Source of the DNA: Planctomycetota bacterium
GTDB taxonomy: Bacteria > Planctomycetota > PLA2 > JAEUHO01
Direction: 5' to 3'
Length of the DNA stretch: 64,000 bases
Assembly (NCBI GenBank): GCA_965223505.1
Contig: CBDCWP010000030.1
Span: forward strand, 32,001 to 96,000
Numbering within the stretch: position 1 is the stretch's first letter; each line of letters opens with the position of its first letter. Of the stretch, positions 1 through 64,000 are shown piece by piece. The translations under genes were made by a program, and so were the position numbers. The notes beneath the pieces were generated by a model. The model saw nothing but the letters and a program-made list of their open reading frames with translations. It made no database searches and was not told the origin of the DNA.

Positions 1-727
1 CTTCGCCGGCGATCACGGCGGCCCGCGGTTGCGGCGCGGCATCGCGCCGGCCGTGACGGTCGACCGCCCAGGCCACGCCGAGGACGACGGCCGTCAGCGC
101 GGCCGCGGCGCCGAGGGTCTTCACTCCGCCCGCGACGAGCTCGCCGGCCGGGACGGGCATGCGCTCGCCCGTCAGAATCGGAACGAGCGCCGCCAGCCAC
201 GCACGTCGCTGTCCGTAGCGGCGGTCCATCTCCGCGCGCAGTCGCTCGAGCCCGCGGCGCGTCTGCGTTCGTACGGTCTCGACGCGCGCGCCGGTCCGCC
301 GCGCGACCTCACGCGGCGGGAGATCGTCGTAGAACCGCAACAGGAGCACGCTGCGATACGGCTCCTCCATCGCGAGCAGCGCGCCGACGACGCGCTGTCG
401 AAGCTCCTCGCGTTGCAGCACGTCGGACGGATCGCGCCCGTGCGGCGCGTTCGCGACGAGCGCTCGCTTGCCCTCGACGCGCCGCCGGTCGGCGGCCTTG
501 CGCGCGTAGCGCTTCCGCGCGAGGTTGCGGGCGACGGTCGCGAGCCAGGCGCGAGGTGAGCGCAGATCGCCGCGCGCCGGGTCGAGCGCCCGGATCCAGG
601 TTTCCTGGACGACGTCGTCGACCTCGTTCGGATCGGGAAGCAACGCCGCTGCGACCCTGCGAACGAAGCCGTCGTGTTTGAGCAGCGCGTCGATGCGCTG
701 CGCGGCTGCTGCGGGCATGGGTTCCAT
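1..727 (-). CDS. ECF-type RNA polymerase sigma-70 factor with C-terminal transmembrane extension (3' end runs off the window; not in the ORF track)
   Basis: Manual translation from ATG 727: MEPMPAAAAQRIDALLKHDGFVRRVAAALLPDPNEVDDVVQETW...RAWLATVARN (sigma region 2), then EPYRSVLLLRFYDDLPPREVARRTG...TVRTQTRRGLERLR (region 4), then hydrophobic LGAAAALTAVVLGVAWAV. Confidence 0.9.
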   Translation of the reverse strand, partial: MEPMPAAAAQRIDALLKHDGFVRRVAAALLPDPNEVDDVVQETWIRALDPARGDLRSPRAWLATVARNLARKRYARKAADRRRVEGKRALVANAPHGRDPSDVLQREELRQRVVGALLAMEEPYRSVLLLRFYDDLPPREVARRTGARVETVRTQTRRGLERLRAEMDRRYGQRRAWLAALVPILTGERMPVPAGELVAGGVKTLGAAAALTAVVLGVAWAVDRHGRRDAAPQPRAAVIAGE

Positions 728-856
728 GGTAGAGGGACCCTGCAACCGTGCTTTTCGGTTCAGTTGAAAGGGAGGGCCTCCTTTACCGTTCAGGTGAGTT
801 GGACGATCATCGGGATTCGGGCTCGCGGCGGAGGCGGGTCGCAGAGGAGGTACGGA

Positions 857-2083
857 ATGAGAACCGCCACGCTTGCATGCTGCGTCCTGGCCGCGCTTTG
901 TGTACTGCTGGGAGGCGCGCGAACGCCGCCGGCGCACGCGGACGACGCCGCGCTCGAGGCGGCGTCGGAGTGGCTCGCCTCCGTCGGTCAGACGCGCAGC
1001 GGCAAGCCTTGGCCGGTGGAGGACCTGCCCAAGCTCACGCGGATCTTCTTCGGCATGAGGGACGCCGAGAAGGTCACCGACGACGGGCTGAAGCACCTCG
1101 CCGCGCTTCCGAAGCTGTCGGAGCTCGGCATCGGGTCGGCGAAGGTGACGGACGCCGGCATGGCACGAATCGGGAAGATCGAGACGCTCACGAAGCTCGT
1201 CGTTCCGCGTGGCGTGGGCGACGCAGGCATCGCGCATCTGGTCGGTCTGCCGAAGCTGCGCTCGCTCGACGTCGGGAGCACTGCGATCACGGACGCGGCG
1301 CTCGCGTCGGTGGCGAAGATGCCGGCGTTGGAAGACCTGCGCGTCGTGGCGACCAAGGTCACCGATGCCGGCTTGGCGCATCTGCCGGCGGCGCCCAAGC
1401 TGCGCGTGCTGTGGCTGCAGAACGTGAAGGGCCTCACGGACGCGGGCATGGAACCGGTCGGCCGCGTCGCGGCGCTTGAGTTCCTCGACCTCACGCACTC
1501 GAAGATCGACGCGGGCGTGAAGCATCTCACCGGCCTGAAGAAGCTGCGCTACATCAACCTGCACGCGAACGGGACGACGGACGCAGGCGGTGTCCACCTC
1601 GGTGAGATCGAGTCCCTGGAAGAGATGACGCTCTCCGACACGAACGTCGGCGATGCCACGATGGCGTCGCTTGCGAAGCTCCCGAACCTGATCGGCATCG
1701 TCGCCTCGAAGTCGCAGGTCACCGACGCGGGCCTCGCCGCGCTCGGCAAGGCCCCCACGCTCAAGACGCTGAACGTGAACGACACACAGGTCGGAGACGC
1801 GGGCGTCTCGCATCTCGCGGCGCTGCCGGTGCTTCGGAGTCTCTCACTCAACGGCACCAAGCTCACGAACGCGGGCCTCGCACACGTCGCGAAGATGAAG
1901 TCGCTGGAGCAGCTCTACGTCAACAAGACCGGCGTGACGAACGAGGGCGTGATGGTGCTGGCCCCGCTTCCGAAGCTGCGGATCGTGTCGCTGCGCGACA
2001 CCGAGGTCGACAAGGCCGGCGGCGAGGCGCTGAAGAACGCGCTGACGCACAAGCGCCCGAAGGTCTGGACCAACAAACCGTAG
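857..2083 (+). CDS. Secreted leucine-rich repeat protein
   Basis: ATG 857 after GAGGAGG; signal peptide; many approximately 24-aa LxxLxxLxLxxTxVTDAGLxHL repeats. Confidence 0.9.
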   Translation: MRTATLACCVLAALCVLLGGARTPPAHADDAALEAASEWLASVGQTRSGKPWPVEDLPKLTRIFFGMRDAEKVTDDGLKHLAALPKLSELGIGSAKVTDAGMARIGKIETLTKLVVPRGVGDAGIAHLVGLPKLRSLDVGSTAITDAALASVAKMPALEDLRVVATKVTDAGLAHLPAAPKLRVLWLQNVKGLTDAGMEPVGRVAALEFLDLTHSKIDAGVKHLTGLKKLRYINLHANGTTDAGGVHLGEIESLEEMTLSDTNVGDATMASLAKLPNLIGIVASKSQVTDAGLAALGKAPTLKTLNVNDTQVGDAGVSHLAALPVLRSLSLNGTKLTNAGLAHVAKMKSLEQLYVNKTGVTNEGVMVLAPLPKLRIVSLRDTEVDKAGGEALKNALTHKRPKVWTNKP

Positions 2084-2092
2084 TCCGCGACG

Positions 2093-3166
2093 TCACGACG
2101 AGCGCGCCGAGATCTCCGGTGCGGGTGCGCCCTCGAGCTCGGCCAGCGCAGCATGCGCGACGTGTTCGGGCTCGAGCTGCTCCATGCACGGATGGCCGAT
2201 CGGGCACGTCGTGAGGTGGCAGCCGAGGCAGGGCAGCGACTCGTTGCGCACGACGTGCGCTGTGCTGTGCTCGCTCCAGCGCGGATCCGTCGGCCCCATC
2301 CAGACGACCGTCGGGGTTCCCAGCGCCTCCGCGAGGTGCCGCGGTCCGGCGTCGGTCGTCAACAGGACGTCGCTACGCGCGAGCAACGCCTTGAGCTCGC
2401 CGATGTCGGCCACGCGGCTGTGCGTGGAGATGCAGTCCCCGATGCGCTCGGCGAGCTCCACCGCGAGCGCTTCCTCGCCGGGACCGCACAGGATGAGCGG
2501 CATGGCGTCGTGCGCGGCGCGAACGCGAGCGACGACGTCGACGATGTGTTTCACGGGATAACACTTCGTGTCGCCGAACGCGGCGCCGGCGTTCACGGCC
2601 AACAACGAGCGTGCGGCGAGACCCTCGAGCCGCGCGGCGGCGCGCTCTTCGTCGAACGCCGTCGTGCGGATCTCGATGCCCTGCCCGTCGTCCACCGCGC
2701 CGAACGGCGCCGCGAGGTCGAGGTACTGTTTCGTCATCGAGCGCGGTAGCAGCTCGTCCTTCTCCCCTCGCGGCAAACGGACCTTGCGCGTCAGCAACAT
2801 GCCGCCTCCGCGCAGATCGCTCCCGACGCGAACCGGGATGCGCGCGAGCACCGTCGCAAGCCGCGCCGACCAGCTGTTGGGCAGCAACAACACGGCGTCG
2901 GCCCGGATCGCGCGCAGGAGTCGTCCCGCCCGAAGCGGCGCGCGCCAGCCGCGCGCGAGACGTCCCGCGATCGGCATGACGCCGTCGCGGTACGGCAGCC
3001 CCTCGAGCGCGGCCTGCGCGGCAGGGCTGCCGGCCCAGGTGATGCGCGACGACGGCAACGCGCTTCGAAGCGCGCGCAACGCGGGCGTGGCCATCACGGC
3101 GTCGCCGAGCGGATTCGGCAGCCGAACGACCAGGTGCTTCGGCGCGTCGAGCACACCCTCGCTCAT
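2093..3166 (-). CDS. waaF: LPS heptosyltransferase II-like (GT9)
   Basis: VRLPNPLGDAVMATPAL, NAGAAFG..K and TTDAGPRHLAEALGTP motifs; ATG 3166 overlaps the upstream stop (ATGA). Confidence 0.8.
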   Translation of the reverse strand: MSEGVLDAPKHLVVRLPNPLGDAVMATPALRALRSALPSSRITWAGSPAAQAALEGLPYRDGVMPIAGRLARGWRAPLRAGRLLRAIRADAVLLLPNSWSARLATVLARIPVRVGSDLRGGGMLLTRKVRLPRGEKDELLPRSMTKQYLDLAAPFGAVDDGQGIEIRTTAFDEERAAARLEGLAARSLLAVNAGAAFGDTKCYPVKHIVDVVARVRAAHDAMPLILCGPGEEALAVELAERIGDCISTHSRVADIGELKALLARSDVLLTTDAGPRHLAEALGTPTVVWMGPTDPRWSEHSTAHVVRNESLPCLGCHLTTCPIGHPCMEQLEPEHVAHAALAELEGAPAPEISARSS

Positions 3167-4182
3167 GCGTTCCTCACCGCGTCGAGCGCCTGCGCCACGA
3201 CGTTCACGAGCCGCGGCCCCCACGCCTCGACGGACCAATGCGAGCGGGCATCTTCCCAGGCCCGCAAGCCCATGGCACGGCGGTCCTCGGGGCGATCGAG
3301 CAGGCGCTGCAGGCCGTCGAGGAACGACGCGCCGCCGGGCGCGCCCGTCGAGAGGTAGCCCGTCTCGCCGTTTCGGACCTGATCGACCTGCACGCCCACG
3401 GCCGAGGCGACCACCGGACGGCCGACCGACATGATCTGCAGCACCCGTAGGCCGCACTTGCCGCGCGCCCACGGATCGTCCGAGAGCGGCGCCAGGCCGA
3501 TGTGCGCCCCCAGCAGCGCGTCCCGCCAGGCGTCGAGCCGCCACGGCACGTGCTCGACGACGATCCCGGTGGGCATCGAAGGGGCGACGTCGCTGATGAC
3601 GCGCAGCCGAAAGCGCCGGCCTGCCGTCACCAGCGCCGAGAAGACGGCGGCGCGATCCTGCAGGTACGGGACCGTCGCGCGCGACCCGATCCAGCCGAGG
3701 ACCGGCTCGCCGTCGGGCTCGGGCGGCGGCGGCTCCGCAGGCACCTCGACGACGGTCGGAACGACGCGGGCGTCGGCGCCGAGATCGCGCACGAGCTCGC
3801 GCAGGTACGCGTTGCCGGCAATGACGAGATCGGCGGCGGCGACGACGAACGCGAAGCGCCGCGCACGGGTCCGCGAGCGCGTCGCGCCACGGCTGCTGTC
3901 GCGGTACGGAAGCGCGTCGTCGAAGTCGAAGATCAGTCGCCGCGCCGCGGCGCGCATCTTGCGCACGGTGTAGAGCGACATGAGGCGCGACGAGACGACG
4001 ACCGCGTCCGCGCGGGCCGCTCGCTGAAGCGCCTCCCGACGGCCGGCGAACCCCTTCGGCCACGGCACGACCTCGAGCTCGATCCCGGCGTCACGCAGGT
4101 GCGTGTCGAACATGCGCCACCGATGCCGCACGACGGGACCGTCCGGATCCGACGAGATCACGACCAGGGTTCGCGTAGCCAC
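3163..4182 (-). CDS. Glycosyltransferase family 4
   Basis: FDFDDA, GWIGS and GKCGLRVLQIMSVGRPVVASAVG motifs; GTG start uncertain (4182 or 4197). Confidence 0.85.
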   Translation of the reverse strand: MATRTLVVISSDPDGPVVRHRWRMFDTHLRDAGIELEVVPWPKGFAGRREALQRAARADAVVVSSRLMSLYTVRKMRAAARRLIFDFDDALPYRDSSRGATRSRTRARRFAFVVAAADLVIAGNAYLRELVRDLGADARVVPTVVEVPAEPPPPEPDGEPVLGWIGSRATVPYLQDRAAVFSALVTAGRRFRLRVISDVAPSMPTGIVVEHVPWRLDAWRDALLGAHIGLAPLSDDPWARGKCGLRVLQIMSVGRPVVASAVGVQVDQVRNGETGYLSTGAPGGASFLDGLQRLLDRPEDRRAMGLRAWEDARSHWSVEAWGPRLVNVVAQALDAVRNA

Positions 4183-4204
4183 GCCGAGAGCGTACACGCG
4201 CCGG

Positions 4205-5365
4205 CTACGACCGAGCGCGACGGAGTTGCGCCGTCCGTTCGCGGCAGACATCCAGCACACGGTCCAGGCGCGTGACCTCCTGGTTCTTGAGCGCGAGGTA
4301 GCGCGCATCGTCCGCGGTCGTCGCGCGCAGGTCGTCGTCGGCGAGCACGCGCAGTGCAACCGCCAGCGCTTCCGGATTCCCCGGCTCCTCGATCACGATG
4401 CCGCCGCGCTGTCCCATCACGTCGCGCACGCCGTTGATCGGCGTCGTGACGACGGGCGTGCCCATGGAGAGCGCTTCCAGACACACCAGCGAACACGGGT
4501 CGTACCACGTCGGGTGAACCAGCACGTCCGCCGCCGCGTACAGCGGACGCGGGTCGGCGGCATCTTCGACGATCGAGAGCCGGTCATCGACGCCCAGCTG
4601 CTTCGCGCGTTGCCGCAGCCGCCGGGACGGACGCGCCCCGGCGACGATCAGCCGGAACGAGGGCTCGAGCCCCGCGACCTCGGGCCGGGTCAACGCCTCG
4701 AGCGCCGTCTCGAGTCCTTTGAGCGCGAGATTGCGTGCGATGAGGAGGCCGACGTAGGCACCGTCCAGTCCCAGCTTCGCGCGTGCGTCGCGACCGGCCC
4801 GCGCGAACGGCTCGGGATCGAAGTGATCGGTGTCGACGCCGTTGATCACCGCGACGACGCGGTGGGCGCACGCCGGATACGCGCGTTGCATGCGTCTTGC
4901 CAGACTCTGCGACACGGCGATCACGACGGGCCCCCGCTCGTCTCCCAACAAGGCCCGCTCGGCCTTCAAGAAGAACTCGTGTTTGCGACTGAACGTGCGC
5001 GCGATCGTCTTGAGCACACCGGCGCCGCCGCGCGCGGCGTCCTTGGCGTCACGCGCTTCCTGCACCAGTCCGCCGTGCGGCAGGTAGACGTCGCAATCCG
5101 ACGCGTGCCGAAAGGCGAGGACGACGTCGCATCCGGCGGCACGCAACGCGCGCGCGCCGTCGCCGGCGAACGCCTCGTCGCACTCCGGCCGCGGGCCGCC
5201 CGCCCGCACCTCGATGTGCGCGGCGCCCTCCGGCGGGGCGCCCCGCATCGACGCGAGCACCACGTCGTCGCCCTGCGCGAGCGCGCGCTTCATCAGCGCG
5301 TCCGTGTGCCGCTCCGCGCCGCCGTAGGGCGGCGTGAAGTCGTCCAACAAGACGCCGAGCTTCAT
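4205..5365 (-). CDS. Glycosyltransferase family 4 (WaaG/RfaG-like)
   Basis: YGGAER at the N-terminus; YAAADVLVHPTWYDPCSLVCLEALSMGTPVVTT. Confidence 0.9.
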   Translation of the reverse strand: MKLGVLLDDFTPPYGGAERHTDALMKRALAQGDDVVLASMRGAPPEGAAHIEVRAGGPRPECDEAFAGDGARALRAAGCDVVLAFRHASDCDVYLPHGGLVQEARDAKDAARGGAGVLKTIARTFSRKHEFFLKAERALLGDERGPVVIAVSQSLARRMQRAYPACAHRVVAVINGVDTDHFDPEPFARAGRDARAKLGLDGAYVGLLIARNLALKGLETALEALTRPEVAGLEPSFRLIVAGARPSRRLRQRAKQLGVDDRLSIVEDAADPRPLYAAADVLVHPTWYDPCSLVCLEALSMGTPVVTTPINGVRDVMGQRGGIVIEEPGNPEALAVALRVLADDDLRATTADDARYLALKNQEVTRLDRVLDVCRERTAQLRRARS

Positions 5366-6144
5366 GACACGCCGCCCGGCCGCGCGGCGTCACCGACGGG
5401 GGTGCGTGGTACATGCCGCTTGACGCGTCGCACCTTGCGCTGAACGCGGCGGACCAGGCCGGGCACGACACCGCGGCGCGGAAGCTTGTGCGCGCGCAAG
5501 TAGCGGATCAGGAACCGCGTCTGTTCGCTGTCCGAGACCGTGCCCTCGGGAATGGACGACGCGAGCGCGCCCAGGTCCTTCACGACCCAGCGGCCCAAGG
5601 CGCGGCGGTGCCGCGCCAGCCGCTCGAGATCGATGAGCGCGCACGTGTCGGACCGGTCTGGATCGACGTAGACGTGATTGAGATAGAGATCGCGATGGTG
5701 CAGCCCGGCGTTGTGAAGCGACGCGGTGGCGCGGGCCAGCGCGCGAAGCACGTGGCGCCGCTGCCGATCGTCGAGCCGGCCCTCGCGCAGCAGGTCGTCG
5801 AGCGGGCGCGCGGGCGCGAGATCGAACGTGCCGGTCACGGCGCCGAGCGTTGGATCGTGTCCCTGGAACGCGAGTCGCGCCGTCGGCACGCCCGCCTGTT
5901 CGCAGCGCCGAAGCGCGTGCGCTTCGCGCGGCAGCCCGTCGCGCAGGTTGCGGCCGCGGATCGACTTCGTCCGCTTCACGAAGATCCGGCGCGCGCCGAC
6001 CGAGAGCACGTGATTCGAACGATCCGGCAGGTCGCGCACCGCCTCGGCGCGCTCGATCACGTCGCCGACCGACGCGATCCCCTCGGCGTCGAGCGCGGCG
6101 AGCGCTTCGCTCGGTCCGTCGAGGCGGCCCGCGGCGGCGCTCAT
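5362..6144 (-). CDS. LPS kinase, Kdo/WaaP family
   Basis: LHNAGLHHRDLYLNHV catalytic loop, LIDLER, KDLGAL; ATG 6144 in an ATGA overlap. Confidence 0.85.
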   Translation of the reverse strand: MSAAAGRLDGPSEALAALDAEGIASVGDVIERAEAVRDLPDRSNHVLSVGARRIFVKRTKSIRGRNLRDGLPREAHALRRCEQAGVPTARLAFQGHDPTLGAVTGTFDLAPARPLDDLLREGRLDDRQRRHVLRALARATASLHNAGLHHRDLYLNHVYVDPDRSDTCALIDLERLARHRRALGRWVVKDLGALASSIPEGTVSDSEQTRFLIRYLRAHKLPRRGVVPGLVRRVQRKVRRVKRHVPRTPVGDAARPGGVS

Positions 6145-7424
6145 CTCACCTCCGCTTGGCCGGCGATCTCGCGAAACGTGCTGCGGTCCTTGATGCGCTC
6201 GATCCGTCGGTCGATCGCGTCGATCCACGGCCGCGCGGCGGCGAGCGTGCCGCCCAGATAGCCGCGCAGCATGGCCATGCGAAAGCGCAACGGGACGATC
6301 GGACGCAAGGACAGCGCCAGCGCGGCCAGCCCGACGGCCGCGTCGCGTCGTCGCAGCCTGCGTCCCGCGCGCGAAACGCGCATGAGGTCGATGAACGCGA
6401 GCGAGAGACGGCCGGCCGCGAGCGGACCGCACACGTACAGGTGCCAGGCCTGCAGGTCCGGGTGCAAGAAGCGCGCGGTGTGCAGCGCGCGAATCGTCGC
6501 GCCGATGCCTTCGGCGACCGCGACGCGCTCGGCCGGGCGCCATGCGTCGTGACGCTCGCGCAGGTAGCGGTCGAGCGGAACCCCTTCGACGGCCCGCGTG
6601 ATCAGGACGCCGGCGTGAAAGCCGTCTTTGCGTCCCTCCATGCACAACCACGGCTCCGGCGCGCGAAACCCCGCCGCACGCAGCGCGAGGTGGTTCTGGA
6701 ACTCGAGCACGGGACTGCGCTTGCGCTCGTATGGCTTGGTCACCTTGAGATAGGCCGGCGTGCCCGAGATGAAGATCTGGCGCACCCAGCGGCGCTCCGT
6801 GCCTTCCACCAACGAACCGGCGTCGGACTTGACGCACTGCGCCAGATCGAGCCAGCCCCCGGCGCGCAAGGGCTCGCGCGCGGCGCGCAACACGAACCCC
6901 TTGACGTCGGGATCCTCCAGCGCCGCCACACGGTCGGACGGCGTGGTACGACGGGAGGCGCGTACCACGAGATCGGAAGACGAATGCTCCTTCTCGTCGC
7001 CGACGAACGCGACGTGAACGCCGATGCGCTCGGCGGTCTTGCGCTCGGGCAACGTCTCGAGCCGGTAGTCGCGGCCCTTCGCGTAGACGTCGGGACGCAC
7101 GACGTCGAGCAGCACGTCCGCGGTGCGCTCGGCAAACGAGGTTACGTGATCGACGCACTGGAGCGCGGCGACGGTCTCGATGCGTTCGTCGAGTGGAATC
7201 AACGGTCGCCCCGGCCCCTTGGCGCGCTGTAGCGACGCGTCGTCGTTGAGCGCGACGACGAGCACGTCGCCGAGCGACTTCGCGGCCTCGAGCGCGCGAA
7301 TGTGTCCGACGTGCAGCAGGTCGAAGCCGCCGTTGGTCAGCACGACGCGCCGCCCCGCCGCGCGATGTTCGTCGAGGCAGGCAACGAGGGCGTCGCGGTC
7401 GAGGATCTTGGTGGCGACGGTCAC
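6141..7424 (-). CDS. Fusion of an RfaE2/HldE-type heptose-1-phosphate adenylyltransferase domain with a WaaP-like LPS kinase domain
   Basis: N-terminus TNGGFDLLHVGH...KGPGRP...YAKGRDY...HSSS; C-terminus LHTARFLHPDLQAWH...FIDLMR. Confidence 0.85.
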   Translation of the reverse strand: MTVATKILDRDALVACLDEHRAAGRRVVLTNGGFDLLHVGHIRALEAAKSLGDVLVVALNDDASLQRAKGPGRPLIPLDERIETVAALQCVDHVTSFAERTADVLLDVVRPDVYAKGRDYRLETLPERKTAERIGVHVAFVGDEKEHSSSDLVVRASRRTTPSDRVAALEDPDVKGFVLRAAREPLRAGGWLDLAQCVKSDAGSLVEGTERRWVRQIFISGTPAYLKVTKPYERKRSPVLEFQNHLALRAAGFRAPEPWLCMEGRKDGFHAGVLITRAVEGVPLDRYLRERHDAWRPAERVAVAEGIGATIRALHTARFLHPDLQAWHLYVCGPLAAGRLSLAFIDLMRVSRAGRRLRRRDAAVGLAALALSLRPIVPLRFRMAMLRGYLGGTLAAARPWIDAIDRRIERIKDRSTFREIAGQAEVR

Positions 7425-8041
7425 GGCGCCAACGCCTCGCCGGGCGCCGACGGCAGCGGCAGCCCTTCTTCACGCAGGATCCAGATGACGGCCTCGCGCA
7501 TGTCGCGCGCGACGAAGTTCGCGTCGTACGGACCCTTGACGGGCAGGGGCCACTTGTCACGCCCGCCGGCCAGCAGGACCGCGCGTGTACCGGCGCGGCG
7601 GCCTGCGACCACGTCGCGCTCGCCGTCGCCGATCGAGATCGAGCGCGACAGGTCGATGTCGTGTTCGCTCGCGGCCCGCATCCACATCCCGGGGTTGGGC
7701 TTGCGGTCGTCGTGCTCCGCGTCGTAGGGAGCGACGGTGCCGTCCGGGTGGTACGGGCAGTAATAGGACGCCAGCAGGTCGATGCCGTGCTCCGCGAGCA
7801 TGCCGTCGAGTCGCGCGGCGACGGACTCGTACGCGTCGACCGTGTACTTGCCGCGAGCGATGCCCGATTGGTTCGTGACGACGACCAGCGCGAACCCGGC
7901 GCTCTGCAAGGCACGCAGGCCGTCGGCGACGCCGGGCAGGAGCCGCACGCCGTCCGGGTTGGAGAGGTATCCGGGATCGTGGATCAGCGTCCCGTCGCGG
8001 TCGAGGAAGACGGCACGGACAGTGGGTTGCGCCGCGGGCAT
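7421..8041 (-). CDS. gmhB: D-glycero-D-manno-heptose 1,7-bisphosphate phosphatase (HAD family)
   Basis: FLDRDGTL, VVTNQSGIARG, CPYHP, RKPNPGM and IGD motifs; start ATG 8041. Confidence 0.9.
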   Translation of the reverse strand: MPAAQPTVRAVFLDRDGTLIHDPGYLSNPDGVRLLPGVADGLRALQSAGFALVVVTNQSGIARGKYTVDAYESVAARLDGMLAEHGIDLLASYYCPYHPDGTVAPYDAEHDDRKPNPGMWMRAASEHDIDLSRSISIGDGERDVVAGRRAGTRAVLLAGGRDKWPLPVKGPYDANFVARDMREAVIWILREEGLPLPSAPGEALAP

Positions 8042-8089
8042 GGGCCCGGATTGTACGATCTGCGATGCGACCCCGCGTATCCTCTCAGC

Positions 8090-9307
8090 ATGCGGATGGC
8101 ATCTCGCAGCTGGATCGTCCTGCTCGCCGCCCTCCTGGCGTGGACCGCCCCCGCCGCGGCCGACGACGAGAAGAAGCCCAAGGACGACAAGCCGTTCCAG
8201 GTCGACAACGACCCCTATCCCGCCGACTTCCGCAAGCGGGTCGACGCCGCCGTCGACAGCGGGGTCGAGTACCTCATGGCGAAACAGACGTCGAACGGGC
8301 ACTGGCCGGCCGACGGCGAACTGACCCGGTACCGCCAGGGCGTCACCGCGCTGAACACGCTCGCGGCGCTCGTCGGCGGCGTGAAGGGAGACGATCCGCG
8401 CATCGACGCCGCGTTCGACGCGATGCGGCCGATGAAGCTGACGAAGACGTACGACGTCGGCGTGCTGCTGATGGCGCTGCACGCGCGCTACTCGGTGTTG
8501 CAGGAGCTCGAAGCGCTGCGCATCGACAAGTACGGCAAGCGCGAGTTCAAGGATCCGTGCAAGAAGAAGATGTCGAAGGAGGACAAGGAGCTGATGCAGA
8601 AGTGCGTCGACTTCCTCGTGAAGCATCAGCACGGCGGGCATTGGCGCTACCCGGAGGACGGGCTGGACCTCTCGAACACGCAGTACGCGTTGCTCGGACT
8701 CTGGGCCGCGAGCCGCTGCGGCTTCAAGATCCCGAAGAACGTCTGGTTCGACTCATTGAAGTGGCTGCTCTCGATCCAGGAGCGCACGGGACGGTCGGTG
8801 AAGCTCTACGTCAACCAGGTGCGGGGCCGCTATCGCGTCGCGTGGACGGAGAAGGCGCGCGCGCGCGGCTTTCGGTACCGCCCCGAGAACCCAGTGACGG
8901 GTTCGATGACGACGGCCGGCATCGCCGGGTTGGCGATCTGCCAGGAAGAGCTGTGGGACTCGCGCAAGTACACGGCCGACATGCGCAAGAACACGCGCCG
9001 CGGCATTCGCGACGGGCTGGCATGGATGCAGGACAACTTCGACGTCACGAAGAACCCGGGCGAGCCGAGCGGAGGCTGGCACTTCTACTACCTCTACGGC
9101 GCAGAGCGCGCGGGCGTGCTGTCGCGCATGCGCTTCTTCGGCAAGTACGACTGGTATTGGGAGGGAGCGAACTACCTGTTGGACGCGCAACGTCATGACG
9201 GCGCGTGGATTCGCGAACATGCGCACCTGGACACGGCTTTCGCCATCCTGTTCCTGAAGCGCTCGACCCGCCGCACCCGCAATCCGGCGATCACGCCGCA
9301 CCACTAG
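8090..9307 (+). CDS. Secreted prenyltransferase/squalene-cyclase-like (alpha/alpha toroid) repeat protein
   Basis: Signal peptide; QxxxGxW repeats (LMAKQTSNGHW, LDAQRHDGAW); DLSNTQYALLGL, GSMTTAG, YYLYGAER. Confidence 0.75.
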   Translation: MRMASRSWIVLLAALLAWTAPAAADDEKKPKDDKPFQVDNDPYPADFRKRVDAAVDSGVEYLMAKQTSNGHWPADGELTRYRQGVTALNTLAALVGGVKGDDPRIDAAFDAMRPMKLTKTYDVGVLLMALHARYSVLQELEALRIDKYGKREFKDPCKKKMSKEDKELMQKCVDFLVKHQHGGHWRYPEDGLDLSNTQYALLGLWAASRCGFKIPKNVWFDSLKWLLSIQERTGRSVKLYVNQVRGRYRVAWTEKARARGFRYRPENPVTGSMTTAGIAGLAICQEELWDSRKYTADMRKNTRRGIRDGLAWMQDNFDVTKNPGEPSGGWHFYYLYGAERAGVLSRMRFFGKYDWYWEGANYLLDAQRHDGAWIREHAHLDTAFAILFLKRSTRRTRNPAITPHH

Positions 9308-9311
9308 CAGG

Positions 9312-10796
9312 TTGTCGACGGACGTCCTCCACGAGCTCGAGCTACTCCTCAAGGCGCGCACGCGCCTCGTCGCCATCGACTCGTTCGACGAGCGGCACGT
9401 CGAGGGCATCGTGCGGCGCGTCGCGAAGCGCCTGGGCATGCCGTTCTACGAATGGACCGTGACCCAGGGGCTCGTTCCGCCCGGCGGAAGCCCGCTCTAC
9501 GACTCGAAGGAGCCGCTGCGCGCGCTGGCGAACGTGCGCTCCTTGAAGCACGGCGGCGTGTACTTGCTCAAGGACCTGGCGCCGCACCTCGAGGACCCCA
9601 AGGTCGCACGCAAGCTCAAGGACCTGATCGACCGCAAGTCCCCGCAGCCGCGGTCCTTCATCCTCGTCGCGCCGCGCGTCGTGCTGCCCGACCTGCTCGT
9701 GAAGCACGCCGCGCGCATGGATCTCTCGATGCCGTCGGAGAAGGCGCTGGGCGAGATGGTCTGGCGCGTCGTCTCCGAGTTCGGCACGCGCCGGCAGATC
9801 GACGTGCGGTTGGACGACGAAGACTTCCGCTCGCTCACGAACAGCCTGCGCGGCTTGACGCTGGCGGAGGGTGAACGCGCGGTCGGCCGCGCGCTGGCCG
9901 ACGACATGGCGTTGACGCCCGACGACCTGCCCGGCGTGCTCGACGCGAAACGCGAGATCCTCGAAGAGGGCGGCGCGATCGAGTTCGTTCCGAACCACGT
10001 CGACTTCGACGACATCGGAGGCCTCGCGCACCTGAAGGACTGGCTGATCAAGCGTCGTCGCGCGTTGACGCCCGAGGGCAAGGCGTTCGGGCTCGACCCG
10101 CCGAAGGGGGTCGTGCTGCTCGGCGTACAGGGATGCGGCAAGAGCCTCGCGGCGCGCGGCGTCGCGGCGGCGTGGAACCTGCCGCTCCTGCGCATGGAGC
10201 CGGGCCGCATCTACGACAAGTACATCGGGGAGAGCGACAAGCACCTCGAGCAGTCGTTGCGCGCCGCCGAGCACATGGCGCCGTGCGTGTTGTGGGTCGA
10301 CGAGATCGAGAAGGGCTTCGCGTCGTTCGGCAACAGCGAAGCCGACGGTGGACTCTCACGACGCATCTTCGGCCGTCTGCTGGGCTGGCTGCAGGACCGC
10401 AAGCAGCCGGTGTTCGTCGTCGCGACGTGCAACGACGTCGAGAGCCTGCCGCCGGAGCTGATGCGCAAGGGCCGCTTCGACGAGGTCTTCTTCATCGACT
10501 TGCCGAACCCGACGGAGCGCGAAGCCGTGTTCCGAATCCATCTCCGGCAGCGCGGGCGCGATCCGGCGGCGTTCGACCTCGCGCGGCTCGTGGCCGCCAG
10601 CGAGGGTTTCAGCGGCGCCGAGATCGAACAGGCGATCGTCGCGGGGCTGTACACCGCGTTCGCCGACGAGGACGAGCTCGACACCGAGACGCTGCTCGCC
10701 GAGCTCGAAGGCACCCAGCCCCTGTCCGTGACGCGTGCGGAAGACATCGCCGCGCTTCGTAGCTGGGCGGAAGGGCGCACTGTCAGCGCCGGATAG
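9312..10796 (+). CDS. AAA+ ATPase, Ycf46-like
   Basis: Walker A GVQGCGKS, Walker B LWVDE, second region of homology PPELMRKGRFDE. Confidence 0.9.
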   Translation: MSTDVLHELELLLKARTRLVAIDSFDERHVEGIVRRVAKRLGMPFYEWTVTQGLVPPGGSPLYDSKEPLRALANVRSLKHGGVYLLKDLAPHLEDPKVARKLKDLIDRKSPQPRSFILVAPRVVLPDLLVKHAARMDLSMPSEKALGEMVWRVVSEFGTRRQIDVRLDDEDFRSLTNSLRGLTLAEGERAVGRALADDMALTPDDLPGVLDAKREILEEGGAIEFVPNHVDFDDIGGLAHLKDWLIKRRRALTPEGKAFGLDPPKGVVLLGVQGCGKSLAARGVAAAWNLPLLRMEPGRIYDKYIGESDKHLEQSLRAAEHMAPCVLWVDEIEKGFASFGNSEADGGLSRRIFGRLLGWLQDRKQPVFVVATCNDVESLPPELMRKGRFDEVFFIDLPNPTEREAVFRIHLRQRGRDPAAFDLARLVAASEGFSGAEIEQAIVAGLYTAFADEDELDTETLLAELEGTQPLSVTRAEDIAALRSWAEGRTVSAG

Positions 10797-10842
10797 GCGG
10801 CAGCCCCTCCCCGTGTTCGACGCGAGGCGATACCATGGGGCC

Positions 10843-12312
10843 ATGATGTGCAGACAGTCCGTGCGGTGGGTCGGGTGGATGGCGGTGGCCGCGTGGGCCG
10901 TGCTCGCGAGCGCTCCGGTCGCGAAGGCGGACTGGAAGGACGACGACGCCTACAAGCAGCTCCTCAAGTACGAAGTCAAGACGCTCAAGGGCTTGATGCA
11001 GAGCGCGCTCAAGGAGGACTACCGCCGCCAGGCGTGGTACTTCGCCGACCGCATCCTCGCCGCGGATCCGAACCACACACAGGCGATCGAGGTCGTCGAG
11101 AAGTGGGAGGCCAAGGAGCTCGTCGCCGGCCAGGTGCCCAAGAAGGGTTGGCTGAAGAAGCGCGACCAGGCGCTGCGCAAGCTCGGCGACGACTACTTCC
11201 ATTTCGGAGAGACGCTCGAGGCCGCCGGCATCGACCCGGTCGACTACTACCCGATCAACGTCCGCGCCTCGTCCTACGGCTCGCAGGCCGGACCGCTCGT
11301 CGCCGCCTACAAAGACAACGGCTACATGTGGATGCACACGTGGCTGGAGCGCGAGGTGAAGGAGGTGAGCGCGCTCCTCGGCCCGGACCTCCTCGGCGAG
11401 GTCACGTATCCGCCGGAGTTCGACGACGAGTTCTTGAAGTACCGGGCGCGGTGGCCGGAGGCGAAGGTCGCAACTTGGGGTCGCTGGCGGTTCGTCACCG
11501 ACCTGGAGTACCTCGACGCGCTGCGGTTGGTCGCGCTGGTCGCCGACGCCGAACGCTGGCTCATCAAGAAGACCGGCATGCACGACAAGAAGGGCGACAC
11601 GATCACCGACCTCTTGATCTTCAAGGACCTCGAGACGTACGACAAGATCGGGGTCGATCTGGTGCGCGACGAAGACCGCGAGGACTTCAGCGGGAGCTCG
11701 GGCTGGTATCGGCGGAGCGAGCGCGTCGCGATGGTTCCGGCCAAGCACCGTCACAACGCGTGGGTCGCGACCGACTCCGTCGTGCTGCGGCAGGCCATGC
11801 GCGTGCTGGTGCGCCGCCATCTCGCGGCGGGCCTCGGCGGCTGGGTTCGCGGTCGCGGCTTCTGGGTGATGGATGGGCTGGCGGGCTCGCTGGCGGACAT
11901 CCAGCGCAGCGACGAGAAGAAGAGCGACGGTTTCGTGCTGAACGCGCAGGCTTGCTGGGAGCTCGCGGCGGCGCGATCGTTGCGCGACGGCGGCACGTTG
12001 ATGAGCTGGAACGAGTTCTTCGACCTCAACTACGTGCAGGCCGAGAAGATCGAGAAACAGGATCTGACGATTCACGTCAACGGCGCGGCGCGCGAGGCGC
12101 TGTCGGTCGACGTCGTGAACGCCCAGGCCGTGGCGTTGGCGGCGGGGGTCTGGCTTTCGCATCCGAAGAAGGGCCCGAAGGCGATCGCGGCGCTGATTCA
12201 GGCGGTGGTGAAGCGCGACAGCCTGCCGGACGTCGACAAGACGATGAAGTTCAAGAAGGGCGGCGCCGTCAAGGAGGCCGACCGGGCGATGGACGCCGTC
12301 GTCAAGGAGTAG
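10843..12312 (+). CDS. Secreted hypothetical protein
   Basis: Signal peptide ending AKA; host-like codon usage; WVMDGLAG segment reminiscent of gluzincin-like domains but no HExxH. Confidence 0.7.
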   Translation: MMCRQSVRWVGWMAVAAWAVLASAPVAKADWKDDDAYKQLLKYEVKTLKGLMQSALKEDYRRQAWYFADRILAADPNHTQAIEVVEKWEAKELVAGQVPKKGWLKKRDQALRKLGDDYFHFGETLEAAGIDPVDYYPINVRASSYGSQAGPLVAAYKDNGYMWMHTWLEREVKEVSALLGPDLLGEVTYPPEFDDEFLKYRARWPEAKVATWGRWRFVTDLEYLDALRLVALVADAERWLIKKTGMHDKKGDTITDLLIFKDLETYDKIGVDLVRDEDREDFSGSSGWYRRSERVAMVPAKHRHNAWVATDSVVLRQAMRVLVRRHLAAGLGGWVRGRGFWVMDGLAGSLADIQRSDEKKSDGFVLNAQACWELAAARSLRDGGTLMSWNEFFDLNYVQAEKIEKQDLTIHVNGAAREALSVDVVNAQAVALAAGVWLSHPKKGPKAIAALIQAVVKRDSLPDVDKTMKFKKGGAVKEADRAMDAVVKE

Positions 12313-12553
12313 CGAGTCGACGACGGGTTCCGACACGCCTCGCAGAGCACCGAAGCCCCTCCGAATTTCGTGCTCGATGCCCTGACTTTGCGCGCTCCGT
12401 GATCGTTGAACCAAGGGTGGCGCACGGTCGTCGCCAAACGGAAGTCGCTCGGAAGAGCGTCACTCGTCCGTCCTCCGGGGCACACGGGCACGAGCACGAA
12501 AACGGTGTCGGGCACGACACGCCGGTGAGGTCGAGCGCTCTGTCGGGCTTCCG

Positions 12554-14026
12554 CTAGTCGCCGGAACCCCGAATCTTCTCGACGATCCCCGTCGTGCTGC
12601 GTCCCTCATGCAGATCGACGAGCACGACCTTACCGCCGCGCCCCTCGACGAACTCGCGGCCGACGACGCCCTTGTCCTTCCAGTCGACCCCCTTGACGAG
12701 CACGTCGGGCTCGACCTGCTCGATGACGTTCGCCGGGGTGTCCTCGTCGAACACCACCACGTAGTCGACCATCGAGAGCGCCGCCAACACCTCGATGCGA
12801 TCCTGAACCGGGTTGACCGGCCGCTCTTCGCCCTTGATGCGCCGCACGCTGTCGTCGGCGTTCAGACCCACGACGAGCACGTCGCCCTCGGCCCGCGCGG
12901 CCTTGAGGAAGCGAATGTGACCCGCGTGCAGGATGTCGAAGCACCCGTTCGTGAACACGACACGGCGACGCGCCGCATGATGGCGGGCTACGACCGCGCC
13001 GATCTCCGCGCGATCGACGTGCTTGGTGCCCGCGCCGTCGCCGTCGGTGGCGAGCCGGGCACTGATCTCCTCGCGCGCGACGGGTACGGCCCCCACCCGT
13101 TCGACCGCGAGCCCCGCGGCGACGTTGGCGAGCGCCGACGCCTCGTGCGGCGTCGCGCCGGAGGCGAGCGCGCAGGCCAGGACCGACAGCACCATGTCGC
13201 CGGCGCCGGACACGTCGAACACCTCGCGCGGCGACGTCGGCAGATGCACGCCGTACCCGTCGCTTTGCTTGAGGTACATGCCTTCGCGGTCGAGCGTGAT
13301 CAAGACGAACGACATCCCCAGGTCGTCCAGCAGCTTCGCGGCGGCCGCGTCGGCGTGCTCGAGCGTCTCGACGGCGATGCCGGTGACGCGCTGGGTCTCG
13401 GGACGGTTGGGCGTGATCGCGGTCGCGCCGCGAAAGCGCGCGTAGTCCGGCCGCTTCGAGTCCACCAGGACGGGCGTGCCGTTCTCTTTTGCGGCGGCGA
13501 TCAGCGCGTCGAGCAGCCCGCGCGTCAGGCACCCCTTCACGTAGTCGCTGAGCAGAACGGCGTCGACGTCCGGCAGCAACGAGGTCGCGGTCGCGAGCAG
13601 TGCCGCTTCCGTCGCCTCGGAGATCGGCGCGGTGGTCTCTTCGTCCACACGCAGAACCTGTTGCGCGATGGTGTGGCTGTGCGCCATGTGCCGCGTCTTG
13701 ACGCTCGTTCGCCGACCGGGCTCGGCGATCGCCTTCAGGTCGATGCCGAGGTCGGCGCAGACCTGGGCGACGCGTTCGCCGGACGCGTCGTCGCCGGTGA
13801 CGCCCAGCAGCGTGGCGCGGGCGCCGAGCACCGTGACGCACTGCGCGACGAAGCCTGCGCCGCCCAGACCGGCGCGCGTCGACTCCACGCGCAGGACCGG
13901 GATCGGCGCCTCCGGACTGATGCGCTCGGCCGCACCTGTGAAGTAGCGATCGAGGATCAAGTCGCCGATGACGAGCAGGTTGGGTTGCCCGAGTGTCGAC
14001 AGCACTTCCGGCAGCTCACGGGTCAC
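12554..14026 (-). CDS. hldE: Bifunctional heptose-7-phosphate kinase / heptose-1-phosphate adenylyltransferase
   Basis: GDLILDRY...RISPEAPIPV and DVSGAGD (PfkB kinase); FTNGCFDILHAGH...STT (nucleotidyltransferase). Confidence 0.95.
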   Translation of the reverse strand: MTRELPEVLSTLGQPNLLVIGDLILDRYFTGAAERISPEAPIPVLRVESTRAGLGGAGFVAQCVTVLGARATLLGVTGDDASGERVAQVCADLGIDLKAIAEPGRRTSVKTRHMAHSHTIAQQVLRVDEETTAPISEATEAALLATATSLLPDVDAVLLSDYVKGCLTRGLLDALIAAAKENGTPVLVDSKRPDYARFRGATAITPNRPETQRVTGIAVETLEHADAAAAKLLDDLGMSFVLITLDREGMYLKQSDGYGVHLPTSPREVFDVSGAGDMVLSVLACALASGATPHEASALANVAAGLAVERVGAVPVAREEISARLATDGDGAGTKHVDRAEIGAVVARHHAARRRVVFTNGCFDILHAGHIRFLKAARAEGDVLVVGLNADDSVRRIKGEERPVNPVQDRIEVLAALSMVDYVVVFDEDTPANVIEQVEPDVLVKGVDWKDKGVVGREFVEGRGGKVVLVDLHEGRSTTGIVEKIRGSGD

Positions 14027-14991
14027 GATGCGAGCTCCTTGGCCGCGGCGAGGATCGCCATGCGCAGGAGCGGCAACGTGTACTCGTGCTGGCCGGCGAT
14101 GTCGAACCCTTCGACGGCCGGGCGCTCGATGACGTTCACACGCGGGCGATAGTGGCGGAGCATGTCGAGATTGCCGGTGGTGATGCGCACACGACGTTCG
14201 GGGTCGACGTTGTGGACGATGGCGACCGCTTTCATGAACACCTCAGGCAGCAAGACGGCGCTGCCGACGTTGACGTACACGCCTTCGTCGAGTCCGTCGA
14301 CGAGCGACGTGAGGCGCAGGAAGTCGGCGTGCGTCGCGGCGCCCAGGTCCGCGCCGTCGCAGGCCGGGTGCATGTGCACGGTGTCGGTGCCGACCGCGAC
14401 GTGAATCGTGAGCGGGATGCCGTGCTGCGCCGCGGCGCAAAGCAAGGAGAGCTGCGGGTGAGCCGGGTCCTTGGCGAGGAGCGCCGCACCCAGGGCGGCG
14501 CCGAATCCGATCTTCGAGGCGGCCGCGGACCGGGCGGCCTCGGCGAGCAGGGCGCCGGTCTCGTCCGCGTTGCCGTAGGTGCCTTCGAACAGCCCGCCGC
14601 CGACGTCTTCGGACGTACTGCCGCACAGCGCGATCTCGGCGTCGTGAATCGCCGAGGCGCCGTTGAAGACGAAGCCGTGAGCGAAGCCGCGGGCGTGCAG
14701 GTCGAGCAGGAGCGGCGCCAACCCGACCTTGATCACGTGTCCGCCCATCCCCCACAGGACTCGCTTGCCGCCGGCCGCGGCCTTGGCGATCGCGGCGGCG
14801 AGACCCTTCAGGCGGCGAACGCCCAGGTAGTCGGGCAGGGCGTCGAGAAAATCGGTCGTGGCGTCGCCGAGCTCCGTCGGCCGGGCGAAGCGCGCGGTCT
14901 CGACGAGATGGTCGCGCCCGCCGAGCGGCTGGGTGCGGAAGCGACTCACGTCGTAGGGCGGAACGGGATCTCGGGGGGCATCGCCTGACAT
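14023..14991 (-). CDS. Hypothetical protein with deoxyhypusine-synthase-like fold, translationally coupled to hldE
   Basis: GMGGHVIKVG, NGASAIHD, GSAVLLPEVFMKA and GQHE motifs; stop overlaps the hldE GTG start. Confidence 0.65.
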   Translation of the reverse strand: MSGDAPRDPVPPYDVSRFRTQPLGGRDHLVETARFARPTELGDATTDFLDALPDYLGVRRLKGLAAAIAKAAAGGKRVLWGMGGHVIKVGLAPLLLDLHARGFAHGFVFNGASAIHDAEIALCGSTSEDVGGGLFEGTYGNADETGALLAEAARSAAASKIGFGAALGAALLAKDPAHPQLSLLCAAAQHGIPLTIHVAVGTDTVHMHPACDGADLGAATHADFLRLTSLVDGLDEGVYVNVGSAVLLPEVFMKAVAIVHNVDPERRVRITTGNLDMLRHYRPRVNVIERPAVEGFDIAGQHEYTLPLLRMAILAAAKELAS

Positions 14992-15194
14992 TCGGACGGG
15001 GATGGTACCGGGACGGGGCCCGAAGCAGGTCGAGGCGCGCGGGCGGGTACGAACGCCTGTCAGCCCGCCGCGGCGCCGCCGGCAAGGGATGCAGATCCGC
15101 TACGACGGCCCTCTTGCAGGGCCCCCCAAACGAACATCGCGCGGGGACGCGGCGCGGTTACGCGCGAATCGCGAAAGAAACGACGCGGCGCCGG

Positions 15195-16325
15195 CTACGC
15201 GAGGAAGTCGTCGTTGCGCGAGATGCGCAGCTCGGACTCGCCATCACCCTTCTCGCCAGCCGGTTTCTCCGTCTTCGGACCCTCGTCGTCGGTGCCGAAC
15301 AGCGCGTCCAACGCGGCAGCCGCGGGCGGCGGCGCCGCCGGAACGGCACCGGAGCCGTAGTCCACCTGGGGCGGCACGAACTCGTCTTCCGCCGGAACCT
15401 CCGGAACGAGCTCGGGCGTCGGGGGATGGTTGAGGAACGTCTCGGGCTCCTCCGGCTCTTCGGGTTTCAGGGAGAGCCTCGCTCCGGGCGCGGGCTCGGT
15501 GAACGTCGGCAGGCCGTCGAACGCGCGCGTCTCGTTCGTCTGTCCCGTGGAGGTGTCCGTCGCGCTGGCGCCCGGCACGGGGAACGTGTTGCTTCGAAGC
15601 GCTTGGTTTTGTCGCTTCGTGCTCGGCGTGTGCCAACGGCTCCACAGCACGAAGAAGACCAGCAGCACGACGAGGAGGCCGCCGGCAACCGAGCCGACGC
15701 CGATCCACTCGCGCCAGACCGGATCGGGCTCTCGCATCTCGATCGAACCCGCGGCGCGGTCGAACATGCCCCGGTAGTCCTTCGATCCGGACACCGGCGC
15801 GTCCATCGCGAGAATCACGCAGCTGCCCTCGCCGAATGCGAACACGAGCCTCAGCTCCCGCGCCATCCCATTGGACTTCGCGTATCCCAGACGGCCCATG
15901 ATGCCGTGCGCGGTCGGGCTGATCTTGCTGCGGACGAACGTTCCCGGCTCGACGTCCGGCAGCTCGCGCGCCGTCATGCGCATGCCCATCTCGAACGCCT
16001 CGAACATGATGTCGTCGATCGTCTCCAGCCCGCGATCCCCGGGCACCGAATAGCGCAGGATGAACAAGCCGGCTTCCGGGGTGCCTTCGTTCAGCGCGAC
16101 GAACGAACGCTCGTCCGCATCCCCACCGAACGGCAGCCCGGTCCCGGAGACCAACGTGCGCACGCGCTCGCGCTCTCTTCCGAAGAGCGATGCGGGGGCC
16201 GGCTTGAACTCGTCGGGGAGGCGCAGCCCATAGCCGCTTCCGCCGGTCTCACCGGCAACGGCGGTCGGCGCGCACGCGAGGCAGGCCCAAACGACGATGA
16301 GGATGAACAGCGAGCGTGCGGACAC
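15195..16325 (-). CDS. Hypothetical membrane-anchored protein (signal peptide, one TM helix, acidic Pro-rich tail)
   Basis: 376-aa ORF with signal peptide, TM segment IGVGSVAGGLLVVLLVFFVLW and an E/P-rich C-terminus. Confidence 0.65.
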   Translation of the reverse strand: MSARSLFILIVVWACLACAPTAVAGETGGSGYGLRLPDEFKPAPASLFGRERERVRTLVSGTGLPFGGDADERSFVALNEGTPEAGLFILRYSVPGDRGLETIDDIMFEAFEMGMRMTARELPDVEPGTFVRSKISPTAHGIMGRLGYAKSNGMARELRLVFAFGEGSCVILAMDAPVSGSKDYRGMFDRAAGSIEMREPDPVWREWIGVGSVAGGLLVVLLVFFVLWSRWHTPSTKRQNQALRSNTFPVPGASATDTSTGQTNETRAFDGLPTFTEPAPGARLSLKPEEPEEPETFLNHPPTPELVPEVPAEDEFVPPQVDYGSGAVPAAPPPAAAALDALFGTDDEGPKTEKPAGEKGDGESELRISRNDDFLA

Positions 16326-16424
16326 GGCAGGACCCCTGGGGCGCGACCTGCCGGGTGCGCAGGTCGCAACACCCCTCCATCGGCCTCGGGGCCGCTCCGG
16401 CGTTAGTCGATTCCGCGTCGATAC

Positions 16425-17387
16425 TTACAGAGCGTCCGGTGCGCCCGCAGCCCCGAGATAGCGGGCGTAGAACGGCTGGTCGGGACCGGGTCCCTCGTCA
16501 GTGGGCCGCGCCTTCCAACGCCGGTGCGACCAGTTGTACTGATCCGGCGCCGCGCGGATCCAGTGTTCGAACGCCTCGTTCACCTCCGAGAGCACGCGGC
16601 GCACGCGCTCCTCGACGGGCAGAGCCGCCGACGGCTCTTCGATGCGGCGTACGTGCACGTCGAAGATCGACCCGCACCGGCGAACGCAGGCGCCGACGTA
16701 CGTCGGCGCGCCCGTTCGCAGCATCACGCGCGCGGGTGTGGCGAAGGTGGACGCCTGACGGCCGAACAGCGGCACGAACACGCCCTTGCGGCCGGCGTTC
16801 TGATCCCCCAGGAACGCCACCCAGTCGCCGTGCTCGAGCGTGCGGATCATCTCGCGCACCGCGCCTCGCTTGCGAATGATCTTGCCCCCGCCGCGGCGGC
16901 GAGCCACGTAGGCGTCGAAGACCGGGTTGTCGAGCGACCGCATCACCGGGCGCAGCGTGCCTTGGCGGGCCTGCACCGACCAAGCCGCGCACTCCCAGTT
17001 GCCCAGGTGGAGCGACACGATCAGCCCACCGCGGCCGGCGTCGGCATCGGCCTGCAGCGCATCCCAGTCGCCGTGGAAGTGGAACTTCCCCCGCGCCGCG
17101 CTGACCGAGCCGAACAGCCGCTCCGCGGCGACGAACTCCATCAGCACGCGGCCCCAGTTGGCGAACGACCCCCGGGCGATCCGGCGCCGATCGCGCTCGG
17201 TCAGCTCGTCGCCGTACGCGATCCGCAGGTTCTCCAGCGCGATCCGACGCCGCCGGCGCGAGACGTAGAAGTAGAGCTCGCCGAGCAGCGCCGCCGTCTC
17301 GCGCGCGAAGCGCGGCGACAGGCAGCGCACGAACACGTCGGTGCCGCGCAACGCCAGGTCGAAAGCCGCGTTTCGGAGCCGTCTCAT
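16425..17387 (-). CDS. Lipid A late acyltransferase (LpxL/HtrB family)
   Basis: HLGNWE motif, FLGDQNAG, VPLFGR, PDQYNWSHRRWK. Confidence 0.9.
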   Translation of the reverse strand: MRRLRNAAFDLALRGTDVFVRCLSPRFARETAALLGELYFYVSRRRRRIALENLRIAYGDELTERDRRRIARGSFANWGRVLMEFVAAERLFGSVSAARGKFHFHGDWDALQADADAGRGGLIVSLHLGNWECAAWSVQARQGTLRPVMRSLDNPVFDAYVARRRGGGKIIRKRGAVREMIRTLEHGDWVAFLGDQNAGRKGVFVPLFGRQASTFATPARVMLRTGAPTYVGACVRRCGSIFDVHVRRIEEPSAALPVEERVRRVLSEVNEAFEHWIRAAPDQYNWSHRRWKARPTDEGPGPDQPFYARYLGAAGAPDAL

Positions 17388-17485
17388 CGCCGCCAGGGTA
17401 CGGCGGAGGCAAACGCGCCGCCGCTTGGGACTACACTGCGCGTGGTGGGGCCGGCCCGGGCGCCCGGGCTCCCGGAGGTGATCCG

Positions 17486-18775
17486 TTGCAGTACGTCGCT
17501 CGCTTGTTGCTCCTGTTGGGCGTGACCCTCGTGGCCCCTCTCGCCGCCGGCGCCGAGGAGGAGCTGTCCCCCGCGGAGCGCAAGAAGCGCATCGCCAAGG
17601 CCAGGAAGGCGATGGAGGCCGACCACCGGGACTTCGTCGCGCGGGTCAACAAGGCGATCGACAGGGGCCACGACTGGCTCAAGGCCCAGCAGAAGTCGGA
17701 CGGCACGTTCCACTTCCACTGGCCCAACCGCGCCCAGAACCTCGGCCGACAGGCCTTCTACCTGTTCACGTTGGCGAAGTGCGGCTCCGGTCCCAAGAGC
17801 AAGGAGATCAAGGCCGGACTGAAGGGCCTCGCGCACTGGGAGGGCCGCGTCGCGCCCAAGGACATGAAGACCTACTCGGTGGCGGCGCTGATCCTGTTCT
17901 ACGACGCGCTCTACAACCCGACGCCCAAGCCGAAGAAGGACACCCGCTACGCGGCGCCCAAGGTCAAGAAGTGCAAGTACCCGAAGCTGATCCGCCAGAA
18001 GCTGGAAGAGCTGGTCAAGTGGCTGGCGGACCACCAGGAGGAACAGGTCTGGCGCTACCCCGGCGGCAACGAAGGCAACCAGGACCTCTCGCACACGCAA
18101 TACGTGTTGCTGGCGCTGCAAGCCGCCGCGCGCTGCGGCATCGAGGCGACGCCGGAGGTCTACAAGAAGGTGCTCCCGTACATCTTCGCCGAGCAGCAAC
18201 AGGACGGCGACGAAGAGCGGCTCTGGATGGAGAACCCGGCGTGGGAGCCGGGCGTCGAGGATCGCTACGGGCGCTTCCTGCCCGGGGCGCGCGTGAAGGC
18301 GCGCGGCTGGGACTACCGTCCGGGCAATTTCGCGGTGACGGGCAGCATGACCACCGCCGGCATCGGCAGCCTGGCGATCATCAAGGAGCGGCTCGACGCG
18401 CTCGGCGCCCTCGACAAGGAAACGACGAAGAAGATCGACGCCTCGATGTTGAGCGGACTGGCGTGGCTCGGGGTCCGCTTCAACGTCGAGAAGAACCCCG
18501 GCCAGGGCGGCTGGCACTACTACTACCTCTACGGCCTGGAGCGCGTCGGCGCGCTCCTCGGCATGAAGTTCATCGGCAAGCACGACTGGTACCGCGAGGG
18601 CGCCGAGTACCTGCTCGCGAAGCAGACCGAGGCCGGCGGCTGGCCGGCAGGCCCGGCGGGCGCGTTCCAGAACTACGAGGACGAGCTCCTGCAGACCTGC
18701 TTCGCCCTGCTGTTCCTCAAGCGCGCGACGGTGCCCCCCGCGACGCCCATCGGACCGGTGGTGACGGGTGACTGA
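17486..18775 (+). CDS. Secreted prenyltransferase-like repeat protein, paralog of 8090-9307
   Basis: Shares WRYP...DLSHTQY, GSMTTAG and KNPG..GGWHYYYLYGLER with 8090-9307; TTG start. Confidence 0.75.
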   Translation: MQYVARLLLLLGVTLVAPLAAGAEEELSPAERKKRIAKARKAMEADHRDFVARVNKAIDRGHDWLKAQQKSDGTFHFHWPNRAQNLGRQAFYLFTLAKCGSGPKSKEIKAGLKGLAHWEGRVAPKDMKTYSVAALILFYDALYNPTPKPKKDTRYAAPKVKKCKYPKLIRQKLEELVKWLADHQEEQVWRYPGGNEGNQDLSHTQYVLLALQAAARCGIEATPEVYKKVLPYIFAEQQQDGDEERLWMENPAWEPGVEDRYGRFLPGARVKARGWDYRPGNFAVTGSMTTAGIGSLAIIKERLDALGALDKETTKKIDASMLSGLAWLGVRFNVEKNPGQGGWHYYYLYGLERVGALLGMKFIGKHDWYREGAEYLLAKQTEAGGWPAGPAGAFQNYEDELLQTCFALLFLKRATVPPATPIGPVVTGD

Positions 18776-19070
18776 GCCGGACGACGAGCCGGATCTCGAG
18801 AAGGTGCGGAATTACAAGCGTCCGGTGCTGCCCTTCGAGCGCGGGCCCGACGCCGGCGGCGGAAAGTTCGCCATGGCCTCCGTAGGCATCGAATTCGGCC
18901 TGATCGTGGTCTTGTTCTTCCTTGGCGGGCGTTGGCTCGATGGGAAGTTTGGCACCGACCCGTGGCTGGCGGCGGCCGGAAGTCTTCTGGGCGTCGCACT
19001 CGGGATGTACCGCCTCATTCGCGGCGTGACGCGGCTCCAAGACGGCCCCTCGAAGGGATCCGGGAGCTAG
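18768..19070 (+). CDS. AtpZ/AtpI-family small membrane protein (first gene of the atp operon)
   Basis: Two TM helices around GRWLDGKFGTDPW; position upstream of atpB. Confidence 0.8.
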   Translation: MTEPDDEPDLEKVRNYKRPVLPFERGPDAGGGKFAMASVGIEFGLIVVLFFLGGRWLDGKFGTDPWLAAAGSLLGVALGMYRLIRGVTRLQDGPSKGSGS

Positions 19071-19101
19071 CGATCGGGCCTCGCGGGGCGGATGGGGCCC
19101 C

Positions 19102-19599
19102 GTGAAGAAGCACCTCTTGCGCGCGCTGCTCGTGACCGTCGTCGTGGCGGCTGTGCTCGCGTGGCCCGCTTGGGCCTGGGGCGGGCGGACGGGCCTCGTC
19201 GCCATGGCCGTCGCGGGCGGCATCTGCCTGCTGGCCGCGTTCCTCGCCCTGCTGCCGCGGCTGTTCCTGGCGATCGCACCTCCGAACGACGCCAACGCCT
19301 CGAACGCGGTGCTGGCCTCCACCGGAATCCGCCTGCTGATCACGATGCTCGGGGCCCTGATCGTCGTGATGACCCGGCCGTTCGACACCTGGCAATTCAC
19401 GGCCTGGTTGGGCGTGTTTTATTCCGCCCACTTGGTGTTGGAAGTTGTCGTGTCCCTCCGGGACCTGCGGCAAAATCACGCGCGATCGGGCAGCCAGGAC
19501 CCGGAAACGGGCGCTGAAACCTCCGGTCGAGGGCGCTCCCAGTCGGGCGGCGCCGACGAAGCGAACGAAGAAGACGCGCAAGGAGCACACCAAGCATGA
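19102..19599 (+). CDS. ATP synthase protein I-like membrane protein
   Basis: Four hydrophobic helices; stop overlaps the atpB start. Confidence 0.65.
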   Translation: MKKHLLRALLVTVVVAAVLAWPAWAWGGRTGLVAMAVAGGICLLAAFLALLPRLFLAIAPPNDANASNAVLASTGIRLLITMLGALIVVMTRPFDTWQFTAWLGVFYSAHLVLEVVVSLRDLRQNHARSGSQDPETGAETSGRGRSQSGGADEANEEDAQGAHQA

Positions 19600-20435
19600 C
19601 TCCGCTGCTGCCAGCCGCGATGCCCTCGTTCGCCGGCTGCGTGTTGGCCGCCGGCGACGATCCGCTGGGTCACGTGCTGCCGCACACGTTCTTCACGTTC
19701 GGCGAGTACACCGTCACGAACCACATCGTGATGCTGATCGTGTCCGCGTTGTTGCTGGCGATCTTCGTGCCGATCTTCGCCCGCAAGGACGCGCTGGTCC
19801 CCAAGGGCTTCCGCAACTTCCTCGAAGCGATCCTGATGTTCCTGCGGGAGGAGGTCGCGCGCCCCGCGCTCGGCAGCGCGACGGACAAGTTCATGCCGTT
19901 CCTCTGGACGATGTTCTTCCTCATCCTGACGGCGAACCTGCTCGGCATGATCCCGCTGGGCATGATGGCGGCGCCGATCGACGCGCACCTGCAGCACATC
20001 GGCGGCACCGCGACCGGTAACCTGGCCATCACCGCCGGACTCGCGCTATGCGCCTTCGTGGTGATCCACGGGTCGGGCATGCGCGCGCAGGGCGTGGGCA
20101 AGTATTGGAACAACTTCTTCTTCGGCCACGCCCCCATGGCGCTCGCGCCGCTGATGATCCCGCTCGAGATCATCGGCGCGCTCGTCAAGCCCTTCTCGCT
20201 GGCCGTTCGTCTGTTCGCGAACATGACCGCGGGACACATCGTTCTCGCGATGCTCGTGATCTTCGCCGTGAAGGGCGCCGCAATGGGTGGCGCCGGCTAC
20301 GGCATCACGTTGACCGCGATCCTGGGTGGGGTTGCGATCGGTCTGCTGGAGCTCTTCGTGGCGTTCCTGCAGGCCTACATCTTCACCTTCTTGACGACGC
20401 TTTTCATCGGCGCCGCGATTCACCCGGAGCACTAG
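19596..20435 (+). CDS. atpB: F0F1 ATP synthase subunit a
   Basis: KPFSLAVRLFANMTAGH and LELFVAFLQAYIF motifs. Confidence 0.97.
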   Translation: MTPLLPAAMPSFAGCVLAAGDDPLGHVLPHTFFTFGEYTVTNHIVMLIVSALLLAIFVPIFARKDALVPKGFRNFLEAILMFLREEVARPALGSATDKFMPFLWTMFFLILTANLLGMIPLGMMAAPIDAHLQHIGGTATGNLAITAGLALCAFVVIHGSGMRAQGVGKYWNNFFFGHAPMALAPLMIPLEIIGALVKPFSLAVRLFANMTAGHIVLAMLVIFAVKGAAMGGAGYGITLTAILGGVAIGLLELFVAFLQAYIFTFLTTLFIGAAIHPEH

Positions 20436-20480
20436 CCCGCGAGCGCAACGCCGAGAACGCCTTTTCTATTCAGGCGCTGA

Positions 20481-20774
<294 letters not shown>

Positions 20775-20800
20775 CGTCGCGAACGACGTTTGGGGGCGAT

Positions 20801-20828
20801 CCGAGCCGCGGTGATCGCCGCGGCTCGG
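20801..20828 (+). other. Strong intergenic stem-loop between atpE and atpF
   Basis: CCGAGCCGCGG-TGATCG-CCGCGGCTCGG, a perfect 11-bp stem. Confidence 0.7.
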
Positions 20829-20869
20829 GCGCACGGCTCGAGTGAATTGAATGCAAGCGGAGTAGCGAA

Positions 20870-21451
20870 ATGCGCCACATGATCTTCAGTGTCGCGGTGC
20901 TCGTGGCCCTGTCGCTGTTCGCCACCCCGGCGTGGGCGGCGGAGGGCGACCTGACGCACGTCGATCCGTGGGCGGTGATCACGTCGATCGCCGTCTTCGT
21001 GCTGTTGCTGGTGGTCCTCGGCAAGTTCGCGTGGAAGCCGATCCTCGACGGGCTGCAGAAACGCGAAGAGACCATCCAACAGGCGCTCGACGAGGCCAAG
21101 GAAGCGAACGAAGAGGCCAAGAAGGTCATCGCCATGTACGAGGCGAAGCTCGACCACGCCAAGGAAGAGGCCGCGGCGATCGCCGAGGAAGCCCGCAAGG
21201 ACGGCGAAGACATCCGCGCTCGCATCCAGGAAGAGGCGCGGGCCGAACGCGAAGCGACGGTCGCCCGCGCGAAGCGCGAGATCGATCAGATGGCCGCGGC
21301 CGCCTGGGAGACGATCGTGAAGGACGCGGCCGCCATCGCCACGTCGACGGCGAGCCAGATCGTTCAGCGCGAGCTCGACCAGGCCGGCCACGCGGACATC
21401 GCGGCCAATGTCGTGAGCCAGTTCACGACGCGTCGGAGCGACGAGGACTGA
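20870..21451 (+). CDS. atpF: F0F1 ATP synthase subunit b
   Basis: TM helix, then KFAWKPILDGLQKREETI and a coiled coil. Confidence 0.95.
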   Translation: MRHMIFSVAVLVALSLFATPAWAAEGDLTHVDPWAVITSIAVFVLLLVVLGKFAWKPILDGLQKREETIQQALDEAKEANEEAKKVIAMYEAKLDHAKEEAAAIAEEARKDGEDIRARIQEEARAEREATVARAKREIDQMAAAAWETIVKDAAAIATSTASQIVQRELDQAGHADIAANVVSQFTTRRSDED

Positions 21452-22018
21452 TGTCGGCAGCGCACGCCAGTCCCGGAGCCGCCGTCTACGCGAAGGCGTT
21501 GGCCGAAGCAGCGGAAGCCGCCGGCGGTCTCGACGAGATGCGCTCCATCGGCGAGGCGCTCGACGCGATCGGCGAAGCGTGGGAGAAGGACAAGGTCTTC
21601 CGCGCGTTCTTCCTGTCCGCCGAGATCGCTTCCACCGACAAGGGCGTGGCGATGGACAAGCTCACGTCGGCCGGCTTCCCCCGGCTCGTCGCGAACTTCC
21701 TGCGGCTGGCCTACCGGCGGGGCCGCCTGGCGCTCCTGCCCGAGATGGCCTACGCGTACCGCGAGCTGCTCGACGAGAAGCTCGGGCGCGTCCCGGTCAC
21801 CATCACGACCGCCGCGTACGTCGACCCCGACCGGTTGGCCACGTGGAAAGAACAGATTCGCGCCGCTGTCAGCGGCGAACCCGTGGTCGAACACGTCGTT
21901 CGGCCCGAGATCATCGCGGGCGCGATCATTCGCGTCGGCGACCGCGTAATGGACGGGAGCGGCCGCCGCCATCTGGCGGAGCTCGAACAGCGGATTGTCC
22001 AAAGAGGAATGCAGACGA

Positions 22019-22035
<17 letters not shown>
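21451..22035 (+). CDS. atpH: F0F1 ATP synthase subunit delta
   Basis: ATG 21451 (TGATG overlap); YAKAL at the N-terminus, [17 protein letters not shown] at the C-terminus. Confidence 0.95.
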
Positions 22036-23557
<1,522 letters not shown>

Positions 23558-23600
23558 CGCGCAACACCCAACGAGGCCCCTAGGGAAGGAACCGGACTGA

Positions 23601-26329
<2,729 letters not shown>

Positions 26330-27004
26330 CTACGCGAAGCCGACGTCGAGCGATCGCGCTTCGCGGACGAGCTCCAGATACTCGTCGCGCTCGATCTCCT
26401 CACAGCCGAACTGCTCGAGATGATCGGTGAGGAACTGCACGTCGAGCAGAACGAAACCGCGCGCACGCAAGTGCTCGACCAGGTGAACGAACGCGAGCTT
26501 CGACGCGTCACGAACGCGATGGAACATCGACTCGGCCGCGAACCCGCCGCCGAACGCGACGCCGTAGATCCCGCCGATGAGCCGATCGTCCTGGCGGATC
26601 TCGACGGAGTGCGCGTGACCGAGCGCGTGCAGCTCCGTGTAGCACGCCACCATCGCCTCGTGGATCCACGTTCCGTCGGGGCCGGTTCTCGTCGCACGCT
26701 CGCATGACGCCTTCGAAGTCGTGGTCGTGTCGAACCTCGTAGACATGCCGCCGGCGCGTGCGCCGCAGCCGGCGGGAGAACATGCCAGCGCGTCGAGCGG
26801 CAGCACGGCCCGCGGATCCGGCGACCACCAGAGAACCGGCGAACCCTCTTCGTACCAGGGGAATACACCGTGCCGGTACGCGTCGAGAACGAGGTGTGGT
26901 GAGAGTTCCGCACCGACGGCGACGAGGTCTTGGCCGGGCTCCATGTTCACGTCGTCGAACGGGCTGCGGCCTGCCTGCGCTGCTTCGTCCGGCCCTTGTG
27001 TCAC
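26330..27004 (-). CDS. aat: Leucyl/phenylalanyl-tRNA--protein transferase, with an internal stretch in a shifted frame
   Basis: AYRHGVFPW, WWSPDPRAVL, GTWI, AHSVE, ESMFH, DASK, LLDVQ; about 34 central codons match Aat only in another frame. Confidence 0.9.
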   Translation of the reverse strand: MTQGPDEAAQAGRSPFDDVNMEPGQDLVAVGAELSPHLVLDAYRHGVFPWYEEGSPVLWWSPDPRAVLPLDALACSPAGCGARAGGMSTRFDTTTTSKASCERATRTGPDGTWIHEAMVACYTELHALGHAHSVEIRQDDRLIGGIYGVAFGGGFAAESMFHRVRDASKLAFVHLVEHLRARGFVLLDVQFLTDHLEQFGCEEIERDEYLELVREARSLDVGFA

Positions 27005-27192
27005 AGTTTGGCTCCGCGTTCGACCCTCTCGGTCAGACGAACTGAAAACTACTCTAACGCGGTCGAAACGGACGCCCGCGGCGCCGCTGATCCGAGCTTG
27101 CGGGTGCTTCGCCTGCTACCTACGCTCTTTTGCCGGGCAGAAGGAGTCCACGGGATTCGGGTCCCCGTGCATTCCGGCGTGGGAGAGATCGG

Positions 27193-28182
27193 ATGCGACA
27201 GCATGTTTCGCGGGGCTCGACCATCACGGTCGCGTGCGGGTTCCTCATCGCACTGTCGGCGTGTGCCGGTCAACCGTTGAGCAGTACGGCACGCGCCCCG
27301 TCGGCCTCCCTCGTGAACGCCGGCGGCGCCGGATGGACGACCGCACCGCTCGGGTCGCAAGCCAGCTTCTCGAGCACGACCGCGCCCTCGTTGCAGGCCG
27401 CGCCGCGGCCGCTGAGCACGAGCAACATCAACACGTCGACGCTCGATCGACCGCAAGCAACCGGCGTCGCCGACGCGACCCGTCCCCCGCCCCCCCCGCC
27501 GCTCGACGGCGAAGCGCCGCTGAGCATCGCCGACACCACCGCGCCGTGTCCGCCCGACCCGTGCGCCCCGCCGCCCGCGCCCGACCCGTGCGATCCGTGC
27601 GCGCCGCCGCCGGCGCCCATCGTGACCGGTTGCCAGTTGCCGTGCACCGCGGGTTTGAGCCAGTGGCACATCCGCGCCGTCGGCGGCATCGTCTTTTTCG
27701 AAGGCGACGACCCGGGCGAGGACTGCGGCTATCTCGGCCTCGACGTCGGCCGCACGTTCTGCGGCTGCTGGGGCCTCGACGCGTTCTACCGTTGGAACAG
27801 CGGCACGTTCGACACGTTTCGTCCCAGCCAAGCGCAGCCCGGCCAGGTCGTCTTCGGGAAGGACGGCGGTGACTGGCACCACTTCGGCGTGAAGCTGACG
27901 TACGAAAGCAGCTTCGGCAACAACTCGCGTCTGTACTGGTGGGCCGGCGCGGGACCGGAGTATTTCACGACGAGCGGCTACGACGACGACGACGACGGCT
28001 TCGGCGTCTTCGGCGAGCTGGGCCTCGGCTATTTGGTGAACCAGAACTGGCGCATTCGCGCCGGCGTCAACATTCACGGTGTGGACACGAAGGTGACGCG
28101 CAGGAACCCGACGATCGACGGCGGTAAGCGTCGATTCCTCTGGTTGATTGCGCCGGTGATCGAGGTCGAGGCGAGCTTCTAG
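27193..28182 (+). CDS. Putative outer-membrane beta-barrel protein with lipobox-like signal and Pro/Cys-rich linker
   Basis: LSAC lipobox; amphipathic strands (FGVKLTY, YWWAGAG, FGELGLGY); C-terminal ...EVEASF. Confidence 0.7.
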   Translation: MRQHVSRGSTITVACGFLIALSACAGQPLSSTARAPSASLVNAGGAGWTTAPLGSQASFSSTTAPSLQAAPRPLSTSNINTSTLDRPQATGVADATRPPPPPPLDGEAPLSIADTTAPCPPDPCAPPPAPDPCDPCAPPPAPIVTGCQLPCTAGLSQWHIRAVGGIVFFEGDDPGEDCGYLGLDVGRTFCGCWGLDAFYRWNSGTFDTFRPSQAQPGQVVFGKDGGDWHHFGVKLTYESSFGNNSRLYWWAGAGPEYFTTSGYDDDDDGFGVFGELGLGYLVNQNWRIRAGVNIHGVDTKVTRRNPTIDGGKRRFLWLIAPVIEVEASF

Positions 28183-28410
28183 CGGCACCGGCTTCGGCCG
28201 CGACACGGAAGGAGAAACAGCGCACGAATCGAGGCTGCTTCTGCCCCGTTTCGACATGTTCAGAATTCTCGACGCGCGATGAAGCGGATGAACGGCTCGG
28301 CGCCCTTTCAGGGGGCGTTGCCGGAGACCAGAAAACTACGGAAGACAGGTAAAGAAAAGGACTTGGAGCGATTTGCCGGCGAGGGGCCGCCTCCCCCGTC
28401 CCCGTTGGCC

Positions 28411-28426
28411 GGGCATGTGCCATGCA
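28411..28426 (+). promoter_or_regulatory. Possible sigma-54 (-24/-12) promoter
   Basis: GG-N10-GC spacing in GGCATGTGCCATGCA, about 70 nt upstream of ATG 28498. Confidence 0.35.
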
Positions 28427-28497
28427 ATGCCCAGGGATGACCCCCAAGTTCAGGTGAGACGGACCGTCGAGGGGCCGCCTCCATCGGGATCACAACC

Positions 28498-30837
28498 ATG
28501 AAGAACCTCAGCATTGGCGTACTGCTACTGGTGATGTGCACGGGCACGTTCACGGGATGCGGTTGCGGCGACTCGTTTACCGACGTCCTGCCGGCATCGG
28601 AGACCGCCTCGTTCCGGATTCGCTCCGCGCAAAAGCCCTGCGAAATCCCCTTCACGCCCGTCGAAGAGAAATGCGAAGTGAAGATCGACGTCTTCTTCGT
28701 GATCGACGACAGCAACTTCATGTACGCGCCGGTCGTCGCCGGCGATCCGCGCACCAAGATGGAAATGACGAAGCGAATCTTCCTCGACATTCGCAAGCGG
28801 CTGCAGACGCAGCTCGACACCGCGGCCCAGAACGGCAACCTCGCGGCGGTGTGCGCCCAGTACGGACTCTCGAATCTGCCCGCCGACGTCGTCGCCAAGC
28901 TCGCCGCCGGCGACGTGCGTTTCGACATCGCGTTCGGCGTGGGCCGCTACGAGGACTACGGCAACTCAACCGTGAATTTCGACCTCAACGGCAACCTCCC
29001 GCCCGCCGCTCAAGCCGGTGTGATCGACGCCAACGCGCGGCCCTTCATCCTCAACATGCCGATCCTGCGCGAGCACTACTTGGAAGCGCACGACGGCGAC
29101 GCGGCCAACCCCAACTTCGACCCGATCTTCGAGTCGGCGCTCGACGTCACGGGCGGCGCGACGCCCGACGCGGTCGGCCCGATCAGCACCGAGAATCGCC
29201 GAGCGTTCGGCGACGGCAGCGTCGGTTTCGCCAGCGCGGCCCAGTTCCGTCAGGACCCGCAGAGCGGGTTCGAGGCGCTCTATCAGGTGGCGACGGGCGC
29301 GGGCTTCGACGGCAACGCCGACGCGGACAACGAGGACAGCGGGCTGCCGTGCGGCAATCTCGCGCAGGGCCTCGCCCCCGCCGTGCTGAACCCCGGCGAG
29401 ACGAACGACGTCCCGTCGGTCGGCTACCAGCCGCTTCCGAACGAGCCCCAGCAGCCGGGCGAGCCGGTGCGTGAGGTCTTCCTCGTCGGCGACGGCAACG
29501 GCAACTTCCCGCAGGGCGGCGCTGACGCCCCCGGCGCTTGCATCACGTCGGGCAACGAGGGCGGTGTCGGCTGGCGCAACGGCTCGGCGCGCTTCGTGCT
29601 CCTGGCGTCCGACGTCGCTGCGATCAGCGCGATCGATCCCGAACCGGCGTTCAACGCGACGCTGAGCGTTCCGAACAACACCCCCCTGCCGTGCGCGCTT
29701 CCGGGCCCGTTCGCAGGCAGCGTCCTCGCCTCGGCGTTCGACGGCACGACCGGTCGCTTCGGCGCGGACGCCGGCAAGGCGGGCATCGTGGCGCCGGCCG
29801 GCGCGGCGACGCCCCAGCAGGCGGTGAACGCGCTCGAGGGCGCATGCATCGAGGCCCTCTTCATCGGAGCGCCGGGCATCCTGCCCGGACCGGTGAAGCC
29901 CAACGCCACGACCACGCCGATCTTCGGCATTCCGGTGCCGTCGAGCCCGAGCTTCCTCCCGTACACGTGGATGAGCGGCGTTTCGAAGCTCACCGGAGTG
30001 CGCAATGTCGTGACGGCCGCCGAAGACGCCGCGAACGCGGGCGACTGGCCGAACGTCTTCGACATGGCGACGGTGATTCCGCACGCGCAGCCGGGCCCCT
30101 CCGACGACATGCTCAACGGCCTCTACGAGCGAGTCGCCGTGCACATGTGCGAGAACCCCGCGGCTGTCGTCTGCCCCATCTCGGACACGCTGCCGCCGAA
30201 CTCGCCGGACATCGAGGTTTGTTTCGAGCTGATCGTGAACGGTTCGACGCCGGGCTTCACGGCGAGCTTCCCCTTCGTCGGCACGCAGCTTCGCGCGACG
30301 GCGCTCGTGCCCACCTACTACCGGGACACGATCACCAACGACGCGTTCCAGGTCATCGGCGGCAACCGGATCGACGTCGGGCAGCCCGGCGCGATCGCAA
30401 GCACCAACGAAGACACCGTGATCGCCTTCTTCGACCCGGCCTCGACGATCACCGAAGCGGTCTTCCAGTACGCGTCCGAGAACATCCCGCCGGACCAGCT
30501 GGCGACGACGTCCTTCACGCTGGAGCGTGTCAGCTACACGCTGCCCGGCGGACTGCCCCAGGAGCACGCGTCGATCCTGGACGAGTGCATGCTCGCGCAG
30601 GACGTGGAGGTCGCGGCCGACATCGACCTGATCGGCAACGCCAACCTCGTCGATCCGGTGGTCGCTACGCCGTCGATCAACATCAACGGCAACCCGGGCG
30701 GCTCTTGCGTCGAGCTCCTCGAGCCGAACTTCACGCCCTACCAGATCGGCAACTGCGATCCGCTCGGCGGTTCGTTCCCGCTCGGCTTGTTCTCGAAGGC
30801 GATCGACTCGTCCTTCAAGCCGGTCGCCGTGCCCTAG
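28498..30837 (+). CDS. Large exported protein, probable lipoprotein, with a vWA-like domain
   Basis: Signal peptide ending TGC; IDVFFVIDDS, FGVGRYEDY, SGFEALYQVATG and GWRNGSARFVLLASD resemble vWA/integrin-beta-like strands. Confidence 0.7.
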   Translation: MKNLSIGVLLLVMCTGTFTGCGCGDSFTDVLPASETASFRIRSAQKPCEIPFTPVEEKCEVKIDVFFVIDDSNFMYAPVVAGDPRTKMEMTKRIFLDIRKRLQTQLDTAAQNGNLAAVCAQYGLSNLPADVVAKLAAGDVRFDIAFGVGRYEDYGNSTVNFDLNGNLPPAAQAGVIDANARPFILNMPILREHYLEAHDGDAANPNFDPIFESALDVTGGATPDAVGPISTENRRAFGDGSVGFASAAQFRQDPQSGFEALYQVATGAGFDGNADADNEDSGLPCGNLAQGLAPAVLNPGETNDVPSVGYQPLPNEPQQPGEPVREVFLVGDGNGNFPQGGADAPGACITSGNEGGVGWRNGSARFVLLASDVAAISAIDPEPAFNATLSVPNNTPLPCALPGPFAGSVLASAFDGTTGRFGADAGKAGIVAPAGAATPQQAVNALEGACIEALFIGAPGILPGPVKPNATTTPIFGIPVPSSPSFLPYTWMSGVSKLTGVRNVVTAAEDAANAGDWPNVFDMATVIPHAQPGPSDDMLNGLYERVAVHMCENPAAVVCPISDTLPPNSPDIEVCFELIVNGSTPGFTASFPFVGTQLRATALVPTYYRDTITNDAFQVIGGNRIDVGQPGAIASTNEDTVIAFFDPASTITEAVFQYASENIPPDQLATTSFTLERVSYTLPGGLPQEHASILDECMLAQDVEVAADIDLIGNANLVDPVVATPSININGNPGGSCVELLEPNFTPYQIGNCDPLGGSFPLGLFSKAIDSSFKPVAVP

Positions 30838-30854
30838 GAGGGCCCCAACTCGAT

Positions 30855-30888
30855 CGGCCCGCCGCGGACATCCGCGGCGGGCCGTTTT
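30855..30888 (+). terminator. Rho-independent terminator
   Basis: CGGCCCGCCGCGG-ACAT-CCGCGGCGGGCCG followed by TTTT, just after the stop at 30837. Confidence 0.8.
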
Positions 30889-31043
30889 CAATTGGGTCCG
30901 AGCCCCACCCGATCGACCGGACGGGGCCGCACCGCTGAGGGCTTTCGGAGTTCTCGCAAATCGGGGTTGCGGGGCGCTCAACCAGGGAGATCATGGAACC
31001 GAGCACCAGGGGGGTGCATAACTCGGCGACCGGAGGTGCGTTC

Positions 31044-33398
31044 ATGTCCCCCCTGCGACTCACTCGACTTCGTTTTCTCGTTCTCACCGCGCTCGCGGCG
31101 CTCGCCGTCGGCGCCTGCGGCGGCGGCGGAGGAGGCGGCGGCGGCGGTGGCGGCGGCTCTCCGGGCATCCCGACGGGATTCTGGCTGACGCCCCAGCAAG
31201 GCGCGGCCGCCGTCGTCGGCACCCTGCTGAACGTGGTCTACACCGCGGACGACGACACCACCGCGCAGGTGCAGATCATCGCGGACGGCGACCAGAACCT
31301 GGCCACGACCGGCGACCAGGTCGTGCTGTTCGGCCCCGTCAACGATCCGAACGGCGCCAACCAGAACGCGATGCTCGACACCAGCCTGCTGCCCGGCGTG
31401 GGCGCGTACACCCTGTTCCTGGAGCTGGACGACAGCACGAACCCGGTCGTCCAGGTCACCCTGCCGCAGCCGCTGGTCGTATACCGCCCCATGGCCGGCG
31501 TCAGCAGCCCGCGCGCCAACCGCTACGGCGTGGTCGGACAGTTCGTCGTGTTCACACGCGGCGAAGCGGAGGACTCGAACGCGGGGCAGGTGCTGAACAG
31601 CGACGGTGACACCGGCGACGGGGTGATCTCGGTGTTCGACACCCAGTCGGGGATCGTGGTCAACAGCGGGATCTCCGCCGACGTGACGGCGGGCGCGGTC
31701 GCCGGTGAACCGCGCGTGATGGTCGCCCTCTCGGGCTTTCTTGCCTGGCTGACGCGCGAGGCCGACGAAGGCGAGATCAACAACGACGGCGACGGGATTC
31801 CCAACGACACGATGGTCTCGTACTTCGCGCCGTTCGTGCCCAGCACGCCCGTGACCAACGTGTTCGGCGGGGCACGCGCCATCGTGAGCGCCTCCACGAA
31901 CCGGCTCGTCGTCGCGTTGAGCGAAGCGGACGAAGGACCGGCCGGCACCGACCAGAACGGCGACCTCGATCAGGCGGACACGGTCTTCGCCTACATCGAC
32001 CTGCAATCGCCGGCGACGAACCAGGCACAGTACGTGATCATCCCGCGCGCATCGGTGCCAGGCAGCACCGTGTTCGCCGACGATCAGGGCCTGGCGTGCG
32101 CGATGCTCGACTCCGAGGCGGACAACGTCGGCGGCGCCAACGCCGATCCGAACGGGGACGGCGACATGGTCGACACCGAGCTGCTCGTCCTCGACCTCTC
32201 GTTCCCGGGCGGCGGCCCGCCGAACATCTTCGGCTGGGCAGGAACGCAGGCGGGACCGATGCCGCCCGCTCAGCCGCCGTCGCCCGTGGATCCGAACGCC
32301 GCGTTCGCGACGAGTGCGTCGGACACGCTCGTCGCGTACTACGTAGACGAGACGGCCGTCGGGGTGGGTCTCGATCAGAACGGCGACGGCGACGCGATCG
32401 ACCTCGTGCCGGCGTACTGGAACTTCGCGATCCAGAACGAGGTGCGCCTGGCACTCGCCCCCGGTGTCCCTGCCGGCTCGCTCAGCGCGCGCCTCGGTGT
32501 CGGATCGCCGCAAGCGATGGTCACCGACGTGGGTCGGTTGTTCTTCACCGCGAACGAACAGGGACGCGCCGGCGTCGCGCTCGGGAGCAACAACGACGGC
32601 GACGGCGGTACGGACACGCAGATCCTCTACTGGGCCGACACGACGGTGCCCGCGCAGCCGTTCCTGCCCGCCACGCCGGTCGCGCCGGGACTGCCGGGCG
32701 CGGGCGGCGCGCTGACGGCGCTTGCGCTGGACGGCGGCGGTTCCGTGAGGGCGCTGACACCCGGCTGGCTGGCCGTGATCGTCAATGAGGGCGCCAACGG
32801 CAACCTCGACATCAACGGCAACGGCAACGTCGGCGACATGGCGTATCTGTTGATCGATACCGCCCAATCGCCCCCGGTCGTGCACGTCCCCGCGGTGGCC
32901 GGCGGCAACACCGGTCTCGCGCCGTCGGACTCGACGATTCTCGCGAGCGGCGGGAACATCCCGATCACCGGCGTCGCGAACAATCAGGGCGTCGTGCTGC
33001 GACTGACGGAAGCACAGAACGGCAACCTGGACGGAGACGGCAACGTCAACGAGATCCTGCTGGCGTTCGTCGACTTCAGCACGCCCGGCACGGCGACCGT
33101 GCTGGATGCCGGCGGCGACTACTGCACCATCCGCAACGTCGACATCGCCATCACCGCGAACGAGGCGTACACGAACTCGAACTACAACAACGACGGCGAC
33201 CAAACGGACTTCCTGCTGCGGATCCTCACGACACAAGGTGTGGTCGTCGAGCCGGGCACGCCGTGCGCGCAACGGTCGATTCCCGCCGCCGACACGGGTG
33301 CGTTCTGGGCGTATCTGCGCGACGAGGTGCTGGAAGGTGTCTCGCTCAACGGCGACAGCGACACCCTCGACCTCGTGCTGGCGATCTGGATGCCCTAG
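31044..33398 (+). CDS. Large lipoprotein with poly-Gly linker and about 10 DxNGDGDxxD Ca-binding-like repeats
   Basis: GGAGG RBS; lipobox VGAC followed by 13 Gly; repeats such as DQNGDLDQAD, DPNGDGDMVD, DQNGDGDAID, NLDGDGNVNE, SLNGDSDTLD. Confidence 0.8.
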   Translation: MSPLRLTRLRFLVLTALAALAVGACGGGGGGGGGGGGGSPGIPTGFWLTPQQGAAAVVGTLLNVVYTADDDTTAQVQIIADGDQNLATTGDQVVLFGPVNDPNGANQNAMLDTSLLPGVGAYTLFLELDDSTNPVVQVTLPQPLVVYRPMAGVSSPRANRYGVVGQFVVFTRGEAEDSNAGQVLNSDGDTGDGVISVFDTQSGIVVNSGISADVTAGAVAGEPRVMVALSGFLAWLTREADEGEINNDGDGIPNDTMVSYFAPFVPSTPVTNVFGGARAIVSASTNRLVVALSEADEGPAGTDQNGDLDQADTVFAYIDLQSPATNQAQYVIIPRASVPGSTVFADDQGLACAMLDSEADNVGGANADPNGDGDMVDTELLVLDLSFPGGGPPNIFGWAGTQAGPMPPAQPPSPVDPNAAFATSASDTLVAYYVDETAVGVGLDQNGDGDAIDLVPAYWNFAIQNEVRLALAPGVPAGSLSARLGVGSPQAMVTDVGRLFFTANEQGRAGVALGSNNDGDGGTDTQILYWADTTVPAQPFLPATPVAPGLPGAGGALTALALDGGGSVRALTPGWLAVIVNEGANGNLDINGNGNVGDMAYLLIDTAQSPPVVHVPAVAGGNTGLAPSDSTILASGGNIPITGVANNQGVVLRLTEAQNGNLDGDGNVNEILLAFVDFSTPGTATVLDAGGDYCTIRNVDIAITANEAYTNSNYNNDGDQTDFLLRILTTQGVVVEPGTPCAQRSIPAADTGAFWAYLRDEVLEGVSLNGDSDTLDLVLAIWMP

Positions 33399-34114
33399 AC
33401 GTCGGGCGCCTTGCAGGCCGGCGCGGTGTAACCCCACCACGCGATCAGCGCGAGACCGGCGCAGCCGATCCAGAAGCCCGGTTCGAACTGCGCGAAGGCG
33501 TACTCGCAGAGCGCCCCGTTGGTCGGGAACGCGCCGTGCCACTCGCGCAGAACGCTCGCCGGTAGCGTCGCCGCGTGCATGAGCGCGAGGAGCGCCTGCG
33601 CACCGATCGTCGCTTCGAAGGCGTTCAGTCGACGTTGCGCCTTCCGCCGGTAGAGCAAGACGGCTACGACCACACCGTAGGTGAGCGCGGTCTCGATGCG
33701 CCCGCCCCAACCCGGCAGGAAGCTGCGATAGTCACTGCTCAGGTAGAACGCCTCGAGAACGGCCATGCCCAGCGTGACCAGGATCAGCAACACGTTTGCG
33801 AGCCTGGGACGCCGCCGGGCGATCAAGAGTCCGATCACCCAGATGGGCAGCAGCAGGTGCGTGTAGACCGGCCGGCGCGTCCACAACGCCTCGCGCGGCG
33901 TGAAGTCGTGCGACAGATCCTGGATCGCGCTGACGATCTCGCCGGCCGGCACGCGCATGGGACCGGGCGGACCGAAGAGGATCACGCGCTCGTTCTCGAT
34001 GCGGTTGCCGTGCTCGTCGTAGGGCGCGCCTTCGCGGAACGCGTACGCCGGCAAGAACGTGTTCGCGGTGAACGCCAGAAGGCCGAGCACGAGCAGGATG
34101 CGGCGCCACGTCAT
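33395..34114 (-). CDS. Hypothetical integral membrane protein
   Basis: ATG 34114 (MTWRRILLVLG), several hydrophobic helices, 11 nt downstream of the ABC fusion gene. Confidence 0.7.
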   Translation of the reverse strand: MTWRRILLVLGLLAFTANTFLPAYAFREGAPYDEHGNRIENERVILFGPPGPMRVPAGEIVSAIQDLSHDFTPREALWTRRPVYTHLLLPIWVIGLLIARRRPRLANVLLILVTLGMAVLEAFYLSSDYRSFLPGWGGRIETALTYGVVVAVLLYRRKAQRRLNAFEATIGAQALLALMHAATLPASVLREWHGAFPTNGALCEYAFAQFEPGFWIGCAGLALIAWWGYTAPACKAPDV

Positions 34115-34125
34115 GGGTGCGGGTG

Positions 34126-35667
34126 CTAGAACTCCATGAACGCGAACGCCGCGTGGATGGCGAGCACCAGGATCAGCGCCCGCAGCAGGGTGTGGTGAAT
34201 GCCCTTGACGACCTCGTTGGGATAGCGCTTCGGCGCCGTCCCGATGCGATAGGCAACCAGTGCGACGCCCAGTGCGCAACAACTGACCTTGGCGAAGAGC
34301 CATCCCACGTCCGCACCGTGCAATTGGTCCCCATACGCCTCGTGGAAGTAGCGCGCCGAGTAGCCCGGATGGGTCCCGAGGAACACGACCATCGACGTCG
34401 CGTACGAGAGCACCTGTGCCAGGGCCGTCGCAGCCCACGTCGCGACCAGGAGTCCCGTCGCGGTCGGAAGCAGCAGGTGCCGTCGCAGCGGCACCCGCAG
34501 CAGGTGCAGCGCGTCCACCTGTCGCGTCAAGCTCATGTGGCCGAGGTGAGCGGCGACCGCCGCGCCCAGCTTCGCTGCGAGCAGGACCGAGACCATCAAC
34601 GGCACACTGACGCGCGTGTAGATCAGACCGAGGGCGGCCACGATGTCCTCTTGGATCAGAGGTTCGGCGTACTGCCGCTGCGGCATGCGCTCGAAGATGA
34701 AGTACGTGCCGGTGAACGCGGCGAGCACCGCGCTGATTCCGATGAACGCGCCGACGGACGGCGCGACGTCGCGGCGCAGCGCCTTGCGGATGCGGGGCCC
34801 GTCCAGCGCATGGAACAGCCGCGCCCACGCCCAGGGCAAGAACACGAAGGCGCCGGCGTCGAGCAGGACGTCGACGGTCCCGGTCGCGAGAGCGCGCCAA
34901 CCCCGGGCACAACGCGCGACGAACGACGGCCGAACCTGCGGCGCCGCTTCGTCCCCTTCGGCGGTCGACTCGAGCGCGTGGCGAAGCGTTTCGAAGGTCT
35001 CGACGCCGGGCGGCAACACCTGGATGCGCCGCTCGGAAGGATCGATGAACAGCACGACGTCGGCCCAGTCCGCGAACGACTCGTAGTCATGCGTGATGAC
35101 GAGACTTCCGCGAGAGTGGTTCTCCTCGATGGCCTCGACGACCTGGGCGCGCGCTGCGGGATCCAGCCCCGTCGTGGGTTCGTCGTAGACGAGTACGCCG
35201 GCGCCGCGCAGCAGCGTTCGCGCGATGGCGACCCGCATCTGCTCGCCGCCGGAACACTCGGTGACGGGACGCTCGAGGTGTTGGAGCCGCAACCGCGCGG
35301 CCACGTCCTTGCGCCGCGCTTCGTTCTCGTCACCGAACATCAGGTTCTGATCGACGGTCAGGTCGTCGAACAGGCCGAGTGCGTTGAGCTGGAACACGGC
35401 GCCCATGCGTGCGTCGCGCGCCTCGGGGCCTGCGCCGAGAAGCTCGGCGCCGTCCAGCAGGATCGAGCCGGACACGTCGAGCTGCGGACTCGCAGGGCCC
35501 GCAAACCCGAGTAGCAGGCTGCAGAACAGGGACTTGCCCGAGCCGGACGTCCCCACGAGCAGCACGCGACGGCCCTCGGAGAGCTCGAAGCTCGTCGACT
35601 CGAGCAGCGTTCGACCACGCGCCTTGACCGCGAGGTCGACGACGCGCAAGAGCGTCGGGTCCGCCAT
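34126..35667 (-). CDS. ABC ATPase (MlaF-like) fused to an MlaE-type permease
   Basis: Walker A GTSGSGKS, signature CSGGE, Walker B VLVYDE, ITHD; C-terminal AAKLGAAVAAHLGHMSLTRQVDALHLLRVPLRRHLLLP (MlaE-like). Confidence 0.85.
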   Translation of the reverse strand: MADPTLLRVVDLAVKARGRTLLESTSFELSEGRRVLLVGTSGSGKSLFCSLLLGFAGPASPQLDVSGSILLDGAELLGAGPEARDARMGAVFQLNALGLFDDLTVDQNLMFGDENEARRKDVAARLRLQHLERPVTECSGGEQMRVAIARTLLRGAGVLVYDEPTTGLDPAARAQVVEAIEENHSRGSLVITHDYESFADWADVVLFIDPSERRIQVLPPGVETFETLRHALESTAEGDEAAPQVRPSFVARCARGWRALATGTVDVLLDAGAFVFLPWAWARLFHALDGPRIRKALRRDVAPSVGAFIGISAVLAAFTGTYFIFERMPQRQYAEPLIQEDIVAALGLIYTRVSVPLMVSVLLAAKLGAAVAAHLGHMSLTRQVDALHLLRVPLRRHLLLPTATGLLVATWAATALAQVLSYATSMVVFLGTHPGYSARYFHEAYGDQLHGADVGWLFAKVSCCALGVALVAYRIGTAPKRYPNEVVKGIHHTLLRALILVLAIHAAFAFMEF

Positions 35668-36707
35668 CAGTTCGGGTCCGCCATGGGACGTTCGATCAGG
35701 ACGAGCGCGGTCTTCTTGTCGAGCAGCGTCGCCCGCAGCATCGCGGCGAAACGGATGCGCAGTCCGCCGCTCGGTCCGCGGACGACCTCTTCGACGGCCA
35801 TGCGCAGAAGCGACTCGCCTTCGTCCTCGATCGCGTCCTGCTTGCTTGCGTAGACCGGATCGAGCAGCTCGTCCTTGGCCGCGTCGAACAGCTCGGACTT
35901 CACCCACGCGCTGACCTCGGGCACGTGGCTCTTGAGCCCCCGCGCGATGGCCCGCAGAACGCGGGCCTGGTTGACGCTCCACCACGCCGTCGCCGCCTTC
36001 GTCGCCACCGGCATCACCTGCCGCTTGATGCCGCGCTCGTCCCCGCGCACGACCTTCCAGAGCAAGCCGACACGGTCGAGCAGATCGAAGTGCCGGTCCA
36101 CGGCGCGCGCGACGGCGTCCGCGAGCTCGTTGAGCAGCGGCTCCACCTCCTGCATGACCGAAGACCCCATGGCCTTGACCAGCTTGCTCGACTCGGTGTC
36201 CTTGGTCGGATCGATGCGATCGAGGAACGCAGGGAGATTGCGCTCGACTTCGGGATAGAGCTCCTCGTCCCACAAGCGCTCGAGCCGCCGGACGAGCTCC
36301 CGCCCGACACGCTCGGCCGTCTCGGGCGGCACGGCGGTGTGAAACGCGTCCATCATCCCGCGCTTGGGCGGAACCACCCGCACCCGCCACGGCCCTGCCG
36401 GATCTTCGCCGGCGGCGAACCGAACGCGCAGGCGTCCGTCGTCCACCGCGACGACGTGCGCGACGGGCCGCGCCTCGCCGTCGGGCTCGACGAAGAAGAC
36501 GGGCGCGCCGACGTCGACGCCCTTCGTCGTGTCGACCGGCGTGAGCAGATCGTCGTCGCGCTCGGCGCTCAGCCCGCTCAGGAGCTCCGCGGTGATCCGT
36601 TCGGCAGGCCGTGCGACGGAAGGAGACGCGAGGAGCAGGACGAGGGCGAGCATCGCGCCCGCGAGGATGCCGCTGCCGAGCCAAGCCTTGAGTTGCGGGT
36701 TGTTCAC
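35667..36707 (-). CDS. Membrane-anchored protein with a degenerate MCE/MlaD-like segment and helical C-terminus
   Basis: N-terminal TM; GVDVGAPVF...PVAHVVAV resembles the MCE GLxxGxPV...VGxV motif; coupled to the MlaFE fusion. Confidence 0.55.
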   Translation of the reverse strand: MNNPQLKAWLGSGILAGAMLALVLLLASPSVARPAERITAELLSGLSAERDDDLLTPVDTTKGVDVGAPVFFVEPDGEARPVAHVVAVDDGRLRVRFAAGEDPAGPWRVRVVPPKRGMMDAFHTAVPPETAERVGRELVRRLERLWDEELYPEVERNLPAFLDRIDPTKDTESSKLVKAMGSSVMQEVEPLLNELADAVARAVDRHFDLLDRVGLLWKVVRGDERGIKRQVMPVATKAATAWWSVNQARVLRAIARGLKSHVPEVSAWVKSELFDAAKDELLDPVYASKQDAIEDEGESLLRMAVEEVVRGPSGGLRIRFAAMLRATLLDKKTALVLIERPMADPN

Positions 36708-36769
36708 GGTGACCTCGGACGGCCGGGAGGCGCGATTCTACGGGACGTCCCGGCGGCGGGTCGGCGAGA

Positions 36770-37366
36770 TCACGCGTACGGGGCGACGCCCTCGCGCAGA
36801 AGCGCCTGTAGCGCCGTTTCGTGCGTCTCGATCAGCGCGTTCGGCCGCCGGTCGAGCACGACCCGGCCGTCCAGATCCCGGACGACGAACCCCGTGACGC
36901 AGCGCCGGTCCACGTGCACGCTGAAGTCGGTCGCACCCTGGTCGAGCAGCGCCTCGTAGACGGCGAGCCGGTCGCGCTTGGCGGCGAAGACCTCCATCGG
37001 GCCGTCGACGGCGGCGGCCTCCCTCGCCCAGTGCCGCAGCGCGCCCACGTAGTCCTCGGTGTCGGGCAGGGACTGGATCGAGAGTGTGAGTCGCCGCGCG
37101 AAGCGGTCGTAGAGCTGCGTGAACGCTTCGGCACGCAGGGACGCGACCTCGCGCTCCGCCTCCAGGCGCGCGGCGTCCTTCGCCGCCTCGCCGCGCACGC
37201 GACCGAGGTTCTTTGCCGCCTCCGAGAGCTCGCGCACGTGGTCTTCCGCGTCGATCACGAGACGGCGCGCCTCGTTGACGGCCTGATCCTCGGCACGTCG
37301 GCTGCCGCGGTCGGCATCTTCGAGGATGATGTCGACGAGCGCATGGAACGCGGCGTCATGCAACAT
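36770..37366 (-). CDS. V/A-type ATPase subunit E-like protein
   Basis: 198 aa; N-terminal LVDIILEDA coiled coil; C-terminal GFVV...GRVVLD. Confidence 0.65.
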   Translation of the reverse strand: MLHDAAFHALVDIILEDADRGSRRAEDQAVNEARRLVIDAEDHVRELSEAAKNLGRVRGEAAKDAARLEAEREVASLRAEAFTQLYDRFARRLTLSIQSLPDTEDYVGALRHWAREAAAVDGPMEVFAAKRDRLAVYEALLDQGATDFSVHVDRRCVTGFVVRDLDGRVVLDRRPNALIETHETALQALLREGVAPYA

Positions 37367-39278
37367 GGGTTCCCCTCTCCCGGCTCGGCCCGCGGCGCAC
37401 GCGGCGCCGGAACGGCTCGAACGGCTGCGTGAGCTCGCGTCCCCCCAAAGACGTGTCGTAGGGCACGCCGATCGCCACGTGCGCCGCGTCAGCGACCACG
37501 GCGAGCACCCCCACGACGAGGGCGACCGGTACCACGAGCAGCGCGACGGCGCCGGCGTCGGCCCATGCGGCGAAGCCGTACTCGAACAACATCACCGACG
37601 CGCCCCCGACCGCCACGAGCCGCAGCACGCCGACGAGATCGAGGCAGAAGCGCGTCACGAACGCGCGCGCTCCCTCCAGAACGAACACCGCGACGGCGAC
37701 GAGCGGCACGAGGATCCACGCCCACGCGACCGCCGGTACGGCCTCGCCCACGACCGCCGCCGCGAACCCCGCAATCACCGCGTAGCGCAACGTCGTCAGC
37801 AGCGCCGCGCGCGCACGCGCGGCCCGGCCGCCGCGCACCGCGCGAAGCGCGAGCACGGCGCCGTACAGCGCGAACGCGCCCGCGAGGAGGCCGATCACCG
37901 CGAGCACGCCGGCGAACGGCTGCAAGAGAGCCGGCAACGCGCCGGCGCCGAGGTCGAGCGTGTCCACGACGCCCCACCCCTCACCAAACCACGCCGCGCC
38001 GGCATCGCCGAGCGCGCGGCCGATCAGAAGCCCCGCCGCCAACGCGGCGAGGCCGCCGGCTTGCGCCATGATCGCGGTGTGCCGGCGGGGCGAGCCGCGC
38101 CGGGCACGGACGCCGAGCAACGCGCCCGCGATCATCAGCAGCAGGCCGCCGGCCGCGTCGGCCCAAGCCAGGCCGACGGCGACGGGCGCGAAGACGGCGA
38201 GCACGCTTGCGACGCCGACGTCGCCGAAGCGCGACGGCCGCAGCCCTTCGAGCGCGGCGAACGGAACGGCGGCGACGGTGCGCGGAAGCGTCGGGGCGTC
38301 GTCGGCCTCGGCCAGCGGCCGGATCACGATGTGCTTGCCGAACACCTTCGTCATGTGCTCGGCGAGCGGTTCGCCGTCTTCGCGTCGTACGAACACGCGC
38401 GCGGCAGCGACGTGTTCCGTTGCGGCCAGCCGTCCGCGCGCCTCGCGGCGCCCTTCGGCGTCTTCGAGCGAGTCGAGCAGCTGGCGCGCGCGCGCGCCGT
38501 CTTCGCGTACGCGCAGCGTCAAGGCGGCGCGAGCGGCGCCGACCTCGTGCTGCGCGCGGCTGCGCGCTTCGAGCGCTTCCCGCAGCGCGTCTTCGATCAG
38601 CGCGCCTTGCATCGTGGCGGGGAAATCGAACGCGCGCGCGCCGACCGCTTCGGCGATCTGTTCGACGCCGTCGCTCGTGACGGTCGCGTCCGCGGCGCGC
38701 AGCACGAAGACGTGGCTCTTGTCGCCGTCCCGCCGGAGCGGGTCGAGCCGGGCGCGGCGCAGACGCCGGCCCAGTTGCCGCGCCGCGCGTGGCTCGGTGG
38801 GCAGCGCGAGCGCGCGACCGTTGACGGTCGGCTCGTCGGCGGCCTGGAGGGCCTCGACGCCGGCCAGGACGGCGTCGGCGAACTCGTACGACGCATCGGC
38901 GCGCCGCAGCGCCTCGAGCTCGACGTGGATCCGACCGGCGAGCGTGACGGCCTCGTCGCGCAAGGCGAGCAGGTCGGCCTCCCCGATGCCGCCGGGGGCC
39001 ATCGTCCAGTCGGGGCGCCGGCCGGGCGGCTCGTCGACGGCAGTCGGCGGCAGCACGCGCTCGACCGCCTGGAGTGACCGGCCGGCTTCGCTGCGAATCA
39101 GCTCGATGTCCTGCTCGTGCGCGTCGGGCCGCGGGCGTCCGATGCCCGCCTCGCCCTCGAGCCCGTGCAGCGCGTCGCCAAGATGGCAGGTGCCCAGATC
39201 CTGGAGGGCGGCGAGCCAGTCCTCGACGGACGCGCGCGGGCCGAGGATCTCGTAGTGCTGGAAGGGGGCATCGATCAT
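37356..39278 (-). CDS. Divergent V/A-type ATPase subunit I (a)-like protein
   Basis: 640 aa; N-terminal LQDLGTCHL, soluble domain, APTL, then PSRFGD..VLAVFAPVAVGLAWADAAGGLLL and GVLRLVAVG resembling subunit I motifs. Confidence 0.7.
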   Translation of the reverse strand: MIDAPFQHYEILGPRASVEDWLAALQDLGTCHLGDALHGLEGEAGIGRPRPDAHEQDIELIRSEAGRSLQAVERVLPPTAVDEPPGRRPDWTMAPGGIGEADLLALRDEAVTLAGRIHVELEALRRADASYEFADAVLAGVEALQAADEPTVNGRALALPTEPRAARQLGRRLRRARLDPLRRDGDKSHVFVLRAADATVTSDGVEQIAEAVGARAFDFPATMQGALIEDALREALEARSRAQHEVGAARAALTLRVREDGARARQLLDSLEDAEGRREARGRLAATEHVAAARVFVRREDGEPLAEHMTKVFGKHIVIRPLAEADDAPTLPRTVAAVPFAALEGLRPSRFGDVGVASVLAVFAPVAVGLAWADAAGGLLLMIAGALLGVRARRGSPRRHTAIMAQAGGLAALAAGLLIGRALGDAGAAWFGEGWGVVDTLDLGAGALPALLQPFAGVLAVIGLLAGAFALYGAVLALRAVRGGRAARARAALLTTLRYAVIAGFAAAVVGEAVPAVAWAWILVPLVAVAVFVLEGARAFVTRFCLDLVGVLRLVAVGGASVMLFEYGFAAWADAGAVALLVVPVALVVGVLAVVADAAHVAIGVPYDTSLGGRELTQPFEPFRRRVRRGPSRERGTHVA

Positions 39279-39658
39279 TCCGCGACGACCTCCGGCGCCT
39301 CGGCGGGTGCGTCGCGCTCGCCGCACAGCAACGCCATGGCGGCGACGAGTAGCTCGTCCATGCGCGACTCCGCGTCGTCGATCCAACGTCGGACGGCGAG
39401 CCGGGCCTCGCTCACGGCGTCGACGCCGGCGGCCTCGACCTGGCGCAGAGCCTCGCGTTCGCCTTCGATGACGATGTCCCGCAGCTTCTGCTCACCCTCC
39501 TCGCGGATGCGCTTGGCCTCGGCGCGGGCCGCCGCCAGACGCGCCTGGGCGTCGCCCTGCGCCCCCTGCAGCCGCTCACGCGCCCAGGCTTCGACGGCGA
39601 GGAACGCAGGCAGGGCGGAGCGCCCCGGTGTGACGGGCGGGAGGTTGGGTCGCGTCAT
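39275..39658 (-). CDS. V/A-type ATPase subunit H/G-like coiled-coil protein
   Basis: 127-aa Ala/Glu/Arg-rich helical protein whose stop overlaps the subunit I-like start. Confidence 0.55.
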   Translation of the reverse strand: MTRPNLPPVTPGRSALPAFLAVEAWARERLQGAQGDAQARLAAARAEAKRIREEGEQKLRDIVIEGEREALRQVEAAGVDAVSEARLAVRRWIDDAESRMDELLVAAMALLCGERDAPAEAPEVVAE

Positions 39659-39791
39659 GGACGTGGAGCGTACCGGCGGAGCAGGACAGCGTCGGACCGT
39701 AGCGCGCGGCAGCCGACGAAGGCCCCTTGCTCACCGCGCACCCGCCACGACGGCGATCCGGCCAGGCGCCGTCGAGCGGGACGAGCCGCCG

Positions 39792-40712
39792 CTAGCCGCC
39801 GGTGGCGTTCTTCTTCAGCCAGTCGACGAGCTGCTCGCGGACGGACGCGAACTTGCCGTTGACCTTCACGTCGACAGCCTTCAGCAGCGCCTCGACCTCC
39901 TTGCGCTTGTCGGCCGTGGAGCTGTCGTCGTCCTCGACGGCGAACTCGAAGGCGTAGCCGACGTCCTCGCTGATCGACGCCATGTGCGCGTCGATGTAGG
40001 CCGTCAGGCCCTTGCCGGGCTTCTTCGCGATCTTCAGGACCTCCACGAACGCCTCGAGGGCCTTGCGCCACTCCTCGTCGTCGATCGCCGCGAGGGCGAC
40101 CTCCATGTGCGGGAGCGCTTTTTCGAACTTCTTGAAGGTCAACGCTTCGCCCAGCTCCTTCTGAAGGGCTTCGGTCGCCTTCTGAATGCTCTTCGTGACG
40201 AACTGGTCCTTCTCCTCGATGCGGTGCACCTTGCCGTCGGGCGCGATCAGCCACGAGTTCGGGCAGAGCTCGACGAAGGGCACCACCGGCAGCGTCTCGT
40301 CACGAGAGGCATCGGTCTCGACCGCGATGTTGAGGTGGTCGCGGCACGTCAGACCGGGATAGAGCGGGCAGCGCTTGTTCTCGCCGGTCTGGTTCGCGAC
40401 CTCGATCTCTTCGTGCCCGAGCTCGTTGTGCGCAATCAACACGATCACGCTCTCTTCCGCCCACTTGATGAACGACTTGTTGGTCAGCACCGACCGGTAC
40501 TGGTTCGTGCAGCGGCCTCAGAAGTCCTTGTGACGGCTGAAGAAGATCGGCACGTTGCGAACGCGCGCCTCGACCATCGCCGCTTCGTAGCTCGTCATGT
40601 AGCGCAGGTGTGCGCCCTTCGGGTGCTCCTCCGCGAACGCGCCGCCGGCGAACAGGATCGCCGCCGCGATTCCGAGCCAGCAGACCGGCCCGGTCAGTCT
40701 TCGAATCCGCAT
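39792..40712 (-). CDS. Candidate exported thioredoxin-like selenoprotein B (U65-G-R-C), 306 aa
   Basis: GGAGG RBS, ATG 40712, signal peptide ending AFA; EARVRNVPIFFSRHKDF-TGA(40520-40518)-GRCTNQYRSVLTNKSFIKWAEESVIV continues in frame into track ORF 39792-40490. Confidence 0.88.
40485..40502 (-). promoter_or_regulatory. Bacterial SECIS-like hairpin of selenoprotein B
   Basis: mRNA CAGUACC-GGUC-GGUGCUG starting 15 nt after the UGA; G at the first loop position. Confidence 0.7.
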
Positions 40713-40735
40713 GTGACCTCCCGAGACGCCGGCCG

Positions 40736-41668
40736 TCACTTGGCCTTCGCCTCCTTGATCCACTTCTTGATGTCGTCGACCACCGGTAGGTATCCGCGTT
40801 TGAGACGCTTGCCGACGGCGGACTTGAGCTGACCGGCGGCCTTGATCTTGGCCTCCGCGTCGCCCTCACCCTCCTTGAGCTCCTCGAACGCCTCGACGAT
40901 CGCCTCGTTCAGATCGTCGAGCCGCTCCTTGACGATCTCCTTCATGCCGTCCGGCAGCTTCTTGGTGTCCTTCTCGACGTCCGCGTAGGCGGCCAATGCG
41001 GCCTTCCAGTCCATCGTCTCGATCGCCGCGTCGCCCGCGTCGAGCGATGCCACGTACGCCTTGTACTTCTTCATCGGAAGGTGCTTGAGCTTCAGCTTCT
41101 TCAGCCCGGCCTGGGCCATCTCGATCACCTTCTTCGGCTTCGTCTTGTAGGCGTTCGAGACGGTCTCGACCTCGCCGTTGGGCATGACGAACCAGCTCGT
41201 GGGCGTGCTGACCGGCTTCTTGATTTGCGGCAGGCCGGACGCAGACGTCAGCGCCGCGATCTCGTTGGCGATCCCGCGGTGGTCCTCGCACAGGAGACCG
41301 GGGTACTTCGGGCAGCCTTCGACCTTCTCACCGTTTTCGTCTTCGATCTGCGACGGGTGTTCTTCCGTCTCGTGGGCGATGGCCACGATCATGTTCTCGT
41401 TGGCCCACTCGACGAACCCGCCGTCTTGCAGCACCGAACTGTGCTGCGCCTCGCACGGGCCTCAGTTGTCCTTGTGCCAGACGACGTAGATCACGGCGTT
41501 GCGTGCCCGGGCTTCGTACACCGCGTCCTCGTAGGACTTCGCGTAGCGAAGGTGCGTCTCTTTCTCCTCCTTGGCGAGGCCGCTGCCGAGCGAACCGAAC
41601 ACGGCCGCCGCGGCGACGCAGAACAACGCGCAGGCGAAGCGGCGATGCCATGCAAGACGGTGGCTCAT
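40736..41668 (-). CDS. Candidate exported thioredoxin-like selenoprotein A (U69-G-P-C), 310 aa
   Basis: ATG 41668, signal peptide; EARARNAVIYVVWHKDN-TGA(41464-41462)-GPCEAQHSSVLQDGGFVEWANENMIV continues in frame into track ORF 40736-41434. Confidence 0.88.
41428..41447 (-). promoter_or_regulatory. Bacterial SECIS-like hairpin of selenoprotein A
   Basis: mRNA GCAGCAC-AGUUCG-GUGCUGC starting 14 nt after the UGA; perfect 7-bp stem; G at the second loop position. Confidence 0.72.
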
Positions 41669-41747
41669 GAGCGGACTCCGGGCACGAGGATCGCCGATGG
41701 GCGGCGCGGGCGCCAGGGGGCAGCCCCCGCCGGCCCCCGGCAGATAG

Positions 41748-41773
41748 GACGGTTGTCGCCCGAAGGGGGTTCC
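41748..41773 (-). promoter_or_regulatory. Possible ECF-sigma promoter (GGAAC-N17-CGTC)
   Basis: Minus strand GGAAC-CCCCTTCGGGCGACAAC-CGTC, about 80 nt upstream of ATG 41668. Confidence 0.45.
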
Positions 41774-41813
41774 ATCGGCCGCGGGCGGCCCGCCGAGGCT
41801 CGGTTTCGAGCGC

Positions 41814-43127
41814 CTAGCGCAGCGGGACGTCCTTGAGCACGACTTCGAGCTCCCCGTCCGACTCGCGGTCGAACCAGGTCACCCAGATCGCCTCCGGCTT
41901 GCCGATGCCCGCGCCGTAGGCCCGGCCGGTGAGGTTCAAGGTGCCGTCGGCGCTGTGCGAGCGCCCCCCCATCACGTGCAGCCGCTGTTCACGGCCGCCT
42001 GCCCAGCGCACGAAGATCTGCGCCGTCGTTCGGGCGAGCTGCTTGGGGAGTACGGCCACCAGCTCGACGACCCAGGACCCGGTCTGGTTCTCCACCGGCT
42101 CGAAGGAGCGCAGCTCCACCGACCCTTCGGTGCCGGGCTCGACGTCCTTCCCGTCCTTGGTGCGGCAGCGCGGCAGCTTCTCGATGTCGTCGAACCGGAC
42201 GGTGTGCGCCACATGGCGGATGCGCATCGGGAACTTCACGACGAGCTTCGCGAGCTTCTCGTGAAAGACGTCCGTCGTCGGTTGGAAGGTCACATTGACC
42301 GAGCGCGAGGATTGCATCGGTGAGACGCCGTACGTGACGCGCCCTTTGGTGGTCGCTCGAAACGCGTTTCCTGCGGTGTCCTCGGCCGCGGTCACCGTCG
42401 GCGTGCTGAGCTGCGAGACCGCGACGCTGGGAACCCACCAGACGTCGAGGGTCAACGAGTAGTGCGGCTTGGCCGTGCTGGTGAGCGCGCGCGTGCTGGT
42501 GACCTCGGTGACCCGCACGAGCACGGGTCCGGCCGCCGCCTGCGGCACGACGACGGCCTCCGCATCGCGGTGGACGAGACGCGCGTGCCCGGCGCCGTCG
42601 AACGGCCCTTTCATCGAGAGGTCCGCCCGCTTCAGCAACATGCGCAGCGCTTCGAAGTAGGGCTCGTTCTCGATCTCGCCCCCGCTCTCGGGCGGCGTCC
42701 AGTCGTCGGGCATCTCGAAGCGGCCACCGAACTGACGCCCCAGGTCCTTGAGCGTCGCGTCGGAAGCGGGCAGCGTCACGCGGCCGATCGCCGCCAGGTC
42801 GCCCGGCGCGACCGGCGCGGTCTTCGTCGGCTCGCCGCCGAGCAGCAGGCGCACCGTGCGACGCACCTCCGGGTCCTCGTCGTCGGCGACGGCTTCGAGG
42901 AGGTCGCGCGCCTTCGTGCCATAGCGCTGCAGTCCGTGACGGGCCGTCTGACGCGTCGCGAACGAATCGGAGCGCAGATCCTCGATCCACTGCTTGACGT
43001 GCGTGCGCAGTGCCTCGCCCTGGAGCGCGGGCGGGATCTGCGGCTCGTCGGCCCGCGCGTCCGGTATGCGAACCGGCGCCGAGAGGGCGCACGCCAGGAG
43101 AAACAGAAGTCCGGCGCGGCGGTTCAT
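41814..43127 (-). CDS. Secreted hypothetical protein with an N-terminal HEAT-like repeat
   Basis: Signal peptide; IEDLRSDSFATRQTARHGL...DEDPEVRR; beta-rich C-terminus. Confidence 0.7.
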   Translation of the reverse strand: MNRRAGLLFLLACALSAPVRIPDARADEPQIPPALQGEALRTHVKQWIEDLRSDSFATRQTARHGLQRYGTKARDLLEAVADDEDPEVRRTVRLLLGGEPTKTAPVAPGDLAAIGRVTLPASDATLKDLGRQFGGRFEMPDDWTPPESGGEIENEPYFEALRMLLKRADLSMKGPFDGAGHARLVHRDAEAVVVPQAAAGPVLVRVTEVTSTRALTSTAKPHYSLTLDVWWVPSVAVSQLSTPTVTAAEDTAGNAFRATTKGRVTYGVSPMQSSRSVNVTFQPTTDVFHEKLAKLVVKFPMRIRHVAHTVRFDDIEKLPRCRTKDGKDVEPGTEGSVELRSFEPVENQTGSWVVELVAVLPKQLARTTAQIFVRWAGGREQRLHVMGGRSHSADGTLNLTGRAYGAGIGKPEAIWVTWFDRESDGELEVVLKDVPLR

Positions 43128-43143
43128 GGGTTCTTCGACGGTG

Positions 43144-45177
43144 CTAGACGGCGACCTGTTCCTTCTTGTGCCTCGCGATGATGTCGTTGGCCAGGTGCGA
43201 CGGCACCGGGTCGTAGTGGGCGAGCTTGAAGCCGTAGTCGCCCTCACCGGCGGTGAGGGAGCGCAGCTCCGTGCTGTAGTTCATCATCTCGGCGAGCGGC
43301 ACCTCGGCCTTGATCTGCGCCATGTCCTCTTCCTGGTTCATGCCCAGGATGCGGCCGCGGCGGCTGTTCAGGTCGCCGGAGATGTCGCCCATGAAGCGCG
43401 ACGGCACCTCGATCTCGACCTCCATGATCGGCTCGAGCAGAACCGGCCGGGCGGTCTCCACGGCGGCGCGGAACGCCGCGGCCCCCGCGAGCTTGAACGA
43501 GAACTCGTCGCTATCGACGTCGTGGAACTTGCCGAAATGCACGATGGCGCACACGTCGACGAACGGGTAGCCCGCCAGGACCCCCTTCGAGCACTGCTCG
43601 ACGACGCCCTTCTCGACCGCCGGAATGAACTGACGCGGAATCGCGCCGCCGACGACCTCGTCCTTGTACTCGAAGCCCTCGCCGCGTCCCTTGGGCTCGA
43701 CCTTGAGGTGCACCTCGGCGAACTGGCCCCGGCCGCCCGACTGCTTCTTGTGCCGGTGCATGCCCTCACCCTTCGCGGTGATCGTCTCCAGGTACGGGAT
43801 GCGCGGCTGGCGCGTGACGGTCTCGACCTTCTTGCGCGCGAGACGCTTCAGCATGATGTCGACGTGCAGCGCGCTCATGCCGCGCACGACCATCTCGCCG
43901 GTGGATTCCTCGCGCTCGGCGATGAAGGACGCGTCGCCGTCGGCGAGCTTGTGCAGCTCCGGTCCGAGCTTCGCCTCGTCGTTGCGGTTCTTCGGTTCGA
44001 TGGCCAGGGTGACCTTCGGGTACGGCGCCGGGATCGCGGCGAACGTCCAGTCGGCGCTGCCGTCGGTGATCGTGTCGCCGATCTGGACGTCCTCGACCTT
44101 CGCGACCGCGACGAGATCGCCCGCCGACGCGTTGGGGACGGCCTGCATCTCCTTGCCCTGGGTGTCGAGCAGATCGCCGATGCGCTCGGTCTTGCCCGTG
44201 CGGGTCACCACGAACTGCGTCTTGCCCGGCAGGGAGCCGCTCCAAACCCGCAGGTACGACAGCTTGCCGACGTGCGGGTCGATCTGGATCTTCCAGACCT
44301 GCGCGGAGAACGGCCCGTCGGCCTTCACGGCGACGTCGTCGCCGGCCTTGTTGGTCGCCTTGCGCATGACCTCGCCGTGGCGGTTCGTGGCGTGCGGGCA
44401 GTCCTTCGTGATGAAGTCGAGCAGCTTGCGCATGCCCACGCCCTTCTCGGCGGACACGTGCAGGACCGGGACGATGTTGCCCTGGCGCAGCGCGCGCGGG
44501 AACGCGTCGGCGAGCTCCTGCTTGGAGACCTCGCCGGTCTCGAAGTAGCGCTCGAGCAGATCGTCGTCGCACTCGACCACGCGGTCGGTGGCCTGCTGCC
44601 GGTACTCCGCGGCCTGCATCTCGAGGTCGTCGCTCAGGCCTTCGGCAAAGATGTCGTAGACCTCCGAGGCGCTCGAGCCGAACGCGTCCGGCAGGTTCAT
44701 CGGCACGGCGCGCTCGCCCATCGCCGACTGGATCGACGCGTAGAGCTCGTCCGGCACGATGTTCTCGCCCTCGATGCGCGTGATCAGCACCACGCACGCC
44801 AGGCCCTGGTCGCGCGCGTAGCGGAACAGCCGGCGCGTGGCGACGCCGACGCCGTCGTGGGCGTTGACGCAGATGATGGCCGTCTCCGAGGCCGCGAGGC
44901 CGCAGACCGCCTCGCCGACGAAGTCGAGCGCGCCGGGCGTGTCGACGATGTTGACCCGCTTGCCTTCCCACGTGAGGTGCATCGGCGTGGCGATGATCGA
45001 CTGCTGGCGTTCCTTCTCGTCCTCGTCCCAGTCCGAAACCGTGTTCTTCTCCGGCACGCTGCCCTTGCGGGAGACGGCCTTCGCGAGGTGGAGCATCGTC
45101 TCGGCGAGCGTCGTCTTCCCCGCCCCACCGGCGCCGACAAGGGTCACATTGCGTACATCGTCAGGGCTCTTGGCCAT
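43144..45177 (-). CDS. fusA: Elongation factor G paralog (EF-G II / EF-G-like)
   Basis: GAGGAGKTT, RQQSI, DTPGALDF, KKQSGGRGQF, FHDVDSDEFSF, LLEPIM; start ATG 45177. Confidence 0.9.
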   Translation of the reverse strand: MAKSPDDVRNVTLVGAGGAGKTTLAETMLHLAKAVSRKGSVPEKNTVSDWDEDEKERQQSIIATPMHLTWEGKRVNIVDTPGALDFVGEAVCGLAASETAIICVNAHDGVGVATRRLFRYARDQGLACVVLITRIEGENIVPDELYASIQSAMGERAVPMNLPDAFGSSASEVYDIFAEGLSDDLEMQAAEYRQQATDRVVECDDDLLERYFETGEVSKQELADAFPRALRQGNIVPVLHVSAEKGVGMRKLLDFITKDCPHATNRHGEVMRKATNKAGDDVAVKADGPFSAQVWKIQIDPHVGKLSYLRVWSGSLPGKTQFVVTRTGKTERIGDLLDTQGKEMQAVPNASAGDLVAVAKVEDVQIGDTITDGSADWTFAAIPAPYPKVTLAIEPKNRNDEAKLGPELHKLADGDASFIAEREESTGEMVVRGMSALHVDIMLKRLARKKVETVTRQPRIPYLETITAKGEGMHRHKKQSGGRGQFAEVHLKVEPKGRGEGFEYKDEVVGGAIPRQFIPAVEKGVVEQCSKGVLAGYPFVDVCAIVHFGKFHDVDSDEFSFKLAGAAAFRAAVETARPVLLEPIMEVEIEVPSRFMGDISGDLNSRRGRILGMNQEEDMAQIKAEVPLAEMMNYSTELRSLTAGEGDYGFKLAHYDPVPSHLANDIIARHKKEQVAV

Positions 45178-45384
45178 AGCGCTCTCCAGCCGCGAATCAG
45201 GGGTCCTGGGGATACCGGCAACGTCGGGAGCGGTCAACCTGTGACAGCCCCGGGCCCCCGATCTTCTGGGGTTTTACGCCGTCTTGCGACCTTTGCGCCC
45301 GTCGGACGGAGGCCGATGTTGGGACGCCCCCGCGGCCCCCCTACACTCGCGCCCGCGGGCGGAGGGGACGCCCGCAGGAGTGTG

Positions 45385-47388
45385 ATGGCCGCGACGAGCC
45401 CTCAGAGTCCGAACGACGCGCCGGAGGCGGACGGCGCGACGAAACGCGGCGGGTTCCGGCGCAACGTGCACGAGATCCTGCGGTTCGCCCGCCCGCACTG
45501 GAAGCCGATCGTGTTCTCGATCGTGCTGATGTCGGTCCAGTCGTTCATGAGCAGCGCGCGCATCATCCTGATGCTGCCGGTCTTCACGCGGGTGCTCGAC
45601 GTCGAGACGACCTATCAGGCCGAGGAGGCGACGGCGGACGACAAGGAGGCCGGCGAGAAGGTCAAGATGGTCAAGGACAGCAGTCCGTGGCTCTTCCAGG
45701 CCATGGACGGGCTCGTCGCGCACGTCAACGGCATGACGAAGGAGTTCGTGCCGGACAGCTGGCTCAAGACCTCGTCCACCGACCCGCCCGAGGCGCGCGA
45801 GCAGGAGCGCGACAAATTCGCGACGCTGTTCACGATCGGGCTGCTGTTCGTGATCGTCATCGGGACGATGTGCGCTGCGACGTACGGAGAGACGTACCTC
45901 GCGCAGATGGCGCAGCTGCGGATCCTCATGGACGTTCGCGAGGGCGTGACGCGGCGGATCCTGGACCAGCCGGTGTCGTTCTTCGACGCGCGCAAGCGCG
46001 GCGAGCTCGTCCAGCGCGTGCTCGGCGACGTCGTCGGCTACGGCAGCGGGCTGGCGTTGCTCTTCAACCTCGTGCGCACGGTGATCAACCTGCTCGCGCC
46101 GCTCGTCGCCCTGTTCCTCATCTCGCCCAAGCTGATGCTCTTCGCCGTGATCGCGATCCCGTTTCTGGCGCCGATGCGTCGGCTCTCGGCCCGGACGCTG
46201 AAGCGCTCGCACAAGCGGCAGCAGGAGACGACGCGCCTGGTCGAGGTCCTGCTGCAGGTGTTCTCGGGCATCCGCATCGTGAAGGCGTTCGGCGCGGAGG
46301 AGCGGCGCGCGCAGGAGTTCCGCGCGACGGACGAAGACGTCACGCGGCGCGCGCTGAAGGTGCAGCGCGCGAAGTCCACCGCGAATTCGCTCATCACGCT
46401 GCTCAACAACCTGCTCGTGATGGTGATCATCGTCGGCGCCGGCTGGGCCAGCATGGCCGGCATCTGGGATGTCGGCACCGGCACGCTCATCGTGTTCATG
46501 ATGCTGATGGCGACGATGTACCAACCCATCAAGCGCATCGTGAAGCAGTTCAACAACCTGATCGACGCGATGGCCAGCGTCGAACGCACGACCGAGTACC
46601 TGGAGATGCCGAGCGGAGCGACCGACGCGCCCGGCGCGATCGCGTATCCGGGCATGCAGGATGCGATCCGGTTCGAGAACGTCGACTTCGCGTACGTCGA
46701 GGGCGAGCCGGTGCTGCGGGACGTGTCGTTCGAGATCCCCAAGGGATCGACGGTGGCGCTGGTCGGGCCGTCGGGCGGCGGCAAGTCGACGATCTGCGAC
46801 CTGTTGCTGCGCTTCCACGAGCCGACGAACGGCCGCGTCGCCATCGACGGCAAGGACACGCGCGAGTTCAAGCGCAGCACCTACCTCGCCCGCACCGCGG
46901 TGGTGACGCAGTCGCCGTTCCTGTTCCATACGAGCATTCGCGAGAACATCCGGCAGGGCAGTGACGGCGCCACGGACGCCGACGTCGAGAACGCCGCCAA
47001 GGCGGCCCAGATCCACGACGAGATCCTCAAGATTCCGCGCGGCTACGACGAGCTGGTCGGCGACCAGGGAGTCCGGCTGTCGGGCGGCCAGCGCCAGCGC
47101 ATGACGATCGCGCGCGCGATCGTGCGCGACCCGGAGATCCTCGTCCTGGACGAGGCGACGTCGAGCCTGGACACGGCGAGCGAGAAGGCGGTGCAATCGG
47201 CGCTCGACGCGTTGCGGGAAGGACGCACGACACTGGTGGTCGCGCACCGGCTCTCGACGATCCGCAACGCGGACCGCATCATCGTGCTCGAAGACGGACG
47301 CGTCATCGATCAAGGCACGCACGAGGAGCTCATCGCCCGCGGCGGCCTCTACGCCGAGCTCGTCAAGCTGCAGGACGTCTCCGCGTGA
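45385..47388 (+). CDS. ABC exporter, MsbA-like (TMD plus NBD)
   Basis: TM domain; GPSGGGKS, LSGGQRQR, LVLDEATS; start after AGGAG. Confidence 0.9.
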   Translation: MAATSPQSPNDAPEADGATKRGGFRRNVHEILRFARPHWKPIVFSIVLMSVQSFMSSARIILMLPVFTRVLDVETTYQAEEATADDKEAGEKVKMVKDSSPWLFQAMDGLVAHVNGMTKEFVPDSWLKTSSTDPPEAREQERDKFATLFTIGLLFVIVIGTMCAATYGETYLAQMAQLRILMDVREGVTRRILDQPVSFFDARKRGELVQRVLGDVVGYGSGLALLFNLVRTVINLLAPLVALFLISPKLMLFAVIAIPFLAPMRRLSARTLKRSHKRQQETTRLVEVLLQVFSGIRIVKAFGAEERRAQEFRATDEDVTRRALKVQRAKSTANSLITLLNNLLVMVIIVGAGWASMAGIWDVGTGTLIVFMMLMATMYQPIKRIVKQFNNLIDAMASVERTTEYLEMPSGATDAPGAIAYPGMQDAIRFENVDFAYVEGEPVLRDVSFEIPKGSTVALVGPSGGGKSTICDLLLRFHEPTNGRVAIDGKDTREFKRSTYLARTAVVTQSPFLFHTSIRENIRQGSDGATDADVENAAKAAQIHDEILKIPRGYDELVGDQGVRLSGGQRQRMTIARAIVRDPEILVLDEATSSLDTASEKAVQSALDALREGRTTLVVAHRLSTIRNADRIIVLEDGRVIDQGTHEELIARGGLYAELVKLQDVSA

Positions 47389-47481
47389 CCGCGCTGAAGC
47401 GCGGGCCGTAGCAGAGGCCGAAGGACGAAGGCAGGCCACCGGCGAGGCCCGTAAGGCGGCCTCGGCCGGGAACGGCTCCTC

Positions 47482-48273
47482 CTAGGACCGGAGTCCGCGC
47501 TCGCAGAACACGGGACGCTTCTGGCCGTAGTACGCCGCGTGCTTCTCGCGGCCGCCCGATCCGCGCACCTCGTGCCAGATGTGGAACACGTCGTTGCGGG
47601 TGTAGAGGTTGCGAACCACGCAGCGCGGCTCGTGGCGCATGGCGCGGTCGCGCATGTCGCTGTCCTCGCCCACGCCCCACGACTCGAAGCGCTCGTCGAA
47701 GCCGTTCAGGCCCTCGAGCAGCGCGCGGTCGAAGGCCATGTTGAGCCCGAGCACCTTTGGCCGGTTCTTGCGGCGCAGCCAGACGCCCCAGCGGCTCTTG
47801 CGGCGGCGCTTGCGCAGGTCGGCCATGTCGGCGGACGTGGCGAGCGTCTCGAACCGGCCGTTGTCGATGTCGTCGGCGGTCAGCGACGACGACGCCTCTT
47901 GGGAGAGCCGCACGGCGCCGCCGACGTGGAAGCTGAGCGGGGCGTGGGCGTCGAGGTGCCGCTGAACGAAGTGCGCCGGCGGGATGCAGTCGCCGTCGCT
48001 GAAGATCAGCAGGGGCTCGGTCGAGCGGCGCACGGCCTCGTTCAGGATGCGGTTCTTGCGGAAGCCCTCGTCGGCCTGCCGGACGTAGTCGACTTCCACG
48101 CCGGCCACGTCGCCGAACTTCGCGACGAACGCGTCGGTGCCGTCCGACGAACCGTCGTCGGCGATCGTCAGGGCGAAGTCGCCGGACGTCTGGCGCAGGT
48201 AGCCGCGCAGCGCCAGCCGCAGGAACGGCAGCTGGTTGTAGGCGGCGACGATGACGCGGGCCTTCGCTGTCAT
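47482..48273 (-). CDS. Glycosyltransferase family 2
   Basis: IVAAYN, ADDGSSD, FSDGDC, GFDERFESWGVGEDSD. Confidence 0.9.
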   Translation of the reverse strand: MTAKARVIVAAYNQLPFLRLALRGYLRQTSGDFALTIADDGSSDGTDAFVAKFGDVAGVEVDYVRQADEGFRKNRILNEAVRRSTEPLLIFSDGDCIPPAHFVQRHLDAHAPLSFHVGGAVRLSQEASSSLTADDIDNGRFETLATSADMADLRKRRRKSRWGVWLRRKNRPKVLGLNMAFDRALLEGLNGFDERFESWGVGEDSDMRDRAMRHEPRCVVRNLYTRNDVFHIWHEVRGSGGREKHAAYYGQKRPVFCERGLRS

Positions 48274-48389
48274 GGCATGAGCGTAACGCCGTTTGCTTGA
48301 TCCCCACGTCCCTTCGGCGCCGGGCGCGGGAACGCATTCCTGTGGAGCCTCGATCCGGGCGCATATCCTCGCCGGGAACGGGCGGCCCC

Positions 48390-49763
48390 ATGCTTTTCAG
48401 CTCTCACATCTTCATCTTGGCATTCCTGCCGCTCGCCTTGGGCGCGTACTACTTCCTCGCCGGTCGTCAGCGGGCGCGCCAGTGGCTGCTCGTCTTGGCG
48501 TCCCTGATGTTCTACGGGTGGTGGGACGTGCGGCTGCTGCCGTTGCTCGTGGGTTCGATCGCCGTCAACTGGCTGCTCGTGCAGGCGTTCGGGCGTAGTC
48601 GCCGGCGCGTCTTGATGACGCTCGGCGTCGTCCTCAACCTCACGCTCATCGGCATCTTCAAGTACGCCGACTTCTTCGCGGGGAGCCTGCTGCCGCTCGT
48701 CGGCCAGGAACATCGCTCCTTCGACATCATCCTTCCGCTGGGGATCAGCTTCTTCACGTTCCAGCAGATCAGCTACCTGGTCGACCTGAGCCGCGGCGAG
48801 AAGGCCGTGTACGACTTCCGGCGCTACTTGCTGTTCGTGACGTTCTTCCCGCAGCTCATCGCCGGGCCGATCGTGCGCCACGACGAGATCATCTCGCAGT
48901 TCGATCTCGATCCCCTGCGCGAGGGCCTGTGGGAGCGGCTGTCCAAGGGCGCGGTCTTCTTCGTCTTCGGGCTCGCGAAGAAGGTCTGGCTGGCGGACCA
49001 GATCGCGGCCATCGCCGATCCGCTGTACCAACGCTCGTTCCTCGGCGAGTCGCTCACGCTGGCGGAGAGCTGGCTGTGCGCGGCCGGTTTCGCGACGCAG
49101 GTCTACTTCGACTTCTCCGGCTACTCCGACATGGCCATCGGGCTCGGCCTGCTGTGCGGCTTCATGTTGCCGCTCAACTTCAACGCGCCGTTCCAGGCGA
49201 CCGACATTCGCGACTTCTGGCGCCGCTGGCACATGACGCTCTCGCGCTTCTTGCGCGACTACCTCTACTTCCCGTTGGGCGGCGCGCGTTGCAGCAAGCC
49301 GCGGCAAGCGTTCAACGTGATGGTCACGATGCTCTTGTGCGGGCTCTGGCACGGCGCCGGCTGGGGCTACGTGCTCTGGGGCGGCTGCACCGGCGTCGGG
49401 CTCATCGTTCACAGCGTGTGGCGCCGGTACGCGTCGATGCCCGCGCTGCCCGGGTGGTTCCTCACCCTGATGTTCTTCTACGTCACGATGGTTCCGTTCC
49501 GTGCGCAGAGCGGTGAGTCGGGCGTGAGCCTCCTCGCGTCGATGTTCGGCGCGCACGGGCTCGGCACGCTGGACCTCGGCGACCTGTGGCCCCTCTGGAT
49601 CGGGATGGTCGTGTCGGTCGTGGGACCGACGAGCCAGCAGCTCGTCCTGCAGCGACTGCGGCCGCGCAGGTGGATCCCGGTGGCCGTCGGCACGGCGCTC
49701 GCGCTCGTCGTCTTCTGGATCGGTGGAGCAGTTCAAAACGAGTTCGTCTATTTCCAGTTCTGA
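48390..49763 (+). CDS. MBOAT O-acyltransferase (AlgI/DltB-like)
   Basis: LPLGISFFTFQ, FFPQLIAGPI, YFDFSGYSDMA, FWRRWHMTLS, GLWHGA. Confidence 0.95.
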   Translation: MLFSSHIFILAFLPLALGAYYFLAGRQRARQWLLVLASLMFYGWWDVRLLPLLVGSIAVNWLLVQAFGRSRRRVLMTLGVVLNLTLIGIFKYADFFAGSLLPLVGQEHRSFDIILPLGISFFTFQQISYLVDLSRGEKAVYDFRRYLLFVTFFPQLIAGPIVRHDEIISQFDLDPLREGLWERLSKGAVFFVFGLAKKVWLADQIAAIADPLYQRSFLGESLTLAESWLCAAGFATQVYFDFSGYSDMAIGLGLLCGFMLPLNFNAPFQATDIRDFWRRWHMTLSRFLRDYLYFPLGGARCSKPRQAFNVMVTMLLCGLWHGAGWGYVLWGGCTGVGLIVHSVWRRYASMPALPGWFLTLMFFYVTMVPFRAQSGESGVSLLASMFGAHGLGTLDLGDLWPLWIGMVVSVVGPTSQQLVLQRLRPRRWIPVAVGTALALVVFWIGGAVQNEFVYFQF

Positions 49764-50802
49764 TTCGCTCGCTTGGAAGCGGTTCTTCCGGCAAACGCTC
49801 CTTTGGACCGTCGGCGCGGGAGTCCTTCTGTACGCATGGATCGTCGTCGTCGATCCGTACGACACGCTGCACGTGTCGCCCGACCTCGACCGCGCGCCGC
49901 TGGCCATGGACGCCCGGCCCTGGTTCCACGCGCTCGCGCGCGACCCCGCCTTCGACAGTGCGGTCATCGGCACGTCGACGAGCCGCCTGCTCAAGCCCGA
50001 CGAGCTCAATCAGGTGTTCGACGCGAGATTCGCGAACCTGTCGATGAACGAAGCGACCGAACACGAGCAAAGCCGCGTGTTCGACGTCTTCGTGCGGCAC
50101 CACGACCAGATCAAGGTGGTGATCATCGGCGTCGGCCGCTACTGGTGCACCGAGGGCGATGCGCCGCCCAAGTACGCGCACTATGTGTTCCCCGAGCACA
50201 TGTACGACGACGACCCGTGGAACGACTACGCTCCGATGCTCAGCTTCAAGGCGTTGCGCGCGTCGCTCAAGCAGTTCGCCACGATCGCGCTCGGCCGGCG
50301 CCGCCGGTGGGGTCCGGACGGCTACCAGCGCTTCGTCCCTGACGGCACGGCCTACGATCTCGACAAGGCACGGGCGTACATCTACGGGGACAGCGAATTC
50401 GACCCGTCGCCGGTCGCGGATCCCGTGGTTCTCGACGACGCCGAGCGCGAAACCCTGACGTTCCCGTCGCATCCGCTCCTGGCGCGCATGCTCGCCTCGC
50501 TTCCCGAGGCGACGCTGAAGATCGTCTACTTCGTGCCGTTCCACGTCGCGGAGCAGCCGCGGCCGGGATCGCGCGCGGCAGCCGTGCTCGACGTCGCCAA
50601 ACAACGCATCGCTGACATCGCGCGCGAAACGCCCAACGCGCACTGCGTGGACTTCCTGATTCCAAGCGTCATCACGAAGACCGATACCAACTATTGGGAC
50701 CCGGTGCACTACACGGTCGAGATCGCGTCCGCGCTCGCAACGATGCTCGGGGACGCGACGAGGGGCGTCGAAAACGACGACGCGTATCGAATCCTGCGCT
50801 AG
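49723..50802 (+). CDS. Periplasmic SGNH-like partner of the MBOAT (AlgJ/DltD-like role)
   Basis: N-terminal TM, VVVDPY, IGTSTS serine block, C-terminal WDPVHY (DxxH); overlaps the MBOAT gene. Confidence 0.7.
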   Translation: MEQFKTSSSISSSDSLAWKRFFRQTLLWTVGAGVLLYAWIVVVDPYDTLHVSPDLDRAPLAMDARPWFHALARDPAFDSAVIGTSTSRLLKPDELNQVFDARFANLSMNEATEHEQSRVFDVFVRHHDQIKVVIIGVGRYWCTEGDAPPKYAHYVFPEHMYDDDPWNDYAPMLSFKALRASLKQFATIALGRRRRWGPDGYQRFVPDGTAYDLDKARAYIYGDSEFDPSPVADPVVLDDAERETLTFPSHPLLARMLASLPEATLKIVYFVPFHVAEQPRPGSRAAAVLDVAKQRIADIARETPNAHCVDFLIPSVITKTDTNYWDPVHYTVEIASALATMLGDATRGVENDDAYRILR

Positions 50803-51794
50803 CCGGACCAGGCGCGCTCGACGGGGAGCTTGCCGACCTCTTCGAACAGCCGCTCGTAGCCGCCGGTATTCGGCAGGGGGTACGTCGCGAACACGGGCTT
50901 GCCGAAGTCCTCGGTCGGCCGGAAGCCGTCGAGCGCACGGCAGACGCCGATGCGGCGGGCGCACAGCGGCTTGCCGAGCGCCACCGCATCGAGCATCGAG
51001 AAGCCGAGCGTCTCCGACTGCGAGAAGCAGACGTAGCCGGCGCAGGCGTGATACAGCCGATAGAGCTCGTCGCGCGACGGCGCCTCGACGAGCCGGAGCC
51101 GCGGGTGTTCGACCGACGCCACGTTCGCCAGGATGTTGCGCGCGTACTTCTTCTTGCGCCGCGCGAACGTGATGGGGTCGTAGCACCAGACGAGCTGTTT
51201 GTCCGTCGCGTCGAGGAACTCGACGATGTGCTGGTGGCCCTTGATCTCCCCGTACGGCGTGAACGCGGTGAGGTACACGTCTTCGGGCGGCACGTCGCCC
51301 TCGATCGCGGGCATCGTCGGGAACGGGTCGGGCAGTGCGACCACGTGCGGCCGCGGCAACGCCTCGTCGCGCGGCGTTTCGCAATGCAGGACGTCCGTGA
51401 TCGACAGGTACTTGCGGCGGGGATCGAGATCGAGGACGACGCGCGGGCTGCCGACGCGCTCGAGCCGCGGCAGCCAGCGGCGACGGCCCAACCCCGAGGG
51501 CATGATGTAGGCGAAGTCGTAGTCCGCCGTCGCGACGGCATCGTTCCAGTCCTTGCTCTCGAGCACGCGCAGCGTCTCGGACGGTTCGACGTCGTAGGGC
51601 CCCGGCGGCATGTTGGTGTGCTCGAAGACCGCCGTGCAGGTGTAGCCCGAGTCGCGGACCCAATCCGCAAAGATCCGCGTCAACCGCTCGACGCCCCCGA
51701 CACCCCCGAGAAACGGCGCGACGAACAGGATGCGCCCGCGCTCGCCGGGCGGCAGCGGTTCAGCCTTCGATCGGGACCACGGGAGCGGCGCCAT
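50799..51794 (-). CDS. Glycosyltransferase, GT4-like
   Basis: GGVGGVER, IKGH, SETLGFSMLDAVALGKP. Confidence 0.8.
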   Translation of the reverse strand: MAPLPWSRSKAEPLPPGERGRILFVAPFLGGVGGVERLTRIFADWVRDSGYTCTAVFEHTNMPPGPYDVEPSETLRVLESKDWNDAVATADYDFAYIMPSGLGRRRWLPRLERVGSPRVVLDLDPRRKYLSITDVLHCETPRDEALPRPHVVALPDPFPTMPAIEGDVPPEDVYLTAFTPYGEIKGHQHIVEFLDATDKQLVWCYDPITFARRKKKYARNILANVASVEHPRLRLVEAPSRDELYRLYHACAGYVCFSQSETLGFSMLDAVALGKPLCARRIGVCRALDGFRPTEDFGKPVFATYPLPNTGGYERLFEEVGKLPVERAWSG

Positions 51795-51854
51795 GGCGCG
51801 GAGTCTACCGGCGCGGTTCGTCGGATTCGGCAGTTCGCCCCTAAGATGCGCGCC

Positions 51855-52625
51855 ATGCAGTTCGAGGTCGCAGGTTCCGACGGTCGACCGGTCCGCGCCG
51901 TCGCGCATGGTCCCGACGACGCGCCCGCCGTTCTCGTCGCGCACGGCTTCAAGGGCTTCAAGGACTGGGGCATGTTTCCGTGGCTGTGCGACCGGCTGGC
52001 CGCCGCGGGACTACGGGCGATCCGGTTCGACTTCTCGCACAACGGCGTGGCGGTTTCGGACTTCGACCGGCTCGATCTGTTCGCGCTCGACACCGCGACC
52101 CGCCACCTGGAAGACCTGCGCGCGCTCGCGGGCGCGGTGAAGGGCCCGCTCGGGCTGCTGGGGCACAGCCGCGGTGGCGGTGACGTGCTCTGTTTCGCCG
52201 CCGAGGAGCCGCGCGTTCGTTGCGTGGCGACGCTGGCATCGATTGCGAGCCAGGACTTCGCGCCGCCCGACGCCGATGCGGTGCTGGCCGAGAAGGGCTA
52301 CTACCCGTTCCCGAACGCGCGCACGAAGCAGCTGATGCCGGTCGCGCTGCCCGCGTTCGAAGACGGCCGGCGGCGCAGGAACTCGATCGAAAAGGCGGCG
52401 CGCGGGCTGACGTGCCCGGCGCTGTTCATCCACGGCACGTGCGACGAGTCGGTGCCGATCTCGGCGCTCGAGCGCCTCGCGAAGTGGCGGCCGGACGCGC
52501 GGGTTCTGCGTGTGGAGGGCGCCGGGCACACGCTCGGCGCCGTGCACCCGTTCCAGGGCGCGACCGACGCGCTCGACGAGGCGGCGGACGCGCTCGACGC
52601 GTTCTTCACGGAGCACCTCGGCTAG
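51855..52625 (+). CDS. Alpha/beta hydrolase
   Basis: HGFKGFKDWG, GHSRGG nucleophile elbow, HGTCDESV, GAGH. Confidence 0.9.
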   Translation: MQFEVAGSDGRPVRAVAHGPDDAPAVLVAHGFKGFKDWGMFPWLCDRLAAAGLRAIRFDFSHNGVAVSDFDRLDLFALDTATRHLEDLRALAGAVKGPLGLLGHSRGGGDVLCFAAEEPRVRCVATLASIASQDFAPPDADAVLAEKGYYPFPNARTKQLMPVALPAFEDGRRRRNSIEKAARGLTCPALFIHGTCDESVPISALERLAKWRPDARVLRVEGAGHTLGAVHPFQGATDALDEAADALDAFFTEHLG

Positions 52626-52630
52626 CGGAC

Positions 52631-53443
52631 TCAGTCGGCGGCACGTTCGTCGAGGAACGCGGAGACGGCCGCCCAGTACCCGTCGTCCGGCGCATCCCAC
52701 ATGTCGTTGTGCCCCGTATCGGCGAGCTGCACCCAACGCTTCGGCTGGTGGGCCGCCTCATACAGCCGACGGCCGAACTTCATCGGGATGATGTCGTCGT
52801 CCTCACCGTGCAGGCACAGGAGCGGGCACTTCACGTCGCCGATCTTGTCGAGGTTGTCGAACCGGTCCTTGAGCAGGAGCCGCGTCGGTAGAAACGGATA
52901 GGCGGCGCCGCCGACGTCGGTCATCGATGTGTAGCCGGACTGCAGGACGAGAACGGGCGCTTCATGTCGACGGGCCATCTCGACGGCGACGCCGCAACCG
53001 AGCGACGAACCGAAAAGCACGGGTACCGGACGCCCGTTCTCTTTCAGCCACGCCATGCAAGCCTCGCCGTCCTGATACAGCCCCTCTTCGGACGGCGATC
53101 CCGTGCTGCCGCCGTAGCCGCGGTAGTCCGGCAGCATGACGCCGTAGCCCATCGAGCGGATGCGGCGCGCCCACACGAGGCGATGGCCGCGGTGTCCCGC
53201 GTTACCGTGGAACAGCAACACGTCCAGCGGTCGGGTTCCCTGCCAGTACCACGCCTCGATGGTCTCGCCGTCCGCGGTGCTCAACTGCAACGACTGTGCG
53301 CCCGACGGCGTGGCCGGCCGGCTCTCGTCCGGAAAGTAGATGAGCGAGCGCTGGATGAAGTAGACGAGAATGCAAAGCGCGAGGTACGCGCCCACGACCA
53401 TGGCCAAGACGCGCCAGACGACCGGCGGGACCGACGCCAGCAT
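52631..53443 (-). CDS. Alpha/beta hydrolase (ABHD13/BEM46-like)
   Basis: FHGNAG, DYRGYG, GSSLG, HGEDD, GHND. Confidence 0.9.
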   Translation of the reverse strand: MLASVPPVVWRVLAMVVGAYLALCILVYFIQRSLIYFPDESRPATPSGAQSLQLSTADGETIEAWYWQGTRPLDVLLFHGNAGHRGHRLVWARRIRSMGYGVMLPDYRGYGGSTGSPSEEGLYQDGEACMAWLKENGRPVPVLFGSSLGCGVAVEMARRHEAPVLVLQSGYTSMTDVGGAAYPFLPTRLLLKDRFDNLDKIGDVKCPLLCLHGEDDDIIPMKFGRRLYEAAHQPKRWVQLADTGHNDMWDAPDDGYWAAVSAFLDERAAD

Positions 53444-54585
53444 CAGGCGTCTCGATCCGCCACGTCTGTCGTTCGGAGCCTCTCGGTGATCGATCCGACC
53501 GCGTGTCGCACGTCGTAGCGTTCATCGGCGCGACGCGCGGCGGCGGCGCCGAGCTGACGTGCTTCGTCGCGCGACGCGGCGAGGCGCTTCATGCCGGCCG
53601 CGAGCGCGTCCGCGGACTCGTCGCACAGCACGCCCGTCTCGCCTTCAGCGACGATCTCGGGCAACAGACCCCGGCGTGTCGTGACGCTCGGCACCCCGAG
53701 GGCCATGCCCTCGCGCAAGGCGCGGCAGGTCGGATCGGATCCGGGCACCAGGAACACTTGCGCGTCGAGCCCCGCGAGCGTGGACGCGTACTCGGCGCCT
53801 TCCAGGTAGCCGGTGAGCGTCACCGAATCACCGAGCCCGGCCGCCTCGATCGGCGCGCGCGCGACGCTCTCGGCGTGTGTGCCACGACCGATCACGAGCA
53901 GATGGAAGTCGATGCCCTCGCTCACGAGCTTCGCGGCCGCCTCCCAGAGAAGCTCGAACCGGCGGTGCGTCTGCAGCCGCGCGACGATGCCGAACAGGAA
54001 CGCCCCGGCGGGCACCTCGAACCGCGACCGGACGTCGAACGCGCGGTCGACACGACGCTCGAGCCCCGCCACGTCGAGCGGCGGGTGAATTTGGAGCACG
54101 CGGCCCGCGTCGACGCCGGCGCGTAGCAGGCGTTGGTGCGCGTCGGCGCCCATCGCGACGACCAGCTCCGTGCCGCGCAGGGCGGCCGCCTCCCCCGCGG
54201 CGACGTCCGACGTGCCGTCACCGAACCACAGCCGCGCGACCGGCGGCCGACCGGCGGCGCGCGAGCGCAGCACGAGACGATGATCGTTGCGCAACGTCGA
54301 GACGGCGAGGTCGGGCGCCGACGCGGACAGGTAGCGCCGCATCTTCCCGGCGTCCCGGAAGTCCCGAATCGGGTGCCGGTGCTTGGCGAGGTAGGCGCCG
54401 GGGTCCTCGACGGGGAGCCCGCGCGCCTTCGCAGCGTCCGCAGCGAACGGCGACGCGCCGGCGGGCGGTCGCCCGAGGACGACACGCACGTCATGGCCGG
54501 CCGCCGCGAACGCGGCGGCCAGGTCGAGGCTGGGCTCGACCGGTCCGGTGCGTTTCCAGTTGCTGATCGTCCAGAGGATCTTCAT
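53443..54585 (-). CDS. Glycosyltransferase family 4
   Basis: GT-B fold C-terminal motif GSDPTCRALREGMALGVPSV...EGETG. Confidence 0.85.
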   Translation of the reverse strand: MKILWTISNWKRTGPVEPSLDLAAAFAAAGHDVRVVLGRPPAGASPFAADAAKARGLPVEDPGAYLAKHRHPIRDFRDAGKMRRYLSASAPDLAVSTLRNDHRLVLRSRAAGRPPVARLWFGDGTSDVAAGEAAALRGTELVVAMGADAHQRLLRAGVDAGRVLQIHPPLDVAGLERRVDRAFDVRSRFEVPAGAFLFGIVARLQTHRRFELLWEAAAKLVSEGIDFHLLVIGRGTHAESVARAPIEAAGLGDSVTLTGYLEGAEYASTLAGLDAQVFLVPGSDPTCRALREGMALGVPSVTTRRGLLPEIVAEGETGVLCDESADALAAGMKRLAASRDEARQLGAAAARRADERYDVRHAVGSITERLRTTDVADRDA

Positions 54586-56195
54586 TCGATGGGTTCGTCC
54601 ACGACGATCCGCTTCTGCGCCAGCTGCTCGGCGACGCGGCGTGCGATCTCCTTCTCACGTCGAGCGACGACCGGGTTCTTCGCATAGCGGCGGAACCAAC
54701 GCAAGCGATCCGTTCGCGTCACCACCAACGGGATCGACGCGGCGAGCTGTGCGAGGTTCTTGACTCGGCGACGCTCGTCCACGGGATCGTCGAAGAACCG
54801 GCAGCGGTCGGTGTCGATCAGATAGAAGACCCGCTTCGCGGGGTTCGCCGTGTCGACGCGCACGTTCACGCCCTTCAAGTCGCCGTGGTAGATGCCCCGC
54901 TCGTGCAGATCGCGAACCCAGTCGGCGCTCTGGGCGAGCAACGATCGCCGGGCGGCCGGCCTGCCGTCCCGAAACGTCTCGCGTGCCAGCGTGTCGAGGC
55001 GCGGAAAGGGCGAGACGTCCTGATACAGCGTGTACACACGCCCGGCCTCGCGCACGTACGCCAGCGGCCAGGGGCTGAAGATCTGGCGCATGCCCAGCCG
55101 ATGCGCGTTCTCGTACCCCTGACGGTGGCGATCGGGCGCCACCAGGTTCTTGACCCGGCCCGACCACCCCGCCGGGATGGTCTCCTTCACGACGACGTCG
55201 CCGTGGCAGGTGACGGCGCTCTTGCGACCGCGCTTGGCGACGCGGTGGTCGTTGCGCGTCATCGCGTCGTCGTGCTCCATCAAGGCGCGCGCGAGCCGCT
55301 CGGTGGACAGGCTCCGGCGGCGGAACCCCCTGCCTTCGCCGACCTCGTTCGTGAAGTCCGAGCTTTGGCGCACGCACCGCTTCGATCGGCTGCGAATGTG
55401 CGCGCTGCGCGCGGCCCGGGCCGCGACAGGCGCCCGCGCCAACAGAGCGCGGGCAAGCGGCGTGTCGCCGCCGCCGTATGCGCGCAGAACGGCCTCCCAG
55501 CCGGCGTCGCCGTCGTCGGTGGTCAAGGAGTACAACCACGGGCCGAGCGCGCGGATCCGCCGGCGCGTGGACATCGGCCTTCCGGTCGCAGCACGGTGGA
55601 GGTCGATGATGTAGAGCGCGCAGCGATCCCCGGGACCGGGACCGACGAGGATGTTGCCGGCGTGCAGGTCGCGGTGGTCGCAGCCGCGATCGTGCATCGC
55701 GCGAATGAGCCGCGCCGAACGCTCGAGCAGCGCCGCCCGCTTGGCCCGCGGCTGGTCTTCCGTCAGCGCGTCGTTGAGCTCACGCACACCGTCGAGGAAC
55801 GCGCCCACGAAAAATGAGCGCGACAGTCCGAGGCCCTTGCGCTCCTCTCCGTAGGCCCACGGTTCCGGAACCGGCAGACCGACGGCGTACATGTGCCGCG
55901 CGACGTCCCACTCCGCGCGCGCGCGACCGCGACGTACGCGCGACATGAGCTTCTCGAGCACGCCGCGCGCGTGATGCACCTTGAGCAATGCCGCTTTGCA
56001 GCCCGGCCACGCCACGCGACTGGTGACCCGATAGAGGTTCTCGCCGACGACGCGGCCCGCGCGGGCGGTCTTCTCCGGCGACGGCAACAGCTGCGTGTGG
56101 ATCGCCTTGTGGACGCGCTTGAGACCCTCGCCGCGGAAGCCCACGAGCCGGAAGGACGACACGCCCGCGGTACTGGCAGCCGCCGTCCCTTTCAA
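54582..56195 (-). CDS. Tandem two-domain Kdo/WaaP-family LPS kinase
   Basis: Two catalytic sets, HRDLHAGNIL...IIDLH and YHGDLKGVNV...LIDTD; start uncertain (TTG 56195 or GTG 56162). Confidence 0.8.
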   Translation of the reverse strand: MKGTAAASTAGVSSFRLVGFRGEGLKRVHKAIHTQLLPSPEKTARAGRVVGENLYRVTSRVAWPGCKAALLKVHHARGVLEKLMSRVRRGRARAEWDVARHMYAVGLPVPEPWAYGEERKGLGLSRSFFVGAFLDGVRELNDALTEDQPRAKRAALLERSARLIRAMHDRGCDHRDLHAGNILVGPGPGDRCALYIIDLHRAATGRPMSTRRRIRALGPWLYSLTTDDGDAGWEAVLRAYGGGDTPLARALLARAPVAARAARSAHIRSRSKRCVRQSSDFTNEVGEGRGFRRRSLSTERLARALMEHDDAMTRNDHRVAKRGRKSAVTCHGDVVVKETIPAGWSGRVKNLVAPDRHRQGYENAHRLGMRQIFSPWPLAYVREAGRVYTLYQDVSPFPRLDTLARETFRDGRPAARRSLLAQSADWVRDLHERGIYHGDLKGVNVRVDTANPAKRVFYLIDTDRCRFFDDPVDERRRVKNLAQLAASIPLVVTRTDRLRWFRRYAKNPVVARREKEIARRVAEQLAQKRIVVDEPIE

Positions 56196-56974
56196 CCTTC
56201 TCGCTCCGAGCGCACGCGGTCCCACAGCTTTGCGTACTTGAGGAACCCCGCGTACGCATGCAAGACCGCGAGGGCGAACCCCGCGCGGCCGTCGAGGAAC
56301 CCGAGTCGAACCACGTACATGTGGAAGAAACGGAAAGGCGGCCGTAGCAACATCGCCCAGAACGTCGCGCGGCGGCCGCGCTTGTAGAGCTCCTCGGCAC
56401 CGACGTCGGTGAACCGGTTCATCTGGCGCAGGTGGTCGCTGATGGAGCGATAGGTGAAGTGCTCGAGGTTGCCTTGGCGAATGCGGCCGACGTCGCCCTT
56501 CGCCTCGACCCGGTCGTGAGGGTCGACACCGCCCCAGCGCGCCTGGGCGCGGTGGAAGAGCCGGATACGCCATTCGGGGTACCAGCCGCCGTGCTTGATC
56601 CAGCGGCCGAGATAGAAGACGCGGCGCGTGACCTCGTAGGCGACGGGTTCGCCGTCGCCGCCGCGTTCGAGCGCGGTGGACTGCACCTTCAGGATCGCCT
56701 CGCGCAGCGCGTCGTCGACCCGCTCGTCGGCGTCGAGCGACAGGATCCAGTCGTGGCTCGCGGCGTCGACCGCCCGGTTCTTCTGCGCGACCCATCCCGG
56801 CCAGTCCGTCTCGATGACTCTCGCGCCGGCCTCGCGGCAGATGTCCTGGGTGCCGTCGGTGCTGCCCGAATCGACGACGACGATCTCGTCACAGAACGCG
56901 AGACTCGCGAGACACGGACCGATGCGGTCCGCCTCGTCCTTGGCGATGATGCACGCGGAGATCGGCGCCGTCAC
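56192..56974 (-). CDS. Glycosyltransferase family 2 (KdtX/WaaE-like)
   Basis: IIAKDEA, VDSGSTDGT, WILSLDADE, GFLDGRAG, FLKYAKL; GTG start in a GTGA overlap. Confidence 0.9.
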   Translation of the reverse strand: MTAPISACIIAKDEADRIGPCLASLAFCDEIVVVDSGSTDGTQDICREAGARVIETDWPGWVAQKNRAVDAASHDWILSLDADERVDDALREAILKVQSTALERGGDGEPVAYEVTRRVFYLGRWIKHGGWYPEWRIRLFHRAQARWGGVDPHDRVEAKGDVGRIRQGNLEHFTYRSISDHLRQMNRFTDVGAEELYKRGRRATFWAMLLRPPFRFFHMYVVRLGFLDGRAGFALAVLHAYAGFLKYAKLWDRVRSEREG

Positions 56975-57849
56975 TGTCGTGCCTCCGGCGCGCGCCACGG
57001 CCGCGCCTCGCCGATCAACCGCCACCAGATCGTTCGCAGCCACAGCCCCCTCCGCAGCCGGGCGCGCACGCGGTCGAGCCAGGCCGCCGCGGCCTCGCGG
57101 TTCCCCGCGTATCCCTCCAGGAAGCGCAGTGCCTCCCTGCGGCCGGTCTCCATGCCCTTCAGCCGGTGCTTTTCGATGGAGCGCCCCAAGCGCACCAGGT
57201 TGTTCAGCCTGTCTACGTCGTCGAGAGGCTGCTCGTTGGGATCGGCCTTGTCGAGGTCGATCGCGAGGACGGTGTCGTCGGGGGCGATCAAGAGGTTCTT
57301 GGGATGCAGGTCGGGATGCACCACGCCGGCGTCGTGCAGGCTGCGTACGGCGGCGCCCGCGTGCCGCAGGATGTCACGCGGGTCGCCATCGTCGCGGCCG
57401 ACGCCGTAGAGCCAGGACTCGAGGTCCACCGCCCCGTCGATCTCCCGGGTGAGCAGGAAGCCGCGCCAGCCGAGCGCGCGTCGCAGCACGACGCACCCGA
57501 CGGCTTCGAGGACCGGGACACCGACGGCCTTGAGCCGTCGGTGCATCACGAACTCGGACACGGGGCGCCAGGAGCCGCTGAAGAGCGTGCCCCGCACGTG
57601 CCGCAGCAGTCCGCCCTTGCGGTACGGACGCACCATCACGGGGCCGTGGTCGGTCTCGATGCGCGCCAGCGCGCCGCGCCCTCCCCGGCCGGAGGCGGGC
57701 AGGTCGTCGGGGCGGGCGGCGACCGCGCGGACCGCGACCTCGTAGCCCGGTAGGCAGACGAGGACCTCGGAGGCGTCGACACACAGCTCGACGCCGTCGG
57801 GGACGCCGTACCGGCGGCGTACGTCTTGGCTCGACGAGGACTCACCCAT
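56971..57849 (-). CDS. 3-deoxy-D-manno-octulosonate kinase-like protein (KdkA family)
   Basis: VRPYRKGGLL, HPDLHPKNLL, IDLDKA, NLVRLGRSIEK. Confidence 0.8.
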   Translation of the reverse strand: MGESSSSQDVRRRYGVPDGVELCVDASEVLVCLPGYEVAVRAVAARPDDLPASGRGGRGALARIETDHGPVMVRPYRKGGLLRHVRGTLFSGSWRPVSEFVMHRRLKAVGVPVLEAVGCVVLRRALGWRGFLLTREIDGAVDLESWLYGVGRDDGDPRDILRHAGAAVRSLHDAGVVHPDLHPKNLLIAPDDTVLAIDLDKADPNEQPLDDVDRLNNLVRLGRSIEKHRLKGMETGRREALRFLEGYAGNREAAAAWLDRVRARLRRGLWLRTIWWRLIGEARPWRAPEARQ

Positions 57850-57919
57850 TGCAGGGGCCCATGGTGCCCCAGAGAGCGACCGGGGGCGAACCTGGAAGCC
57901 GGTGGGCCCTAACGGGCGG

Positions 57920-58480
57920 TCACCGCGGACCGGCGCGGACCAATCGATGCAGGAAGGGCACACCCGGGCTGGGCTGCACGACCAACGTGTCTCCGTCGAT
58001 CTCGGCGGTGATGGGCGGAGGCTTGGGCGCCCGCGGCGCGCCGGGGGGGAGTTCGGGCTCGTCGGGCGTTTCCATTCCCTCGATCTCGACGGTATCGGTG
58101 TGCAGGGTCAGGCGCTTGCCCTCCCGACGCCACATGCCCCGGCCCAGGATCCGACGCTGGTCTTCACTCTCGATCTGAAGCTCGAACGAGCCGTCGGCGG
58201 CCAGGTCCAGGCGAATGCCCGTGTGCTCGGCCCTACGTCCGGCCTTCTCCCGCATTTCGGCGAGCAGCGTCTCGCGTGTTTCGGGCGTCCGATCGGCGGA
58301 CTCCGATTGCGCCCACGCCTCGCCCTCGGCCAGGAGCCCCTTCAGGTAGCTCTGCCGGTCGAGCTCGTACGTACCGGCCAGCGAGAGCGGCTCCTCGTCG
58401 GCGCTGCAGCCGAGCGCTAGCAGCGCGAACGCCAGAATGATCGCGACGCCGATTCGCGAACGCAGGTCAGTCGTCTGCAC
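57920..58480 (-). CDS. Hypothetical lipoprotein
   Basis: Lipobox LALGC, then LAGTYELD; GTG start at 58480 is inferred. Confidence 0.6.
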   Translation of the reverse strand: MQTTDLRSRIGVAIILAFALLALGCSADEEPLSLAGTYELDRQSYLKGLLAEGEAWAQSESADRTPETRETLLAEMREKAGRRAEHTGIRLDLAADGSFELQIESEDQRRILGRGMWRREGKRLTLHTDTVEIEGMETPDEPELPPGAPRAPKPPPITAEIDGDTLVVQPSPGVPFLHRLVRAGPR

Positions 58481-58961
58481 GGGGTGTCTCCATGATCCAA
58501 AGGCGGTCCGAACGGATCTCCACCTCGTACCCCTTCTCACGCACCTGCATGAGCACGTCCTCGCCCAGGATTCCGGACACGTCGTCTCTCAGCGGGTCGA
58601 GCACGAAGCGAGTGGTGAGGAATCGCTCGCGGACCTTTGCCGACTCGAAGTCCACGCCCGCGTGGGGCGTGATCGCGTCCAACACCTCACGTCCCGTCAC
58701 GACCCCTTCGACGACGAGGCGCGCCGCCAAGAAGCGACCCGCGAAGCCGTCGCTCGCCGCGTTGGTCGAATGTGTTGCATCGGGTTCGTCGGTGAGGTCG
58801 TGCACGAGCTCCTCCGGGCGAGCCGGAGCACGTGCATCGCCCGCATTCGCACTGTGGGAGTCCCCTCCCGGCTCGAGACTCGACGGCTGCGCTTCCATCA
58901 GCGCGACGAGCACGACGGCGGCGGCGCCGAGGAGAGTGAGTGCGATGAGCGCTGTTCGCAT
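58467..58961 (-). CDS. Hypothetical protein with N-terminal membrane anchor
   Basis: 164-aa ORF with hydrophobic N-terminus, overlapping the next gene. Confidence 0.55.
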   Translation of the reverse strand: MRTALIALTLLGAAAVVLVALMEAQPSSLEPGGDSHSANAGDARAPARPEELVHDLTDEPDATHSTNAASDGFAGRFLAARLVVEGVVTGREVLDAITPHAGVDFESAKVRERFLTTRFVLDPLRDDVSGILGEDVLMQVREKGYEVEIRSDRLWIMETPRADD

Positions 58962-59055
58962 GGGGCGTACAGCCTAGACACACCGACGTGGCGGACGTTC
59001 GTCATGTCGCGGCCGACGCGGGTGTTTCTTCGTGGTCCCGTGGTTGGTAGAGTGC

Positions 59056-59162
59056 GGGTCGAGGGGGGCGTCCCCCCCTCGGACCCTGTCGCCCCACGAA
59101 GTTTCGAGGTTCCCTGGGTGCGAGTAGGTCGTCGTGCCGCGGCGACGAGGCGCCGCGGCACG
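59056..59162 (-). terminator. Two strong GC hairpins downstream of the large lipoprotein gene (terminator or stability element)
   Basis: CGTGCCGCGGCG-ACGAGG-CGCCGCGGCACG at 59133-59162 and GGGTCGAGGGGGG...CCCCCCTCGGACCC at 59056-59086; no clear U-tract. Confidence 0.5.
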
Positions 59163-59173
59163 TCTCTGTCGCC

Positions 59174-62100
59174 CTAGCGTCCCGCGAACAGGACGTTGAG
59201 GCGGGCCGAGATGGCCCCGTAGACGCTCTTGGTCGTCGAGCCGTCCGGCTCGACCTTGACCTTGACCATCTCGAGGCTGGTCTCGTTCCCGGCGCCGGAC
59301 TTGTACGCGTAGTACATGTCCGTTCCGTTCGGAATGAGCGCCATCGACTCGCCGGCACGCCCGTTCGAGGATTCGACTCGCCGCGCGTCGTCGTTGAAGT
59401 CGAAGGCGCCGTGCAGCGAGCCGTTCGGCGTGTTGAACGAGATGTTCGAGATCAGCTGCACGCGCTCCGCGTCGTACTTCGAGTAGTAGTAGTACGCGGA
59501 CGTCACGTAGGCGACCTTCGAGCCGTCGTCGCTGACCTCCAGGTAGTGCAGTCGTTCCTGCGTGCCCGTCGAGTCGGGCGCCCACGAGGGATCGTGGAGC
59601 GCGGCCACCGCACCGCCCAGGTCCGCGTTGAACCCGAAGACGGCCGTGCCGCCGTAGCCGTAACAGCCGAGCCCCCACGTCGCGTGCACCGGCCCACCGA
59701 AGGTGGTGCTCGTCGTGGTGTACGGCCCGGCGTACTGGTACTGCGCGCCCCAGAACACGTCGCCCGTATCCCTCGCCATCACCTGGCGTGAGCCGCCGGC
59801 ATGACCCGCCGGCGCGTACCCGTACGAGTAGTTCAGGCAGTAGCCCGGATAGGCGTAGTTGCCGATGAACCCGCGGCGCGTGGGCCAGCCCGTGAGCCTG
59901 AATCCTTGTCCATTCGTGTGGCCGTTGATGGAACCCGCACCGAGCCTGCTGATGTTCCAGCCGACGAGCTGGCAGCCCGTGTTGGCCGAGGCCGTCACCG
60001 CCGACAGGTCACAGATGTAGAGGAAGTTCCGGTTGCGGGACAAGAACCCGCCGAACGGCTGAAGCGTCCCGTAGCGATCGTTCAGTCCCGACGTCGCCGA
60101 GGGGTTGAACGCGCCCGATCCGCTCGTGTAGGTCTGGATGTTCTCCGGAGAACCGCCGTTGGCCTGCGTGCAGGTCGAGCGCACCGACGACGTCGTGCTG
60201 TCCAAGTTCGAGCAGCTGTACATGGTCCCGGTGAAGTGCAACGACTGTTGGTAGACGTAGCTGTTGGTCAGCGTGTCCGTCGCGGGCGCACCGCCCCAGA
60301 AGAGCAACCCGTCGTTGTCGGCCGTGAAGACCAGCGCGCCGAAGCGCCACCGATGCGAGCCGCCGAAGGCGCTGGCCGTGACCTCCTTTTGCGTCGTGTT
60401 CGCCAACGTCGCCCAGCGATCCGCCGCAGTGGTCGAGCAGCATACGACGTCCTGCCGGCGCTGCATCAGCGTGTGGCTGCTGCTCGTGGCAGAAGCGCTC
60501 GCGTAGAAGCTGCCGGTGTAGTTCGTGTACGTGAACGCCACGCGCAGCCCGTCGTCGGAGATCTCCAGCCCCGTCGTCGGACCCGTGAAGCGCAGCCACA
60601 TGCCGTACTCGTTCGGTCCCACGCCGAGCGAGTACCCGCGACCGCCTCCGGCCGTCGCGTGACGAAGCGTCGACGTCGCCTGCCGGACGCCGCTGCCGTC
60701 GTAGTCGACCCACAGGTAGCTGCGGTAGACCGTCGTCGACAGGCTCGACGTCGAGTTGGGACCGGCCAGGATGGCGCACGCCATCCCGTTGCGGCTCACG
60801 CGGAACGGCAAGGGTGCGAGTGCGTTCTCCCTGAAGTTGGCCCCGTCCTCCCACCAGTAGCGGTGGTAGGGCCAGCTGCCGTACGTCGTGACGCTCTCGC
60901 GGTACGGCGACAGGTACCAGTGTTGGAACACCGTCTGGATCGGCTGGTTGGGCGCCTGCCAATTCGTCGACGTCCCGTCGCTTTGCGGCAACAGATGCGC
61001 GGCCGCAGCGCCGCTGTTCACGCCGTAGCGCATGATGTAGTAGCTCGACCACGACTGTAGGTAGGTCGAGGTCTGCGTCGCCATCAGGAAGTACAGGTTC
61101 GAGTTGGTGAGCACCAGGCTGTTGGCGCACACGTACCGACCGCTGGTCGATCCCGTCGCCGCGCCGCCGGGATCGACGATCCGGTAGGTCTGCCCACCGA
61201 AGATCTTCTCGCCGGTCAGCGAGAACAGCAGGATGCGCGAGCTCCCCGACGACTCGAGCTGGTTCGTCGGCGTCTGCTTGAGCTTCATGGCCGCAATCCG
61301 GCCATCCGGGCTCACCGTCATCTGAACGGTGCGCATCAAGCCGTTTTGCTGGCCGTCGATCTTGGACTCGAAGATGCCATCGCCGAAGCCACCCTCGCCG
61401 GGCGCGTTCGACTTCTCCATCGCGAACGGCACGTAGATCGACGCGTTCGATCGAATGATGAAGACACCGAAGCGATTGTCGCTCTCGAAGTGATAGCAAC
61501 GCCCGCCGTCCGCATAGATGCCCTGGTCCTTGTCCTCGACGACACCTTGCGCGTCGGGAAGGTCCACCGCCGAGCAGGACGGCTGCCAGTTGGCGTGACG
61601 ATAGTAGTAGGGTCCATTTTGACCGTAGAGCGGATAGGACGAGTTCGGATCCGAATGCTGGAACGGGCGCGCGCCGTTCACGTTCAACCCGTTCGTGTCG
61701 TCCCACCATCCCGAGGGATTGATGGTGCAGCGCAGAAGGTCGAGGTCTGCGTCGCCTTCGGACGTACCCGACAGGAGCGCACCGAGCTCATTCGCGGCGC
61801 CGCCGACGCCCGCAGCCGCCGGCAGGGTCGTTCCGACCGTGAGATCGGTGTCATCGAGCGGCGACATGATCGGCGCGCTGGAGAGCGCCTGGAACTTGCG
61901 AATCCGCTGCTGGTTGTCGTTGGGCTCGTGTCGCTCGAAGTACGAGTAGTAGTTGTAGATGCCCGTCCAGCTCTGCTGGCTGTGCGTGACGATCACCACG
62001 TCCGGGCCGACGCTGATCGTCGCCGTCGCCGATGCGCTCTTCGACGGGATCTCGTAGTCCGTGACCTCGAAGTCGAGCGGCTTCGGACCTTGCCGCTGGA

Positions 62101-63658
62101 GCATCGACGGATCGAACGTGCGCAGTGCGCCGGTGGACGTCAGCTCGACGCCGGCGAGAGGCGTGGATCCGAAGTCGACGGTCCAGAGGAAGGAATCGGC
62201 CGTCGCCCCCGGATCAAGCACGCGCTGCGAGCTGTGCGGCGCGGGCATATATGCGTCTTGGGGGACGCCGCCGATCGCGCGCATCTGAAGGCCGGGCGCG
62301 CCGCCGTCCGGGTTGTACGGGATCCCGATCTCGAGCTCCGGCAACGAAGCGTACGGAGCGACCGCCGAGAACGCCCCTTCGTTCGTCACGATCGGGTCGA
62401 CCTGGAGCGGGTCGGCCGGTGCGACGTTGAGCGTCACGGTGCCGAAGACGTGCTGACCCGGCGAGTTGGGCACGATGGTGCTGTACGCGTGTACGTACAT
62501 GCGGAACGTCCCCGCCCGGCGCGGCACGCCGCTGAACGACGCGGACGCCTCGACCGGCGCGTCGTCCTGCAGGAAGACACCCTCGGGAGGCATCGGACCG
62601 AGCAGACCGACCGCGCCCACCGGCGGGTACACCTCCGTACTGCCCCCGGACGCGCCGCCGTCGGCGTTCAGTCGGTTCGACGCCGGTCCTGCGGCACTCA
62701 CCGTGAAGCCCGTCGCCGACGTGAACGTCGGCGGCTGGCCGGCGGTGTAGACGAAGTCCTCGTTCGACTCGTTGGGAACGTCATCTACGAGCTCGAACTT
62801 GAACGGAGGCACGCCGGATGCGATCTGAACGAGCTCCGAGTAGATCTTGCCGGCTTGTGCCGGCGCGAGCACGTTCGTGACGAATTCGAGCGGCGGCGTG
62901 GTGATCGCCCACTGCAACTTGCGGACACCGACGTTGCCGATGCTGTCGGTCGCGATGAACGTGAAACGGAACGGACGGCCTGGAAGAATCTCGGTGGGTG
63001 TCCCGACCAAGCTTGCAGATCCGGGCGCGAGGATCACACCGAGCGGAAGCTGGCCGTCGTCCGGATCGAGAGGGTCGTCCGTGAGCGTGACCTCGTACGG
63101 CGGCACGCCGCCCGCGACGATGAGGTCGATCGCGACGAACTGACCGTAGACGGTCGACGGGATCGCATGAACGTCGGCGAAGCTACCCAGCTCGTTGTGA
63201 TTCTCCGGTGCGACCAACGACGGCGTCGCTGCGACGATCGCAACCGAACCCACGCCGACGTTCCACACGAGGTCGACGAAGGCGAACTGGAATGGTAGAC
63301 ATCCTTTGTCGGTGACCTGTAGGCGGAATTCGAACGTACCTTCCTGCAGGCAGTAGCCGGTGATGTGGTGACGCGCGGGATTCCCGCCCGACGCAGGCGT
63401 CGCGTCGACGTTCAGTCCTCTCGGCAGAAAGCCGCTGACGACGTTCAGGTCGTACGGACCGCCGCAACCGCCCTGAACCGGGACCTCGAAGTCGACGAAC
63501 TCGCCGGAAACGGTCGCAGGCGCGACGACGCCCGCAATCGAGAACGATCCAGCTGCAGACATCGGGCCACTTGATCCTCCGCAGGCAGGAAGAAGCAGTG
63601 CCAGAACGAGCGCGATGCAGCCAACCGCAAGCTGCGCGGACCACGTGGACTTCGACAT
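59174..63658 (-). CDS. Very large surface lipoprotein (1494 aa) with putative Ig-like repeats and a Ser/Thr/Tyr-rich beta-propeller-like C-terminal region
   Basis: GGAGG RBS; lipobox LPAC-GG; GGCGGPY, GGVPPY, SGVPPF and LPxG..L repeats; SPDG/SDDG blade-like motifs. Confidence 0.8.
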   Translation of the reverse strand: MSKSTWSAQLAVGCIALVLALLLPACGGSSGPMSAAGSFSIAGVVAPATVSGEFVDFEVPVQGGCGGPYDLNVVSGFLPRGLNVDATPASGGNPARHHITGYCLQEGTFEFRLQVTDKGCLPFQFAFVDLVWNVGVGSVAIVAATPSLVAPENHNELGSFADVHAIPSTVYGQFVAIDLIVAGGVPPYEVTLTDDPLDPDDGQLPLGVILAPGSASLVGTPTEILPGRPFRFTFIATDSIGNVGVRKLQWAITTPPLEFVTNVLAPAQAGKIYSELVQIASGVPPFKFELVDDVPNESNEDFVYTAGQPPTFTSATGFTVSAAGPASNRLNADGGASGGSTEVYPPVGAVGLLGPMPPEGVFLQDDAPVEASASFSGVPRRAGTFRMYVHAYSTIVPNSPGQHVFGTVTLNVAPADPLQVDPIVTNEGAFSAVAPYASLPELEIGIPYNPDGGAPGLQMRAIGGVPQDAYMPAPHSSQRVLDPGATADSFLWTVDFGSTPLAGVELTSTGALRTFDPSMLQRQGPKPLDFEVTDYEIPSKSASATATISVGPDVVIVTHSQQSWTGIYNYYSYFERHEPNDNQQRIRKFQALSSAPIMSPLDDTDLTVGTTLPAAAGVGGAANELGALLSGTSEGDADLDLLRCTINPSGWWDDTNGLNVNGARPFQHSDPNSSYPLYGQNGPYYYRHANWQPSCSAVDLPDAQGVVEDKDQGIYADGGRCYHFESDNRFGVFIIRSNASIYVPFAMEKSNAPGEGGFGDGIFESKIDGQQNGLMRTVQMTVSPDGRIAAMKLKQTPTNQLESSGSSRILLFSLTGEKIFGGQTYRIVDPGGAATGSTSGRYVCANSLVLTNSNLYFLMATQTSTYLQSWSSYYIMRYGVNSGAAAAHLLPQSDGTSTNWQAPNQPIQTVFQHWYLSPYRESVTTYGSWPYHRYWWEDGANFRENALAPLPFRVSRNGMACAILAGPNSTSSLSTTVYRSYLWVDYDGSGVRQATSTLRHATAGGGRGYSLGVGPNEYGMWLRFTGPTTGLEISDDGLRVAFTYTNYTGSFYASASATSSSHTLMQRRQDVVCCSTTAADRWATLANTTQKEVTASAFGGSHRWRFGALVFTADNDGLLFWGGAPATDTLTNSYVYQQSLHFTGTMYSCSNLDSTTSSVRSTCTQANGGSPENIQTYTSGSGAFNPSATSGLNDRYGTLQPFGGFLSRNRNFLYICDLSAVTASANTGCQLVGWNISRLGAGSINGHTNGQGFRLTGWPTRRGFIGNYAYPGYCLNYSYGYAPAGHAGGSRQVMARDTGDVFWGAQYQYAGPYTTTSTTFGGPVHATWGLGCYGYGGTAVFGFNADLGGAVAALHDPSWAPDSTGTQERLHYLEVSDDGSKVAYVTSAYYYYSKYDAERVQLISNISFNTPNGSLHGAFDFNDDARRVESSNGRAGESMALIPNGTDMYYAYKSGAGNETSLEMVKVKVEPDGSTTKSVYGAISARLNVLFAGR

Positions 63659-64000
63659 GGGAACCTCCGAATCACGACAGACAACCCCCGCGTCGTCGAT
63701 CGATGACGCAACGAGGGTAGGGCGCCGCATGTTGAGCTTTCGTGGATTCGGTAGCCCCGAACGGAAGCGCTCTTACCAGAGCCGAGAATCGGTGGGGATA
63801 CACACGCGAAGGGTCGACCGGTAGTCGGGTTTCCACGCAGGCAGAGTGGGAACGTACGCACTCTCGAGGGGCACGGGATTAGCGCGATTCTCATCGAACA
63901 TCGAAGCCGGCGGGGGCGTCACTGAGGTGGCCCTCGAGGCGAGGACGTGGGTATGCGCACTCGCATTTTGACCGTGACTTCCAGCGCGCAGGTTGCACGC

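What the first reader, a model, noticed from the sequence alone, without database searches (positions are those of the whole stretch)
36770..39658. Stator-only, highly divergent V/A-ATPase module (H/G-I-E) with no rotor or catalytic subunits
Seen in sequence: three overlapping genes resembling subunits H/G, I and E. The I-like gene overlaps the E-like gene directly, so no K gene lies between them, and no C, F, A, B or D gene follows. The subunit I motifs are eroded to Ala-rich variants, yet the Arg of the SYxRL-type helix appears retained (GVLRLVAVG). A complete F-type operon lies about 10 kb away. Established: prokaryotic V/A operons normally include K, A, B and D. Inference: either a split operon or a repurposed membrane stator/scaffold complex.
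Basis: partly seen in the sequence, partly recalled or inferred. Interest (0 to 1): 0.7.

Follow-up and report, generated by a model that had tools for sequence, protein, structure and literature searches.

The report
Rotor-less V-ATPase stator gene trio
One uncultured family of Planctomycetota keeps only the stationary parts (membrane subunit I and stalk subunits E and probably G) of a rotary V/A-type ATPase, with no rotor or ATP-splitting head in the genome, so these parts probably now do some other, unknown job.

Summary
Three translationally coupled minus-strand genes (39658-36770) encode very divergent homologues of V/A-ATPase subunits G/H (probable), I and E.

- **I:** profile-profile probability 99.9%, E 7e-33 over 599 columns. 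The AF2 model (pLDDT 89) matches subunit a/I chains at Foldseek ranks 1-41.
- **E:** probability 98.1%, E 7e-14 against 28 canonical E proteins.
- **G:** only weak hits, plus its position and size.

Canonical Planctomycetota operons read G-I-K-E-C-F-A-B-D. Here K and C-F-A-B-D are missing. Six related genomes (89-96% complete) hold no V-type A/B or K, and the five searched hold no D or C. They hold only the F-type enzyme and two Rho paralogues. "Split operon" is therefore rejected.

The trio is not decaying. The I gene was found in 18 of 40 genomes of the order, all in one family. Pairwise dN/dS is 0.24-0.63, and the TM7 Arg is kept in 26 of 28 proteins.

It travels with an MCE-like protein and a fused MlaF-MlaE transporter. 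That pair also occurs without the trio in another family, so coupling is unproven.

Function is unknown. My best reading is a maintained, rotor-less stator complex. I found no description in print (three searches).

The parts
39275..39658 (-). G/H-like peripheral-stalk subunit, 127 aa. It has a conserved Pro-rich N-terminal motif (MDxPxLPPVxPGRSALPAFLAVE) followed by a charged helical region.
   Evidence: PF16999 V-ATPase_G_2 scores E 0.0014, 19.7 bits, below the cut-off of 28. 4 of 12 orthologues hit it at E<=0.1. The best PDB profile hits are V-ATPase G chains and F-type b chains, E 0.11-0.9. hhalign against 4 canonical G proteins is not significant (probability 4%). The gene sits directly upstream of I with an ATGA overlap, as G does in canonical operons.
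37356..39278 (-). Subunit I (a)-like membrane stator protein, 640 aa: cytoplasmic N-terminal arm (about 1-340) plus eight long membrane helices (356-603).
   Evidence: hhalign against 16 canonical V_ATPase_I proteins: probability 99.9%, E 7.2e-33, 599 columns. AF2 model pLDDT 89.2. Foldseek ranks 1-41 are all V-ATPase a/I chains, best 6r0z_N at E 1.3e-14. VIA-align Z 17.7 (rmsd 12.0, 555 aligned, 8eas_a) and Z 16.4 (rmsd 14.1, 510 aligned, 6r0z_N). PDB profile hit to T. thermophilus subunit I, E 8.5e-6.
37620..37622 (-). Codon of Arg553 in membrane helix 7 (motif LDLVGVLRLVAVGG).
   Evidence: It aligns with the invariant Arg of the canonical SYxRL motif. It is kept in 26 of 28 family members. 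The acidic residue six positions before it (D/E547) is kept in 28 of 28. The codon position was computed from the start at 39278.
36770..37366 (-). Subunit E-like peripheral-stalk protein, 198 aa: N-terminal long helix plus a C-terminal globular domain with the conserved motif GFVVRDLDGRT.
   Evidence: hhalign against 28 canonical Planctomycetota E proteins: probability 98.1%, E 6.7e-14, 194 columns, end to end. PF01991 scores E 0.016, 15 bits, below the cut-off of 24.2. PDB profile best hit is T. thermophilus subunit E, E 0.25, colinear 9-174 to 3-165. The fold was not predicted.
35667..36707 (-). Context, membership uncertain: TM + small beta-barrel (MCE-like) + long helical protein, 346 aa. 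It lies 62 nt downstream of E.
   Evidence: AF2 model pLDDT 83.7. The best fold hits are MlaD/MCE proteins: 6zy2_D at E 0.042; 5uw8_A at Z 7.6, rmsd 3.1, 76 aligned; 6kz3_A at Z 7.3. It co-occurs with the I-like gene in 17 genomes of the 40 searched.
34126..35667 (-). Context, membership uncertain: fused MlaF (ABC ATPase) - MlaE (permease) protein, 513 aa. Its start overlaps the stop of the previous gene by 1 nt.
   Evidence: Pfam ABC_tran E 1.6e-24 and MlaE E 7.5e-24, both over cut-off. It is the second, divergent MlaE copy of the genome. Full-length matches occur in exactly the 18 genomes that have the MCE-like gene.
33395..34114 (-). Context, membership uncertain: 239-aa multi-pass membrane protein with an invariant Glu (E121) inside a predicted membrane helix.
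   Evidence: No Pfam family. Orthologues follow the MlaFE gene in 8 of the 14 distinct related loci. Alignment of 6 sequences gives the invariant residues E121, E141, E167 and H180.

Best explanation
The three genes encode a real, selectively maintained stator sub-complex of a V/A-type rotary ATPase: membrane subunit I (a) and peripheral-stalk subunits E and, probably, G/H.

They descend from an ordinary G-I-K-E-C-F-A-B-D operon. That operon lost the rotor-ring gene K and the C, F, A, B and D genes, and no other copies exist in the genome.

Most likely subunit I sits in the cytoplasmic membrane with E-G stalks bound to its cytoplasmic arm. The complex then works without rotor and without ATPase head, as a membrane anchor or scaffold. 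It may keep a residual ion or charge site around the retained helix-7 Arg and the acidic residue six positions before it. It is not an ATP synthase or pump.

Shown: homology of I and E, the predicted fold of I, gene order and coupling, absence of the other subunits, and conservation across one Planctomycetota family.

Inferred: that I, E and G still assemble, and everything about function.
For: **Identity**
- I: hhalign probability 99.9%, E 7.2e-33 over 599 columns.
- I: Foldseek ranks 1-41 are all subunit a/I chains. VIA Z is 16.4-17.7 over 510-555 residues.
- I: 17 of 17 weak full-length phmmer hits tested carry PF01496 over cut-off.
- E: hhalign probability 98.1%, E 6.7e-14 over 194 columns.
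- G: 4 of 12 orthologues hit PF16999 at E<=0.1. Even the two canonical G proteins of this phylum that I tested score 25.8 bits or nothing.

**Origin**
- Two canonical Planctomycetota operons read G-I-K-E-C-F-A-B-D by Pfam.
- The I-like proteins form one clade on a long stem, apart from 19 canonical I proteins.

**Absence of partners**
- PF00006: only F1 alpha, F1 beta and two Rho-like genes in the own genome and in each of 5 relatives.
- PF00137: one hit over cut-off per genome, always beside the F-type genes, in 6 of 6 genomes.
- PF01813: 0 of 5 genomes over cut-off. PF01992: 0 of 5.
- PF01991: 0 of 10 genomes of the family and 0 of 5 of the sister family, against 50 of 301 in the phylum sample.

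**Maintenance**
- The I gene is found in 18 of 40 genomes of the order, all in family f1. The G-I-E order is kept wherever all three were seen, in 11 of 14 distinct loci.
- The start/stop overlaps are read directly from the sequence.
- NG86 dN/dS is 0.24-0.63 in 21 of 21 gene-pair comparisons.
- 42 columns are invariant across 28 I-like proteins. R553 is kept in 26 of 28 and D/E547 in 28 of 28.
Against: - No function, partner, transcript or protein has been observed.
- All genomes are metagenome bins, 89-96% complete, so the absence of the other subunits is strong but not absolute.
- The proteins evolve fast (40-51% identity to the window protein within one family). dN/dS up to 0.63 allows relaxed constraint, although NG86 underestimates dS at this GC3.
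- The module was not found in 11 of 28 other genomes of the same family, including all 3 of genus g9 and both of g245.
- One genome (G201) has an in-frame TGA in the I gene, and one (G301) has a shortened 574-aa frame.
- The two earliest-branching family members lack the Arg.
- The canonical helix-8 motif (RLHxVEFxxKFY) is replaced.
- The identity of G is not proven.
- Binding among I, E and G was not tested.
Confidence: 0.6

Rival explanations
1. The stator works with the neighbouring MCE-like protein and fused MlaF-MlaE ABC transporter. For example, the E-G stalks or the I arm would hold or regulate the MlaF ATPase domains, or the I membrane domain would contact MlaE. This would make a lipid-transport machine with a borrowed stator.
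For: - Gene order G-I-E-MCE-MlaFE is conserved. The MCE-like gene lies within 0.1-3.3 kb of E in all 11 loci that reach that far.
- Presence and absence agree. Of 40 genomes of the order, 17 have both the I-like and the MCE-like gene and 21 have neither. One has only a 29-residue I fragment, and one has the MCE-like gene at a contig edge.
- The fused MlaFE is found full length in exactly the 18 genomes with the MCE-like gene.
- MlaF is the only cytoplasmic ATPase domain encoded in the conserved block.
Against: - Adjacent genes are gained and lost together by single events, and all carriers are close kin, so the co-occurrence is weak evidence.
- A related MCE-like + fused MlaFE pair (29-30% identity) stands without any G, I or E gene nearby in the three loci read from another family, f54. 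None of the 7 f54 genomes with an MCE-like match has an I-like match.
- A 62-nt gap separates E from the MCE-like gene, whereas the G-I-E genes overlap one another.
- In two lineages, 1.8-3.3 kb are inserted between E and the MCE-like gene.
- No known Mla or MCE system uses such parts (my own recall).
Confidence: 0.15
2. The trio is a slowly decaying relic of a lost V/A-ATPase with no present function.
For: - Fast evolution and dN/dS up to 0.63.
- Not found in several genera of the family.
- In-frame TGA in G201 and a shortened frame in G301.
- Loss of the Arg in 2 of 28 proteins, and loss of the canonical helix-8 motif.
- Single-sequence scores are below all curated cut-offs.
Against: - Frames are open and full length in 14 of the 18 genomes with an I-like match. 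The other four are G148 (split over two contig ends), G201, G301 and the G310 fragment.
- All three genes are kept together with preserved start/stop overlaps.
- dN/dS is below 1 in 21 of 21 comparisons at dS 0.7-1.1.
- There are 42 invariant columns in I, with strongly conserved blocks in the I arm, the E C-terminal domain and the G N-terminus.
- GC3 is 0.84-0.87, as in neighbouring genes.
- A neutral relic would not survive divergence to 40% identity.
Confidence: 0.1
3. The V-type stator has been recruited to the F-type enzyme. Subunit I would contact the single F-type c-ring through its retained Arg, and the E-G stalks would contact F1, as an alternative stator, brake or leak.
For: - The only c-ring gene in each of 6 genomes is the F-type one.
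- The helix-7 Arg, whose canonical role is to face a ring carboxylate, is kept in 26 of 28 proteins.
- The F-type operon lies 10-30 kb from the module in all 6 genomes examined.
Against: - The F-type operon is complete, with its own a, b and delta stator parts.
- The same F-type and Rho gene set is present in 5 related genomes without the module.
- The linkage is plain family-wide synteny.
- No test of contact was made.
- No such hybrid is known (my own recall).
Confidence: 0.05
4. It is a split operon: K, A, B, D, C and F are encoded elsewhere and the enzyme is an ordinary V/A-ATPase.
For: The genomes are 89-96% complete bins, so some genes could be unassembled.
Against: - The same negative result holds in 6 independent bins for A/B and K, and in 5 for D and C.
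- Control: canonical Planctomycetota A, B, D, C and K score 63-272 bits with the same models.
- The searches ring in the V-type control genomes.
- I and E overlap by 11 nt where K should be.
Confidence: 0.03

Closest known systems
Stator of prokaryotic V/A-type ATPases: subunit I with two E-G peripheral stalks (Thermus thermophilus, PDB 6r0z, 6qum, 6ly9, 3v6i)
   Same: - Same three proteins in the same gene order, apart from the missing K.
- Full-length homology of I and E.
- Same two-domain predicted fold of I, with eight long membrane helices.
- Helix-7 Arg retained.
- N-terminal GD.G.G-type motif and C-terminal GG..PF.PF tail recognisable.
   Different: - No c-ring (K), no central stalk (D, F, C) and no A3B3 head in the genome.
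- The canonical helix-8 motif is replaced by AHxAMGVPYD.
- G carries a new conserved Pro-rich N-terminus.
- Scores are below all curated family cut-offs.
Solitary subunit I (a) paralogues in Proteobacteria, noted earlier in this scan (e1-746538, e1-2945429)
   Same: A V/A-ATPase membrane stator subunit encoded away from any ATPase operon.
   Different: According to those notes, which I did not check, they are single I genes without E or G. At least one sits in a genome that also has complete V/A operons. Here I is kept together with E and G, in genomes with no V/A-ATPase at all.
V1-free Vo sectors of eukaryotic V-ATPases (for example PDB 9bry, 6c6l, 8eas, listed)
   Same: A membrane a-subunit that exists without the ATPase head. 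The yeast Vo a-subunit is the best VIA match (Z 17.7).
   Different: Vo still contains the c-ring and subunit d and can re-bind V1. E and G leave with V1. Here the ring is absent and E and G are the parts retained. The biology of free Vo is from my own recall.
FliH / SctL stator proteins of flagellar and injectisome export ATPases
   Same: They are relatives of the E/b-type stalk proteins, used outside a rotary ATP synthase. The G-like protein gives weak NCBIfam hits to FliH (E 0.017) and SctL (E 0.13).
   Different: Those proteins hold a homologous hexameric ATPase (FliI/SctN). No such ATPase is encoded here, since PF00006 finds only F1 and Rho. There is also no subunit I counterpart in those systems.
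MlaFEDB and MCE lipid transporters (PDB 6zy2, 6xbd, 8fed), for the neighbouring genes only
   Same: MlaE and ABC_tran domains are over cut-off. The neighbour has a TM + MCE-like beta-barrel.
   Different: - MlaF and MlaE are fused in one chain.
- The MCE-like protein has a long helical C-terminal part and no Pfam MCE hit.
- No MlaB, MlaC or MlaA was seen nearby.
- It is the second, divergent MlaE copy of the genome.

Membership tests
V/A-ATPase subunit I / a (Pfam PF01496 V_ATPase_I) | Score over the curated family cut-off | tested here: not met
   No PF01496 hit for the protein or anywhere in the genome at E<=1. The best NCBIfam subunit I model gives 21.9 bits against a cut-off of 777.
V/A-ATPase subunit I / a (Pfam PF01496 V_ATPase_I) | Full-length homology to family members | tested here: met
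   hhalign of 28 I-like proteins against 16 PF01496-positive proteins: probability 99.9%, E 7.2e-33, 599 columns. PDB profile hit to T. thermophilus subunit I, E 8.5e-6.
V/A-ATPase subunit I / a (Pfam PF01496 V_ATPase_I) | Fold: cytoplasmic arm plus a C-terminal domain of eight membrane helices, the last two long | tested here: met
   Predicted model only, pLDDT 89.2, with helices 537-573 and 577-603. Foldseek ranks 1-41 are a/I chains. Z 17.7 (rmsd 12.0, 555 aligned) and Z 16.4 (rmsd 14.1, 510 aligned).
V/A-ATPase subunit I / a (Pfam PF01496 V_ATPase_I) | Essential Arg in membrane helix 7 | tested here: met
   R553 aligns to the invariant Arg of SYxRL. It is kept in 26 of 28 members and absent in P0032 and P0035.
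V/A-ATPase subunit I / a (Pfam PF01496 V_ATPase_I) | Conserved helix-8 / C-terminal motif (invariant R, L, E, F, K, F in RLHxVEFxxKFY among the 16 canonical sequences) | tested here: not met
   The region reads AHxAMGVPYDLSLGG. Only the following GG...PF.PF tail is recognisable.
V/A-ATPase subunit I / a (Pfam PF01496 V_ATPase_I) | Works against a K/c ring of its own enzyme | tested here: not met
   PF00137 finds only the F-type c gene in 6 of 6 genomes. I and E overlap where K lies in canonical operons.
V/A-ATPase subunit E (Pfam PF01991) | Score over the curated family cut-off | tested here: not met
   15 bits against a cut-off of 24.2. 1 of 14 orthologues hits at E<=0.1. The whole-genome search gives 0 of 10 in the family.
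V/A-ATPase subunit E (Pfam PF01991) | End-to-end homology to family members | tested here: met
   hhalign of 14 E-like proteins against 28 PF01991-positive Planctomycetota E proteins: probability 98.1%, E 6.7e-14, 194 columns.
V/A-ATPase subunit E (Pfam PF01991) | Fold: long N-terminal helix plus C-terminal alpha/beta domain, paired with G | not tested
The E-G pairing was not scored.
V/A-ATPase subunit G/H (Pfam PF16999 / PF03179) | Sequence membership | tested here: inconclusive
   - 19.7 bits against a cut-off of 28.
- 4 of 12 orthologues hit at E<=0.1.
- PDB profile best hit is a V-ATPase G chain, E 0.11.
- hhalign against 4 canonical G proteins: probability 4%.
- Atlas: 12 of 30 feature hits are clusters where 14% of members carry PF16999.
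- Control: the two canonical G proteins of the phylum score 25.8 bits and nothing.
V/A-ATPase subunit G/H (Pfam PF16999 / PF03179) | Small helical protein encoded directly upstream of I | tested here: met
   127 aa, with an ATGA overlap with I. Canonical operons have a 103-126-aa gene in the same place.
Complete V/A-type rotary ATPase | Catalytic A and B subunits | tested here: not met
   PF00006 gives 4 hits in each of 6 genomes. In the own genome they are F1 alpha, F1 beta and two Rho-like genes. The 5 relatives show the same score pattern. Canonical A and B score 236-272 bits.
Complete V/A-type rotary ATPase | Central stalk D and rotor-coupling C (d) | tested here: not met
   PF01813: 0 of 5 genomes over cut-off, with 3 sub-threshold hits inside frames of more than 1100 aa. 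PF01992: 0 of 5. PF01990 (subunit F) was not searched.
Mla / MCE ABC transporter (neighbouring genes only) | MlaE permease and ABC ATPase domains | tested here: met
   PF02405 85 bits and PF00005 87.5 bits, both in one 513-aa chain.
Mla / MCE ABC transporter (neighbouring genes only) | MCE-domain protein | tested here: inconclusive
   No Pfam MCE hit. Predicted TM + beta-barrel 54-112. Best fold hits are MlaD/MCE proteins, but middling: Foldseek E 0.042; VIA Z 7.6, rmsd 3.1, 76 aligned for 5uw8_A.

The most novel reading that the evidence does not exclude
This would be the first rotor-less descendant of a rotary ATPase. Subunit I with its E-G stalks would have been taken over as a non-rotary membrane device. 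The retained helix-7 Arg, together with the conserved acidic residues D/E547 and D597, would form an ion or head-group site. The stalks would hold a new, unrelated partner, the prime candidate being the co-inherited MCE-like / fused MlaF-MlaE lipid transporter.
Probability: 0.12. Interest if true: 0.85.

Novelty: new variant of a known kind. Interest (0 to 1): 0.6.

Why it matters
Rotary ATPases are seen as indivisible machines, in which the stator has meaning only because it holds a head against a turning rotor. A stator trio kept under selection in genomes that have neither rotor nor head would be a natural experiment in exaptation. It asks what subunit I and the E-G stalks can do on their own.

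It could reveal an unknown activity of the a-subunit membrane domain, a question also debated for V1-free Vo in eukaryotes (my own recall).

It also matters for annotation. The three proteins escape every curated model, and pathway tools that did see them could wrongly infer a V-type ATPase.

If the link to the neighbouring Mla-like transporter were real, it would add a new kind of accessory to lipid-transport systems in Planctomycetota, whose envelope biology is poorly understood.

Tried and rejected
1. **Complex prediction.** E-like + G-like + MlaF domain (residues 1-260 of the fusion), each with its alignment, MlaF as partner. The tool's verdict was "no answer", score 0.00 in two runs, and the controls were not folded. 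This is no evidence either way.
2. **Second Rho as a substitute hexameric ATPase.** Rejected. Five genomes without the module show the same PF00006 hit pattern: F1 alpha and beta (beta in two pieces in G308) plus two Rho-level hits.
3. **Single-sequence hhalign.** E-like and G-like profiles against one canonical E or G gave nothing. The E comparison became significant only against a 28-sequence profile.
4. **Canonical G profile.** Only 4 canonical G genes could be collected from 20 upstream regions plus two loci, and the comparison was not significant.
5. **Context of the most divergent members (P0032, P0035).** The metagenome scan with their alignment found no locus. So their gene context, which could separate the trio from the Mla-like genes, remains unknown.
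6. **Expression.** No RNA holder was listed among the 4 runs returned.
7. **Promoter and terminator scan of 33000-42000.** 0 promoter-like sites, and 6 terminator-like sites against 4.0 expected. This is uninformative for the operon limits.
8. **Literature.** Three full-text searches (listings and abstract starts only, no paper opened) returned nothing on a stator-only V/A-ATPase module or on such genes in Planctomycetota. Subscription journals are not covered.
9. **The scan's own index by sequence.** No look-alike was found.

Full report
**What is there**

On the minus strand of the window lie three genes.
- 39275-39658, 127 aa.
- 37356-39278, 640 aa. The longest ORF starts at 39386.
- 36770-37366, 198 aa.

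The ATG at 39278 overlaps the stop of the first gene as ATGA and has a GGAGG 12 nt upstream. Orthologues begin at the same place. The second and third genes overlap by 11 nt. Third-position GC is 0.84-0.87 in these frames, as in the neighbouring genes. The window is G000:C30:32001-96000 of a 5.15-Mb bin that is 92.5% complete.

**Identity of the three proteins**

Single-sequence scans give only sub-threshold hits.
- G-like: PF16999 V-ATPase_G_2, E 0.0014.
- E-like: PF01991, E 0.016.
- I-like: nothing in Pfam, and an NCBIfam subunit I model at 21.9 bits.
- A whole-genome search with PF01496 finds nothing, not even this gene.

At profile level the picture is clear for I.
- phmmer against 1.84 billion representatives gives 57 hits at E<=0.001 and 33 at E<=1e-10.
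- All 17 weak full-length hits that I scanned carry PF01496 over cut-off. The two most divergent family members carry nothing.
- hhalign of 28 family members against 16 of those canonical proteins gives probability 99.9%, E 7.2e-33 over 599 columns.
- The AlphaFold2 model has pLDDT 89.2.
- Foldseek ranks 1-41 against the PDB are all V-ATPase a/I chains, best 6r0z_N at E 1.3e-14.
- VIA-align gives Z 17.7 (rmsd 12.0, 555 aligned, yeast Vo a) and Z 16.4 (rmsd 14.1, 510 aligned, T. thermophilus I). The first 39 rows are all a/I.
- The protein-language-model atlas agrees: 28 of 30 hits are PF01496 clusters.

For E, I collected 28 canonical E proteins from Planctomycetota genomes. hhalign gives probability 98.1%, E 6.7e-14 over 194 columns, end to end.

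For G the evidence stays weak.
- 4 of 12 orthologues hit PF16999 at E<=0.1.
- The best PDB profile hits are V-ATPase G chains at E 0.11-0.6.
- hhalign against four canonical G proteins is not significant.
- A control helps here. The canonical G of one Planctomycetota operon has no Pfam hit at all, and that of another scores 25.8 bits, below the cut-off.
- So I call G probable, on its position, size and composition.

**What is retained and what is lost in subunit I**

R553 in GVLRLVAVG aligns with the invariant Arg of the canonical SYxRL motif. It is kept in 26 of 28 family members. The acidic residue at 547 is kept in 28 of 28. The two proteins without the Arg are the earliest branch of the family.

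The canonical helix-8 motif (RLHxVEFxxKFY in the 16 canonical sequences) is replaced by AHxAMGVPYD. The following GG..PF.PF tail is still recognisable.

The N-terminal lobe of the arm (LGPR..LD.WL..LQD.G.CHLADAL.GLEGE.GIGRP) is the most conserved block of the protein. The C-terminal domain of E (GFVVRDLDGRT) and a Pro-rich N-terminus of G are similarly conserved.

**Are the missing subunits elsewhere?**

Two canonical operons from other Planctomycetota read G-I-K-E-C-F-A-B-D, with every gene except one G confirmed by Pfam. The trio is that operon without K and without C-F-A-B-D.

| Model | Result in own genome | Result in relatives with the module |
|---|---|---|
| PF00006 (A/B) | F1 alpha, F1 beta and two Rho-like genes | four hits each with the same score pattern, 5 of 5 genomes |
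| PF00137 (K/c) | one hit over cut-off, the F-type c gene | one hit each, beside the F-type genes, 5 of 5 |
| PF01813 (D) | none over cut-off | none over cut-off, 4 of 4 |
| PF01992 (C/d) | none | none, 4 of 4 |

PF01991 finds canonical E in 50 of 301 sampled genomes of the phylum. It finds none in 10 genomes of this family and none in 5 of the sister family. The controls score 63-272 bits in canonical operons of the phylum. The "split operon" reading is therefore rejected, within the limits of bins that are 89-96% complete.

The F-type operon in the window is complete: atpI-like, a, c, b, delta, alpha, gamma, beta and epsilon.

**Distribution and selection**

The I-like family is small and confined.
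- 21 clusters at 90% identity were found, named only "hypothetical protein" of Planctomycetota.
- 13 loci were found in named Planctomycetota bins.
- In a sample of 301 genomes of the phylum, the family is in the own genome and 7 of 10 others of family f1, and in 0 of 5 of f2. Three further weak matches are canonical subunit I genes.
- In 40 genomes of the order it is in 18, all in f1.
- It was not found in 11 of 28 other f1 genomes, among them all three of genus g9 and both of g245. So it was gained once and lost several times, or is simply unassembled in some bins.

Pairwise NG86 dN/dS is 0.24-0.63 for G, I and E in 21 of 21 comparisons, at dS 0.7-1.1. With GC3 near 0.9, dS is underestimated, so these values are upper bounds.

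Blemishes exist. There is an in-frame TGA in the I gene of G201 and a shortened 574-aa frame in G301. Taken together this is a fast-evolving but maintained module, not a relic.

**Surroundings**

The conserved block reads as follows.
1. A HEAT-repeat exported protein.
2. One or two thioredoxin-like genes with an in-frame TGA.
3. G, I and E.
4. A 346-aa TM + MCE-like + helical protein.
5. A fused MlaF-MlaE.
6. A 239-aa membrane protein.
7. An 801-aa exported protein, on the opposite strand.

The 346-aa protein's model has pLDDT 83.7. It shows one membrane helix, a small beta-barrel and long helices. Its best fold matches are MlaD and other MCE proteins, at middling scores.

Within the order, 17 genomes have both the I-like and the MCE-like gene and 21 have neither. 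The two discordant cases are a 29-residue I fragment (G310) and an MCE-like gene at a contig edge (G249). The fused MlaFE is full length in exactly the 18 genomes with the MCE-like gene.

This looks like coupling, but the genes are neighbours in close kin, so one event removes them all. Moreover, 7 genomes of another family (f54) have an MCE-like match. In the three loci I read, it is followed by a fused MlaFE, with no G, I or E nearby, and those genomes have no I-like match. The transporter can thus stand alone. Whether the stator can is unknown, because I could not obtain the context of the most divergent I-like proteins.

**How it most likely works**

I commit to a maintained, rotor-less I-E-G complex in the cytoplasmic membrane (0.6). 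Assembly is inferred from the joint conservation of the I arm, the E head and the G N-terminus. What the complex holds or conducts is open.

The rivals are:
- a link to the Mla-like transporter (0.15);
- a relic (0.1);
- recruitment to the F-type ring or head (0.05);
- a split operon (0.03).

**Comparison with what is known**

In descent, the trio is the stator of a prokaryotic V/A-ATPase. It fails the curated cut-offs and lacks the defining partners, so I do not file it as a V/A-ATPase.

Earlier notes of this scan describe solitary subunit I paralogues in Proteobacteria (not checked by me). Those lack E and G. Three literature searches found no description of such a module (listings only).

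I rate it a new variant of a known kind, with interest 0.6. It would surprise a rotary-ATPase specialist, but it has no functional evidence and a narrow, uncultured host range.

Noticed in passing
window 39792-40763 and 40736-41668, minus strand: Two tandem thioredoxin-like genes are each interrupted by one in-frame TGA, directly before GxxC (HKDF-TGA-GRC and HKDN-TGA-GPC). Read with TGA=U, they give 323- and 311-aa proteins with signal-like N-termini and weak Thioredoxin_7 hits. The scan has already reported this as exported UxxC selenoproteins (e1-7670539). Homologues of the thioredoxin-like gene lie upstream of G in 8 of 14 distinct related loci.
   Followed up: partly
window 34126-36707, minus strand; L084-L086: A divergent MCE-like protein with a long helical tail is paired with MlaF and MlaE fused in one chain. 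This is the second MlaE copy of the genome. The canonical copy is at G000:C1:5416-6045. A related pair (29-30% identity for MlaFE) occurs in Planctomycetota family f54, followed by an ECF-sigma-like gene.
   Followed up: partly
window 33395-34114, minus strand: A 239-aa multi-pass membrane protein with no Pfam family carries invariant Glu residues (E121 inside a predicted membrane helix, plus E141 and E167) and H180 in 6 aligned orthologues. BLAST did not find it in 6 of 14 related loci.
   Followed up: partly
L003 (G000:C38:42696-46310) and L004 (G000:C4:11749-15363): The genome has two Rho-like genes, of 449 and 631 aa, the longer with a Lys/Ala-rich N-terminal extension. The same pair of PF00006 hits at about 80-95 bits appears in all 10 other genomes of the order examined, with or without the module.
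   Followed up: partly
G201:C79:157-2028 (= L037) and G301:C7:531815-533122: In one relative the I-like gene carries an in-frame TGA and is split into two ORFs. In another it lies in a shortened 574-aa frame whose matches skip profile positions about 129-252 and 502-542. I did not examine whether the TGA is an error, a pseudogene or a recoded codon.
   Followed up: no
window 28498-30837 and 30993-33398, plus strand: Two large proteins of 779 and 801 aa have no Pfam family. The second has a lipoprotein-like N-terminus and Gly/Asp-rich repeats, and is conserved in synteny next to the block in 8 of 14 distinct related loci.
   Followed up: no
L024:7937-8248 and L023:10925-11305: The canonical G/H subunits of two ordinary Planctomycetota V/A operons are themselves missed (no hit) or sub-threshold (25.8 bits against a cut-off of 28) with Pfam. 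Annotation pipelines will therefore often leave this subunit unnamed in the phylum.
   Followed up: no

Follow-up and report, generated by a model that had tools for sequence, protein, structure and literature searches.

The window, that is, the whole 64,000-nucleotide stretch of the Planctomycetota contig analysed here, carries on its minus strand a pair of genes that gene callers break into pieces. Four open reading frames are reported at the locus, as the first-pass annotation had listed them: 41462..41668 (68 aa), 40736..41434 (232 aa), 40518..40763 (81 aa), and 39792..40490 (232 aa). When TGA is translated as selenocysteine (Sec, U), the 68-aa and 232-aa frames upstream join into one uninterrupted frame, denoted gene A, and the 81-aa and 232-aa frames downstream join into a second, denoted gene B (Table 1). 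The read-through products contain the proposed strings ...VVWHKDN-U-GPC-EAQHSSVL... in A and ...SRHKDF-U-GRC-TNQYRSVL... in B. A GGAG sequence lies 8 nt 5' of the ATG of gene A. The ATG of gene B follows 23 nt past the gene A stop and is preceded by GGGAGG with a 4-nt spacer; counted from this ATG at 40712, the Sec of gene B is residue 65, and from the GTG at 40763 it is U82.

Table 1. Features of the two-gene locus and its upstream neighbour (positions within the window).
Feature	Position	Strand	Details
Upstream neighbour	41814..43133	-	secreted 439-aa protein, weak HEAT-repeat match
Gene A, 310-aa selenoprotein	40736..41668	-	ATG 41668-41666, stop TGA 40738-40736
Signal peptide (or signal anchor), gene A	41573..41668	-	about residues 1-32, predicted from sequence
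Thioredoxin-fold domain, gene A	41093..41557	-	about residues 38-192; U69-x-x-C72
Sec codon UGA, gene A	41462..41464	-	residue 69 (U69), first position of U-G-P-C
SECIS-like hairpin, gene A	41428..41447	-	7-bp stem GCAGCAC/GUGCUGC, 6-nt loop AGUUCG, -12.8 kcal/mol
Five-helix Lys-rich C-terminal domain, gene A	40742..41074	-	about residues 199-309; model pLDDT 93
Gene B, 306-aa selenoprotein	39792..40712	-	from ATG 40712-40710; stop TAG 39794-39792
Signal peptide, gene B	40632..40712	-	MRIRRLTGPVCWLGIAAAILFAGGAFA followed by EE; a sequence-based prediction
Sec codon UGA, gene B	40518..40520	-	first position of U-G-R-C
SECIS-like hairpin, gene B	40485..40502	-	CAGUACC-GGUC-GGUGCUG, 4-nt loop, -10.6 kcal/mol

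The products of the two genes share 34% identity over 293 residues (E 3e-45). Their alignment runs across the TGA on both sides, and the two TGAs fall in a single alignment column, as had been claimed. The locus is best explained as two intact, tandem, anciently duplicated selenoprotein genes. Logan contigs of sequencing runs X1 and X2 span both TGA codons with zero differences; these two runs come from one sample, which is perhaps the source of the assembly itself, and run X3 spans neither codon.

The TGA is conserved well beyond the window. Of 61 related genomes, 43 have matches in a gene search with the query protein (P0001), and the strong matches almost all contain exactly one TGA. In an alignment of 28 close genes from 19 genomes (alignment A2), the TGA column is invariant, which bears out the earlier argument that chance nonsense mutation or sequencing error is an unlikely origin. 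Residues A49, R56, and H65 are invariant before this column, and further residues are invariant after it. Another 24 Sec forms from divergent subfamilies (HSHGFYUGPCWGMHRSVL, HSHGSTUGPC...) place the TGA at the same position of the motif. Across the phylum, a match at E<=1e-8 is present in 90 of the 301 Planctomycetota genomes sampled. Sec forms occur as well as Cys forms, and exactly one TGA is present in 27 of the best 30 rows. The first-pass annotation had proposed looking for homologues with Cys in place of the TGA. All 16 scored stop-free loci have Cys at the TGA column, within CGPC, CPPC, CGRC, or CGQC (20 loci were fetched, and 4 gave no HSP over the column). Full-length Cys orthologues exist, such as P0014 (HKDECGRC); P0015, P0016, and P0021 are further representatives with Cys aligned to the TGA.

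The relatives include 985 representative clusters, and public annotation of the family follows the same split as in the window. All 10 database relatives of P0001, a count that leaves out P0003 from the window itself, are 227-240 aa long and span just 74-76% of the query. Among the best 150 representatives, 63 lack the N-terminus, and 46 of these 63 begin at reference positions 74-82, just past the TGA. This exposes a systematic annotation error, in which the database relatives of the Sec forms found here stand as truncated 'hypothetical proteins'.

A short hairpin follows each UGA, with its onset 15 nt past the codon and, in its usual form, the sequence CAGCACC-GGUC-GGUGCUG. The UGA-to-loop spacing is 21 nt in gene A and 22 nt in gene B, where one of the 7 bp of the stem is a U-G pair. 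The core AC[C/G]GGUC[C/G]GU stands at a fixed distance from the UGA in 27 of the 28 close genes; the odd one out is gene A, which has the loop AGUUCG where the other 27 have GGUC. When the hairpin region is aligned, 91.3% of cells can pair, compared with 16-50% in slid controls. Changes on both sides of the stem occur at 3 of 7 pairs: C-G to U-A (8 sequences), G-C to A-U (1), and C-G to G-C (1), the last being seen again in other subfamilies. The covariation score of 0.169 exceeds the shuffled mean of 0.081 and is reached by 0 of 500 shuffles. Loop size, stem length, the G early in the loop, the 21-22 nt spacing, and the energies all agree with the bSECIS model, whose four constraints the gene A hairpin satisfies and which allows a UGA-to-loop spacing of 16-37 nt (PMC13188914, section 5).

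The hairpin is associated with the Sec forms. Over the same 27-nt window, the mean energy is -10.3 kcal/mol for Sec forms (n=44) and -6.5 for Cys forms (n=16), in rows selected by regular expression that drop some genes, gene A of the window among them. The HRSV-encoding hairpin is absent from all 16 Cys forms. The DNA is rich in G+C, and the 71 nt around each UGA fold no more stably than their dinucleotide shuffles (z -0.85 and +0.22); the argument for the hairpin is therefore one of position, loop sequence, and covariation rather than of energy. An Rfam search (evalue mode) of positions 39000-43000 returned two chance-level matches and no SECIS family. The element lies within coding sequence, where it doubles as the code for the conserved peptide (Q)-H/Y-R-S-V-L, and selection for HRSVL in the protein could account for some of its conservation. 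The element resembles the bSECIS model and the E. coli fdhF-type SECIS, which are likewise short hairpins inside the reading frame with a small apical loop that begins with G. The fdhF loop presumably also reads GGUC, like that of the window family. In contrast to fdhF-type elements, no bulged U is seen in the 7-bp stem, and the family element is near base-for-base identical among paralogues of 25-35% protein identity, fixing HRSVL. The near-invariant GGUC hairpin, with its compensatory changes, is a clean lineage-specific SECIS signature that could be used to find more Planctomycetota selenoproteins.

The genome encodes the apparatus that such genes require. The tRNA-Sec, selA, selB, and selD, all named beforehand as a check, are all present and all over curated cut-offs: tRNA-Sec at 69.2 bits (called tRNA-SeC with anticodon tca by ARAGORN), selA at 507.2 bits, selB at 335.7 bits, and selD at 338.1 bits. 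The selD gene carries an in-frame TGA of its own.

Three other readings of the TGA codons have to be weighed against decoding as Sec. The codons could be true stops, leaving at each locus either a decayed gene or an exported peptide of about 65 aa followed by a 232-aa protein. This is how gene callers and public databases treat the 3' frames, the only parts they annotate, and the terminator of gene A is likewise TGA. Such an arrangement is very unlikely, given that the TGA keeps its column in the 28 close genes and in the 24 from divergent subfamilies, the protein being conserved on both sides, that the Cys orthologues are single full-length proteins, that the modelled thioredoxin fold depends on both halves for its strand 1 and helix 1, and that the 3' frames would be left without a signal peptide. 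That a suppressor or a changed genetic code puts an ordinary amino acid (Trp, Cys, or Gly) at the UGA is extremely improbable. The frame would be open under any code that reads TGA as sense, but this organism uses TGA as a stop to end gene A, its genome holds a complete Sec system, relatives have the catalytic Cys of CxxC at the TGA position, and the SECIS-type hairpin accompanies TGA forms and is missing from Cys forms. Errors of sequencing or assembly in place of TGC or TGT have a chance close to negligible. They could appeal to the general error rate of metagenome assemblies and to the single sample behind the runs that cover the codons, but the same codon recurs in independently assembled genomes, the close clade by itself accounting for at least 19 species, and the Logan contigs agree at both positions. 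The selenocysteine reading of both TGAs is strongly supported.

The N-terminus of gene A has a basic n-region and a hydrophobic stretch, with the putative boundary between GLA and KEE; the model places a helix at residues 7-23 at low pLDDT. A hydrophobic N-terminus is found in 28 of 28 homologues, and the products of both genes are probably exported. The structure prediction proposed earlier, with U read as C, gives a thioredoxin fold with this residue at the canonical active-site position (AF2 model; pLDDT 89, pTM 0.82). In the model, a strand at 59-64 precedes U69, which stands ahead of the helix at 70-80, and P156, an invariant residue and putative cis-Pro, stands ahead of strand 3 at 157-161. 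The model therefore has the beta-alpha-beta core, the motif at the N-terminus of helix 1, and the predicted cis-Pro loop of a redox-active thioredoxin fold, and its matches to folds of that type reach Z 9-11.6. The best VIA-align matches are DsbH (2ju5; Z 11.6, rmsd 5.7, 134 aligned) and AGR3 (3ph9; Z 11.0, rmsd 2.6, 113 aligned), and the top Foldseek rows are thioredoxins, DsbD-gamma, DsbH, and ERp19/AGR2. Within the thioredoxin domain, H99, H104, C119, C127, and H130 are invariant (gene A numbering, alignment A2).

The models also bear out the helical, Lys-rich C-terminal domain that had been suggested, with Lys making up 18% of the domain in A and 13% in B. Compared alone with about 48,000 chains, this domain gives generic alpha-repeat and designed-protein matches, the best at Z 9.0, too low a value to be informative for a helical domain. 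A PDB profile search matched the tail only weakly, to apolipoprotein-like sequences (E about 0.02, with no stretch passing), and these matches were taken as compositional and set aside.

Among predicted bacterial selenoproteins, no type is commoner than the UxxC thioredoxin-fold protein. The present family is of this type, and the view that it could not be assigned and might be undescribed holds against NCBIfam, Pfam, and the 2026 catalogue. No NCBIfam selenoprotein or thioredoxin model matches either protein at E<=1, including the selenoprotein models SaoT (NF040730), GOS_C (NF045500), HUIPC (NF047660), Trx7/PDZ (NF041199), and VPGUxxT (NF041383). The sole Pfam candidate is Thioredoxin_7 (PF13899), which scores 26.5 bits for A and 24.1 for B, under the 27-bit gathering score; every one of the 28 family members reaches E<=0.01 against it (best 4.4e-9). 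By these profile scores, both proteins are related to Thioredoxin_7 without being formal members under the curated cut-off. AhpC-TSA is matched by gene A only (16.5 bits against a cut-off of 26) and by 1 of 28 members at E<=0.01. The proteins do not fall among the TlpA/ResA/redoxin-type periplasmic reductases by profile, as neither the AhpC-TSA nor the Redoxin model is matched above cut-off. A peroxidase role was considered and rejected, there being no TxxU or UxxT motif and no peroxiredoxin-type match other than the weak one to AhpC-TSA.

The 2026 catalogue of 119 prokaryotic selenoprotein families has no Thioredoxin_7 UxxC family (PMC13188914, Table 1). Its UxxC thioredoxin-fold entries are PF00085 (thioredoxin), PF13098 (thiol:disulfide interchange protein), TlpA cd02966 (thiol-disulfide isomerase-like), PF08534 (redoxin), and DsbA-like and DsbG-like proteins (PMC13188914, Table 1). 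Like these, the window family has a thioredoxin fold with Sec for the first Cys of CxxC at the N-terminus of helix 1, a hairpin directly 3' of the UGA, and Cys homologues, and many of the catalogued proteins are exported. Unlike them, it carries an H-H-C-C-H insertion and a helical C-terminal domain of about 115 aa, and none of their models match, with PF13098 reaching E<=0.01 in just 6 of 28 members. The only entry in the catalogue named for Thioredoxin_7 is the Trx7/PDZ selenoprotein (NF041199; PMC13188914), which is of that type by name but has Sec second (CxxU) and a PDZ domain, and which gives no match at E<=1.

The best fold matches are Thioredoxin_7/DsbH-type domains (PF13899, PF03190), which include Chlamydia DsbH (2ju5), human AGR2/AGR3, ERp19, and DsbD-gamma. 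AGR2 is found by the A2 profile at E about 1e-3 and has the H-x-D-x-C context in common with the family. Proteins of this type are secreted or periplasmic, as is proposed for A and B, but the matches listed carry Cys (CxxS in AGR2) rather than Sec, and each consists of one domain of about 130-150 aa, with neither the C-x7-C-x2-H insertion nor a helical tail. These domains are not known to have a Sec form. The CnoX/YbbN chaperedoxins (3qou, 3qdn) share the order of a thioredoxin fold followed by a C-terminal alpha-helical repeat (TPR) domain, but they superpose only weakly on the model (3qdn Z 8.3, rmsd 7.7 over 155 residues; Foldseek TM 0.24-0.26 for 3qou/3qdn). CnoX/YbbN proteins are cytoplasmic and have Cys or Ser, and they are not known to carry Sec. 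A literature search found planctomycete selenoproteins covered by a genome paper only and no paper on this family. PMC4807772 gives selenoprotein candidates for two planctomycetes, and a relative may be among them. The family is an uncatalogued one of a well-known kind, widespread in Planctomycetota, and it enlarges the bacterial selenoproteome by a well-supported member from a phylum that selenoprotein surveys have hardly touched.

Sequence and models together make it probable, at roughly 85%, that A and B are genuine selenoproteins, exported and of thioredoxin fold, whose redox motif contains Sec. The in-frame UGA of each gene would be decoded as Sec by the SelA/SelB/SelC/SelD of the host, with SelB presumably recruited by the hairpin inside the coding sequence. 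The products would be exported by way of the N-terminal signal peptide and would fold as a thioredoxin of the DsbH/AGR type (Thioredoxin_7-like) followed by the five-helix domain. Sec at the N-terminus of helix 1 would be the attacking residue of U-G-x-C, with Cys72 as its resolving partner. The most likely role is that of periplasmic selenol/thiol-disulfide oxidoreductases that would cycle between the selenylsulfide and the selenol/thiol. Because A has U-G-P-C, the direction of the chemistry is more likely reductase- or isomerase-like. The genome has both DsbD/CcdA-type and VKOR genes, which would provide an electron donor or acceptor in the periplasm. The helical domain may bind a client or partner, and H99, H104, C119, C127, and H130 probably make up either a structural site for a metal (Zn-like) or an insertion braced by a disulfide.

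The H-H-C-C-H motif is often kept better than the redox motif across the family. C119/C127/H130 are retained in 117 of the 134 representatives that cover these positions. CxxC is absent from 48 of the 87 representatives covering the active-site columns, and all 48 keep C119/C127/H130, so the core role of the wider family may not be disulfide exchange. The proteins could be genuine selenoproteins whose main job is the binding or transfer of a metal or metalloid (e.g., Cu, Zn, Hg, Se), with U-x-x-C and the invariant His and Cys residues as ligands, a reading with a minor though real chance. H65, H99, H104, C119, C127, and H130 are invariant around U-x-x-C, and the model places C127-x2-H130 at a helix N-terminus right after a beta-hairpin, which would be a common zinc-site geometry. 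Fusion to an FGE-sulfatase domain occurs in 6 of 13 distant relatives scanned, and FGE is a copper enzyme. Against a metal role, H65 and D67 are also found at the aligned positions of human AGR2 and are then features of the Thioredoxin_7 family, not necessarily ligands. The C-C-H motif is missing from 18 of 39 CxxC-bearing representatives, U-G-P-C combined with an invariant Pro ahead of strand 3 is the layout of classical redox proteins, and no metal-binding family is matched in Pfam or NCBIfam.

The motif and the fusions together offer a testable clue to a role that goes beyond generic disulfide exchange. As a long shot, A and B may be the founding Sec members of an uncharacterised Planctomycetota-wide family (Thioredoxin_7-like fold, H-H-C-C-H metal site, and TPR-like tail) that supplies reducing equivalents or metal to periplasmic FGE-type formylglycine-generating enzymes or other FGE-sulfatase-domain oxidases, with A and B acting as a heterodimer or a two-step relay. 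If so, selenium use would be tied to sulfatase maturation in the sulfatase-rich planctomycetes.

The 439-aa neighbour, which matches Pfam HEAT_2 at 21.5 bits, under the 27.7 cut-off, may be co-transcribed with genes A and B. Its linkage to the selenoprotein genes is suggestive only: the neighbour occurs without a family match in two genomes (G005, G014), and in a third (G008) it lies on a different contig from the family gene. Of the 26 genomes with this gene, 14 have it immediately upstream of a family member and on the same strand, and it is found in 25 of 28 genomes of the taxonomic family of the window compared with 0 of 32 elsewhere.

Four called ORFs on the minus strand make up two tandem genes, A and B. 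Each short ORF shares its frame with the long ORF that follows, and when the TGA closing it is translated as selenocysteine (Sec, U) the two reading frames are uninterrupted. The gene A product has 310 residues, with U69 within WHKDN-U-GPC, while that of gene B, counted from the ATG at 40712, has 306 and the motif FSRHKDF-U-GRC. This ATG lies 23 nt past the gene A stop and 4 nt past GGGAGG. The A and B proteins share 34% identity over 293 residues (E 3e-45), in an alignment that continues across the TGA. The first-pass annotation had described a pair of hidden selenoproteins split by the ORF caller; its strings and coordinates are correct against the ORF list for 39792-41668 and the TGA=U translations, and its claim that the paralogs align on both sides of TGAs sharing one column is borne out by the alignment. 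Gene A also terminates in TGA (40736-40738), 242 codons past the TGA translated as Sec, and no SECIS-like hairpin is apparent downstream of this terminal TGA.

Features of the selenoprotein gene cluster, in window coordinates
Feature	Position	Strand	Remarks
EF-G-like GTPase	43144-45237	-	full-length, all five EF-G domains; adjoins the cluster, syntenic in relatives
Secreted 439-aa protein	41814-43133	-	sub-threshold HEAT_2 match; single Cys in mature part
Called ORF, 68 aa	41462..41668	-	gene A, 5' part; ends in TGA
Called ORF, 232 aa	40736..41434	-	gene A, 3' part
Called ORF, 81 aa	40518..40763	-	gene B, 5' part; ends in TGA
Called ORF, 232 aa	39792..40490	-	gene B, 3' part
127-aa and 676-aa ORFs	37356-39658	-	downstream of gene B; syntenic and conserved in at least 4 related genomes
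Conserved 346-aa ORF	35667-36707		frame differs from that of the next ORF
Long ORF	34129-36684	-	ABC_tran and MlaE domain matches in C-terminal 500 residues

The first-pass annotation had proposed looking for selA, selB, selC (tRNA-Sec) and selD, for homologues with Cys aligned to the TGA, and for both TGA codons in sequencing data. The genome (5.15 Mb, 44 contigs, 92% complete) encodes the full system, with selA at 507.2 bits, selB at 335.7, selD at 338.1 and a tRNA-Sec at 69.2 bits that ARAGORN calls tRNA-SeC with anticodon tca. At locus L018 of this genome (G000:C8:36815-40732), selD immediately follows selA, both on one strand, and selD too encodes a selenoprotein, with one in-frame TGA in the context GAGG-U-AAK. 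The query protein (P0001) matches 43 of 61 related genomes, with exactly one TGA in nearly all strong matches. A script run on 20 fetched loci returned 30 U-x-x-C ORFs, two of them spurious, off-frame and dropped; in the remaining 28, from 19 genomes, the TGA column is identical throughout and is flanked on both sides by invariant residues (A49, R56, H65, C72, S78, V79, H99, H104, C119, Y122, G124, C127, H130, P156 and P163, besides U69). Twenty more loci added 24 Sec forms from divergent subfamilies, whose motifs include HSHGFY-U-GPCWGMHRSVL and HSHGST-U-GPC, and in a sample of the phylum the family profile matches 90 of 301 genomes (E<=1e-8), with one TGA in 27 of the 30 best rows. Among 20 fetched loci of stop-free distant matches, 4 gave no HSP, and all 16 with an HSP over the TGA column carry Cys there (CGPC, CPPC, CGRC or CGQC). 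Both TGAs are covered with zero differences by Logan contigs of sequencing runs X1 and X2, which represent a single sample that may be the assembly's own source. We put the probability that genes A and B are real selenoprotein genes at about 0.9 or higher.

At G230:C4:214282-216212, a stop-free copy adjoins a copy with one TGA; if confirmed, this tandem pair would be a Cys form neighbouring a Sec form within a single genome. For the B type, the closest Cys relative (HKDECGRC; locus L053, G020:C4:217192-219048) is found as two HSPs in different frames, which points to a frameshift or to misassembly of the G020 genome.

A hairpin begins 15 nt past the UGA in both genes. In 27 of the 28 Sec genes it contains AC[C/G]-GGUC-[C/G]GU within CAGCACC-GGUC-GGUGCUG, whose GGUC loop is also that of the E. 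coli fdhF SECIS; the exception is the window's gene A, with a 7-bp stem and the loop AGUUCG. Pairing is found in 91.3% of the cells of the hairpin alignment (A1), and sliding the 3' partners by 1-3 columns lowers this to 16-50%. Changes on both sides occur in three of the seven pairs, namely C-G to U-A (8 sequences), G-C to A-U (1) and C-G to G-C (1), the last being seen again in several genes of other subfamilies. The covariation score was 0.169; 500 shuffles averaged 0.081, and none of them reached that score. With 7-bp stems, 21-22 nt from UGA to loop, and energies of -12.8 and -10.6 kcal/mol, the hairpins of A and B fit the bacterial SECIS model on all four of the constraints given in section 5 of PMC13188914.

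Three points count against reading the hairpin as a SECIS. Its sequence supplies the codons for H/Y-R-S-V-L, and its conservation could stem partly from peptide constraint; the 71-nt stretches of the two genes are not more stable than their shuffles (z -0.85 and +0.22); and a search of Rfam with 39000-43000 gave no match. In the Cys forms, other residues occupy the site (e.g. MHSAVM) and the hairpin is absent, the mean energy of a 27-nt window being -6.5 kcal/mol (n=16) versus -10.3 in Sec forms (n=44). SelB carrying Sec-tRNA would recognise the GGUC form of the hairpin with the ribosome at the UGA.

The AlphaFold2 model of gene A, built on the 28 Sec homologues (pLDDT 89, pTM 0.82), has the thioredoxin fold claimed at first reading, for which structure prediction had been suggested as a check. 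It comprises strand 59-64, U69 opening helix 70-80, strand 93-98, an inserted hairpin (107-117), helix 127-139, and strand 157-161 preceded by the invariant P156. A hydrophobic helix at the N-terminus (7-23, low confidence) is read as a signal peptide, and a five-helix domain spans 199-309. Modelled alone, this C-terminal domain is again confident (pLDDT 93) and its fold search returns only generic alpha-repeat likeness (best Z 9.0). For gene A, the top Foldseek rows are a Thermus thioredoxin, a Bacteroides DsbD-C-like domain, DsbH, DsbD-gamma and ERp19/AGR2, all with E above 1e-3, and VIA-align gives DsbH 2ju5 (Z 11.6, rmsd 5.7, 134 aligned), AGR3 3ph9 (Z 11.0, rmsd 2.6, 113 aligned) and a UAS domain (Z 10.5). 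AGR2, which shares H-x-D-x-C with the family, is matched by the family profile at E about 1e-3. Pfam Thioredoxin_7 matches 28 of 28 members (E<=0.01), the window proteins scoring 26.5 and 24.1 bits, just below the 27-bit cut-off.

A second conserved site involves H99, H104, C119, C127 and H130, with C127-x2-H130 at a helix start right behind the beta-hairpin. Among the best 150 database representatives, 134 span C119/C127/H130 and 117 of these keep all three, including 48 of 48 without CxxC but only 21 of 39 with it. The residues may bind a metal in a structural role, which is a tentative assignment, or brace the insertion through a disulfide. In 9 of 10 B-type genes (L021-L040; e.g. window 40220-40240), an extra Cys immediately precedes the invariant proline (LCPNSW). 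Since this position adjoins the active site of thioredoxin folds, the Cys could be a third redox residue.

Sec is more reactive than Cys in such motifs. The proteins would be exported, with Sec69 as the nucleophile of the U-G-x-C motif; Sec69 and C72 may form a selenylsulfide that exchanges with client disulfides, while the helical tail may bind client or partner. Because its motif is U-G-P-C, gene A may have a reductase- or isomerase-like role, and an exported redox function is somewhat favoured overall. Among predicted bacterial selenoproteins, UxxC thioredoxin-fold proteins are the most frequent type. Of the 119 selenoprotein families in Table 1 of PMC13188914, the only Thioredoxin_7-named one is a CxxU/PDZ protein, whereas genes A and B are UxxC; the text of that review contains none of PF13899, DsbH or Planctomycet. 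Full-text literature searches turned up a single paper dealing with planctomycete selenoproteins, PMC4807772, which names FdhA and FmdB as examples. We file genes A and B as a new, uncatalogued family of a well-known kind.

A quick maximum-likelihood tree of 61 regex-picked rows (48 Sec, 13 Cys; some genes missing) requires at least 3 Sec/Cys changes. Gene A groups with the A-type genes of other genera, in a clade of Sec forms only (the 7-row clade has support 95), whereas gene B belongs to another clade made up entirely of Sec forms (support 100). The A/B duplication therefore predates those genera.

Database entries for close relatives are truncated. Apart from the window's own entry (P0003), the 10 close relatives are all 227-240 aa and cover 74-76% of the query; one of them is named, as 'MAG: hypothetical protein ... 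Planctomycetota bacterium'. When 1.84 billion representatives were searched with the family profile, 985 clusters passed E<=1e-3, of which 209 passed 1e-10 and 34 passed 1e-30. The N-terminus is missing from 63 of the best 150, 46 of which start at reference positions 74-82, directly past the TGA; the other 87 cover the active-site columns, with C..C in 39 and the motif lost in 48. No NCBIfam model matches either window protein.

The minus-strand order, from the EF-G-like gene through the 439-aa gene, A, B and the 127-aa and 676-aa ORFs to further ORFs ending with the long one, is seen again in several genera. The EF-G-like product may be an EF-G paralogue. Comparison of positions shows that, of the 26 genomes with the 439-aa gene, 14 have it immediately upstream of a family member; since all its occurrences were within the taxonomic family of the window's organism (25 of 28 genomes versus 0 of 32 elsewhere), its linkage with the selenoproteins is suggestive at best. 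Neither the 127-aa nor the 676-aa ORF has a Pfam match. The long ORF looks like an MlaF-MlaE fusion, and because its 5' part overlaps the conserved 346-aa ORF, its true start is probably near 35650. DsbD/CcdA-type and VKOR genes occur in the genome. Of 13 scanned proteins among the distant Cys relatives (motif TCGQCDR), 6 have the module joined C-terminally to an FGE-sulfatase domain; a link to FGE-type enzymes is judged unlikely. The window's genome has 36 FGE-sulfatase domain matches, and its sole such fusion (G000:C10:40446-41390) joins this domain to a Cys form of the module in a single 577-aa open frame.

Follow-up and report, generated by a model that had tools for sequence, protein, structure and literature searches.

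Gene A and gene B, neighbours on the minus strand of a 64,000-nucleotide stretch of Planctomycetota DNA (the window), each contain an in-frame UGA followed by a short hairpin, and each hairpin is very probably a working bacterial SECIS element; judged from sequence, we put the probability at roughly 0.92. The hairpins are the usual bacterial signal for selenocysteine (Sec), a real but expected feature. Alignment of homologues shows that a stem of 5-7 bp with a GGUC-type loop, about 15-16 nt 3' of the UGA, has been under selection at the RNA level where the codon is UGA and has been lost where the codon is Cys. The earlier note had taken both hairpins for SECIS elements, and this is borne out by a complete Sec machinery, the alignment of the UGA with Cys, agreement with a published model, covariation in the stem and frozen synonymous sites.

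Gene A (40736..41668, minus strand) encodes an exported thioredoxin-fold selenoprotein. It starts at ATG 41668 and, translated with TGA as U, comprises 310 codons with a true TGA stop at 40738..40736. Its in-frame UGA (41462..41464) corresponds to Sec69 in the motif N-U-G-P-C. Gene B (39792..40712, minus strand) is a tandem paralogue whose ATG at 40712, preceded by GGGAGG, lies 23 nt beyond the gene A stop; an alternative start is the GTG at 40763. Counted from ATG 40712, its in-frame UGA (40518..40520) is Sec65, in the motif F-U-G-R-C. The two proteins are 34% identical, and the A-then-B tandem arrangement also occurs in related genomes. GC3 in a single frame is 0.90 before the TGA and 0.84 after it in gene A, and 0.92 and 0.94, respectively, in gene B. 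A and B are shown to be intact tandem paralogues encoding exported thioredoxin-fold proteins in which the first active-site residue of UxxC is encoded by UGA, and the in-frame stop of each gene is almost certainly read as selenocysteine.

The AlphaFold model of gene A (mean pLDDT 86.6) predicts a thioredoxin fold with a helical C-terminal domain. The best Foldseek structures (E 6e-4 to 4e-3) were 3f9u, an exported cytochrome c biogenesis-related thioredoxin domain, DsbH (2ju5) and DsbD-gamma (1uc7), and the Pfam Thioredoxin_7 scores of 26.5 and 24.1 bits fall just below the cut-off of 27. Sec takes the place of the first Cys of CxxC (U-G-P-C and U-G-R-C), as in the known UxxC thioredoxin-fold bacterial selenoproteins of the thiol:disulfide interchange, DsbD-gamma or Thioredoxin_7 type. 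Were translation to end at the TGAs, A and B would be disrupted or split genes, and the hairpins would be of no relevance. Public protein collections do hold only downstream pieces (11 matches of 227-240 aa, 74-76% of gene A), for which 'hypothetical protein' is the sole name given by the source. We regard this explanation as having a negligible chance of being correct, since 53 homologues, some as little as 25-30% identical, have TGA at this codon and an open frame on either side; it coincides with the first Cys position of the CxxC redox motif; the thioredoxin fold is predicted to be complete only on read-through; and the genome carries a full Sec machinery. That machinery comprises selB, selA and selD (scores of 335.7, 507.2 and 338.1 bits) and a tRNA-Sec with anticodon tca. 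SelB includes its SECIS-binding wing (SelB-wing_3 domain, 53.8 bits), a TGA also lies within selD itself, and in 16 further genes a TGA is found inside a Pfam domain.

The hairpins described in the earlier note, UGA-N14-GCAGCAC[AGUUCG]GUGCUGC in gene A and UGA-N15-CAGUACC[GGUC]GGUGCUG in gene B, are exact on the minus strand, as are their codon readings, CAG CAC AGT TCG GTG CTG (QHSSVL) and CAG TAC CGG TCG GTG CTG (QYRSVL). Hairpin A (41428..41447) has a 7 bp stem formed by 41447..41441 and 41434..41428 and a loop at 41440..41435; it begins 14 nt from the UGA, which places the loop 21 nt from the UGA. Hairpin B (40485..40502) has a 7 bp stem with one U-G pair, formed by 40502..40496 and 40491..40485, and a tetraloop at 40495..40492; the spacing is 15 nt and the UGA-to-loop distance 22 nt. 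It occupies the same alignment columns as the family consensus. Hairpin A is alone among the family members examined in having A.G at the closing position and GUUC replacing GGUC, a deviation from the near-invariant C-GGUC-G that may make it a weaker element.

Both hairpins are the minimum-free-energy fold of their local 28-30 nt. Hairpin A folds at -12.8 kcal/mol (z -2.55), and 4 of 200 shuffled sequences fold as well; hairpin B folds at -10.6 kcal/mol over 28 nt (z -2.80; 2 of 200 shuffles), its 18-mer giving -9.1 kcal/mol. Over windows of 45-68 nt the folding z was only -0.4 to -1.2, which is not significant, and in a genome of 67% G+C with such weak wide-window values folding energy alone would not carry the SECIS claim. 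[quoted passage not shown] A and B are paralogues, so the second hairpin is inherited and does not count as an independent hit. An Rfam scan of positions 39500-42000 at E up to 10 returned no SECIS family and two chance-level matches (ASpks and sucC). A lower helix pairing GGCCC, just 3' of the gene A UGA, with a downstream GGGCC appears in the 68-nt fold of gene A; five such pairs are possible in only 6 of 53 homologues, and the helix was rejected as a conserved part of the element.

The bacterial SECIS model, as set out in PMC13188914, specifies a loop of 3-9 nt on a stem of 4-16 bp, with G among the first two loop nucleotides and G or U following it, the loop lying 16-37 nt from the UGA, and a folding energy of -7.5 kcal/mol or lower. 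Both hairpins satisfy all five constraints of this bSECISearch-type model as given there: the loops are 6 nt (A) and 4 nt (B) on stems of 7 bp each, they begin A-G-U and G-G-U, the distances are 14 + 7 = 21 nt and 15 + 7 = 22 nt, and the energies of -12.8 and -10.6 kcal/mol lie below the limit. In the form given in PMC13188914 the model is loose, and the element of the A/B family is far more constrained. Our own simplified version of the model was rejected as a genome-wide discriminator, as it recovered 8 of 17 Sec genes against 17% of Cys-codon controls; in this G+C-rich genome the model was too loose and our energy test too strict.

In E. coli the loop G-U takes part in SelB binding, and an unpaired U in the 5' arm of the fdhF upper stem is important for this binding. 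E. coli fdhF (NC_000913.3) resembles A and B in carrying a hairpin inside the coding sequence, immediately 3' of its Sec UGA, and its apical tetraloop, GGUC, is identical to the gene B loop and to the family consensus. The fdhF loop starts 18 nt after the UGA, compared to 21-22 nt in A and B, and the unpaired U is present in the fdhF upper stem (GGUUGCA/UGCACC), whereas the stems of A, B and the family consensus have no bulge. Gene A reads A-GUUC-G in place of C-GGUC-G. Unlike fdhF, the A/B family has no conserved lower helix reaching the UGA.

In all, 41 genomes (40 relatives and the organism's own) were searched with gene A, giving matches in 35. Nearly all full-length matches contain exactly one TGA. 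Eighty sites were aligned at the Sec position and three were dropped (L027, which loses its frame at a contig end; L073, with Asp; L079, misaligned), which left 77 sites from related Planctomycetota, 53 with TGA and 24 with TGC or TGT. Gene A used alone as a pattern query for related loci gave 67 pattern matches, of which none was confirmed; a seven-sequence alignment (A3) as query gave nine loci, all titled as Planctomycetota or Planctomycetia MAGs.

The earlier note had named equal conservation of the hairpin in Cys homologues as telling against a SECIS role, and this is not what the alignment shows: an in-register stem of at least 5 bp is present in 45/53 Sec rows and 0/24 Cys rows, and the counts for the GGUC loop are the same. 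Where Cys forms branch from within Sec forms on the tree, as L076, L064 and an 11-member clade do, the hairpin has been lost. Eight of the 53 Sec homologues do not have the 5 bp in-register core; among the exceptions are cases with 4 bp only (L035, L045, L060) and with different loops or shifted hairpins (L048, L050, L051, L052, L053, L058). Folding of single 69-nt sequences gives the 5 bp core in only 31 of the 53. The large counts partly reflect shared ancestry, because there are only four phylogenetically independent Sec/Cys contrasts; the hairpin goes with Sec in two to three of these and the reverse occurs in none, and a sign test on four contrasts (median p 0.25-0.5) cannot reach significance.

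Covariation across homologues, a check that the earlier note had suggested, revealed compensatory changes at three base pairs (C-G/U-A, C-G/G-C and G-C/A-U). The alignment used (A1) held 53 Sec sequences in 52 distinct rows. Paired cells made up 81.3% against 73.7% in shuffles, and the covariation score was 0.240 against 0.118, with none of 500 shuffles reaching either value; slid partners scored at most 0.084. Pair 22-33 is CG in 39 rows, UA in 8 and UG in 3; pair 25-30 is CG in 39, GC in 7, and AU and GU in one each; and pair 21-34 is GC in 44, AU in 3 and GU in 2. RNAalifold independently gives the same 5 bp core. The 12-nt family core reads CACCGGUCGGUG, or UACCGGUCGGUA.

Synonymous sites within the hairpin are frozen. 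Of 41 Arg codons at +8, 40 are CGG (background 20.9%). Ser at +9 (n=47) is TCG in 40 and TCC in 7, with AGC absent, against backgrounds of 37.5% for TCG and 29.3% for AGC; all seven TCC rows have GGG at +8, giving a G-C closing pair. Val at +10 (n=53) is GTG in 43, GTA in 8 and GTC in 2, in a background of 57% GTC and 0.8% GTA, and the rare GTA stands opposite TAC in 8 of 8 cases.

These patterns bear on the idea that conservation of Q-(H/Y)-R-S-V-L at the protein level produced the hairpins incidentally, with no RNA function, and that the UGA is decoded through something else. The peptide is indeed strongly conserved, S78, V79 and L80 being invariant in alignment A2, and conserved His and Val codons suffice for three in-register pairs (CAC/GUG) even in some Cys homologues, one of which (L038) has four consecutive pairs. 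We nevertheless consider the idea very improbable. Synonymous fixation is far above codon bias, as seen in the near-exclusive use of CGG, the absence of AGC and the scarcity of GTC, and residue changes are paired with compensating synonymous ones (TCG becomes TCC where R is replaced by G, and GTG becomes GTA where H is replaced by Y). The Cys homologues have lost the hairpin, and these positions vary freely in them (S, G, K, E or A at +8; R does not occur there in the HGFY subfamily).

A SECIS role also has to be weighed against some other role for the RNA, for example in pausing ribosomes to allow export or folding, in mRNA stability or as a site for another protein, in place of SelB recruitment. 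The hairpin comes soon after the signal peptide and the domain's first strand, and a pause in translation at such a place is conceivable. Its presence follows UGA versus Cys, however, and not the protein family; its loop is identical to the SelB-binding loop of fdhF; and elsewhere in this genome unrelated Sec genes (AhpC/Redoxin, DsbD, deiodinase-like, CMD and DUF3179) carry hairpins of this loop type at a similar distance from the UGA. Such a role is accordingly most unlikely, and SelB recruitment is the reading we retain.

Comparison with other Sec genes of the genome also decides how far the hairpins can serve as a search pattern. The earlier note expected them to give a lineage-specific pattern for finding more selenoproteins. 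The element is not lineage-specific, since it fits the general model and the GGUC loop, identical to that of E. coli fdhF, is of the general bacterial type; furthermore, the N14-15 spacer and 7 bp stem are particular to the A/B gene family, and in other Sec genes of the genome the spacer measures 11-26 nt and the stem 5-8 bp. What held up is the value of a relaxed pattern (five or more base pairs in the stem, a loop that opens with N-G-U, 8-30 nt beyond the UGA), which enriches about 20-fold: it was defined after these genes had been seen, and it matches 13 of 17 other Sec genes (the 16 genes and selD) against 76 of 2000 Cys-codon controls (3.8%); a second Cys-codon control gave 340/8188. The relaxed pattern also yielded further selenoprotein candidates. 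The N-G-U pattern was absent after the UGA of selD and of three other Sec genes among the 17 examined. In selD, which the earlier note proposed for comparison, a hairpin does follow the UGA (C8:38345, then N14-CAAGGCC[ACCUUGGA]GGCCUUG), but the loop differs and has no N-G-U, and selD was set aside as a comparator.

By analogy with the mechanism established in E. coli and Moorella, a UGA in the ribosomal A site would place the hairpin at the mRNA entrance. SelB, carrying GTP and Sec-tRNA(Sec), would then bind the apical-loop G-U through its C-terminal winged-helix domain, and once bound at the hairpin would deliver Sec in place of release factor 2 action. A side effect of the demand on the RNA is that the peptide encoded by the hairpin, Q-(H/Y)-R-S-V-L, has become frozen.

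The A/B family differs from known UxxC thioredoxin-fold selenoproteins in a helical domain of some 130 residues added at the C-terminus, in the additional invariant residues H65, H99, H104, C119, C127 and H130, and in its occurrence as conserved A-B tandem pairs. NCBIfam, including its curated selenoprotein models, gave no relevant match at E up to 1, which places A and B outside its curated families at that threshold, and 'PF13899' does not occur in the main text of the family list of the review (PMC13188914). A joint reading, to which we give as much credence as doubt, is that A and B represent an uncatalogued family of exported, tandem-paired thioredoxin-fold selenoproteins, widespread in Planctomycetota, marked by a helical C-terminal domain, an additional set of invariant Cys and His residues and a five-residue stretch frozen by the SECIS RNA, and that the relaxed hairpin rule exposes an unusually large selenoproteome of at least 22 genes in which a TGA falls within a recognisable domain or family, one of them a LysR/OxyR-type regulator whose redox-sensing position is Sec.

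Gene callers end members of the A/B family at the UGA, and since only downstream pieces are present in the public collection, the active site and signal peptide are missing from databases. The known mechanism of Sec insertion is left unchanged by these hairpins. With compensatory pairs, synonymous sites that are frozen and their disappearance from Cys forms, they are an unusually clean natural case of an RNA signal dictating protein sequence, and the GGUC loop common to E. coli and the A/B family suggests that recognition by SelB is conserved between Proteobacteria and Planctomycetota.

Judged from their sequences, the tandem paralogues A and B are both selenoprotein genes, in which an in-frame UGA is read as selenocysteine (Sec). 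Translated through its internal TGA (41464..41462), gene A (41668..40736, minus strand) gives MSHRLAWHRRF...VVWHKDN-U-GPCEAQHSSVLQDGGFVEWANE... and ends at a second TGA, the true stop. Gene B (ATG 40712..39792, minus strand) starts 23 nt beyond this stop and reads ...FFSRHKDF-U-GRCTNQYRSVLTNKSFIKWAEE... across its TGA (40520..40518). GC3 on either side of each TGA is 0.84-0.94 in the TGA-carrying frame, and proteins A and B share 34% identity across 293 residues.

Both proteins match Pfam Thioredoxin_7 below its cut-off of 27 bits (26.5 and 24.1 bits). For gene A, AlphaFold predicts (mean pLDDT 86.6) a thioredoxin fold between a disordered N-terminus and an all-helical C-terminal domain of about 130 residues, and the closest PDB structures are exported thioredoxin-fold domains (3f9u, DsbH 2ju5 and DsbD-gamma 1uc7). 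Besides U69 and C72, residues H65, H99, H104, C119, Y122, G124, C127 and H130 (gene A numbering) are invariant among 17 sequences, and this Cys/His set suggests that the family may carry a second redox pair or a metal site beside Sec. Two genes lie upstream in the same orientation, one for an EF-G-type GTPase in which all five EF-G domains were found (43144..45237) and one for a 477-aa protein that matches HEAT_2 weakly (41814..43247); no link between either neighbour and the selenoprotein genes was seen.

The genome (5.15 Mb, 67% G+C, 44 contigs) encodes selB (335.7 bits), selA (507.2 bits), selD (338.1 bits) and a single tRNA-Sec, and its SelB has a SelB-wing_3 domain at the C-terminus. The selA and selD genes are neighbours on one strand (contig C8, 36851-39232), and selD is itself a selenoprotein gene, with an in-frame TGA at C8:38345 in the motif GAGG-U-AAK.

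The hairpins that the earlier note had described as SECIS elements match its sequences and spacings exactly when read on the minus strand: UGA-N14-GCAGCAC[AGUUCG]GUGCUGC in gene A (41447..41428) and UGA-N15-CAGUACC[GGUC]GGUGCUG in gene B (40502..40485). Folding energy by itself is a weak answer to whether they arose by chance, with z-scores against shuffles of -0.4 to -1.2 in windows of 45-68 nt and of -2.55 and -2.80 in local windows of 28-30 nt. A more direct control counted hairpins of the exact type described in the earlier note (stem of 7 bp, loop of 4-6 nt with G among the first two positions, spacer of 14-15 nt). Within GC3-supported frames of this genome they stand after 21 of 8606 Cys codons and after 143 of 54966 GGC codons, about 0.25%; as A and B are paralogous, their hairpins count as a single feature that both copies inherited and kept, not as two independent hits.

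The loop G-U is the contact for SelB in E. coli and Moorella. E. coli fdhF (NC_000913.3) has UGA-N18-[GGUC] and a stem, GGUUGCA/UGCACC, with an unpaired U; its GGUC loop is the same, whereas the stems here are bulge-free and the loop lies 4 nt farther from the UGA. Both hairpins agree with every constraint of the consensus bacterial SECIS model as set out in a 2026 review (PMC13188914).

Gene A has matches in 35 of the 41 genomes searched (40 relatives and its own), comprising 22/24 of the same family, 11/11 of a second family of the order and 1/5 elsewhere in the phylum, and nearly all full-length matches contain exactly one TGA. From 80 aligned Sec-position sites, L027 (frame lost at a contig end), L073 (Asp) and L079 (misaligned) were removed, leaving 53 TGA and 24 Cys sites, the two genes studied here included.

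No gaps were needed to align the 53 Sec sequences. Over the seven proposed pairs, 81.3% of cells are paired compared with 73.7% after shuffling, a value reached by 0/500 shuffles. The covariation check proposed in the earlier note gave a score of 0.240 against 0.118 shuffled (0/500) and no more than 0.084 after sliding the partners, with compensatory changes at three pairs: columns 22-33 (CG 39, UA 8, UG 3), 25-30 (CG 39, GC 7, AU 1, GU 1) and 21-34 (GC 44, AU 3, GU 2). At 22-33, gene B has U-G, a step between the C-G of the A type and the U-A found in most B-type orthologues. The outer two pairs are formed by fewer than half of the sequences, and RNAalifold predicts the inner 5 bp only.

Codon choice in the hairpin departs from the background of the same genes. 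Counting codons from the UGA, Arg at +8 is CGG in 40/41 cases (background 20.9%) and Gly at +8 is GGG in 7/8 (18.5%). Ser at +9 (n=47) is TCG in 40, TCC in 7 and never AGC (background 29.3%), and Val at +10 (n=53) is GTG in 43, GTA in 8 and GTC in 2, against backgrounds of 57% for GTC and 0.8% for GTA. The rare GTA is found only opposite TAC, and TCC only with GGG at +8, together forming a G-C closing pair. Synonymous sites here are frozen, and the hairpin is evidently selected as RNA. In a few members another hairpin has been rebuilt at this position, such as UGCAUGAC[GGU]GUCAUGCA in homologue L048 and GACCG[GUU]CGGUC in L052.

Equal conservation in Cys homologues, which the earlier note had regarded as fatal to its reading, was not found: 45/53 Sec sites and 0/24 Cys sites have a stem of 5 bp or more in register, and the GGUC loop gives the same split (45/53 and 0/24), counts that overstate the independent evidence because independent contrasts are few. 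A quick maximum-likelihood tree was built from 70 of the 77 proteins (seven rows under 150 residues omitted), and the Sec/Cys state needs four changes on it. Where Cys forms sit within Sec groups (L076, L064 and an 11-member clade), the hairpin has been lost and the peptide positions it encoded vary. The hairpin tracks Sec in two to three of the four independent contrasts and runs opposite in none, too few for a sign test to reach significance (p at best 0.25).

Of 142 in-frame TGA candidates from a GC3-based scan, 20 were chosen by eye, and in 16 of these a Pfam domain spans the TGA (AhpC/Redoxin, Thioredoxin_7, DsbD, deiodinase-like, CMD, PMSR, DUF3179). The lineage-specific search pattern proposed earlier survives only in relaxed form. 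Spacers of 11-26 nt and stems of 5-8 bp in the other Sec genes make N14-15 with 7 bp a trait of the A/B family, not of the lineage, but a fully paired stem of 5 bp or more with a loop beginning N-G-U, 8-30 nt 3' of the UGA, is present in 13 of 17 Sec genes (the 16 and selD). The same pattern follows 76/2000 sampled Cys codons (340/8188 in the full set); since the pattern was set after the genes were seen, the 20-fold enrichment is somewhat optimistic. The hairpin loop of selD (8 nt, ACCUUGGA) is of another type.

The selenoproteome appears large: in at least 22 genes the TGA lies within a recognisable domain or family (the 16, a LysR, an ArsC-family UxxC and a CMD/AhpD-like HCKFU protein, selD, A and B), with candidates on contigs C5, C7, C8, C10, C11, C12, C21, C24, C33, C34, C39, C43 and C44. 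Exported proteins of the thioredoxin-fold, peroxiredoxin or redoxin type make up most of them; the set also includes a deiodinase-like protein that has EF-hands, MsrA and DUF3179. The LysR-family regulator (L113; C33:14172-15131, minus strand, outside the window) matches HTH_1 (75.7 bits) and LysR_substrate (150.8 bits) across its TGA site, LLLEDGH-U-LRDQAWAIC, which is followed by UGA-N21-AUCUGCC[GGUC]GGCAGGU. We take this site to be the redox-sensing Cys position of OxyR, with the second Cys nine residues on, making L113 a candidate selenocysteine OxyR. A literature search for an OxyR selenoprotein with an in-frame UGA found no paper, and neither 'OxyR' nor 'LysR' appears in the main text of PMC13188914.

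Selenoproteins have been reported in cultured Planctomycetes (PMC4807772). Named records carrying the A/B family are all Planctomycetota, Planctomycetales or Planctomycetia MAGs, in which the A-then-B tandem recurs. No NCBIfam model matches the family, public protein collections hold only fragments downstream of the UGA, and 'PF13899' is absent from the main text of PMC13188914, whose table or supplements could list the family under a general thioredoxin-like name. The Sec machinery, covariation, frozen synonymous sites, loss in Cys homologues and fit to the consensus model support the original SECIS reading, and by every available computational criterion the hairpins appear to be bona fide bacterial SECIS elements. 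They offer a textbook-quality case of RNA-level constraint on coding sequence and, as a modest addition, an uncatalogued and mis-annotated selenoprotein family.
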